Part shown: positions 1 through 25,544 of the stretch, in pieces | Position numbering within the stretch: position 1 is the first letter of the stretch | How the letters are laid out: each line of letters opens with the position of its first letter | IMG/VR virus record: IMGVR_UViG_3300022923_000092 | Location: 1-25,544 of that record | Length of the DNA stretch: 25,544 bases | Strand: one strand, 5' to 3' | Source: a virus | Lineage: Duplodnaviria; Caudoviricetes | Program-made: the position numbers and the translations under genes | The notes under the pieces: generated by a model | Seen by the model: only the letters and a program-made list of their open reading frames with translations | Told to the model about the DNA's origin: nothing | Databases searched by the model: none

Positions 1-411
1 AAAAAAGAGGATAAGATAAAGCCTATCCCGCCGGTTGGTCGGTTTGGCGGTGCGCGTTTGTTGCAGCGTCGAATTGGCCGCTCGGAGACATTGGCTCAGA
101 ACAAAGAGGCCGTGGCTACTGAGCTTATAGCAATGGGTACGGCTCGTATTACTGACATCATTGATCTGCACAGTGGCCAAGTAAAGCCTTTGGAGGATAT
201 TCCTGATGAGGCTTTGGCTTCGATTAAGAAGGTGACTGTGGGCCAGCATGGTACGACGATTGAGATGTTTGATAAGGTAAGTGTTCTGCGCGTGTTGGCT
301 AAGGCTAGTGGCTTGCTTGATGCAGAAAAGAATGTGGATAAGCCTTCGATTGTTGGGATTAACATGAAGGGGCCAGACATTACCACAACGTATGAGGCAG
401 ATGATGACTGA
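1..411 (+). CDS. terS: Terminase small subunit (5' truncated by window edge)
   Basis: Frame is open from base 1 (KKEDKIKPIPPVGRFGGARLLQRR...), so the gene starts upstream of the ORF-track call at 58. The segment 'ELIAMGTARITDII...LEDIPDEALASIKKV...IEMFDKVSVLRVLAK' looks like phage TerS, and the gene overlaps the terL start. Confidence 0.75.
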   Translation, partial: KKEDKIKPIPPVGRFGGARLLQRRIGRSETLAQNKEAVATELIAMGTARITDIIDLHSGQVKPLEDIPDEALASIKKVTVGQHGTTIEMFDKVSVLRVLAKASGLLDAEKNVDKPSIVGINMKGPDITTTYEADDD

Positions 412-1927
412 TCTTCCCAGCATGAACTTGGATTTCTCTAAGTCTGCTACGGTATGGAAGTTTCTACACGATAAATCTTTTGTTCGCGGCATTATGGGGC
501 CGGTTGGATCTGGCAAGTCATACGGCTGTGCTGCTGAAATAATGCTCAAGGCTGTTCAGCAAAAGCCCTCGCCGCGTGATGGCATCCGGTATTCTCGGTT
601 TGTAATCGTGCGCAATACCTACCCAGAGCTAAGAACAACAACGATCAAGACATGGCAAGAGCTATTCCCTGAGGATGTATGGGGGCCGATGCGCTGGCAA
701 CCGCCCATCACGCACCATCTAAAGTTGCCTTCGAGGGAAGGTGCGCCTGGTATAGACTGCGAAGTTATCTTCATGGCTCTTTCTACGCCACAAGATGTAA
801 GGAAGCTGTTGTCGCTGGAGCTAACGGGTGCTTGGGTAAACGAAGCCCGCGAGCTGCCGAAGGCTGTGATCGACGGGCTGACGCACCGTGTTGGCCGTTA
901 TCCTACTCAGTCTGACGGTGGCGCGTCTTGGTACGGCATTATTATGGATACTAACCCGCCTGACGCCGATCACTGGTGGCATGAGCTTGCAGAGAAGAAC
1001 CCTATCGGCGGTCGGTTTCCTTGGAAGTTTTACCGGCAACCTGGCGGTGTGCTGGAGGTAAGCGCTAAGGATTTACCGGAAAACCCAGAAGCTAATGGTT
1101 TTGTGTTCTCTGGGGCCAAGTGGTGGATGGTTAATCCCTCTGCTGAAAACAAGGTTCACCTGCCTAGCGGGTACTATGAGCAACTTCTCGGCGGTAAGAA
1201 TGCTGACTGGATCAGGTGCTATGCTGAAGGTAAATATACGTTTGTGCAAGAGGGGCGTCCGGTCTGGCCTGAGTATGACGATGATATGATGTCAGGTGAT
1301 GTCACTTATGATCCACAATATCCATTGCAGATCGGCGTTGACTTTGGGTTGACGCCAGCCGCTATCTTTGGGCAGCGCACATCTGGTGGTGCCTGGAAGA
1401 TCCTTGATGAGCTTGTGACGTTTGACATGGGTCTTGAAAGGTTTGGGCAAGAGCTGCTGGCTAAGATTGCTGCGAGCTTTAACAAGGCTGAGGTGATGAT
1501 ATGGGGCGATCCCGCCGGTAACAAGCGAGATGAGATCTATGAGGTAACTGCCTTCGATCACTTGCGCTCGATTGGCTTCAAGGCATCTCCGACTGACAGT
1601 AACGCCTTCAACGTGCGCCGTGAGGCTGCTGCTGCGCCTATGAACCGGCTGGTGAGCGGTAAGCCTGGGCTAATGATAAACAAGAAGTGTTTACGGGTGC
1701 GAAAGTCTTTGTCTGGTGGTTATTTCTTCAAGCGTCAATCTCTCGGTGCTGGTCAAGAGCGATTCAAGGACATGCCGGTAAAGAACGAGCATTCTCACTG
1801 TGGGGATGCGTTTGGCTATCTAATGCTGGGTGGTGGTGAGCAACGTCGATTGCGGCGTGGTAACTACGGCAACAGCTTTGCTGGTGGCCAGACGTTTAAT
1901 GCCGCAACAGACTTTGAGATCTTCTGA
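404..1927 (+). CDS. terL: Terminase large subunit
   Basis: Walker A GPVGSGKS, 'VRNTYPEL', Walker B-like 'AWVNEAREL', coupling motif 'MDTNPP', nuclease motifs 'IGVDFG', 'GDPAG' and 'SHCGDAFGY'. GAGG at 394-397 favours the ATG at 404 (or 401) over 392. Confidence 0.95.
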   Translation: MTDLPSMNLDFSKSATVWKFLHDKSFVRGIMGPVGSGKSYGCAAEIMLKAVQQKPSPRDGIRYSRFVIVRNTYPELRTTTIKTWQELFPEDVWGPMRWQPPITHHLKLPSREGAPGIDCEVIFMALSTPQDVRKLLSLELTGAWVNEARELPKAVIDGLTHRVGRYPTQSDGGASWYGIIMDTNPPDADHWWHELAEKNPIGGRFPWKFYRQPGGVLEVSAKDLPENPEANGFVFSGAKWWMVNPSAENKVHLPSGYYEQLLGGKNADWIRCYAEGKYTFVQEGRPVWPEYDDDMMSGDVTYDPQYPLQIGVDFGLTPAAIFGQRTSGGAWKILDELVTFDMGLERFGQELLAKIAASFNKAEVMIWGDPAGNKRDEIYEVTAFDHLRSIGFKASPTDSNAFNVRREAAAAPMNRLVSGKPGLMINKKCLRVRKSLSGGYFFKRQSLGAGQERFKDMPVKNEHSHCGDAFGYLMLGGGEQRRLRRGNYGNSFAGGQTFNAATDFEIF

Positions 1928-2406
1928 TGGGATTGGTGCAGCTTCCAGAGTTCCGTATGAGTTCCGATGAGCAAATTGTTCCTCTACGCTTTGAGCATTT
2001 GCCAAGAATGCGGTTTACAGAAGATAGCAAGGAGTACATGCGATACGTTCCCAACTACATAGATTATATTTGGGATAACTCAGAGGATGGATGGAGCTGG
2101 GCAGCGATTGGCAGGGGCAGAGTTATTGCTGCTTTTGGCATTCGCATGAATTGGCCTGGCTTGGCTGAGATGTGGATGGTTCCGAGCGAGGATCTTTCTA
2201 AGCATGCGATATCACTTGTGCGTGGCGCAAGGGCTGTAACCGATACCGCTTTGCAAGATTATGGTGTTAGAAGGCTACAAATCTGCGTAAAAGTAGAAAA
2301 TGATAGCGCATTTAAGTTTGCCAAAGCACTGCATTTTGAGGTAGAAAGTATTATGAGAAAGTTTGGCCCAGAGGGGGCTGACTACTACATGATGGCGAGG
2401 TTTTGA
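1927..2406 (+). CDS. GNAT-fold acetyltransferase-like protein (T7 gp13-like)
   Basis: 'VRRLQICVKVENDSAFKFAKALHFEVES' matches the GNAT C-terminal pattern V..eN..A.rf...LGF; 'GLAEMWMV' strand upstream. Coupled to terL by a TGATG overlap. Confidence 0.65.
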   Translation: MGLVQLPEFRMSSDEQIVPLRFEHLPRMRFTEDSKEYMRYVPNYIDYIWDNSEDGWSWAAIGRGRVIAAFGIRMNWPGLAEMWMVPSEDLSKHAISLVRGARAVTDTALQDYGVRRLQICVKVENDSAFKFAKALHFEVESIMRKFGPEGADYYMMARF

Positions 2407-2407
2407 T

Positions 2408-2644
2408 ATGGCGGGATTGTTTGGCGGCGGTAGACGCGGCAAGTCACAGGCAGAAAAAGATGCTGAAGCGGCTCGCGCAAGAGCAGAGCAAAGAGCTGAG
2501 GCTGAAGAGCGTACTGAAATGCAAGGCGCTCAGGCTCGTCGCAGATTGCGCCGTACTGGTGGAATGAGATTGTTATTCTCTCCAGCTCGTCGTGAAGGCC
2601 CAGGCGATATACCAATGCAAACAAAACTTGGTGGCGGTCAGTAA
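2408..2644 (+). CDS. Small basic/helical hypothetical protein (probably virion-associated)
   Basis: 78 aa, MAGLFGGG start, Arg/Ala/Glu-rich helix, ends '...TKLGG'. Proteins of this style commonly precede the portal in T7-like podoviruses. Tightly packed between neighbours. Confidence 0.7.
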   Translation: MAGLFGGGRRGKSQAEKDAEAARARAEQRAEAEERTEMQGAQARRRLRRTGGMRLLFSPARREGPGDIPMQTKLGGGQ

Positions 2645-2991
2645 TGAAGCGACCAAAGAAAAAGCCTGGTGTTGTTCAGAGGACTCTCGGCAGCATTAAG
2701 AGTCAGTTTCTTAGTGATGTTAAGGGCTTTGCTGCTGGCCTCAAAGATCCTCTTAATTACAAAGATCCATCACCTGAGAGAAGTGCTAAGTCTAAAAAGG
2801 CAGTAGAGGATTTGCGTAAAAACAATAAGCGCCCTTCTAAAAAAGACCCTGTTGCTGATGCTGCTGCTGCCAGAATGGCCAAGACCAAGGCAGAGGGTCG
2901 CAAGCGCAGAGTGAAGTTTGAAAAGGCGCAGGGTGAAAAGGCTAAAAAGAGAAGGGCGTTATTGCTCAATATTCGGAAGGCAAAAAAATGA
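2644..2991 (+). CDS. Lysine-rich hypothetical protein
   Basis: 115 aa, about 26 Lys by manual count; TAATG overlap upstream and ATGA overlap downstream. Confidence 0.7.
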   Translation: MKRPKKKPGVVQRTLGSIKSQFLSDVKGFAAGLKDPLNYKDPSPERSAKSKKAVEDLRKNNKRPSKKDPVADAAAARMAKTKAEGRKRRVKFEKAQGEKAKKRRALLLNIRKAKK

Positions 2992-3128
2992 CACAGATTA
3001 AATCAGATCCTAGAGTTCATCACCGCGCAAAGCCAGCGCCAGAAAAAACTAAAGAGGTAAAAGCTGATGCCAAAGAAGCTACACCGAAAGCTGCTCCTAA
3101 GCGCAAAGCGGCTAAATCTAAAAATTGA
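2988..3128 (+). CDS. Small Lys/Ala/Pro-rich protein (46 aa), absent from the ORF track
   Basis: ATG 2988 overlaps the TGA of the previous gene. Translation: MTQIKSDPRVHHRAKPAPEKTKEVKADAKEATPKAAPKRKAAKSKN, stop TGA 3126-3128. Fills the gap exactly. Confidence 0.7.
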   Translation: MTQIKSDPRVHHRAKPAPEKTKEVKADAKEATPKAAPKRKAAKSKN

Positions 3129-3137
3129 GCAAGGGCG

Positions 3138-3428
3138 ATGGTAGCAAAGATTTATCAGAATCCTGAGGGTGGTTTAAACCGCAAGGGTCGTGAGTATTTT
3201 AAGCGCACGGAGGGTGCTAATTTAAGGCCTCCTGTTAAGAAAACGCCTCCCAAGGATAGCAAGGATTTTGGTCGTAAGGTTGCATTTGCTGCTCGTTTTG
3301 CTGGAATGAAGGGGCCAATGAAAGATGAAAAGGGTAAGCCCACTAGGAAGGCTTTGGCGCTCAAGGCATGGGGGTTTGGCTCTGTTGAGGCGGCTCGAAA
3401 CTTTGCTCAACGAAATAAAAAAGGATAA
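3138..3428 (+). CDS. Conserved small basic phage protein
   Basis: 'NPEGGLNRKGREYFKRTEGANLRPPV...GRKVAFAARFAGMKGPMKDEKGKPTRKALALKAWG' resembles a widespread basic protein family of aquatic phages (recognised from memory). Function unknown. Confidence 0.75.
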   Translation: MVAKIYQNPEGGLNRKGREYFKRTEGANLRPPVKKTPPKDSKDFGRKVAFAARFAGMKGPMKDEKGKPTRKALALKAWGFGSVEAARNFAQRNKKG

Positions 3429-3432
3429 GTAA

Positions 3433-4995
3433 ATGGCTCGGCTGAATGTAAAAGATATTATTGAACGTGAGGCCAAAGCTCAGGCTCGCAAGGATGAGTG
3501 GCGTTCTATCTATGAAGATTGCTATGAGTTCGCTCTACCGCAACGAAACCTATACTCAGGTTATTATGAGGGCGGTGTGCCAGGCAAAGGTAAGATGGCA
3601 AGGGTCTTTGACTCTACAGCCATTCATGCCACTCAGCGCTTTGCTAATCGCATCCAGGCTGGCTTGTTTCCCCCGCAAAAGGAATGGTGTCGCCTAGAGG
3701 CTGGCACTGGCATCCCACAACAACAACAGCCACAGGCTCAGGCAGCGCTCGATGCTTATACAACCCGTATGTTTGAAATCATGCGGCAGACGAACTTTGA
3801 TCTGGCTATGGGCGAGTTCTTGCTGGATCTTTGCGTAGGTACTGCGGTGATGATGGTGACACCTGGTGATGAGGTTACGCCTATCCGCTTTACGCCTATC
3901 CCTCAGTATCTCGTTGCTATTGAAGAGGGAACATTCGGTAATGTCGATAATGTTTATCGCAAGCTCCGCATGAAGGCTGAAACGATACCACAAGAGTTTC
4001 CTGACGCAGAAATGACAAGTGAACTAGCTCAGGCAATAGAGCAATCGCCATCTAAAGAGATCGATCTGATGGATGCGGTTATCTATGATTATGAGCGAGC
4101 CGTTTATTGCTATCACGTTATTTGGCCTGGTAAAAAGCAAGAGCTTGTCTACCGAACAATGAAGTCATCGCCCTTTATCGTTGCTCGATATATGAAGGTG
4201 GCCGGTGAGATATATGGACGTGGCCCATTGGTTACAGCCATTTCTGACATCAAAACGCTTAACAAAACTGTTGAGCTGGTTCTCAAGAACGCTTCTTTAG
4301 CGATTGCTGGCGTATATACGGCGGCAGATGATGGCGTTCTCAATCCTCAGAATATCAAGATACAGCCTGGCGCGGTTATCGGTGTCGCTCGTAACGGTGG
4401 CCCCCAGGGTGCGTCACTGGCTCCCCTCCCTAGAGCCGGTGACTTTAACGTAAGTCAGATTGTAATGAATGATCTGCGCATGAACGTGAAGAAGATTCTG
4501 ATGGATGACACGTTGCCGCCTGACAATATGTCTGCTCGATCAGCAACAGAGATTGCAGAAAGATCGCGTGAGCTTGCAACTAATCTAGGATCTGCCTTTG
4601 GTCGGTTGATAGATGAGACAATGGTTCCGATCGTATCGCGCATTTTGTTTATCATGGATCAGCAGGGATTCATTGACCTGCCATTAAAGGTAAATGGCGT
4701 TGAGGTTAAGGTTACACCAGTTGCGCCTCTTGCTCAGGCTCAGAAGCTACAAGAGGTAAATGATATTGTGCAGTTCATGCAGATAGCCAATGCTCTCGGC
4801 CCACAGGGTCAAGCGGCTCTGTCTATCCCGCGCATAACTCAATTTATCGCAAGCAAGATGAACATAAATCAAGAATTGCTTACCACACCGGAAGAGCAGC
4901 AAATGATGATGGAACAGATGCAGCAAGCAATGATGGCAGAACAAGGCCCACCCGCTGCAACTGATGGAGGGGCTACAATGGAGGCAATGCAATGA
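3433..4995 (+). CDS. Portal (head-tail connector) protein, T7 gp8/BPP-1 Bbp21-like
   Basis: 520 aa. 'VFDSTA', 'GLFPP...W', 'PFIVARY...GEIYGRGP', 'RSATEI.ER..E....LG..FGRL..E...P' are motifs of this portal family. SD AAGGA upstream. Confidence 0.93.
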   Translation: MARLNVKDIIEREAKAQARKDEWRSIYEDCYEFALPQRNLYSGYYEGGVPGKGKMARVFDSTAIHATQRFANRIQAGLFPPQKEWCRLEAGTGIPQQQQPQAQAALDAYTTRMFEIMRQTNFDLAMGEFLLDLCVGTAVMMVTPGDEVTPIRFTPIPQYLVAIEEGTFGNVDNVYRKLRMKAETIPQEFPDAEMTSELAQAIEQSPSKEIDLMDAVIYDYERAVYCYHVIWPGKKQELVYRTMKSSPFIVARYMKVAGEIYGRGPLVTAISDIKTLNKTVELVLKNASLAIAGVYTAADDGVLNPQNIKIQPGAVIGVARNGGPQGASLAPLPRAGDFNVSQIVMNDLRMNVKKILMDDTLPPDNMSARSATEIAERSRELATNLGSAFGRLIDETMVPIVSRILFIMDQQGFIDLPLKVNGVEVKVTPVAPLAQAQKLQEVNDIVQFMQIANALGPQGQAALSIPRITQFIASKMNINQELLTTPEEQQMMMEQMQQAMMAEQGPPAATDGGATMEAMQ

Positions 4996-5249
4996 GTTCA
5001 CCCGAAGGCTGGGAAGGATTAACCCAAGCTGTCAGTGAAGCGCCAAGAGCTGAAGATATAGATATTCTATATGGTAAGGTTTTTAAAAGTTCTGAAGGGC
5101 AGAAGGTTTTAAGCCATTTGCGCAGCGTTACGATTGAACAGCCAACTTGGCACCCTGGAGAAGATGCGAGCTTTGGTTATGCCAGAACGGGAATGGCAGA
5201 GATTGTTCGCATGATTGAGAAAAAAATAGAAAGGTCAAACAATGGCTGA
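4992..5249 (+). CDS. Bbp19-like small protein between portal and scaffold
   Basis: 'LYGKVFKSSEGQKVLSHLR...GMAEIVRMIE' pattern and position. Confidence 0.7.
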   Translation: MSSPEGWEGLTQAVSEAPRAEDIDILYGKVFKSSEGQKVLSHLRSVTIEQPTWHPGEDASFGYARTGMAEIVRMIEKKIERSNNG

Positions 5250-6012
5250 GGAAGCGGCAGTAGTAGAAGCGGACGCAAATGCGCCGATGATTAACGTGGC
5301 AGAGCCAGAGGCTCCTCAAGAGGATGCACCCATTCCGGTTCATGAGCAGCCACAGGAAGAGATGCAAGCGTCTGAAGATGACGATGGGCCGCTGGAGCGC
5401 CCTGATTATTACCCTGCAAAGTTTTGGGATGAGGATGGCCCTGATGTTGAAAAGCTGGCGAAAAGTTACGCAGAGCTGGAAAAGAAATTTAAGTCGGGCA
5501 AACATAAAGCACCGGAGCAGTATGATATATCTTCACTTGCGGATCAGGGTTTGGACGCTGACGATCCGACTGTCGCCGTATATCAGGACTGGGCTAAGGA
5601 AAACGGGATTAGCCAGGCTGCATTCGAGGATTTGGCCGGTCGTGTCTTATCGATGTCAAAGGATGAGCAAGAAAGTGTTGAGTACGATCAACGCGCTGAA
5701 ATGGAGAAGCTAGGCTCTAATGCCTCTGAGAAGATCCAAATGACGGAGCGTATTCTAATGAAAGCGCCACTTAATAACTCTGAGCGTGAAGCAATAGCAT
5801 ATTCTTTGAATAATGCTGACTCGATCAATGCGTTCCTAAAATATCATCAGGCTCTTACGAATGAGAACATTCCGATCAAGCCTGTGGTTGAGCAGCCAGA
5901 GTTTACCAAGGAAGATCTTAATGTTGCGATTGCAGATCCGCGTTGGAAAACTGATGCTGCTTGGCGTACCAAGATAGAGCGTCAATGGTTCCAATCACAG
6001 CAAAGAGCCTAA
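5242..6012 (+). CDS. Capsid assembly scaffolding protein
   Basis: Very acidic 256 aa; 'RPDYYPAKFW', 'LAKSYAELEKK', 'APEQY', C-terminal 'DPRWKTDAAWR'; directly upstream of the capsid gene. Confidence 0.85.
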   Translation: MAEEAAVVEADANAPMINVAEPEAPQEDAPIPVHEQPQEEMQASEDDDGPLERPDYYPAKFWDEDGPDVEKLAKSYAELEKKFKSGKHKAPEQYDISSLADQGLDADDPTVAVYQDWAKENGISQAAFEDLAGRVLSMSKDEQESVEYDQRAEMEKLGSNASEKIQMTERILMKAPLNNSEREAIAYSLNNADSINAFLKYHQALTNENIPIKPVVEQPEFTKEDLNVAIADPRWKTDAAWRTKIERQWFQSQQRA

Positions 6013-6016
6013 ACTC

Positions 6017-6045
6017 TTGCAATAAGTATCGCTTGCGTGTATTTT
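6017..6045 (+). promoter_or_regulatory. Sigma70-like promoter for the major capsid gene
   Basis: TTGCAA (6017-6022), 17-nt spacer, TATTTT (6040-6045). The predicted start near 6051-6052 coincides with the first hairpin of the leader. Confidence 0.6.
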
Positions 6046-6049
6046 AGTC

Positions 6050-6181
6050 TTAACGGCTAACCGCGCACCGGCCCGTTGAATGTAGTATTCTACTGGTTGG
6101 CGCGGCCATAACGCGCAAGCGACCGCCCGAAACCTCGGATAACGGAAGCGTTTTGTTGAAACCTATTAGGAGGTATCTGCA
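6050..6181 (+). promoter_or_regulatory. Structured 5' leader of the major capsid mRNA (candidate cis-regulatory RNA)
   Basis: Four hand-folded stems: 6052-6077, 6082-6093, 6095-6124, 6123-6145. SD AGGAGGT at 6168-6174. Confidence 0.55.
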
Positions 6182-7015
6182 ATGGCGCAGAACGTCACTA
6201 CGGCGTTTGTTGATCTTTTCGACTCTGAGGTCAAACAAGCGTATCAAGCCGAATCGTTGCTTCGCGGCACGATGCGGACACGCACCGGAGTAGCCGGTAA
6301 TACTGTAAAGTTTCCAACAATCGGAAAAGGTGTTGCCACACTTCGCGTTCCACAAACTGATGTCACACCACTGAATGTGACTTATGGTCGAGTAACTGCA
6401 ACGATGGAAGATTACATCGCGGCAGAATATTCAGACATCTTCCAGCAATCGCACATCAACTTTGATGAGCGCTCTGAGTTGGTTCAAGTCGTATCTAAAT
6501 CTATCGCTCGTCGTATGGATCAGATTATGATTGATGCTCTGGACGCGGCCACTGGCACATCTACAGTTGCAACGACTGTTGGCGGTGCTGGCACGAACAT
6601 GAACATCGAAAAGCTACGTGCTACAGCTAAAGCATTGAATGAGAAGAACGTACCCGCCGAGGGTCGCAGACTGCTCATGCACGCTTCTCAGCTCGACGCA
6701 TTGCTTGGCGAAACTGAAATCACCAGCCAGGACTTTGCTGCTGTAAAGGCTCTTGTCCAGGGTGAGATCAATACGTTCATGGGCTTCACCATTTTGACTA
6801 TGGGTGATCGTGATGAGGGTGGTATTCCTAAGCCTTCTACTCGCACCTGTTTTGCTTGGCACCAGGATTCAATGGGCTACGCTGAGTCAATGTCGCAGAA
6901 AACCGAAGTGAATTACGTTCCGGAAAAAACGTCATTCCTGGTTAGCTCGATGTTCTCTGCTGGCGCTATTGCGATCGACGGTGAAGGCATTGTCAAAATT
7001 TCTTGCACTGAATAA
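6182..7015 (+). CDS. Major capsid protein
   Basis: 277 aa after the scaffold, with a perfect SD. 'FDSEVKQAYQ', 'GNTVKFPTIG', 'SIARRMDQIMIDAL', 'VKALVQGEINTFMGF', 'GAIAIDGEGIVKI' are typical of HK97-fold podovirus capsids. Confidence 0.92.
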   Translation: MAQNVTTAFVDLFDSEVKQAYQAESLLRGTMRTRTGVAGNTVKFPTIGKGVATLRVPQTDVTPLNVTYGRVTATMEDYIAAEYSDIFQQSHINFDERSELVQVVSKSIARRMDQIMIDALDAATGTSTVATTVGGAGTNMNIEKLRATAKALNEKNVPAEGRRLLMHASQLDALLGETEITSQDFAAVKALVQGEINTFMGFTILTMGDRDEGGIPKPSTRTCFAWHQDSMGYAESMSQKTEVNYVPEKTSFLVSSMFSAGAIAIDGEGIVKISCTE

Positions 7016-7030
7016 TTAGGAGATTAGACA

Positions 7031-7276
7031 ATGGCATTCGCATCTGCAAACTGGTCAACAGTTGCTGCATCCAAGAGCGGGAACGCTCCAGCGGTGTACA
7101 CTTACATCTCATCAGGTGATAATTTGGCAACTGTTAAAGGCTCAGGTTATTTCAACACAGTTGAATCGCTTATTACAACTGGTGACGCCCTTTGGGTCGT
7201 TGCTAGTGATAGTCAAGCGCTGTGTAAGTTAATCAATACCAGTGGCGTTATAACCGTTACTGATTTGACTACATAA
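7031..7276 (+). CDS. Small capsid-associated (decoration-like) protein
   Basis: 81 aa, beta-rich; SD AGGAG; lies between the capsid gene and the downstream hairpin. Function inferred from position. Confidence 0.6.
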   Translation: MAFASANWSTVAASKSGNAPAVYTYISSGDNLATVKGSGYFNTVESLITTGDALWVVASDSQALCKLINTSGVITVTDLTT

Positions 7277-7283
7277 TAAGGTT

Positions 7284-7301
7284 GGGGGGCTTCGGCTCCC
7301 C
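7284..7301 (+). terminator. GC-rich UUCG hairpin after the capsid genes (leaky terminator or mRNA stabiliser)
   Basis: GGGGGGC-TTCG-GCTCCCC, 7-bp stem with a C(UUCG)G tetraloop. Followed by TTCCCC rather than a U-tract. Position is analogous to T7 Tphi. Confidence 0.6.
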
Positions 7302-7324
7302 TTCCCCACTAACAGGAGGGCAAT

Positions 7325-7942
7325 ATGGCCGCTGGTGATACTTCACTCTCAATCTGTTCAGATGCTCTAATCCTGTTGGGTGCTGCGCCCATTTCTTCGT
7401 TTACAGAGGGAAGCGATGCGGCTCAGGCTTGCGATAGATTATACCCAGATCTGCGCGATACACTTTTATCAAGTTACCTTTGGAGCTGGAGCGTTCAAAA
7501 AGAACAGCTTGCTCGATTGGCGGCTGCTCCAGTAGACGAATGGAAATATGCTTACCAAATGCCAGGCGATATGCTTTCTGGCGTTATAGCGTTGTTTCAA
7601 AGCTCTGGCATAGGACAGCTTCCCGTAAGATATGGATGGGAAGTTTATCAAGATCAGGTCTATACAAATTTTGAGGAAGTCTACATCGATTATCAGGCAA
7701 CAGTAGATGAAAGCAAAATGCCGCCTTACTTTGTTGATCTGCTTACCTATGCGTTAGCTTCTAAGCTGGCCTTCGTTATAACCGATCAAATTTCTAAGGC
7801 TGATTATTTCAGAGCTGAGGCGTATGGCACACCGGCTGATTCTGGTCGTGGTGGCAAAATGCGAGCTGCTATGAATATTGATGGCAGAGGAAAGCCGCCC
7901 CAAGTTATTGAGGACTATTCTTTAATTAGTGTAAGGTACTAA
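7325..7942 (+). CDS. Tail tubular protein A (T7 gp11-like adaptor)
   Basis: 'SICSDALILLGAAPISSF', 'YPDLRDTLLSSYLWSWS', 'WKYAYQMPGD', 'MPPYFVDLLTYALASKLA'; SD AGGAGG. Confidence 0.88.
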   Translation: MAAGDTSLSICSDALILLGAAPISSFTEGSDAAQACDRLYPDLRDTLLSSYLWSWSVQKEQLARLAAAPVDEWKYAYQMPGDMLSGVIALFQSSGIGQLPVRYGWEVYQDQVYTNFEEVYIDYQATVDESKMPPYFVDLLTYALASKLAFVITDQISKADYFRAEAYGTPADSGRGGKMRAAMNIDGRGKPPQVIEDYSLISVRY

Positions 7943-7943
7943 A

Positions 7944-10514
7944 ATGCGGGTAATACAGTTCCAAACCAATTTCTCGGTTGGCGAGCTTGATCCGCTTATT
8001 CGTGCTAGAACGGATCTACAGCAATATCAGAATGCTCTGGAAGAAGCTACGAATGTAATCATTCAGCCTCAAGGCGGGTTTCGTCGCCGTGACGGGCTTC
8101 AGTTTATCTATGACTTTGGTGGTACGTTTACAGATTTTAAAATTATCCCCTTCGAGTTTAGTGTAAACGACAGTTATCTTTTGGTTTTTGTTAATCAAAG
8201 GATTTATGTTTTTAAGGCTGGGGTGTTGCAAACAAACATTAACGCCTCTGGCAACGATTACATTGCGGCCACTGATATTACTGCCGCGATGCTCGATGAG
8301 ATCAATTATACGCAAGCGGTTGATACGCTTATTCTTTGCCATGAGGATCTGCAAACTAAACGCCTGGTGAGAAACAGTGATACCTCTTGGACGTTAGAAA
8401 ACCTACCTCTGACGAATTTGCCTCAGTATGCTTATGCGTTTGATACGCACCAACCAGACTTTACGATTACGCCCAGCGCTACCTCTGGTAATATCACTAT
8501 TACAGCCTCAGCAGCAACGACAGACACAGGAACAGCTCAGGCTGGCGGGGCTGATACAATCACCCTTAAATCTGCATCTAGCTTTACATCTGACGATCAG
8601 CCAAACGGAATGTTTATTACTTTAACATCTGGCACTGGCTCAGGGCAAACGCGCCACGTTGAGGACTATGTTGCTTCTACAAAGGTTCTGACCGTCTATC
8701 CCGCTTGGGATACGGCTCCAGATAATACAACAGGATATAAGGTTGAGCCATTTGCTGCTGCTACTGTTGGTGAATATGCTCAAGTTCTCAGCACTTTTGG
8801 TCGCGCTCGGTATGTGGAGTTTGTTTCTTCCACAGAAATGAAGGCTGTTGTTGAGGTAAACTTCTTTGACACAAGTGCTATTACTGCCGGTAATTGGGAG
8901 AGTGAGCATGGCTATGAAGATGTTTGGTCAAACACTCGCGGGTGGCCTAAGTCTGCTGCATTCCATGAGGGTCGGTTGTATTTTGGTGGGTCTAAGTCCA
9001 GGCAGAATACGATCTGGGGATCTAATGTAATTAACTACTTTGACTTTAATCCTGGCACTGGCCTTGCTGATGAGGCTGTTGAGGCAACTATTAACACAAA
9101 CCAGCTTAACAGTATTGTTAATTTGTTCTCAGGTAATGACTTGCGGATATTCACAACTGGTGGTGAGTTTGCTGTAATACAGACGACCGATGATCCGATT
9201 ACGCCTTCAAGTTTTTTTATAAGGCCGCAAACCAGACTTGGCTCTAAGCCTGGCGTTCCTGTTGAAGATTTAAACGGCGCGTCTGTCTTTATCCAAAGGC
9301 AGGGGAAATCTCTTAATGCGTTTCAATTCGGTGATACTACGGCGTCCTATCAGGTTCAACCTCTCTCAGCTCTTAGCTCTCATTTGTTAAAAGATCCTAT
9401 TGACTTGGCCGCTCGTCGAGCAGCATCTACAGATGAGTCAGATCGATTGTTTGTGGTAAATGGCACAGATGGCTCGATGGCTGTTTACTCTATTCTAGTT
9501 GGCCAGAACGTGATTGCTCCTAGTAGATTTACAACTGACGGTGAGTTTATTGCCGTGGGCGTTGAGGTGTCTGATGTTTACACAATCGTTAAGGCTCCCG
9601 TTATGGATTGGAATACTACAGATGGGCTTTCTGCTGCTATAGATGAGATCGCTGCTGGTACAAAAGACGCATCTGATGGTGGTGTGTATGCCTGGTTGCT
9701 GGAGACTGTTGACTCTTATCCAAGGGCAGATCTTGGTCAGAACGGTGTTGTCGGCACTTTGGATGCTGGGTTTTGGGAGTCATATGGCAACGGCACAGCG
9801 ACAATAACTATTGATGCAAATGGTGACGTTACTCTGATTAGAATTGTTTATGGGTCTCCACCAATTACTCTTAGCTTTACGGATGTAACAAGTAATAACT
9901 ACATCTACGCGAGGATATTATCTTTTGTCCAAGCGTTTTGGGAAGCGCATGATGCCGGTGAGTCATGGGTAAGTAGCTACATTACAAACACCTATCATCT
10001 GCAAAAGTTTAATCCAGACATCACTTTAGACAGGGCTGTATCTGGTGGTGCTGCTGGAGAAGTTACTAGCACTGGTCTTAGAGATAGGGTTGTTAAGATA
10101 ATCCGAGATGGCGTGATTGATGGCACTAAGGTTGCGAGCCATGATGGACGTGTGGACTTTGCTACTGCCTCTACAACATCCTTCGTTGCTGGTCTTGATT
10201 ATACGGTAACAGCTAAAACTATGCCAGCCGAGCCGACTCTATCCTCTGGATCTGTTCAAGGGTTTAAAAAGAGAATTATCCAAGTTGATGCAATCGTCAA
10301 TGGAACTCAGAACATGACGATCAACGGCAAGCAAGTTCCGTTTAGAAACCTTGGTGAAAATGTTTTAGATAAACCTGTTGATCCATTTACCGGCACTAAG
10401 ACCGTTCACGGCTTGCTGGGGTATAGTGGTACTGGACAAATAACCGTAAGCCAGAATGTGCCATTAGCAATGACTGTTCTGGGCTTAGAATATCGTTTGA
10501 GTGTGGGGAATTAA
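7944..10514 (+). CDS. Tail tubular protein B (T7 gp12-like nozzle) with inserted modules
   Basis: 'QTNFSVGELDP', 'NVIIQPQGGFRRRDG', 'GWPKSAAFHEGRLYFGG', 'LRIFTTGGEF', C-terminal 'GQITVSQNVPLAMTVLGL'; follows tubular A. Confidence 0.88.
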   Translation: MRVIQFQTNFSVGELDPLIRARTDLQQYQNALEEATNVIIQPQGGFRRRDGLQFIYDFGGTFTDFKIIPFEFSVNDSYLLVFVNQRIYVFKAGVLQTNINASGNDYIAATDITAAMLDEINYTQAVDTLILCHEDLQTKRLVRNSDTSWTLENLPLTNLPQYAYAFDTHQPDFTITPSATSGNITITASAATTDTGTAQAGGADTITLKSASSFTSDDQPNGMFITLTSGTGSGQTRHVEDYVASTKVLTVYPAWDTAPDNTTGYKVEPFAAATVGEYAQVLSTFGRARYVEFVSSTEMKAVVEVNFFDTSAITAGNWESEHGYEDVWSNTRGWPKSAAFHEGRLYFGGSKSRQNTIWGSNVINYFDFNPGTGLADEAVEATINTNQLNSIVNLFSGNDLRIFTTGGEFAVIQTTDDPITPSSFFIRPQTRLGSKPGVPVEDLNGASVFIQRQGKSLNAFQFGDTTASYQVQPLSALSSHLLKDPIDLAARRAASTDESDRLFVVNGTDGSMAVYSILVGQNVIAPSRFTTDGEFIAVGVEVSDVYTIVKAPVMDWNTTDGLSAAIDEIAAGTKDASDGGVYAWLLETVDSYPRADLGQNGVVGTLDAGFWESYGNGTATITIDANGDVTLIRIVYGSPPITLSFTDVTSNNYIYARILSFVQAFWEAHDAGESWVSSYITNTYHLQKFNPDITLDRAVSGGAAGEVTSTGLRDRVVKIIRDGVIDGTKVASHDGRVDFATASTTSFVAGLDYTVTAKTMPAEPTLSSGSVQGFKKRIIQVDAIVNGTQNMTINGKQVPFRNLGENVLDKPVDPFTGTKTVHGLLGYSGTGQITVSQNVPLAMTVLGLEYRLSVGN

Positions 10515-10515
10515 G

Positions 10516-10950
10516 ATGAGTCAATTAGCATTTGCTGCTGTTTCTGCTGCGGGTCAAATAGCTGCTGGTGCAGCACAGCGCAGGCAGTATGAAGCACAAG
10601 CCAGGCAAGCAGAGCTTCGCGGCAGATCTGAGGCTCTTGCGTATAAGCAAAAAGGCGTTGATGCTTTGCGAAATCTTAATGAAACGCTTGCGGCTATTAT
10701 TTCTCGATCTGCTGCTGGTGGTGTTGATCCTACATCTGGCTCTGCCTCAACATTACAAAAGTTTGCTTTGTCAGAGGGCGCTAGGGAAAAGGCTATTGCT
10801 CAAGACAATGCTCTTATGGCTCTCGGCCAGGCAAGCACTCAGGCAGGCATTTATCAATCTGCCGGTCGAGCCGCACAATTAAACTCTTATGTTTCTGCTG
10901 CTGGTACACTTGGCACAGGTTCGTATAGAGCTGGACAATTAACAGGTTAA
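10516..10950 (+). CDS. Internal virion (ejection) protein, T7 gp14-like
   Basis: Ala/Gly/Gln-rich; 'AAGGVDPTSGSA' motif; first gene after tubular B. ATG 10516 preferred over GTG 10501. Confidence 0.75.
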   Translation: MSQLAFAAVSAAGQIAAGAAQRRQYEAQARQAELRGRSEALAYKQKGVDALRNLNETLAAIISRSAAGGVDPTSGSASTLQKFALSEGAREKAIAQDNALMALGQASTQAGIYQSAGRAAQLNSYVSAAGTLGTGSYRAGQLTG

Positions 10951-10953
10951 GAC

Positions 10954-13497
10954 ATGGCTATTCTTCCAAGATATCAGCGCATCGGTTTACAAACCCGCCG
11001 ACCTCAGCAGTTGGACTTTGCCGCTACGCGGGAACAAGCCAGGCTTGGGCAGAATATTTCTCAGCAAGTAGATCGTATGGCTGACTTCGCCTTCAAGCAG
11101 GCGGCTGAGGGCGCAGCAATCCGAGGACAGGAGCGCGTTAGGGAAGAGGGCGCTCGCCCTACTCTTGCGGCAATAGAGGCGGCGGGTGGGCCTACTACAA
11201 TAGCAGAGCGTTCAGCGTATGCCCTGGGTAGTCGCGTGGCTGTTGCGGAAATACAGAATGAAGCTGAAATCGAGATAATGCGGATCTTGAATGATGCTGA
11301 AACAAATGAGACACCGTTTAGCACTGTCCAGGCACAGCTTGCCGATATTACAGATGGATACTCTGCATCACTAGATACAATCGATCCAGAGGCGGCATTG
11401 ATGCTGCAAACCAGGTTATCCTCTGCATCTATCAAAGCAGAAGAAAGATATTCAAATTATTATGTAAAGTTACAAGCATCAAAAGCTAAGGCAAAAGTAA
11501 ATAGCGCCGCTGATGTCCAGCTCGATCGTGTTGTCGGTAATGCAATATTGCCTGGTTATAACGCAGAAAGAATAAGAAGCGACATTGATGAAAGTTTTGA
11601 TTTGCTGGCCGGTCTGGGTGCTGATGATGCAACTCTTACCGCCTTTAAAGAGCAGGCATTTAATGCTGCTATAAAAGAAAACACAATTTATAAGTTCAAT
11701 ACATCGGATCTCGATACCCAGGCTGAGATGCTGACTAGCATGGAGACAAAGCCGGTTGCTGGGATGTCTTTGGAACAAACGCAATCTCTGCGCAAATCAT
11801 TGCGAGCTGACTACAATTCTAAATTACAGGTTACTAAAGGCGAGGCCGCGGCTGTTATCTCTGACGTTAATGAGCAAAACCGTATATTAGCATTGGGCGG
11901 CATGCCTTCGCAGAAAGAAGTATTAACACTAAAAGAGAGAGCTGACGCTGCCGGTGATTATGGTGCGGGCGCAAGGGATGCTGTCGGACGCTTGCAGTTC
12001 AACATGGAATTTGCTGCTGCATTCCGCAAGATGACGCCACAAAATCTAGCTGCTGAGGTGCAGGCTCTAAGGCAAGGTCTTGAAGGTATCGGCGAGGCTG
12101 GCATTGATACGCTCATAGAAGCTGAAATATTAAAGGTTGCACAGGCGCATCTAACTGCCGCTGAAGCCGGTGTGGAAAAAGCTCAAACAGCTCGCAAAGC
12201 AGAGTTTAAGCCTATTGTTGATAACCTGGCGAATGAAATTGCAGACTTCCAAAAGATAGTTGATTCCGGTCGCGCTGTGGAAAGTGGAGATATTGCAAAG
12301 TTAATTGAAGCTGTCAGCAATGTTCCAGAAGATCTAAGGCAAGATCTTACTGAGGATGTTATGGCATTAAACATAACAAGTGCTACTGCTGAGGCTGTAG
12401 GCAATATGACGCCAGCCGAAGCTGCTGGATACATTAGATCCCTCGGAGCGGGCATTGAGGGCATTGGCGATGCTGGATTAGATACTCCGGTCGAGATAGA
12501 AACATACGATCTTGCGAAGAAAATGCTTTCCGGCATGGAGGCAGAATTAAAAAAAGATCCTCTGGGATATGCCATGCTCGTTGGCCTTACAGATGCAAAT
12601 GGCAATGCTATTGAAATCACACCGATTAACTTTACAGATCAAGATGCAACAATAGAAACTATGAAAAAACGCATCAATGATGCGACTATTGTTTCTTCTA
12701 AGTATTCAACGCCAGTAACATATTTCACGCCGCAAGAAAAATCTATGCTGGCTGAAGTTATGTCTGAAGCCGATCGCTCTCAGCGCATGTTCTTTCTAGG
12801 TGCTATTGTTGAAGGTGGCGGCCAAGCGGCTCCTGATATGTTGGCTGAAATATCCAATACTGCTCCAGAGTTTGCCGGTATTGGTGCGCTGGTTGTAAAC
12901 GAAAGAATGGATGCGGCAAATAAAGCTTTGCGCGGTATGGATTTAATCAAAAAAGGATTAAAGTTAGTAGAATTTACACCATCAAATACCGAGATTCCAT
13001 TTAAGGCAAAGACTGATGAGGCTTTACGTTATCAGCCAAACGCCATTGGCATTACCCGTGAGGTTGCTAAAGCAATTTATGCAGATATAGCTGGAAGGGA
13101 AGAACAATTTAATGAGGGTCTTTGGAATCACGCCATAGATCTTGCCCTTGGCGCTGATGGAGCTGGCAATGGCGGCATTCAAGAAGTTCGCAACGCAAAC
13201 ACATTTGTACCGCCAAACCTAAGTTCTGATGATATTGAGGCAGCACTCAAAGCAATGACACCAGAGAACATATCTTTTGCATCTAATGGCCAGGTTATAA
13301 GCGAAGAATATGCAGAAGATATTTCTGGTCGTGGAATGTTTGTTCGTGACGATAATTACAAAGTAATATCATATGGTGGAAATAACTTTATCTTGGCATA
13401 TGGAGACCCCACTATAAGTCAGCCTATATATGTTTTTGACAAAGCTGGTGATTTGTTAATATTTGACATGCAAAAGTTAGTTGAGGCCACTCAATGA
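10954..13497 (+). CDS. Internal virion (ejection) protein, large and helical
   Basis: 847 aa, 'MAILPRYQ' start, all-alpha composition, gp15-like position, internal repeat with 125-aa spacing. Confidence 0.7.
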   Translation: MAILPRYQRIGLQTRRPQQLDFAATREQARLGQNISQQVDRMADFAFKQAAEGAAIRGQERVREEGARPTLAAIEAAGGPTTIAERSAYALGSRVAVAEIQNEAEIEIMRILNDAETNETPFSTVQAQLADITDGYSASLDTIDPEAALMLQTRLSSASIKAEERYSNYYVKLQASKAKAKVNSAADVQLDRVVGNAILPGYNAERIRSDIDESFDLLAGLGADDATLTAFKEQAFNAAIKENTIYKFNTSDLDTQAEMLTSMETKPVAGMSLEQTQSLRKSLRADYNSKLQVTKGEAAAVISDVNEQNRILALGGMPSQKEVLTLKERADAAGDYGAGARDAVGRLQFNMEFAAAFRKMTPQNLAAEVQALRQGLEGIGEAGIDTLIEAEILKVAQAHLTAAEAGVEKAQTARKAEFKPIVDNLANEIADFQKIVDSGRAVESGDIAKLIEAVSNVPEDLRQDLTEDVMALNITSATAEAVGNMTPAEAAGYIRSLGAGIEGIGDAGLDTPVEIETYDLAKKMLSGMEAELKKDPLGYAMLVGLTDANGNAIEITPINFTDQDATIETMKKRINDATIVSSKYSTPVTYFTPQEKSMLAEVMSEADRSQRMFFLGAIVEGGGQAAPDMLAEISNTAPEFAGIGALVVNERMDAANKALRGMDLIKKGLKLVEFTPSNTEIPFKAKTDEALRYQPNAIGITREVAKAIYADIAGREEQFNEGLWNHAIDLALGADGAGNGGIQEVRNANTFVPPNLSSDDIEAALKAMTPENISFASNGQVISEEYAEDISGRGMFVRDDNYKVISYGGNNFILAYGDPTISQPIYVFDKAGDLLIFDMQKLVEATQ

Positions 13498-16400
13498 ACT
13501 TTGACCAGCCCGATCCGCTAGACATCCTGCCCCAGCAAGGTTTGCAAGCGCCACCTGGTACGCTTGTGGAAAATCTTACAACTGCGTTTGATGTTGCTCG
13601 CTTCAACGGTGGGTCTGGTGCAAACAGCAAAGCATTTACTATGCTGGAGGTCTGGGGGCCGATCGTAGACCTAGCCAATCAAAACGGCGGTGACTTTGAA
13701 AACCCTGGCATATATCTCAGCAGCAGCTTGTTTGATACAAGCGCTCCTCGCGTTTATGAGCGGCAAACCCAAGAGCTTTATTCCTGGCTGGCACAGAACA
13801 AAGATTCACTGCCGCCAGAGCTACAAGATATAACGCCTGATGTAATCGATCAGCGCACTAAAGACTTTGTGCAATCTAAGCAGAATGAATTAGCAGAGCT
13901 TGCAAGAACAAATCCTGATCTGGCTAGTGCATCTGCTCGTTTTATTGGCTCTATGGGTTCGGCGTTTGGTGATCCGGTAACGCAAGCCACAATGCCGTTT
14001 GGTGGCTGGTCTAAATCATTCTGGAAGAACGTAATGCAGAGCGCTGCTATAAATGCTGGCGTTGGTGCGATTACTGAGGTTGATGTTGCCAAGTGGTATG
14101 ATGAGCTTGATCTGGAATACAGCTATCAAGACTTTCTGGCAAATGTAGCTATTCAAGGCGCATTCGGTGCAGCATTGCCTGTTGCTGGTCGCGGTATAAG
14201 AATGACTGCGGAGCAAGCAAAGAAAGGTTGGGAAGTATTATCTGGTAAAGGCCGCAAGCCTGTTAGCCCAGAGGATCAAGCCTTGGTTGATGTCCTAGAA
14301 GCACAAGAGGAAGTGGTTGCCACTAATCCGCTAGAAACGCCGCAAGATCCTAATGTGGCAGAGTTTGAGCATCAGAGCCGCTTAACTGCCGCACAGGCAG
14401 CGATAGAGAACAATCAAGCGCCTAAGATAACACCAGAGCCAAACGCGCCTATAAAGCCTTCTGTAGCAGCGCAAGCAGCAGATAATCTTGACGGTGTTCT
14501 GTACACTTTAGATCCAGATATAATTGAGGTTGATGCCAAGACGTTTCAGTTTAAATCTGGCGGTGATGAGTTTGGCGTAACAGAAAGGCTGCAAGGTGTA
14601 ACAACCTGGGATAAATACAAAGCTGGTGTTGTAACGGTGTATGAATATGCCGATGGCCGCTTGGCTATTGCTGATGGCCACCAGCGTCTAGGTCTAGCAA
14701 AGCGCATTCGATCGCAAGATCCTTCTCAGGATGTAAAGGTTATCGGGTATAAGCTGCGTGAGGTTGACGGGATTAGCCCAGAAGAGGCGCGTGTTATTGC
14801 TGCAATGAAGAATATTGCAGAAGGCACTGGCACATCTATTGATGCCGCTAAGGTGTTGCGGGTTGAGCCTGATAGATTGTCAGAGCTGCCGCCACGTTCT
14901 GAGCTAGTTCGCCAGGCTAGAGATATGATGGCTTTAAGCGATGAGGCATTTGGTGCTGTTGTTAATGAGGTGATACCGGCAAACTATGGCGCTATCGTTG
15001 GTAGATTGATTGATGATCCTAAGCTGCAAGATGCTGCTATCCAGGTCTTAGCTAAGTCTGAGCCTAGTAATGCCTTCCAAGCGGAATCAATCGTGCGCCA
15101 GGTGCGTGAGGCTGGAGCTGAAGAGGTAGAGCAAATATCTCTATTCGGTGAAGAGCTGGTAACTGAAAGCTATTATGTAGAACGTGCAAAGATCTTAGAT
15201 CGAGCATATAAAGAACTGCGCCGTGACAAAGCAGCATTTGAAACATTGGTTCGTAACTCGGAACGCCTGGAAGCAGAAGGCAATATCTTAGTTAAGGAAG
15301 CAAATGAAAGAAAGGCAAATACAGATGGCCAAACGATCGCGCTCCTCCAAACGCTTGCAAACAGAAAAGGGCCGCTCTCCGATGCCCTCAACCAAGCAGC
15401 AAGAACAGCCAGAGACACAAACAGCTATGTCGAAGCAACCAGAGGTTTCCTCGATGCTGTCAGAGGATCAATTGAATCGGGCGACTTCGACCGCATATCT
15501 TCTGGCGACATTGGACGCGCTGTCGATGGTGCGCCGCAGATCGCTCGATCTGAAATTGAAAAAGAACCAGCCCTTGAGGGCTTCGACGAGCCAACGGGGA
15601 TAGCAGCAGAACGTCAAGCCGATCAGCTAATTGATGATATGTTTGGCTCTGACGAGGTGGATGCTGACTCTATTGCTGGCCTCAAACGGTTGCTTGATGA
15701 AAGCCCGACCAGAGATCAGATAGACAATCATCCATCTGTAATTAAAGCGCTAGATGAAATGGAAGCTCGCGCAGAGACTTCTGGCATAGAAGGCTATAAT
15801 ACAGAAGCCTGGCATAACTCTCGCGTTTATAAAATAGATGACCAGGATGTTACCTCAACAGCAGAGGCAATGGTTCGGTTCGAGCGTGATGCAGAGCAGT
15901 TAGCATTTAAAGAGCTAGGTATAGATCCACAGCCTGTTCTTAGAAATAAAGAGCTTACTATAGTTTTAGGCCCACCGGCTGCTGGTAAAAGCACAATCGC
16001 CAATGAATTAGCCATTGCAAACAGATCTGCTATCCTAGACAGCGATGAGATTAAAAAGGCATTGCCAGAGTATGAGGGTGGTATTGGTGCATCAGCGGTA
16101 CATGAGGAGAGTTCTGACCTGGCAAAGATCTTACAATCCTTGATGATTGAGCAAGGAACTAATATCGTTTTGCCAAAAGTGGGCCACACTGCCTCTAGTA
16201 TCCGCAAAGCAATATCACTATATAAAGATAAGGGGTATAAGGTTCGTCTTGTAAATATGGATGTTACCCCAGAAAACGCATATCAACGTATGATTGGGCG
16301 TTTCGTATCTTCTGGCAGAATTATTCCACCGGCATATCTTGATGCTGTTGGGGCTAATCCATCTGCCACATTTAGAACATTAAGACAGGAGGGCGCAGCC

Positions 16401-16784
16401 GATGGCTATGCAGAAATCGACAACAATGGCGGCTTCAATGACCCCAAAGAAATCAGAGAAGTCTCAGGAGACAACCCGTTATCAGGATCTAGCTTCGATG
16501 TACCTTCGGGTGGACGAACAGAACCAGACGCTATCAGAGTCGCAGAGCGCGATAGTGCAACGTATTCTCTCGAAAAAACGCAGCCTACCCCAGACGGAGG
16601 AATAGCTGACGATATAAATACATCTGACATCTTTGATGACATGGATCTTGAGGTTCCTCTTGGTGAGCGCCTAGATCCTGACACTAATGAAGTTGTGCCA
16701 ACAACTATGACGCTTAGAGATGTTAAGGCTCAAATGGATCAGGAAGATGCAATGATAGCCCGATTGGAGTTCTGTACAATATGA
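13494..16784 (+). CDS. Polyvalent internal virion protein: ejection-type N-terminus + ParB/Srx-like domain + zeta-toxin-like P-loop kinase
   Basis: Gly/Ala-rich hydrophobic helices in the N-terminal part. 'AIADGHQRLGLA' (DGHQR at 14673-14687). 'IVLGPPAAGKST' (GPPAAGKS at 15969-15992), 'ILDSDEIKK', 'HEES', 'NIVLPKVG', 'AYQRMIGRF..SGRIIP'. ATGA overlaps on both sides. Confidence 0.75.
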   Translation: MNFDQPDPLDILPQQGLQAPPGTLVENLTTAFDVARFNGGSGANSKAFTMLEVWGPIVDLANQNGGDFENPGIYLSSSLFDTSAPRVYERQTQELYSWLAQNKDSLPPELQDITPDVIDQRTKDFVQSKQNELAELARTNPDLASASARFIGSMGSAFGDPVTQATMPFGGWSKSFWKNVMQSAAINAGVGAITEVDVAKWYDELDLEYSYQDFLANVAIQGAFGAALPVAGRGIRMTAEQAKKGWEVLSGKGRKPVSPEDQALVDVLEAQEEVVATNPLETPQDPNVAEFEHQSRLTAAQAAIENNQAPKITPEPNAPIKPSVAAQAADNLDGVLYTLDPDIIEVDAKTFQFKSGGDEFGVTERLQGVTTWDKYKAGVVTVYEYADGRLAIADGHQRLGLAKRIRSQDPSQDVKVIGYKLREVDGISPEEARVIAAMKNIAEGTGTSIDAAKVLRVEPDRLSELPPRSELVRQARDMMALSDEAFGAVVNEVIPANYGAIVGRLIDDPKLQDAAIQVLAKSEPSNAFQAESIVRQVREAGAEEVEQISLFGEELVTESYYVERAKILDRAYKELRRDKAAFETLVRNSERLEAEGNILVKEANERKANTDGQTIALLQTLANRKGPLSDALNQAARTARDTNSYVEATRGFLDAVRGSIESGDFDRISSGDIGRAVDGAPQIARSEIEKEPALEGFDEPTGIAAERQADQLIDDMFGSDEVDADSIAGLKRLLDESPTRDQIDNHPSVIKALDEMEARAETSGIEGYNTEAWHNSRVYKIDDQDVTSTAEAMVRFERDAEQLAFKELGIDPQPVLRNKELTIVLGPPAAGKSTIANELAIANRSAILDSDEIKKALPEYEGGIGASAVHEESSDLAKILQSLMIEQGTNIVLPKVGHTASSIRKAISLYKDKGYKVRLVNMDVTPENAYQRMIGRFVSSGRIIPPAYLDAVGANPSATFRTLRQEGAADGYAEIDNNGGFNDPKEIREVSGDNPLSGSSFDVPSGGRTEPDAIRVAERDSATYSLEKTQPTPDGGIADDINTSDIFDDMDLEVPLGERLDPDTNEVVPTTMTLRDVKAQMDQEDAMIARLEFCTI
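15304..15603 (+). CDS. Nested +1-frame ORF A (99 aa) inside the polyvalent gene, after the ParB-like region
   Basis: SD TAAGGA 15293-15298, 5 nt before the ATG; alternative ATG 15325 with GAAAGG. Host-frame codons shift locally to CTC/GTC/TTC. Confidence 0.5.
   Translation: MKERQIQMAKRSRSSKRLQTEKGRSPMPSTKQQEQPETQTAMSKQPEVSSMLSEDQLNRATSTAYLLATLDALSMVRRRSLDLKLKKNQPLRASTSQRG
16402..16605 (+). CDS. Nested +1-frame ORF B (67 aa) inside the polyvalent gene, at the end of the zeta-like domain; candidate antitoxin
   Basis: Perfect SD AGGAGG 16387-16392, 9 nt before ATG 16402. The host frame becomes a low-complexity linker with C-ending codons. Confidence 0.55.
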   Translation: MAMQKSTTMAASMTPKKSEKSQETTRYQDLASMYLRVDEQNQTLSESQSAIVQRILSKKRSLPQTEE

Positions 16785-19264
16785 CTTTTAAAAACTGTAT
16801 TGATGAGGGCGTTGCTGAAGGGCAGATCACTGAGGATCAAGCCAAAGAGATCAAAGGTCTGTTTGATGAGCTGGAAACAAAATATAACCGGCAAATGGGT
16901 GGTGCTGCTGCAACAGCAAAAGCTGCGGCTGATACATCTATCTCTGCAAAAAAGATTGCTATACAGCGAAAGCGCCGCGCTATGCTCCAGGCCACAACCT
17001 GGAAGAAGATTAATTATGACTTATCAAATTACAAAACAGCTCTAGGCGCACCTGACAAAAACAAGGCAGCTTTAGCATTATATGAAGAAGATCGAAATTC
17101 AAAATTCAGAAGTATTACTCAGGTGCAAAAGGCTGTAACGCGCAGCGCAACAAGAAAGATGGATGAGTTCTTAGCAACTTTTCGTCGTAATCTTGTTGGA
17201 GAAACAAGAAACAAAGCCCAGCTTAAAAATGTAGTTCGTGAGATCTTTGGTGAAGAAACTGGCGATGCTTCTGCTAGAGAAATGGCACAAGCATGGAAGG
17301 CTGCATCAGAATATCTGCGCACAAGGTTTAATGCTGCCGGTGGCGCTATCTCCAAACGTCTTGATTGGGGTATGCCTCAGATCCACGATAGTATGAGCGT
17401 TCTTAAAGCGGGATACGCAGAGTGGCGGGATTTTATTGCGCCGCGCTTAGACTTAAATAAAATGAAAGATGAGCAAACAGGGTTGCCTTTTTCGGAACAA
17501 AAACTTGAGTTTGCTTTGCGTGATGCTTATGAGGCAATTAGCACTGATGGTTTTAATAAACTAAAACCTGGCGCAATGTCGGGAAACAAATCATTTGCTT
17601 TACGTCAGCAAGATCATCGTTTTTTTGTTTTTAAAAATGCAGATAACTGGATGGAATACCAGCAAAAGTTTGGTAATCCAAATGCGTTTGATGCAATGAT
17701 GGGCCATATTGATATGATGTCACGCGACATTGCTATGATGGAGGTGCTTGGCCCTAATCCAGCGGCAACAACAAATTTTATTAAACAAACTTTGGATAAA
17801 GAAGCCAGGACAACGCCAAAAGACCAACGTGAAAGAGCAATAAATAGAGCAAGAAAAGCTGGAAATACTATTGATGCACTTTATAGCGCGATTACTGGAT
17901 CTATAAATGCTCCGGTTGACAGCGTTATAGCAAGTACTTTTGTCGGCCTTCGTCAAATGCTAACTTCAGCGCAACTTGGGGGAGCTTTTATTGCTGCTAG
18001 TTCAGATATAAATTTTGGCCGAATTGCTAGATCTATGGTTGGCTTGCCGCAAACCAAAATGCTGAAAAAATATTTGGATTTTATTAATCCTCTTGGACTG
18101 GAGGAAAAAAGCAAACTTGCAATTCGATTAGGATTGACCGCCGAGGGCTGGTCAACCATTGCTGCGGCTCAAATGCGATATGTCGGAGATGTATCTGGGC
18201 CAGAGATAACGCGCCGTATGGCTGACTTTGTTATGAGGGCCTCTTTGCTTTCCCCCTGGACGAATGCGGGTCGGTGGTCTTTTGGCATGGAGTTCTTAGG
18301 AAACCTAGCTGACAACGCTGGCAAGACATTTAAGCAGCTTGATCCCATGATGCAGAAAACGCTAGATCATTATGGCATTGGCGCTGACAAGTGGGAGATT
18401 GTTAGAACAACCCCGCTCTATGAATATGAGGGCGCTTCGTTTTTAAGAGCTGAGGACATCGAGGCCCGTACAGATATACGCTCAGATTTAGCCCGTGACT
18501 TAGCAACTAATCTCTTGGCTATGGTGGAGACAGAAACAAACTTTGCTGTACCTAGCTCGTCTCTCCGTGGCCGTGTTGCATTAACTGGTGATGCTAAACC
18601 TGGAACGCTCGGTGGTGAGTTAACTAGATCGTTTGCCATGTATAAAAACTTTGGTGTTACTCTTGTCACTACGCATATGATGCGGGGTTTGGCACAACCA
18701 ACACTGAGAGCTAAAGGCACTTACTTAGCAGATATGGTGATTAGCACTACACTAATGGGCGCTATGGCGATGCAGCTAAAGGAAATGGCCAAAGGCCGAG
18801 ATCCTCGCCCAATGACAGATCCAGAGTTTTGGGGCGCTGCGATGCTTCAAGGCGGTGGCCTTACTATATTTGGAGACTTTTTATTTTCAGACGTAAACCG
18901 TTATGGCGGTGGCTTGTCTGAAACTGTTGCGGGGCCGGTGGTCGGATTTATTGGAGATCTAAATAGTTTGACAACTGGAAATATTTTGCAAACTCTTAAC
19001 GGTGAGGATGCAAATTTTGCAAGTGAGGCAATCAGCTTTGCCGGTCGTTATACTCCAGGCTCTACGCTCTGGTATTCTCGCCTGGCATTAGAAAGAATGG
19101 TTCTGGATCAAGGAAAGCTATGGGCAGATCCAGATGCCAGAAGCAAAATGCGCCGGTTAGAATCTAAATATAGGCGTGAATATGGGCAAAACTTTTGGTG
19201 GCGTCCTGGCAAGGTTGCTCCAGAAAGGCAGCCCGATGTTTCAAACGTGTTTGAGCAAAGATGA
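16781..19264 (+). CDS. Internal virion (ejection) protein, last before the tail fibre
   Basis: 827 aa, 'WGMPQIHD', 'DHRFFVFKNADNWMEYQQKFG', C-terminal Gly-rich hydrophobic helices ('AAMLQGGGLTIFGDFL'). BPP-1/epsilon15-type position. Confidence 0.75.
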   Translation: MTFKNCIDEGVAEGQITEDQAKEIKGLFDELETKYNRQMGGAAATAKAAADTSISAKKIAIQRKRRAMLQATTWKKINYDLSNYKTALGAPDKNKAALALYEEDRNSKFRSITQVQKAVTRSATRKMDEFLATFRRNLVGETRNKAQLKNVVREIFGEETGDASAREMAQAWKAASEYLRTRFNAAGGAISKRLDWGMPQIHDSMSVLKAGYAEWRDFIAPRLDLNKMKDEQTGLPFSEQKLEFALRDAYEAISTDGFNKLKPGAMSGNKSFALRQQDHRFFVFKNADNWMEYQQKFGNPNAFDAMMGHIDMMSRDIAMMEVLGPNPAATTNFIKQTLDKEARTTPKDQRERAINRARKAGNTIDALYSAITGSINAPVDSVIASTFVGLRQMLTSAQLGGAFIAASSDINFGRIARSMVGLPQTKMLKKYLDFINPLGLEEKSKLAIRLGLTAEGWSTIAAAQMRYVGDVSGPEITRRMADFVMRASLLSPWTNAGRWSFGMEFLGNLADNAGKTFKQLDPMMQKTLDHYGIGADKWEIVRTTPLYEYEGASFLRAEDIEARTDIRSDLARDLATNLLAMVETETNFAVPSSSLRGRVALTGDAKPGTLGGELTRSFAMYKNFGVTLVTTHMMRGLAQPTLRAKGTYLADMVISTTLMGAMAMQLKEMAKGRDPRPMTDPEFWGAAMLQGGGLTIFGDFLFSDVNRYGGGLSETVAGPVVGFIGDLNSLTTGNILQTLNGEDANFASEAISFAGRYTPGSTLWYSRLALERMVLDQGKLWADPDARSKMRRLESKYRREYGQNFWWRPGKVAPERQPDVSNVFEQR

Positions 19265-19279
19265 TAAATCTGGTATAGA
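19251..19279 (+). promoter_or_regulatory. Possible sigma70-like promoter for the tail fibre/lysis block
   Basis: TTGAGC (19251-19256), 17-nt spacer, TATAGA (19274-19279) with extended -10 TG at 19271-19272. Imperfect consensus. Confidence 0.35.
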
Positions 19280-19304
19280 GTAAACATAGACATAGGAAAA
19301 TGAC

Positions 19305-22172
19305 ATGGCTGACATTCCAATAAATCCGGTTACACGCCGAGTTGAGTTCACAGGTAATACTGGAACTGGCCCATTCGCGTTTACCTTCAACGTGCTTGCT
19401 CAGGCAGATGTTGCTGTTTACAAGAACAACACCTTGCTTGCTCTTACGAGCGATTACACAGTGTCACTAAACTCAAACGGCACTGGATCAATAACACTTG
19501 TATCTGCGCTAATTGCTACGGATGATCTGGTGATTATCGGTGACTTGCCATTATCCAGAACAACGGACTTTGTGACTGCTGGTGACTTGCTTGCTTCCTC
19601 TTTGAATGAGCAGTTTGACAGCAATGTTGTTATGTCTCAGCAGCTCGATGAAAGATTCGATCGGACTATTCGCTCTCAGCCAGGCGATATAAACAAGAAT
19701 CTTTATCTGCCTTTAGTTGATGACCGTGTTAGCCAGCTTCTTAGCTTTGATAGCTCAGGTAATATTACAACTACAAACCTGTCTAATGTTCCTGATATTG
19801 GAACAGTAAACTTAACTGTTAGCGGCCTTGCATCATTTGCTGATGGATCTTTGGGTGCGCCAAGCATTACAAATATTGGCGATACAAATACCGGCATATA
19901 TTTTCCCGCAGCCGATCAGCTCGCGTTTACTGCTGGTGGGAATAATATATTTAGCATAACGTCAACCTATGGGCTAATGAGTAAGCCTTTATATTTTAGT
20001 GATGGTATTCTTCTTACGGATAATTCAGCAACAGCCTTAACAATCAAAGAGGGTTCTAATAATTATTTAACCTTTATTACAACGAACGGATCTGAAAAGC
20101 TTTCGTTTGGTAAGCCTATTGATGTTACTGGTGCGATTACGACTAACACAAGTCTTAACATTGCCAGCAGCACTACGGTTGATGGGATCTTAGACGAAGA
20201 TGATATGTCATCTAACAGCGCTACTAAGCTGGCGACGCAGCAGTCTATTAAGGCTTATGTGGATGCGCAAGTTGGTACGGTTGATACGCTTGCTGAGGTT
20301 CTTGGCAATGGCAACACGACTGGTGGTACAGATATTGCGGTATCATCTGGTGATGACATTACGTTTGCAGATAACAGCAAAGCCATCTTTGGCGCAGGGT
20401 CTGACCTACAGATTTACCATGATTCGGCAGACAATTCATCCAGACTAATAGAAAGTGGCACTGGAAACTTTTTTATTGGTGGAGATAATATTTATTTAAC
20501 TAACTCTGGAATATCTGAGTTCTATTTAAGAGCAGTAGAAAATGCAGGAGTTACATTATACTATGATAACTTACAAAAGTTAAACACCAGCAGCACAGGC
20601 GTAGACATCACGGGTACTTTGACCAGCGATGGGCTGACTGTGGATGGGGCTGTAGACTTTTCAACAGGCACAGGATCAAATGTTGTCTTAGGTAATACAG
20701 GCAGTTTCACTGGTTCAGAAACAGCACAACTTGTTTTTGAAGAAGGTTCTACAGAACTTGCCCAAGTACAATGGAACCCTAGTGGAAATACTTTTGTACT
20801 AGAAAACAAAATCTACAATGCACCAATTTCGTTTAGAACCTTTGGGGCAACCGAACGATTAAAAATAGATGGTGCTACAGGCGACATCAGCTTTTACGAG
20901 GACACTGGCAGCACGGCAAAGTTCTTCTGGGATGCGAGTAAAGAAAGTGTTGGAATAGGAACAACTTCTCTTACGCCTACTGATGGGGCAAATATAGAGT
21001 TAAGTTCTGCAACAAGTTCAAGAATTATTCTTGATAGCACAGGAACAGGTGGACGAAAGTACACTATGGCTTCTGGCACAAACGGGAGTTTGGATTTTTA
21101 CGATTATGATGCTGCGGCTTATCGCATGCGCATTGACAGCAGCGGACGGGTTGGCATTGGGACGAGTTCGCCTAGTGGTAGCTTATCCGCTGGGGGTCTT
21201 CATGTAACTGACCGTATAGCAGTTGGTTCTGGTAGTACTGGCACACCAGCCTTGCATTATGATGCAGATACAGACACAGGTATTTTCTTTGGTACAGGCG
21301 TTGTGGGTGTATCTACTGGCGGCTCAGAACGCATGCGCATCGACAGCAGCGGTAACTTGCTGGTGGGTAAGACGAGTGCGGCTTACAATACTGATGGTTT
21401 TGAGACACATCCAAACGGAGAAACCTATGTAAGCCGTAGCGGAACGCCTATGGCAATTAACCGCAATTCGTCTTATGGAACGCTTTTAAACTTTTACAAA
21501 GACGGCGGCGGTGTGGGGAGTATTGGGACTGATAGCAATGGTGACTTTGTTATAGATGGAAGTGCTAATCATTCAGGATTGCGTTTCAAAGATAATACCG
21601 TTGTACCAAAGCAAAATGGCTCTGATGCAGACAATGCAATAGATTTAGGTAAGTCCGATAAGCGCTGGAAAGACCTCTACCTCTCTGGCGGTGTCTACCT
21701 TGGCGGGGTAACGTCGTCTAATCTGCTAAATGACTATGAGGAGGGGATTTTTACTCCACAAATTGCAGATGCTATAAGTGGGGGAAACTCAACTACAACA
21801 GGTAACACTATTGCTGGCCATTACGTTAAAGTTGGCTATATAGTTCACGTTAGCATTAGGATAATTTTTCCAAATACTTCAGGTCTTACATCTGGAAATG
21901 TTTTGTATATTAGAAACTTGCCTTTTACCTGTTACAATGCAAGCGGCGGTTTCCCTCTTGCAGTAGGTACAGCCAGAAATATTAACTACAGCCATGACAT
22001 GATTACAGCTCAAGTTTCGCCAAATAGTACTTATCTTAACCTTGAAAGCTGTAGGGCTGCCTCGTTATCTTCACCCTTAGCTGAGGAAGAACTTACTTGC
22101 GGTCAGTTTTCAGGGGATGGAACCTCAGGTTCACCTGTCCTTTATTTAGGCGGCACATATAGAACAACCTAA
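19305..22172 (+). CDS. Tail fibre protein (T7 gp17-like N-terminal anchor, mosaic shaft)
   Basis: N-terminus 'FTGNTGTGPFAFTFNVL...DYTVSL...RTTDF..GDLLASSLNEQFD..V.MSQQL'. Repeated 'RMRIDSSG' and 'DTGI.F' shaft motifs. C-terminal domain begins 'LNDYEEGIFTP'. Confidence 0.9.
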   Translation: MADIPINPVTRRVEFTGNTGTGPFAFTFNVLAQADVAVYKNNTLLALTSDYTVSLNSNGTGSITLVSALIATDDLVIIGDLPLSRTTDFVTAGDLLASSLNEQFDSNVVMSQQLDERFDRTIRSQPGDINKNLYLPLVDDRVSQLLSFDSSGNITTTNLSNVPDIGTVNLTVSGLASFADGSLGAPSITNIGDTNTGIYFPAADQLAFTAGGNNIFSITSTYGLMSKPLYFSDGILLTDNSATALTIKEGSNNYLTFITTNGSEKLSFGKPIDVTGAITTNTSLNIASSTTVDGILDEDDMSSNSATKLATQQSIKAYVDAQVGTVDTLAEVLGNGNTTGGTDIAVSSGDDITFADNSKAIFGAGSDLQIYHDSADNSSRLIESGTGNFFIGGDNIYLTNSGISEFYLRAVENAGVTLYYDNLQKLNTSSTGVDITGTLTSDGLTVDGAVDFSTGTGSNVVLGNTGSFTGSETAQLVFEEGSTELAQVQWNPSGNTFVLENKIYNAPISFRTFGATERLKIDGATGDISFYEDTGSTAKFFWDASKESVGIGTTSLTPTDGANIELSSATSSRIILDSTGTGGRKYTMASGTNGSLDFYDYDAAAYRMRIDSSGRVGIGTSSPSGSLSAGGLHVTDRIAVGSGSTGTPALHYDADTDTGIFFGTGVVGVSTGGSERMRIDSSGNLLVGKTSAAYNTDGFETHPNGETYVSRSGTPMAINRNSSYGTLLNFYKDGGGVGSIGTDSNGDFVIDGSANHSGLRFKDNTVVPKQNGSDADNAIDLGKSDKRWKDLYLSGGVYLGGVTSSNLLNDYEEGIFTPQIADAISGGNSTTTGNTIAGHYVKVGYIVHVSIRIIFPNTSGLTSGNVLYIRNLPFTCYNASGGFPLAVGTARNINYSHDMITAQVSPNSTYLNLESCRAASLSSPLAEEELTCGQFSGDGTSGSPVLYLGGTYRTT
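21123..21352 (+). repeat. 23-bp direct repeat pair within the tail fibre (21123-21145 and 21330-21352)
   Basis: CGCATGCGCATTGACAGCAGCGG versus CGCATGCGCATCGACAGCAGCGG, 22/23 identical; both encode RMRIDSSG. Confidence 0.9.
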
Positions 22173-22176
22173 TCAC

Positions 22177-22206
22177 CCCTGTTGGATCACAGGGTAGTCA
22201 GTCCAA
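22177..22206 (+). promoter_or_regulatory. Hairpin/candidate H-type pseudoknot between the tail fibre stop and the next RBS
   Basis: Stem CCCTGT (22177-22182)/ACAGGG (22189-22194). TTGGA (22182-22186) is complementary to TCCAA (22202-22206). SD AAGGAG follows. Confidence 0.45.
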
Positions 22207-22225
22207 GCCATAAAGGAGAAAAACG

Positions 22226-22480
22226 ATGGCACTAACAGAAGAAACAGTACAAGACAAAATAGAGATCGTAGGCGACTTTAAGCACGTTCAGGTGCGTACA
22301 GCCACGGTCATCAAGCGTGACGGTGTAGAGATCAGCCGATCATTCTCACGCCATGTAGTTGCACCAGATGCAGACATCACAGGTGAAAGCACAGAGGTGC
22401 AAGCCATCTGTAATGCAGTACACACCCAAGCGGTTAAGGATGCCTATGCCGCACACTTAGCAGCACAGGAGACACCATAA
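22226..22480 (+). CDS. Tail-fibre-associated conserved protein
   Basis: Strong SD. 'DKIEIVGDFKHVQVRTATVIKRDGVEISRSFSRHVVAP' resembles a family often found after fibres in marine phages (from memory). Confidence 0.75.
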   Translation: MALTEETVQDKIEIVGDFKHVQVRTATVIKRDGVEISRSFSRHVVAPDADITGESTEVQAICNAVHTQAVKDAYAAHLAAQETP

Positions 22481-22788
22481 TGGCTATTACTTACACTTGG
22501 ACTATTCCAACCCTTGAGCGTCACACTGCTGATGGTGGCGTTTACATTGCACATTGGCGCTGCACAGGCGTTGATGACGATGGCAACACAGCAAGCTCAT
22601 ATGGCACTTGTAGTTTAACCTACGATGCCTCTGCGCCTGACTTTACGCCGTATGCAGATATTACTGAGGCTCAAGCTCAAGGCTGGGTGTGGGGTCATGT
22701 ATCCCAAGAGGATACTGAAGCTGCTATTGCTTCTAAGATTGATGCGATAGCTAATCCAACCACTGAGGCGGGAGTGCCTTGGTCATAA
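22480..22788 (+). CDS. Tail-fibre-associated conserved protein
   Basis: 'YTWTI..LER...DGGV...HWRC...FTPYADITEAQAQGWVW...GVPW'; TAATG coupling. Confidence 0.75.
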   Translation: MAITYTWTIPTLERHTADGGVYIAHWRCTGVDDDGNTASSYGTCSLTYDASAPDFTPYADITEAQAQGWVWGHVSQEDTEAAIASKIDAIANPTTEAGVPWS

Positions 22789-22805
22789 CCTAGAAAGGAA
22801 ATCAT

Positions 22806-23009
22806 ATGACTGAAGAAAAAAAAGTCATTACGATTGACGATGTGGAATACACTGAAGATCAACTAAGCGATGTTGCAAAGCACTGCGTAAATCAAGTTAA
22901 GGCTCTTGAGGCAAACATCAATGGCATGACGTTAAAGATTGAACAGATGCAAGTCGGCCGCGCTGGATACTTACAAAAGTTGAAGGCTGAAATAAAGGAA
23001 GAAGAATAA
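22806..23009 (+). CDS. Small coiled-coil hypothetical protein
   Basis: SD GAAAGGA; 'ITIDDVEYTEDQLSD' followed by a heptad helix. Confidence 0.7.
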   Translation: MTEEKKVITIDDVEYTEDQLSDVAKHCVNQVKALEANINGMTLKIEQMQVGRAGYLQKLKAEIKEEE

Positions 23010-23200
23010 TGGACAAGCGCACCGTATCATCTGCTCATACGCGCATAGATGGATTGGAGAAGGAAATCGTGGCTATTAAAACCGAGATGGACATTCAATT
23101 CAAGGATCTGTTTAACCGCGTTAAGCGTTTAGAAGCGATTGTTATTGGTGCGTCTGCTTTTATTATAGCTCTACTTCTTCGCATAAATATGATGGGCTAA
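23009..23200 (+). CDS. Small coiled-coil protein with C-terminal TM helix (XhlA/holin-like)
   Basis: 'RVKRLE' followed by hydrophobic 'AIVIGASAFIIALLL'; TAATG coupling. Confidence 0.65.
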   Translation: MDKRTVSSAHTRIDGLEKEIVAIKTEMDIQFKDLFNRVKRLEAIVIGASAFIIALLLRINMMG

Positions 23201-23370
23201 TGATCTGCGCGCTCACCAACATACTGGTGGGCGTGGCAACCTACGGTCATCTTTACAATGCCTGTATATACCGATGCCCCTCTGGGATTTATAAGTATTA
23301 TCCATACACAATTCGTGTACCGTATAAAGCACCGTGCTTTTCTTACATTAAGGTAGGTAAGGACGCATGA
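23200..23370 (+). CDS. 56-aa Cys/Tyr-rich peptide, absent from the ORF track
   Basis: MICALTNILVGVATYGHLYNACIYRCPSGIYKYYPYTIRVPYKAPCFSYIKVGKDA. Start overlaps the upstream TAA (TAATG) and stop overlaps the downstream ATG (ATGA). Confidence 0.65.
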   Translation: MICALTNILVGVATYGHLYNACIYRCPSGIYKYYPYTIRVPYKAPCFSYIKVGKDA

Positions 23371-23849
23371 TTGATCCAATGACAGCTATCGCTACAGCGA
23401 CAGCCAGTTACAATATGATTAAGAAGCTGGTGTATGCGGGCCGTGAGTTAGAAGATGTAGCGGGCCAACTGGGTAAATGGTATGGTGCTGCGGCAGATCT
23501 TGGCCGAGCGGAGCAACAGCGTAAGAACCCACCCATCTTTACCAAGCTGTTTGCTTCTGGATCTGTAGAGCAAGAAGCCTTGCAGATTATTATTCACCAG
23601 AAGAAATTGGCCGAGCAAGAAAAAGACTTGCAGCAAATGCTGAATAACAGGTTTGGCTATGGCACCTGGCGCGAGATGGTAGAGCTTCGTCGCAAGATTA
23701 AGAAAGAGCGCGAAGAAACGCTGTACCGTCAGCAAGAGCGCAGGGCTGCTTTCTTTGAAACGATGTTGGTTGTGCTGCTATTGATAATGTTGGCTGCTAT
23801 TATAGTTGGCGGCACATGGTTGACTGGTCTTGGCGCTGGGTGGTGGTAA
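23367..23849 (+). CDS. Coiled-coil protein with C-terminal TM anchor
   Basis: 'MIDPMTAIATA' start, charged helix, hydrophobic 'MLVVLLLIMLAAIIVGGTWL'; SD TAAGGA close upstream. Confidence 0.75.
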   Translation: MIDPMTAIATATASYNMIKKLVYAGRELEDVAGQLGKWYGAAADLGRAEQQRKNPPIFTKLFASGSVEQEALQIIIHQKKLAEQEKDLQQMLNNRFGYGTWREMVELRRKIKKEREETLYRQQERRAAFFETMLVVLLLIMLAAIIVGGTWLTGLGAGWW

Positions 23850-24103
23850 TGGCTGACGGTGTTAGTGGCATTGGATCTGCTCCATTTAACATGCAGTCAG
23901 ATATTCATCAGCAAACACAATCGCGTGAGCGGATCGAGACGCACCTTGCGGAGCAGCGTGTGGAAAAAGAACATAGAGCTAATCACAGCCATCTTGAGGC
24001 ATTGGCAAAGCAAAGATTTGATTTGCAGGAAAGTTATGATAGGTTTGGCCGCAAGACAAATGCGGATCGTCCACAAGGAACAAACTTAAACATAGAGGTT
24101 TGA
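23849..24103 (+). CDS. Hypothetical protein (84 aa)
   Basis: ATG 23849 overlaps the previous TAA (MADGVSGIG...), preferred over the 23816 start in the ORF track. Confidence 0.65.
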   Translation: MADGVSGIGSAPFNMQSDIHQQTQSRERIETHLAEQRVEKEHRANHSHLEALAKQRFDLQESYDRFGRKTNADRPQGTNLNIEV

Positions 24104-24104
24104 T

Positions 24105-24299
24105 ATGGAAAAGATACTTGCTTGGAAAATCATGCCGCGTCTGATGATGCTGGTAATGACTGTAATGTATATTCGCGTCATAGAATGGTTTATGTCTTTG
24201 CCGCAGGATGAGGTAAGCACACAGGCAACAGCGCTCACAGCGACCGTTACAGGCGCTATGACGGGTGCATTCGCCGTATGGTTGGGATCAGAAAAATGA
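24105..24299 (+). CDS. Two-TM small membrane protein (holin-like)
   Basis: 'WKIMPRLMMLVMTVMYIRVIEWFM' and 'ALTATVTGAMTGAFAVWLG'; SD GAGGT; in the lysis cassette. Confidence 0.65.
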   Translation: MEKILAWKIMPRLMMLVMTVMYIRVIEWFMSLPQDEVSTQATALTATVTGAMTGAFAVWLGSEK

Positions 24300-24685
24300 T
24301 ACAAGCGTTTATAGGCCCGATTGCAAACCTTGCTGGAAGCTGGTTGCAGGGCAAGGCTGATAAGAATGCAGCAGAAGCCAAGCTAAAGTTGACTGAGGCA
24401 GAGGCTAAAGCTAAGATAATGCTCAGTGAAAAAACAAGCGTTGCCGATTGGGAGCGCATCATGGCTGAGGGTTCGCAGAATAGCTTTAAAGACGAGTGGC
24501 TTGTTGGCTTGTTTTCTGTGCCCTTGGTGCTTTCATTCTGCGGGGAATGGGGGCGCACAACCGTTGCAGAGGGGTTCACAGCGCTGGAATCTATGCCTGA
24601 CTGGTATCAATATACTTTGGGCGTTATTGTTGCTGCGAGCTTTGGTGTTCGATCTGCCACTAAATTCTTTGGGAGAACAAAATGA
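24296..24685 (+). CDS. Holin-like membrane protein (resembles 3TM/GTA-type holins)
   Basis: ATGA overlap at 24296. 'SFKDEWLVGLFSVPLVLSF', 'MPDWYQYTLGVIVAASFGVRS..KF'; directly upstream of the endolysin. Confidence 0.7.
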   Translation: MIQAFIGPIANLAGSWLQGKADKNAAEAKLKLTEAEAKAKIMLSEKTSVADWERIMAEGSQNSFKDEWLVGLFSVPLVLSFCGEWGRTTVAEGFTALESMPDWYQYTLGVIVAASFGVRSATKFFGRTK

Positions 24686-25194
24686 GTTTTAAATTATCGC
24701 AGCGCAGTCTTGATAGATTGCAGGGCGTAGATGAGCGTATGATTTCTGTGGTCAAGTTTGCAATCACCGCAACCAAAACAGACTTCGGGGTTATTCAAGG
24801 ATTGCGTACTGTAGAAATGCAGAAGGCTCTTGTTGCCAAGGGCGCTAGTCAAACCATGAAGTCAAAGCATCTGGACGGGCTTGCTGTGGATCTCATGGCT
24901 TATATCGAGGGCCGTGGATCGTGGGAGCTTAATCTTTATGATGATCTAGCTGATGCTATGAAGGAAGGTGCTGAGGCTGCTGGGGTCAGTGTGCGCTGGG
25001 GAGCTGCCTGGCACATAGATGACATCCGCAAGTGGGAAGGTGCATCTCACACATATGAATTACATAATGGGAAAACTGTAACTAAACATTATTCGTCAAG
25101 CATGGAGGATGCCATGAGCTACTACATTGATCTTCGGCGAAATCAAGACAGACGCCCATTTATTGATGGCCCTCACTTTGAGCTGATGGTATAG
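24682..25194 (+). CDS. Endolysin, peptidase M15 family (L-Ala-D-Glu peptidase, T5-like)
   Basis: 'FKLSQRSLDRLQGV', 'DFGVIQGLRT..MQ..LV..G.S.TMKSKHLDGLAVDL' (Zn ligands H, D), 'RWGAAW', 'DGPHFEL' (third ligand H). Confidence 0.9.
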   Translation: MSFKLSQRSLDRLQGVDERMISVVKFAITATKTDFGVIQGLRTVEMQKALVAKGASQTMKSKHLDGLAVDLMAYIEGRGSWELNLYDDLADAMKEGAEAAGVSVRWGAAWHIDDIRKWEGASHTYELHNGKTVTKHYSSSMEDAMSYYIDLRRNQDRRPFIDGPHFELMV

Positions 25195-25199
25195 AGTTC

Positions 25200-25253
25200 T
25201 GGGGCCAGCTTACAGGAAACTGTAACAGGGTTGTGATGGACTTGCTGGCCTCA
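25200..25253. other. Structured element between convergent genes (possible terminator or small RNA)
   Basis: Outer stem TGGGGCCAGC (25200-25209)/GCTGGCCTCA (25244-25253) encloses the hairpin TTACAG-GAAA-CTGTAA (25210-25225). Confidence 0.5.
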
Positions 25254-25264
25254 CGAAAACATCT

Positions 25265-25543
25265 TTATTTAATTTTATCAGAATGACGCACTAAAGTATC
25301 CAGCGTTTTTCTTCGACTATATCCCTTAAAACTCATGCGTCTGCATATGGTATCACGATCTACACCTTTATTGGCCAGATCAATAATCTCTTTTGTCTCT
25401 GGCTTAGCGTCTCTGCCGCCCATATTATAATCAAGAGCCATGTTTTGCTTTAGAGATTGGGTTTGACCATCACGCGATTGCGTTCTCTTTCTGATTGCCT
25501 TGGCATCTTCGAGCATTGCTTCACGCATTTGATCTTCAGTCAT
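25265..25543 (-). CDS. Hypothetical protein, last gene of a convergent module (start may lie beyond the window)
   Basis: 92-aa ORF that overlaps no plus-strand gene; ATG at the window edge; helical C-terminus, possibly DNA-binding. Confidence 0.6.
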   Translation of the reverse strand: MTEDQMREAMLEDAKAIRKRTQSRDGQTQSLKQNMALDYNMGGRDAKPETKEIIDLANKGVDRDTICRRMSFKGYSRRKTLDTLVRHSDKIK

Positions 25544-25544
25544 C

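Follow-up and report, generated by a model that had tools for sequence, protein, structure and literature searches.

Overprinted genes in a phage virion protein gene

Sequence comparison across related phages indicates that the gene of a large virion protein in the window (the whole 25,544-nt stretch of DNA that was analysed) contains two further genes in its +1 frame, ORF A and ORF B, and that both are real overlapping protein-coding genes, kept by purifying selection and beyond what chance would give. ORF B overlaps the end of a zeta-toxin-like kinase domain. It is predicted to encode a small helical partner of this domain and, in our tentative reading, which we place somewhat short of even, an inhibitor of the kinase. 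A preliminary description of this DNA had placed the two nested frames at 15304..15603 and 16402..16605, and both are present there. The coordinates of all features are collected in Table 1.

Table 1. Features of the host gene and of the two nested genes (positions in the window)
Feature	Position	Strand	Description and basis
Host gene	13494..16784	+	1096-codon ORF; 1096-aa multidomain ('polyvalent') virion protein
Conserved N-terminal/central core with ParB-like lead	14496..15299	+	Host aa 335-602; motif DGHQR
RBS of ORF A	15310..15315	+	GAAAGG, 9 nt before ATG 15325
ORF A, conserved form	15325..15603	+	92 aa, +1 frame; ATG 15325, alternative upstream start 15304 in the window
ORF A core	15463..15567	+	Single long helix, residues 47-81; AlphaFold2 and alignment
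Zeta-toxin-like kinase domain	15945..16430	+	Host aa 818-979; PF06414, E 2.2e-18
Shine-Dalgarno of ORF B	16387..16392	+	AGGAGG, 9 nt before ATG 16402
ORF B	16402..16605	+	67 aa, +1 frame; overlaps the end of the zeta domain and the following linker
ORF B core	16459..16584	+	Predicted helix-loop-helix, residues 20-39 and 46-61; model and leader homology
Conserved C-terminal tail of the host protein	16611..16781	+	DMDLEVP...RLEFCTI; alignments

The host gene belongs to the internal-core group within a T7-like structural block. It is located between the internal-virion-protein and fibre genes, in a neighbourhood annotated with Pfam and PHROG as tail tube A/B, internal virion protein, phrog_684 virion protein and fibre, and its position suggests that the product is packaged and ejected. 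A match to phrog_10691 spans aa 286-706 (E 3e-67). The core region is conserved across 80 loci. The C-terminal tail is common to all module types and forms the right-hand border of a swapped module, which begins just downstream of ORF A.

Two effector-type domains were considered in the host protein, of which the zeta domain is firm. This kinase, already recognised in the preliminary description, is assigned to its family by Pfam (Table 1), and among solved structures it matches PezT (2p5t, E 0.001) and zeta (1gvn, E 0.0028). The P-loop GPPAAGKST and the D-x-D stretch LDSDE align with PezT and zeta, and presumably hold the catalytic residues. The ParB-like region, proposed in the same description, had no HMM match, as searches of Pfam and of PDB sequences gave none, and it stands as a language-model lead, with PF02195 ParB_N (score 0.95) as the nearest named Atlas clusters. 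In relatives, zeta is joined to peptidase-like, methylase-like or ART domains.

Taken alone, the sequence of the window makes a weak case for nested genes. About 15 same-strand nested ORFs of at least 60 aa occur within it, and the probability that the +1 frame is open, given the host protein and the codon usage of the window, is 0.0086 for ORF A and 0.23 for ORF B. The features that had first drawn attention to the two frames were confirmed. The Shine-Dalgarno sequences TAAGGA, 5 nt upstream of ATG 15304, and AGGAGG, with a spacing of 9 nt, are read directly from the sequence, and both ORFs end in a TAG formed from a host Gly-Ile(ATA)-Ala context. The switch of host codons from T-ending to C-ending forms was measured as a shift at third positions, from C 0.16 and T 0.35 over aa 1-610 to C 0.35 and T 0.19 over ORF A and C 0.32 and T 0.21 over ORF B.

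Conservation and selection of ORF A

ORF A was surveyed by a scan seeded on host-protein motifs distant from it, which yielded 80 loci, 75 of them covering the region and 63 of them distinct. The frame is open and homologous in all 75 covering loci, regardless of the C-terminal module. Over host aa ~618-686 the 63 distinct sequences contain no stop in the +1 frame; bins of 10 columns have 4-69 stop events when taken from the flanks and 7-60 when read in the +2 frame. It is open with the same stop in 13/13 close sequences and 23/23 contigs, and an ORF A profile matches the +1 frame only, in 76 of the 80 loci; the remaining four loci are incomplete.

The start proposed initially, ATG 15304, which gives a product of 99 aa, had to be revised, as it is found in just 3 of the 13 close sequences. 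The conserved start is ATG 15325, seven codons downstream in the same frame and preceded by GAAAGG, a motif that is also located upstream of the window genes 5242 and 22806. This ATG is kept in 13/13 close sequences, 23/23 contigs and 62/63 distinct sequences. An SD-like 4-mer lies upstream in 57 of the 62 distinct relatives that have it, and the N-terminal residues are conserved in the alignment from the Met onward.

Synonymous variation of the host gene is reduced over ORF A. The host pS is 0.10-0.37 within ORF A and 0.46-0.82 in both flanks (~4-fold lower inside), with pN unchanged, and the trough extends from ~aa 605 to ~aa 690-705. All 11 deeper pairs show the same difference, with pS 0.37-0.53 inside and 0.69-0.91 outside (p 1e-4 to 5e-11). 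The +1 frame of ORF A has an apparent omega of 0.49-0.66, against 0.94-2.46 in control regions; the same-frame control regions for ORF A and ORF B together give 0.94-3.85.

In the AlphaFold2 model of ORF A, the helical block of residues 47-81 has a pLDDT of 92-98 and residues 1-45 are of low confidence. The core has the motif LS[DE][DE]Q[LF]..A......LAMLDALSM[ILV][RQ][RK][KR]. We predict that ORF A is a basic-tailed single-helix protein that would serve the conserved core of the family, as a partner, chaperone or nucleic-acid binder, and would not serve a swappable effector.

Conservation and selection of ORF B

The ATG, Shine-Dalgarno sequence and open frame (58-76 codons) of ORF B are found in 27 of 31 distinct zeta modules. 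Purine-rich SD-like runs lie upstream of nearly all 27 distinct starts, and the RBS in the window, ACAGGAGGGC, is identical to that of window gene 7325. At host aa 985-1019, within ORF B, pS is 0.00-0.16, compared with 0.5-0.9 in the kinase. The fraction of variable columns at host position 3 drops from 0.72 to 0.26, and that at position 1 stays at 0.25-0.30. The +1 frame has an omega of 0.35-0.42 and 80% amino acid identity, and the host frame an omega of 0.85-1.19 and 70-72% identity. The closest pair, the window and L007, has a +1 omega of 1.26 and is therefore uninformative, and the synonymous constraint is non-significant in 4/10 comparisons of the most diverged pairs.

Both ORFs show the marks of overprinted genes, namely an open frame, an own start with ribosome-binding site, a drop of host pS bounded by the nested ORF and frame-specific selection. 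The preliminary description had pointed to conserved signals in homologues and reduced host synonymous variation as signs of real nested genes, and both signs are seen, with the reservation just given for ORF B. ORF A and ORF B would be translated as separate products; for ORF B, the unoverlapped core at the head of a 994-aa ORF elsewhere (see below) lends this indirect support.

A constraint on the nucleic acid, by RNA structure, an internal promoter or recombination-homogenised module borders, might also be considered, in view of the position of ORF A just upstream of the swapped module and of short synonymous troughs near the ends of other module types, where no alternative frame is open. 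We regard it as extremely improbable. It is at odds with the zero stops in the +1 frame and many in +2, and with an effect on host position 3 that spares position 1. Recombinational homogenisation requires a reduction of pN, which is not reduced. RNA folds over the ORFs are not stable (z -0.03 and +1.0), an Rfam search over them gave no match, and in other phages the ORF B core is read in frame as part of a gene (see below).

The +1 frames could alternatively be reached by programmed ribosomal frameshifting, which would produce a shortened virion protein with alternative C-termini. SD-like sequences can stimulate +1 shifts, and two database proteins cross from host frame to +1 frame, P0010 at ORF A and P0019 at ORF B. 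However, P0006 is near-identical to the tail of P0010 yet starts at the ATG, and the two chimeras may therefore be indels or assembly errors. Frameshifting also requires an open +1 frame upstream of the shift site, which fails here. In L089 a +1 stop lies directly before the ATG of ORF A, at which the open stretch begins, and in L125/L126 a +1 stop lies one codon before the ATG of ORF B. The starts themselves are kept with RBS-like motifs, and residues are conserved from the Met on. We regard frameshifting as very improbable.

Association of ORF B with the zeta module

ORF B accompanies zeta in at least four unrelated host-protein types and is absent with other modules. This co-inheritance across different host proteins fits the in-frame exchange of cassettes that had been proposed for this gene. 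It had also been proposed that each effector module carries its own nested ORF, gained and lost together with it. That part stands for ORF B, which tracks zeta, and falls for ORF A, which is present in 75/75 loci whatever the C-terminal module. Three other C-terminal module types replace zeta in the family; they have no Pfam match (one has a RelA/SpoT-like lead) and no nested ORF under synonymous constraint. Therefore, 'one antidote per effector' is not general, and a nested antidote is no general need of this protein family.

The universal presence of ORF A, independent of the C-terminal module, would also be expected if the overprinted genes were real and their products, such as accessory or anti-defence proteins made early or late, were independent of the host domains, with linkers that merely tolerate a second frame. 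The ORFs overlap weakly constrained host segments, with host pN higher inside than outside, and overprinted viral genes are typically accessory and disordered according to the available parts of two sources (PMC8227390, PMC3494269). We nevertheless consider independence unlikely, given that ORF B is kept with zeta in the unrelated host contexts described above and that its positional homology persists where the overlap is lost.

This loss is seen in the four exceptions among the 31 zeta modules. In these phages the zeta protein is cut short, and the ORF B core peptide stands, unoverlapped, at the start of the gene that follows. The leader matches the ORF B core with E 1.5e-7 to 1.4e-6 in hmmsearch and 1.7e-8 to 6.6e-6 in a genome search, once per record and always directly after zeta. 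In G003 and three relatives, the core forms the first ~45 residues of a 994-aa protein after zeta. The motif DAQARAPKGSPIGGQW comes next; it is repeated between the modules of two neighbouring multidomain proteins encoded between the portal and protease genes. The protein that follows the leader differs, being DGNHR/ParB-like in L138 and ART-bearing in L139/L142/L143.

In four protease-bearing phages the core of ORF B is the N-terminal leader of the next packaged effector. This also leaves room for a role in packaging or as a chaperone, and it suits a leader for targeting or assembly no less than an inhibitor. ORF B, and perhaps ORF A, would then be a helper of assembly or packaging that guides the effector into the procapsid, and a cleavable leader in the protease-bearing phages. 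Both small proteins are modelled with a disordered N-terminal and a helical C-terminal part, in agreement with such a role. Against it, the leader-like peptide occurs after zeta whichever protein comes next, the own leader of the zeta protein has no match to the ORF B core, and Pfam and PHROG annotation of the window, for its phage type, revealed no head protease. On balance a packaging helper seems to us on the unlikely side.

ORF B as a candidate kinase inhibitor

The activity of zeta toxins is ordinarily kept in check by a small helical antitoxin. In agreement with the preliminary description, which noted no free-standing partner near the kinase, searches of the window turned up no epsilon/PezA-like gene and no small free-standing partner gene of a known family. 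We hypothesize that ORF B would bind the zeta-like kinase module and prevent its activity in the producing cell. ORF B would then remain behind at packaging and ejection of the large protein, presumably excluded from the virion. Such an antidote role is plausible. The inhibitor reading is limited by the lack of likeness to epsilon and PezA, a structure model of moderate confidence (mean pLDDT 65.9), the absence of a constrained nested ORF from the other module types, and the fusion of the core to the next effector in the four phages. ORF B matched no Pfam or PHROG family, and its profile, compared with PDB sequences, resembled neither epsilon nor PezA nor any other solved chain (best E 0.17, to an unrelated DUF507 protein). 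Late toxicity may also matter little in a lytic phage, which counts against an inhibitor.

We further speculate, with more doubt, that the zeta module and its +1-frame inhibitor could be one portable block, pasted in frame into virion-injected multidomain proteins. In protease-bearing phages the inhibitor would instead be a cleavable leader of the next effector, and the toxin would be armed only inside the capsid.

Comparison with known systems

In phage lambda, Rz1 is a gene embedded in the +1 frame inside Rz and encodes a lipoprotein spanin. As in the present case, the small gene is fully contained in a larger one, has a start and an RBS of its own, uses the +1 frame of the same strand, and is co-conserved with the larger gene; embedded and separated forms also differ between phages, as they do for ORF B. 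In contrast, neither ORF A nor ORF B contains Cys or a lipobox, and their location is the gene of a virion effector rather than a lysis cassette.

With the epsilon/zeta and PezA/PezT systems ORF B shares the genetic tie between a zeta-family P-loop kinase and a small helical protein. Of the characteristics of these systems, the P-loop and Asp stretch of the kinase are found, and an epsilon/PezA homologue and a separate upstream gene are not. The known antitoxin gene is separate and upstream, whereas ORF B is embedded at the end of the kinase and downstream, lacks sequence likeness to the antitoxins, and accompanies a kinase that forms a single domain within a 1096-aa virion protein.

Polymorphic toxin systems (CDI, Rhs, MuF-toxins) carry toxin-immunity cassettes. 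There, too, the conserved flanks stay while a variable C-terminal toxin module and its small cognate gene are exchanged. Here, however, the small gene lies inside the reading frame of the toxin, so that module exchange is in-frame, and one of the four module types carries such a gene.

AvrRxo1 of Xanthomonas is a secreted zeta-like effector with its own antitoxin or chaperone, Arc1/Xe4429, as far as the available parts of the sources describe it (PMC4938570; bioRxiv 10.1101/2023.12.02.569727). In those accounts, a zeta-like kinase is likewise delivered into another cell, and in the producer a small cognate partner shields or chaperones it; the route is bacterial type III secretion rather than phage ejection, and the partner gene is separate, not overprinted.

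The polyvalent proteins of phages and conjugative elements are multidomain proteins for which packaging and injection have been proposed (Iyer et al. 2017, PMC5512222). According to the available part of that article, they are encoded among virion genes and join a ParB-like part to further enzymatic effector domains; with its ParB-like lead, the host protein may share this layout. The same part of the text does not describe nested small genes; it uses 'overlapping' 0 times and 'zeta' once.

Implications for annotation and gene overlap

Standard gene callers forbid nested genes, and the ORF A and ORF B families are therefore invisible in annotation. Despite this, all 75 related contigs of marine phages carry ORF A, and most zeta modules of virion proteins carry ORF B. 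Should ORF B prove to inhibit the kinase, the two would form a toxin-antitoxin pair written in shared nucleotides, which would explain how a zeta-type toxin domain is safely made and packaged and how modules are exchanged in frame. Because one lineage has the ORF B core peptide embedded and another has it free of overlap, the birth of an overlap can be studied here. The published genome HQ332136 has a weak match to ORF A, and no nested gene is annotated there. The phage of the window is uncultured and known from metagenome contigs, and the relatives of ORF A come from marine phage contigs.

The host protein and its genomic context

The window, a 25,544-base IMG/VR virus record, carries a T7-like structural block, assigned from the ORF list, Pfam and PHROG (see the table of coordinates). 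Among cultured phages, its portal is nearest to that of Methylophilales phage MEP301 (63% identity). Both nested ORFs lie within the gene for a multidomain virion protein, which we call the host gene, with its host protein and host frame. Against cultured phages, a DNA search with the host gene gave no match, and a protein search with its product gave partial, distant matches only. Because the gene sits among core-protein genes, we infer that the host protein is packaged and ejected. It resembles the polyvalent proteins of Iyer et al. (PMC5512222), whose passages on these proteins give nothing on nested genes and in whose text the word 'overlapping' occurs 0 times. In the literature searched we found nothing on the nested genes, and no paper joining a zeta toxin with an internal virion protein of a phage.

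Coordinates of the structural block and nested ORFs of the window, and of two multidomain proteins in a protease-bearing relative
Feature	Position	Remarks
Large terminase	392-1927	
Portal	3433-4995	PF12236
Scaffold	5242-6012	
Major capsid protein	6182-7015	
Tail tube A	7325-7942	
Tail tube B	7944-10514	
Internal virion protein	10501-10950	phrog_418
847-aa protein		listed between internal virion protein and host protein
Host protein of both nested ORFs	13494-16784	1096 aa
ORF A, conserved form	15325-15603	+1 frame, 92 aa
ORF B	16402-16605	+1 frame, 67 aa
phrog_684 virion protein	16781-19264	
Fibre	19305-22172	
Endolysin	24682-25194	phrog_465, E 2e-46; ends a series of small unknown-function genes behind the fibre
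Two neighbouring multidomain proteins	5688-10752 of L204 (G003)	between portal and protease genes

The zeta-like kinase of the preliminary description is borne out by a zeta-toxin domain at residues 818-979 (PF06414, E 2.2e-18), which matches PezT and zeta in alignments at its P-loop and its D-x-D stretch. The region at residues ~335-600, described there as ParB-like, is without sequence support in Pfam or the PDB and is a language-model lead only (ParB_N clusters, with a very high score). No known antitoxin family was found anywhere in the window.

Both nested ORFs are present in the +1 frame where they had been described (15304..15603 and 16402..16605), with the SD sequences given for them and with TAG stops in a Gly-Ile(ATA)-Ala context, and the shift from T to C at host third positions over them is real. 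In the window, ~15 same-strand nested ORFs of at least 60 residues were counted from the ORF list. Given the host protein and the codon usage of the window, the probability that the +1 frame stays open is 0.0086 for ORF A and 0.23 for ORF B. A single sequence thus proves little for either, and ORF length alone is no evidence; it is the comparative data described below that rule out frames open by chance. Further same-strand nested ORFs of 81-129 residues lie in the scaffold gene (5324-5713, +), the internal protein gene (10568-10882, +), the phrog_684 gene (16800-17045, +) and the fibre gene (20200-20448, +).

ORF A is part of the conserved core of the protein family

We compared the window with 12 related contigs that are 100-61% identical in nucleotides over the host gene. 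The +1 frame of ORF A is open with the same stop in all 12. The start at 15304 that had been proposed occurs in just 3 of the 13 sequences, whereas the ATG at 15325 occurs in 13 of 13; GAAAGG lies 9 nt before it, a motif found ahead of further genes of this phage as well. Between 15320 and 15600 the nucleotide sequence hardly varies, even in the contig with 61% identity. Against the distant group, host residues 331-600 are 86-87% identical in protein and 73-75% in DNA, and the ORF A region is 82-84% identical in protein and 87-88% in DNA. Synonymous divergence in the host frame (pS, Nei-Gojobori) is 0.10-0.37 inside ORF A (host residues 611-703) and 0.46-0.82 in the regions on either side, with a trough from residue ~605 to ~690-705 and with pN unchanged. 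For the +1 frame, apparent omega is 0.49-0.66 over ORF A, against 0.94-2.46 in two control regions elsewhere within the host gene.

The same signal is found in deep relatives. A scan seeded on two host-protein motifs ~250 codons upstream, and hence blind to ORF A, was analysed for the best 80 of 188 relatives; the region is covered in 75 of these, which comprise 63 distinct sequences, the least similar with 53% host identity. Over host residues ~618-686 none of the 63 has a +1-frame stop, and there is one stop event in the preceding bin; flanking 10-column bins have 4-69 stop events in the +1 frame, and the +2 frame has 7-60 inside the region. The ORF A profile matches the +1 frame only, in 76 of the 80 loci, the other four ending before the region. 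Start and ribosome-binding signals are conserved, with the ATG in 62 of the 63 sequences and an SD-like core in 57 of these 62; at locus L089 a stop immediately precedes the ATG. All 11 deep pairs have reduced pS inside ORF A (0.37-0.53, against 0.69-0.91 outside; p 1.4e-4 to 5e-11), with host pN higher inside than outside.

In public assemblies, 12 called proteins match the ORF A profile at 47-75% identity, together with one chimera. P0016, from a 621-base contig, begins with 26 residues identical to the ORF A helix, followed by a flagellar rod C-terminal domain (PF06429), and probably stems from a chimeric short contig. Ruegeria phage 45A6 and Dunaliella viridis virus SI2 (DvV-SI2) were not matched by the first profile (A1); a deeper one (A5), run against a set of 266 frames, matches both weakly (E 0.0025 and 1.9e-5, respectively). 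The DvV-SI2 match is a +1-frame ORF at 4097-4393 inside DVVG_00008, covered over nearly its whole length, where the published genome (HQ332136) has no nested gene annotated. In the predicted product of ORF A, the N-terminal half (M.KRSRSSK...) is basic and modelled with low confidence, and a single long helix spans residues 47-81 (pLDDT 92-98). Neither the ORF A nor the ORF B profile gave a meaningful match in the PDB.

ORF A occurs irrespective of the type of C-terminal module behind it; therefore it is part of the family's conserved core and not of a swappable effector, and the expected co-inheritance with a domain does not hold for it.

ORF B accompanies the zeta kinase

In the first sets, all 12 zeta-carrying contigs keep ORF B, including L002, which is identical to the window, and three contigs with a backbone just 54% identical in the N-terminal third. 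Host pS, 0.5-0.9 within the kinase, drops to 0.00-0.16 over residues 985-1019 and rises again from residue ~1020; constraint is absent from the initial ~12 codons of ORF B. Variable columns at host position 3 decrease from 0.72 to 0.26 over ORF B, with position 1 stable at 0.25-0.30. Between the two backbones, the +1 frame has an omega of 0.35-0.42 and 80% identity, and the host frame 0.85-1.19 and 70-72%; the window and L007, the closest pair, are uninformative for this omega.

A scan with kinase motifs yielded 80 loci, of which 33 good matches (L119-L150 and L154; 31 distinct) were analysed, the other 47 being weak or partial. In 27 of the 31, a +1 ORF of 58-76 codons begins with an ATG located at the D-G codons of ADGYAEIDNNG, a motif of the host protein; most of these starts follow a purine-rich SD-like run. 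The 27 host proteins are of several types: the window's family, giant proteins with an HExxH stretch, a DvV-SI2-like protein and a protein continuing into a methylase-like part. Thus the proposed co-inheritance with the domain does stand for ORF B. Synonymous constraint, consistent throughout the deep pairs for ORF A, is significant over ORF B in six of ten additional pairs and disappears among those that diverge most. A search of called proteins with the ORF B profile gave only two close matches.

We considered whether other processes could produce these patterns. Recombinational homogenisation was rejected on account of the unreduced pN and the frame-specific signal. An RNA or DNA element is unlikely, because Rfam gave nothing at E<=1, the fold z-scores are -0.03 and +1.0, and the signal is specific to one frame. 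It is also unlikely that the +1 frames are reached by frameshifting from the host frame, since stops adjoin the ATGs and the starts are conserved, although two proteins from public assemblies, P0010 (ORF A) and P0019 (ORF B), run from the host frame straight into the +1 frame. Their junctions may be indels, assembly errors or natural variants.

The ORF B core also occurs without overlap

The four exceptions (L138, L139, L142 and L143) have ACG in place of the ORF B ATG and no SD, and their zeta protein stops 37 codons past the anchor. Immediately behind this stop (in the full contig L204, after one more base) the next gene opens, and its first residues, MKENIVAMYHRVENEDMRLTDPIAIAMVQRILAKQR..., match DLASMYLRVDEQ..SAIVQRILSKKR of the ORF B core (E 1.5e-7 to 1.4e-6 for a profile restricted to close ORF B sequences; E 1.7e-8 to 6.6e-6 in per-record searches, with one match per record). 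Because the next gene starts with the ORF B core, the ORF B peptide would be translated elsewhere without overlap, and it holds its place right after zeta, whatever comes next.

The head module of these phages differs, with the portal followed by two multidomain proteins and then protease and capsid. In L204 the first of the two comprises a phrog_8314 domain and zeta, and the second begins with an ORF B-like leader, followed by phrog_8314 and, at the C-terminus, by an ADP-ribosyltransferase domain (PF03496, E 6e-14). The motif [DE][AE]QARAPKG[ST]xIGGQW, repeated between modules of these two proteins, may be a processing site. ORF B may have a role in packaging or as a leader, and the overprinted products may have an unrelated accessory role, but we rate each of these as less likely than inhibition of the kinase.

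We hypothesize instead that ORF B encodes a small helical protein that would bind the kinase module and hold it inactive in the producing cell. The predicted model has a loose N-terminus and helices at residues 20-39 and 46-61 (mean pLDDT 65.9). ORF B would then act like epsilon/PezA, to which it has no similarity and to whose family it does not belong, and like the partner of AvrRxo1, of whose family it is not a member either.

Exchange of C-terminal modules

The segment that separates ORF A from the conserved C-terminal tail (window 15650-16610) is exchanged among at least four module types, as seen in the window and eight further loci (L011, L012, L013, L017, L022, L024, L025 and L033). These are the zeta kinase, one with a RelA/SpoT-like lead, a type without family and the long form of L017 with an extra DGN-motif part. 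The three non-zeta types gave no Pfam family; the RelA/SpoT-like lead comes from very high-scoring clusters in which 34% and 17% of the members carry PF04607. Nested ORFs in other modules (L012 residues 907-984, L011 residues 970-1050, L024 residues 961-1057 and others) were treated as chance frames, because their regions have pS of 0.4-0.8. None of the three non-zeta types has a constrained alternative frame, and therefore the earlier proposal of one nested antidote per effector is not general.

Near the ends of non-zeta modules, pS troughs of 0.08-0.24 are seen around a shared IIDDTSD.NLDIT (L012 residues ~1051-1080, L011 residues ~1070-1110). No alternative frame is open at these troughs, which may mark a recombination junction.

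Follow-up and report, generated by a model that had tools for sequence, protein, structure and literature searches.

The described systems most similar to the locus reported here include the epsilon/zeta and PezAT pairs, in which epsilon and ng-epsilon1 block the ATP site (PMC3062530, PMC5923241), and for which a Thr-to-Val change at the position equivalent to zeta Thr118 is described as rendering PezT non-toxic (PMC3062530). IapK, by comparison, occludes the acceptor site of Apk2 (PMC12226406), and small ORFs trail 89.4% of 191 MuF toxin genes (PMC5576092); the word "overlap" occurs once in the main text of the MuF study and not at all in that of the Apk2 study. Polyvalent and ejected phage proteins carry domains that would seem lethal to the cell producing them, and the main text of the study that defined polyvalent proteins (Iyer et al. 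2017, PMC5512222) assumes cell-wall precursors as the target of their zeta-like kinases, names no immunity partner, describes no nested partner genes and does not use the terms "overlap", "immunity protein" or "cognate". The literature searched, outside which most subscription papers lie, listed no paper on immunity genes written out of frame or antisense within the virion proteins of phages.

Here we analyze a stretch of 25,544 nucleotides of phage DNA (the window; IMG/VR record IMGVR_UViG_3300022923_000092) in which a small ORF, ORF B, is nested within a gene encoding a zeta-fold kinase. ORF B is a conserved, selected, nested +1 frame, and we consider it probable that it encodes an antitoxin, predicted to bind the acceptor cleft of this kinase, that would silence it.

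The host gene and its zeta-fold kinase module

The host gene (13494..16784, + strand) encodes a 1096-aa polyvalent protein and is part of an internal-virion (ejection) cassette in the head-tail block of a T7-like podovirus. Tail proteins, a phrog_418 internal virion protein and an 847-aa gene are encoded upstream, and a gene for a phrog_684 virion protein lies downstream; from this gene order and position alone, we infer that the 1096-aa product is an ejected virion protein. As is typical of polyvalent proteins, it is a large, multidomain late protein with exchangeable enzymatic modules, with a kinase, a synthetase or nothing in one slot, and the kinase also occurs mid-protein in proteins with more than 1000 further residues. 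No MuF match was found in the 1096-aa protein using Pfam, which keeps it outside the MuF polymorphic toxins, and a match to phrog_16619, labeled "minor head protein", spans the kinase alone (residues 818-968). The first module of the protein (residues 334-642; 14493..15419, + strand) matches phrog_21 (E 8e-25) and phrog_10691 (E 3e-67) with no match in Pfam, and is one that we take to be ParB-like from recognizing a motif by eye. At the opposite end, a conserved C-terminal tail (16641..16784, + strand) is kept regardless of the module that precedes it, being found in kinase, synthetase and module-less relatives, and host-frame pN/pS is 0.17-0.31 across the last 40 alignment columns. This tail likely explains why the host frame has to remain open across ORF B.

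The kinase module (host residues about 725-1003; 15666..16502, + strand) matches Pfam Zeta_toxin PF06414 at residues 818-979 (E 2e-18), and its structural model (pLDDT 96.5) has the Zeta/PezT P-loop kinase fold. Using VIA-align, the closest folds are zeta (1gvn; Z 16.9, rmsd 2.8, 198 residues aligned), PezT (Z 15.6) and AvrRxo1 (Z 14.6), and the top Foldseek matches are 3q8x, 1gvn and 2p5t. The Walker A loop GPPAAGKS (15969..15992, + strand), located by sequence and by alignment to 1gvn, has its G, A, G, K and S residues invariant in 70 of 70 aligned rows; K832 and D851, which align with zeta K46 and the catalytic D67, respectively, are likewise invariant in all 70. In the sequence alignment to zeta, E116-G-T118 is replaced by P894-K-V896, with the UNAG-binding Thr118 absent at the aligned position (Val in 66 of 70 rows and Ile in 4), and Arg120 is also absent at its aligned position, where the 70 rows contain G, H or D. 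Since Thr118 is replaced (V896), UNAG is an unlikely substrate. The acceptor is probably a nucleotide-type metabolite other than UNAG.

ORF B and its conservation among relatives

ORF B (16402..16605, + strand) consists of 67 codons and a TAG stop in the +1 frame relative to the host gene, over host codons 970-1038. A first-pass annotation of the window had reported a 67-aa ORF with a perfect AGGAGG, and we find both as described. This Shine-Dalgarno (SD) sequence (16387..16392, + strand), which lies within host codons Q965-E966-G967, lies 9 nt upstream of ATG 16402 and 15 nt upstream of ATG 16408, and is one of four AGGAGG motifs on the + strand, of which two others precede the capsid gene (6182) and a tail gene (7325). 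The start is likely to be ATG 16402, because anti-SD pairing is far stronger there (-10.5 kcal/mol) than for ATG 16408 (-2.6 kcal/mol). The RNA fold at the start site has a z of -0.15, and a promoter and terminator scan was at chance level, yielding 4 sites where 6.4 were expected, with no site immediately upstream. Four RNA-library contigs (X1, X2, X5 and X9) overlap parts of the stretch, and are uninformative on strand, starts and transcription. Searches with ORF B found no match in Pfam or PHROGs, only weak helical matches among PDB sequences (and none to epsilon or to the zeta-antitoxin complexes in that database) and nothing usable in the ESM Atlas; its profile matches 4 of 5.8 billion proteins and 8 of 1.84 billion representatives, whereas the ORF itself is present in the DNA of 148 loci (below).

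The host-frame codon counts reported earlier for the overlap are correct (Ile is ATC in 3 of 3 cases before the terminal ATA, Phe is TTC in 2 of 2, and Asp is GAC in 5 of 8), and C-ending codons make up 10 of the 13 counted in the overlap, compared with 52 of 155 outside it (Fisher p = 0.005, with the amino acids chosen post hoc). The description of the underlying host sequence as a G/S/D/P-rich linker applies to the ORF B core (about residues 26-61); it does not apply to codons 1-22, which overlap the last two predicted strands of the kinase (host residues 971-976 and 986-992). Taken alone, the open frame in the window is within chance, as about 17% of trials in which synonymous codons are redrawn under a fixed host protein leave 67 codons of the +1 frame free of stops (run on L012, in which this region of the protein is 100% identical to the window). 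The case for ORF B comes from its relatives.

In a set of 80 loci selected on a different module, the kinase is present in 36, of which 35 were anchored, and 34 of these 35 contain a complete +1 ORF of 60-67 codons, with the remaining one cut by the contig end. In a kinase-selected set, 148 of 166 anchored loci contain an ATG followed by at least 50 aa, a redundant figure that represents 35 lineages, and 4 more run off the contig. Loci are shared between these two collections, which are not independent; 52 weak genome matches (L181-L232) were left out, and L178, L179 and L273 are unanchored. The last of these is a frameshifted contig in which ORF B is visible. Conservation of the +1 peptide among related kinases, a point on which the first-pass annotation had staked its reading beforehand, is seen down to 48% kinase identity, and a profile search found no ORF B homolog with the distant zeta-like domains of PSS2, HCTV-5, DAC16 and L178-L180. 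The peptide itself is divergent, with a mean column identity of 16% and distant members 4-20% identical to that of the window, and its two-helix core (residues 28-61; 16483..16584, + strand) has a signature of an aromatic residue (Y34), then A or V at 37 and E or D at 38, with the aromatic residue present in 61 and the acidic residue in 66 of 70 rows. Two further statistics, "GAT in 31 of 31" and "35 of 35 open against 12.7 expected", were discarded as evidence, since the 35 lineages had been chosen for an ATG and at least 50 aa, making both circular; when four exception lineages are scored as failures, 35 of 39 are open against roughly 36% expected.

Analysis of substitutions in four clades, pooled, showed that variable columns fall at host codon positions 1, 2 and 3 in the numbers 127, 76 and 339 over 600 kinase codons, and 61, 39 and 41 over 156 codons of the ORF B core (chi-square p = 9e-12 for the shift). 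Per site, variation at host position 3 drops from 0.565 to 0.263 in the core and climbs from 0.21 to 0.39 at position 1, and pN/pS in the core is 0.33-0.61 in the +1 frame versus 0.69-1.22 in the host frame. The earlier suggestion that selection here acts mainly on the +1 frame consequently stands from codon 23 onward and falls for codons 1-22, where selection is on the host frame. In addition, median SD pairing is -6.3 kcal/mol in the 35 lineages versus -2.1 kcal/mol at 334 other +1 ATGs of the kinase module, and pairing of -5 kcal/mol or better occurs in 24 of the 35 lineages versus 48 of the 334 control ATGs. From its relatives, ORF B is shown to be a selected gene.

A non-overlapping form is present in five loci (L111, L112, L119, L269 and L271), in which the kinase gene stops 37 codons past the D970 equivalent, closing the host frame, the nested ATG and SD are gone, and the next gene, one base past the stop, opens with the ORF B core, the sole part that is kept. 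Pairwise, free and nested cores are 38% identical (E 3e-5) and 37% identical (E 8e-6). In this form the core is part of a much larger fusion protein, in L112 and L119 with a head-module protein, which an antitoxin model must account for, either by cleavage or by action as a fusion. The direction of change, from nested to free, is suggestive only, since the tree is a quick version and midpoint-rooted; overlapped and non-overlapping forms of one gene in close relatives would offer a rare view of nesting undone.

Linkage to the kinase, predicted binding and competing explanations

Co-occurrence was counted in 68 complete host genes. The ORF B profile matches in 31 of the 32 kinase genes, none of which matches the antisense family described below, and in the remaining one (L090) an ORF is present at the same spot with a profile E of 0.3. 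An antisense nested ORF is found in 30 of 31 genes with a synthetase module, with ORF B in none, and the five module-less genes contain neither. ORF B is therefore a small gene linked to, and inherited with, a toxin-like domain, as expected of type II antitoxins and immunity proteins (31 of 32 genes with the kinase against 0 of 36 complete genes without it). The slot itself holds toxin-type enzymes, because the best match of the replacement module among solved sequences is the toxin Tas1 (E 3e-15) and its model has a small alarmone synthetase fold. A second nested +1 ORF, ORF A (15304..15603, + strand), is located behind the first module with its +1 run passing over host residue 640; a run of at least 60 codons with a shared core motif is present in 76 of 77 mapped loci (80 examined), and of its Met residues it is the second (15325) that relatives conserve.

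A model of the complex between the kinase and ORF B scored 0.86, versus 0.01 for the best of three controls. At the score mark, which transfers only roughly to the alignments used here, 116 of 157 solved complexes pass, as do 2 of 215 mismatched pairs. The runs agree in at least 94% of contacts, with a partner pLDDT of at least 76. ORF B residues 24-56 make up the interface, with binding predicted through helix 30-41 (Y34 against the invariant H870 and Y948) and helix 47-57, and the modeled contacts include H870 and G897, both invariant, and the loop matching the substrate-binding residues 117-121 of zeta. The confident contacts leave out the P-loop (826-833) and lie on the acceptor side, with residues not named here uncertain, and ORF B is accordingly modeled in the acceptor cleft, as delimited by mapping contact residue lists through the alignment to zeta, and not at the ATP site. 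Kinase residues 970-1003, which are encoded by DNA common to ORF B, are spared by the interface, so the predicted contact is not an artefact of the overlap. Mean conservation is 0.47 at the interface versus 0.57 elsewhere. It counts against the model that a helical peptide can be placed in any cleft, and that zeta-antitoxin complexes exist in the PDB.

Together, conservation, +1 selection, kinase-only occurrence, the free gene form and the complex model lend good support to the proposal of the first-pass annotation that ORF B is the antitoxin of the zeta-like kinase. Our best reading is that it represents a new antitoxin family hidden out of frame, which would let a toxin stay inside an ejected polyprotein. 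Ribosomes would initiate internally at 16402 on the late transcript to translate ORF B, so that inhibitor and toxin would be made together and the kinase would stay silent while the cell produces the virion protein. The 1096-aa protein would then enter the virion and be ejected into the next host with the peptide left behind, and there the freed kinase could phosphorylate its acceptor and weaken the host or its defenses. As the kinase is internal, with a conserved C-terminal tail behind it, the immunity gene would have been written over the linker, i.e., nesting would be forced by architecture, and toxin and antidote would move as a single cassette. Toxicity of the kinase is presumed here, and the Val at the zeta Thr118 position counts against it.

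Five other explanations were weighed. ORF B could be a real protein that binds the kinase other than as a toxin inhibitor, either as a chaperone for folding or packaging or as a regulatory subunit ejected along with it. We regard this as unlikely: the comparative evidence and the complex model point to partnership and not to inhibition, a kinase without zeta Thr118 might be non-toxic, and L112 and L119 encode the core as part of a head-module protein, but the modeled contacts on H870, G897 and the 117-121-equivalent loop would block catalysis, Tas1-like toxins with their own nested ORF occupy the same slot, and every top fold match is a toxin with a protein antitoxin. It is more doubtful that ORF B, as an inhibitor, serves mainly against kinase injected by superinfecting kin phages, or to silence the phage's own injected kinase later in infection, and not to protect the cell while virion protein is synthesized. 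Because ORF B is embedded in a late structural gene, in the same orientation and with no promoter just upstream, it would be made late with new toxin and not at entry, although the binding evidence would serve this explanation equally and kin-specific immunity would fit the rapid divergence seen in the peptide and at the periphery of the interface.

We hold it very improbable that ORF B is an untranslated shadow, with a host D-G motif spelling ATG and a G/S/D/P/R-rich linker that is stop-free in +1 by chance. The redraw result for the window would agree with this, as would null probabilities of 0.8-1.0 in some GC-rich lineages, the 20 of 175 50-codon +1 windows within the kinase module that are open too, and the host RLRRGG-like motifs that recur over the core. 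A shadow, however, would not account for a null probability of 0.02 or less in 18 of 35 anchored loci, the shift of variation from position 3 to position 1, the SD enrichment over control ATGs, the persistence of the core where the host frame is closed, or the start of ORF B in L117 and L294, which moves and is not lost. Fused toxin-antitoxin proteins exist, and ORF B, in the +1 frame and beginning at the kinase end, might be reached when ribosomes shift by +1 and so extend the kinase at its C terminus; this is more improbable still, given an in-frame stop 7 codons ahead of the ATG of the window (and directly ahead of it in L062, L153, L162 and L168), the last two strands that a shift at that site would cost the kinase, and a conserved ATG and SD with a start that moves when lost. 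Finally, an antisense ORF at 16406-16684 as the real nested gene, with ORF B its shadow, is largely refuted, as this 92-aa ORF exists in the same frame as the antisense ORFs of synthetase-bearing relatives, but the frame is open in just 6 of 35 lineages with a pN/pS of 0.84-1.94, no kinase locus has an antisense-family profile match, and the GGAGG of these relatives has decayed in the window.

With ORF B read as the antitoxin of the kinase, we lean slightly towards a wider proposal, that the low-complexity linkers of phage polyvalent virion proteins routinely hide immunity genes and that each enzymatic module has its own out-of-frame or antisense inhibitor, with ORF B paired with the kinase, ORF A with the ParB-like module and the antisense family with the Tas1-like synthetase. 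If true, phages would carry a further, unannotated layer of toxin-immunity pairs through which toxins could be stacked in a single ejected polypeptide, and a new subfamily of zeta-fold kinases would have in ORF B its first inhibitor acting at the acceptor site. The locus suggests that the immunity partners are encoded within the same genes but in other reading frames, and so escape gene callers. It also provides a concrete, cloneable candidate toxin-inhibitor pair, which would allow injected enzymes to be expressed and characterized, and would help to find the kinase substrate and to screen other polyvalent proteins for the same signature.

Comparison with known systems

Like ORF B, one gene of the lambdoid Rz/Rz1 pair is nested in the +1 frame of its partner, and the two products interact, as predicted here, but Rz/Rz1 is a spanin membrane-fusion pair, which is not a toxin-immunity module and is not known to be swapped as a cassette. 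Rpn intragenic antitoxins (PMC10327210) use an internal start within the toxin gene, as proposed for ORF B, although RpnS is an in-frame copy of the C-terminal domain that belongs to bacterial anti-phage defense, whereas ORF B is in +1, has a different sequence and lies in a phage gene. The polyvalent proteins (PMC5512222) are, as here, large late proteins with ParB-like, zeta-like kinase and RelA/SpoT domains, and the equivalent of T118V in this kinase subfamily questions the cell-wall-precursor assumption made for them.

The epsilon/zeta and PezAT systems (PMC3062530, PMC5923241) share with this locus the zeta fold, the Walker A Lys and catalytic Asp, and a small helical protein as partner, predicted here. 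ORF B differs in being modeled at the acceptor cleft and not the ATP site, in having a core of about 35 residues and two helices where epsilon is a three-helix bundle, and in being nested past the toxin domain in a virion gene, where epsilon is encoded by a separate cistron. MuF toxins (PMC5576092) are similar in that the toxin domain of a head-associated phage protein can be exchanged and a small cognate ORF comes after it; there the small ORF is downstream, while here the toxin is internal, the small ORF is fully nested out of frame (or antisense in sister modules), and the protein has no MuF domain and belongs to a podovirus internal-virion cassette. The inhibition described for Apk2/IapK (PMC12226406), occlusion of the acceptor site, is that modeled for ORF B, and the sister module at this locus is Tas1/Apk-like.

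Conservation of ORF B and the frame under selection

Inspection of the window found ORF B (16402-16605, + strand, 67 aa), its AGGAGG at 16387-16392 and the Ile, Phe and Asp codon counts all as reported by the first-pass annotation. In the window alone an open +1 frame is unremarkable, as about 17% of synonymous redraws stay open. ORF B is kept in 9 of 9 close relatives, with substitutions in its 3′ part mostly at host position 1. Of 80 loci chosen by their first module, 36 have the kinase, 35 of these are anchored, and 34 of the 35 contain a complete +1 ORF of 60-67 codons in the same place (one is cut by a contig end), down to 48% kinase identity. A search for equivalent +1 ORFs behind related kinases had also been proposed, and our kinase-alignment search (169 loci examined, 166 anchored) identified an ATG and at least 50 aa in 148 of the 166, with 4 cut, 11 without an ATG and 3 short; these loci are redundant, collapsing to 64 at <85% and 35 at <50% ORF B identity.

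Variable columns in four clades number 127/76/339 at host positions 1/2/3 across 600 kinase codons and 61/39/41 across 156 ORF B core codons. The first-pass view that selection acts mainly on the +1 frame holds in the core, where pN/pS is 0.33-0.61 in the +1 frame and 0.69-1.22 in the host frame, but not in codons 1-22, where this order is reversed. The antisense frame sharing its third position with +1 also gives low ratios, yet only 8 of 35 lineages keep it open. The host frame is a G/S/D/P-rich linker beneath the core, whereas codons 1-22 overlap the last two strands of the kinase in its AlphaFold model (pLDDT 96.5). Starts of ORF B have stronger SD pairing than other +1 ATGs do (median -6.3 vs -2.1 kcal/mol), and the SD in most lineages is AAGGA or AAGGG, not AGGAGG.

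Non-overlapping and displaced copies of ORF B

Loci departing from the nested form support ORF B as a gene, and we regard it as almost certainly protein-coding. A non-overlapping form is present in related loci L111, L112, L119, L269 and L271 (nine counting duplicates), with L112 and L119 located in terminase-portal head modules. In these lineages the kinase gene stops 37 codons past the equivalent of D970 (the host Asp whose codon overlaps the ORF B ATG), this Asp is encoded by GAC, no SD remains, a stop ends the +1 frame within 5-18 codons, and the ORF B core opens the next gene, one base past the kinase-gene stop and followed by other domains. Pairwise comparisons of non-overlapping and nested cores gave 38% and 37% identity. 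At L117/L118 and L294/L295 the start is shifted downstream and an ORF B homolog is retained (E 0.002 and 0.19); among the exceptions examined, the homolog is absent at L180 alone, which stands at 32% identity. A quick tree, rooted at its midpoint, puts the non-overlapping group within the nested ones and close to the clade of the window, a placement that may point to un-nesting.

The head-module genes of L119 (160-7350) and L112 (2249-5780) form chains that run from portal-ART through the kinase gene to the ART gene, and every gene opens with a short module followed by a repeated spacer motif. Since the ORF B core is the module after the kinase in these chains, the module that follows the ART domain may, by analogy, be its immunity. 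A 98-aa ORF B homolog (P0123) has the core motif duplicated in tandem.

The kinase, its modelled partner and exchange of modules

The host gene (13494-16784, + strand, 1096 aa) contains a module at residues 334-642 that we take to be ParB-like, a zeta-like kinase (PF06414 match, residues 818-979) and a conserved C-terminal tail. Structure comparison places the kinase fold nearest to zeta, PezT and AvrRxo1, with the Walker A Lys and catalytic Asp retained. The alignment shows Val in place of zeta Thr118, described as UNAG-binding in PMC3062530, and the kinase acceptor therefore probably differs from UNAG. A complex model of host residues 725-1003 with ORF B residues 20-67 scored 0.86, vs 0.01 for the best of three controls (116 of 157 solved complexes attain the mark for this score, as do 2 of 215 mismatched pairs, and the mark is only roughly valid with our alignments), with contact agreement of at least 94% and partner pLDDT of at least 76. 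Modelled contacts join Y34, the most conserved aromatic residue of the ORF B family, with invariant H870 and Y948; the interface includes 895-899, equivalent to the substrate loop of zeta, and excludes the P-loop and the residues sharing DNA with ORF B.

In the 68 complete host genes, the module slot is occupied by the kinase 32 times and by a synthetase 31 times, and is empty in 5. Using profiles built from members of the sets being scored, ORF B is confined to kinase-bearing genes (31 of 32, with the remaining one, L090, at E 0.3), an antisense ORF family unrelated to it is confined to synthetase-bearing genes (30 of 31, the exception, L032, having a premature stop), and neither was found in the five module-less genes. 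Among solved sequences the toxin Tas1 (E 3e-15) is the best match of the synthetase module, whose model resembles small alarmone synthetases. The antisense ORFs (- strand; L021 7803-8048, L026 7596-7805, L041 8220-8423 and 27 more complete loci) encode 66-82 aa with a conserved Trp, predicted by eye to be beta-rich, with GGAGG before the start in most cases; they have no match in Pfam or PHROGs and would need an antisense promoter. Their pN/pS is 0.11-0.28, to be read with caution as third codon positions in this frame and the host frame coincide. Behind the ParB-like module lies another nested +1 ORF, ORF A (15304-15603, + strand), which stays open for at least 60 codons in 76 of the 77 loci mapped, has a core motif common to them, and is a candidate inhibitor of that module. 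That linkers generally hide immunity genes is a generalization we favor only slightly.

Natural variants lacking the last module together with its nested ORF (L033, L038, L052-L054) indicate that this module is dispensable for the host protein; kinase and ORF B also occur mid-protein in far larger polyvalent proteins. Right after ORF B, host D-D-I-N-T-S-D (16620-16627, - strand) matches the motif D-D-T-S-D found in relatives, where the opposite strand of the motif supplies the antisense ORF with its GGAGG; this GGAGG is retained in module-less L033 and decayed in the window, possibly as a scar of an earlier synthetase cassette. Host proteins of L018, L087 and L041 have a longer tail (530-547 aa), and L018 and L087 have an extra ParB-like-looking module ahead of the synthetase module. 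In halovirus HCTV-5 (L314, just after 3034), a distant zeta domain is followed by an R/G-rich stretch of the host frame, over which the +1 frame stays open for about 75 codons and encodes an acidic peptide; this open frame is possibly an unrelated nested gene, and the ORF B profile found no match in the region.

Genomic setting, proposed role and comparison with known systems

The genes of the window make up a T7-like podovirus head-tail block, with terminase, head-tail connector, scaffold, capsid, tail proteins, internal virion protein, three large genes, tail fibre and endolysin. A GNAT-like gene after the terminase (1927-2406) also matches phrog_308, "internal virion protein". Salt-marsh libraries hold contigs near-identical to the window. 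One relative (L172, 4698-5915) is located in an Aliiruegeria lutimaris genome, where kinase and ORF B follow the terminal part of a synthetase-like module in a fragment among host genes, probably a phage remnant.

Gene order suggests that the host protein is ejected with the DNA. We propose that ORF B would be made by internal initiation on late mRNA, that its peptide would plug the acceptor site of the kinase, as modelled, and protect the producing cell until the host protein is packaged, and that it would stay behind at ejection. Taken as a whole, ORF B as a co-made inhibitor protecting the virion-producing cell is a reading we consider likely.

Nested phage genes such as Rz1 are known. Our comparison drew on PMC5512222, PMC5576092, PMC12226406, PMC5923241, PMC3062530 and PMC10327210. 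In-frame intragenic antitoxins have been described for Rpn (PMC10327210), and full-text literature searches, as far as the texts available extend, returned no report of immunity genes written out of frame or antisense within virion polyproteins. The kinase lacks one defining feature of zeta, and ORF B has no sequence match to epsilon. As proposed, ORF B would act like a type II antitoxin, and with the kinase like the phage toxin-immunity pair MuF/IapK (PMC5576092, PMC12226406).
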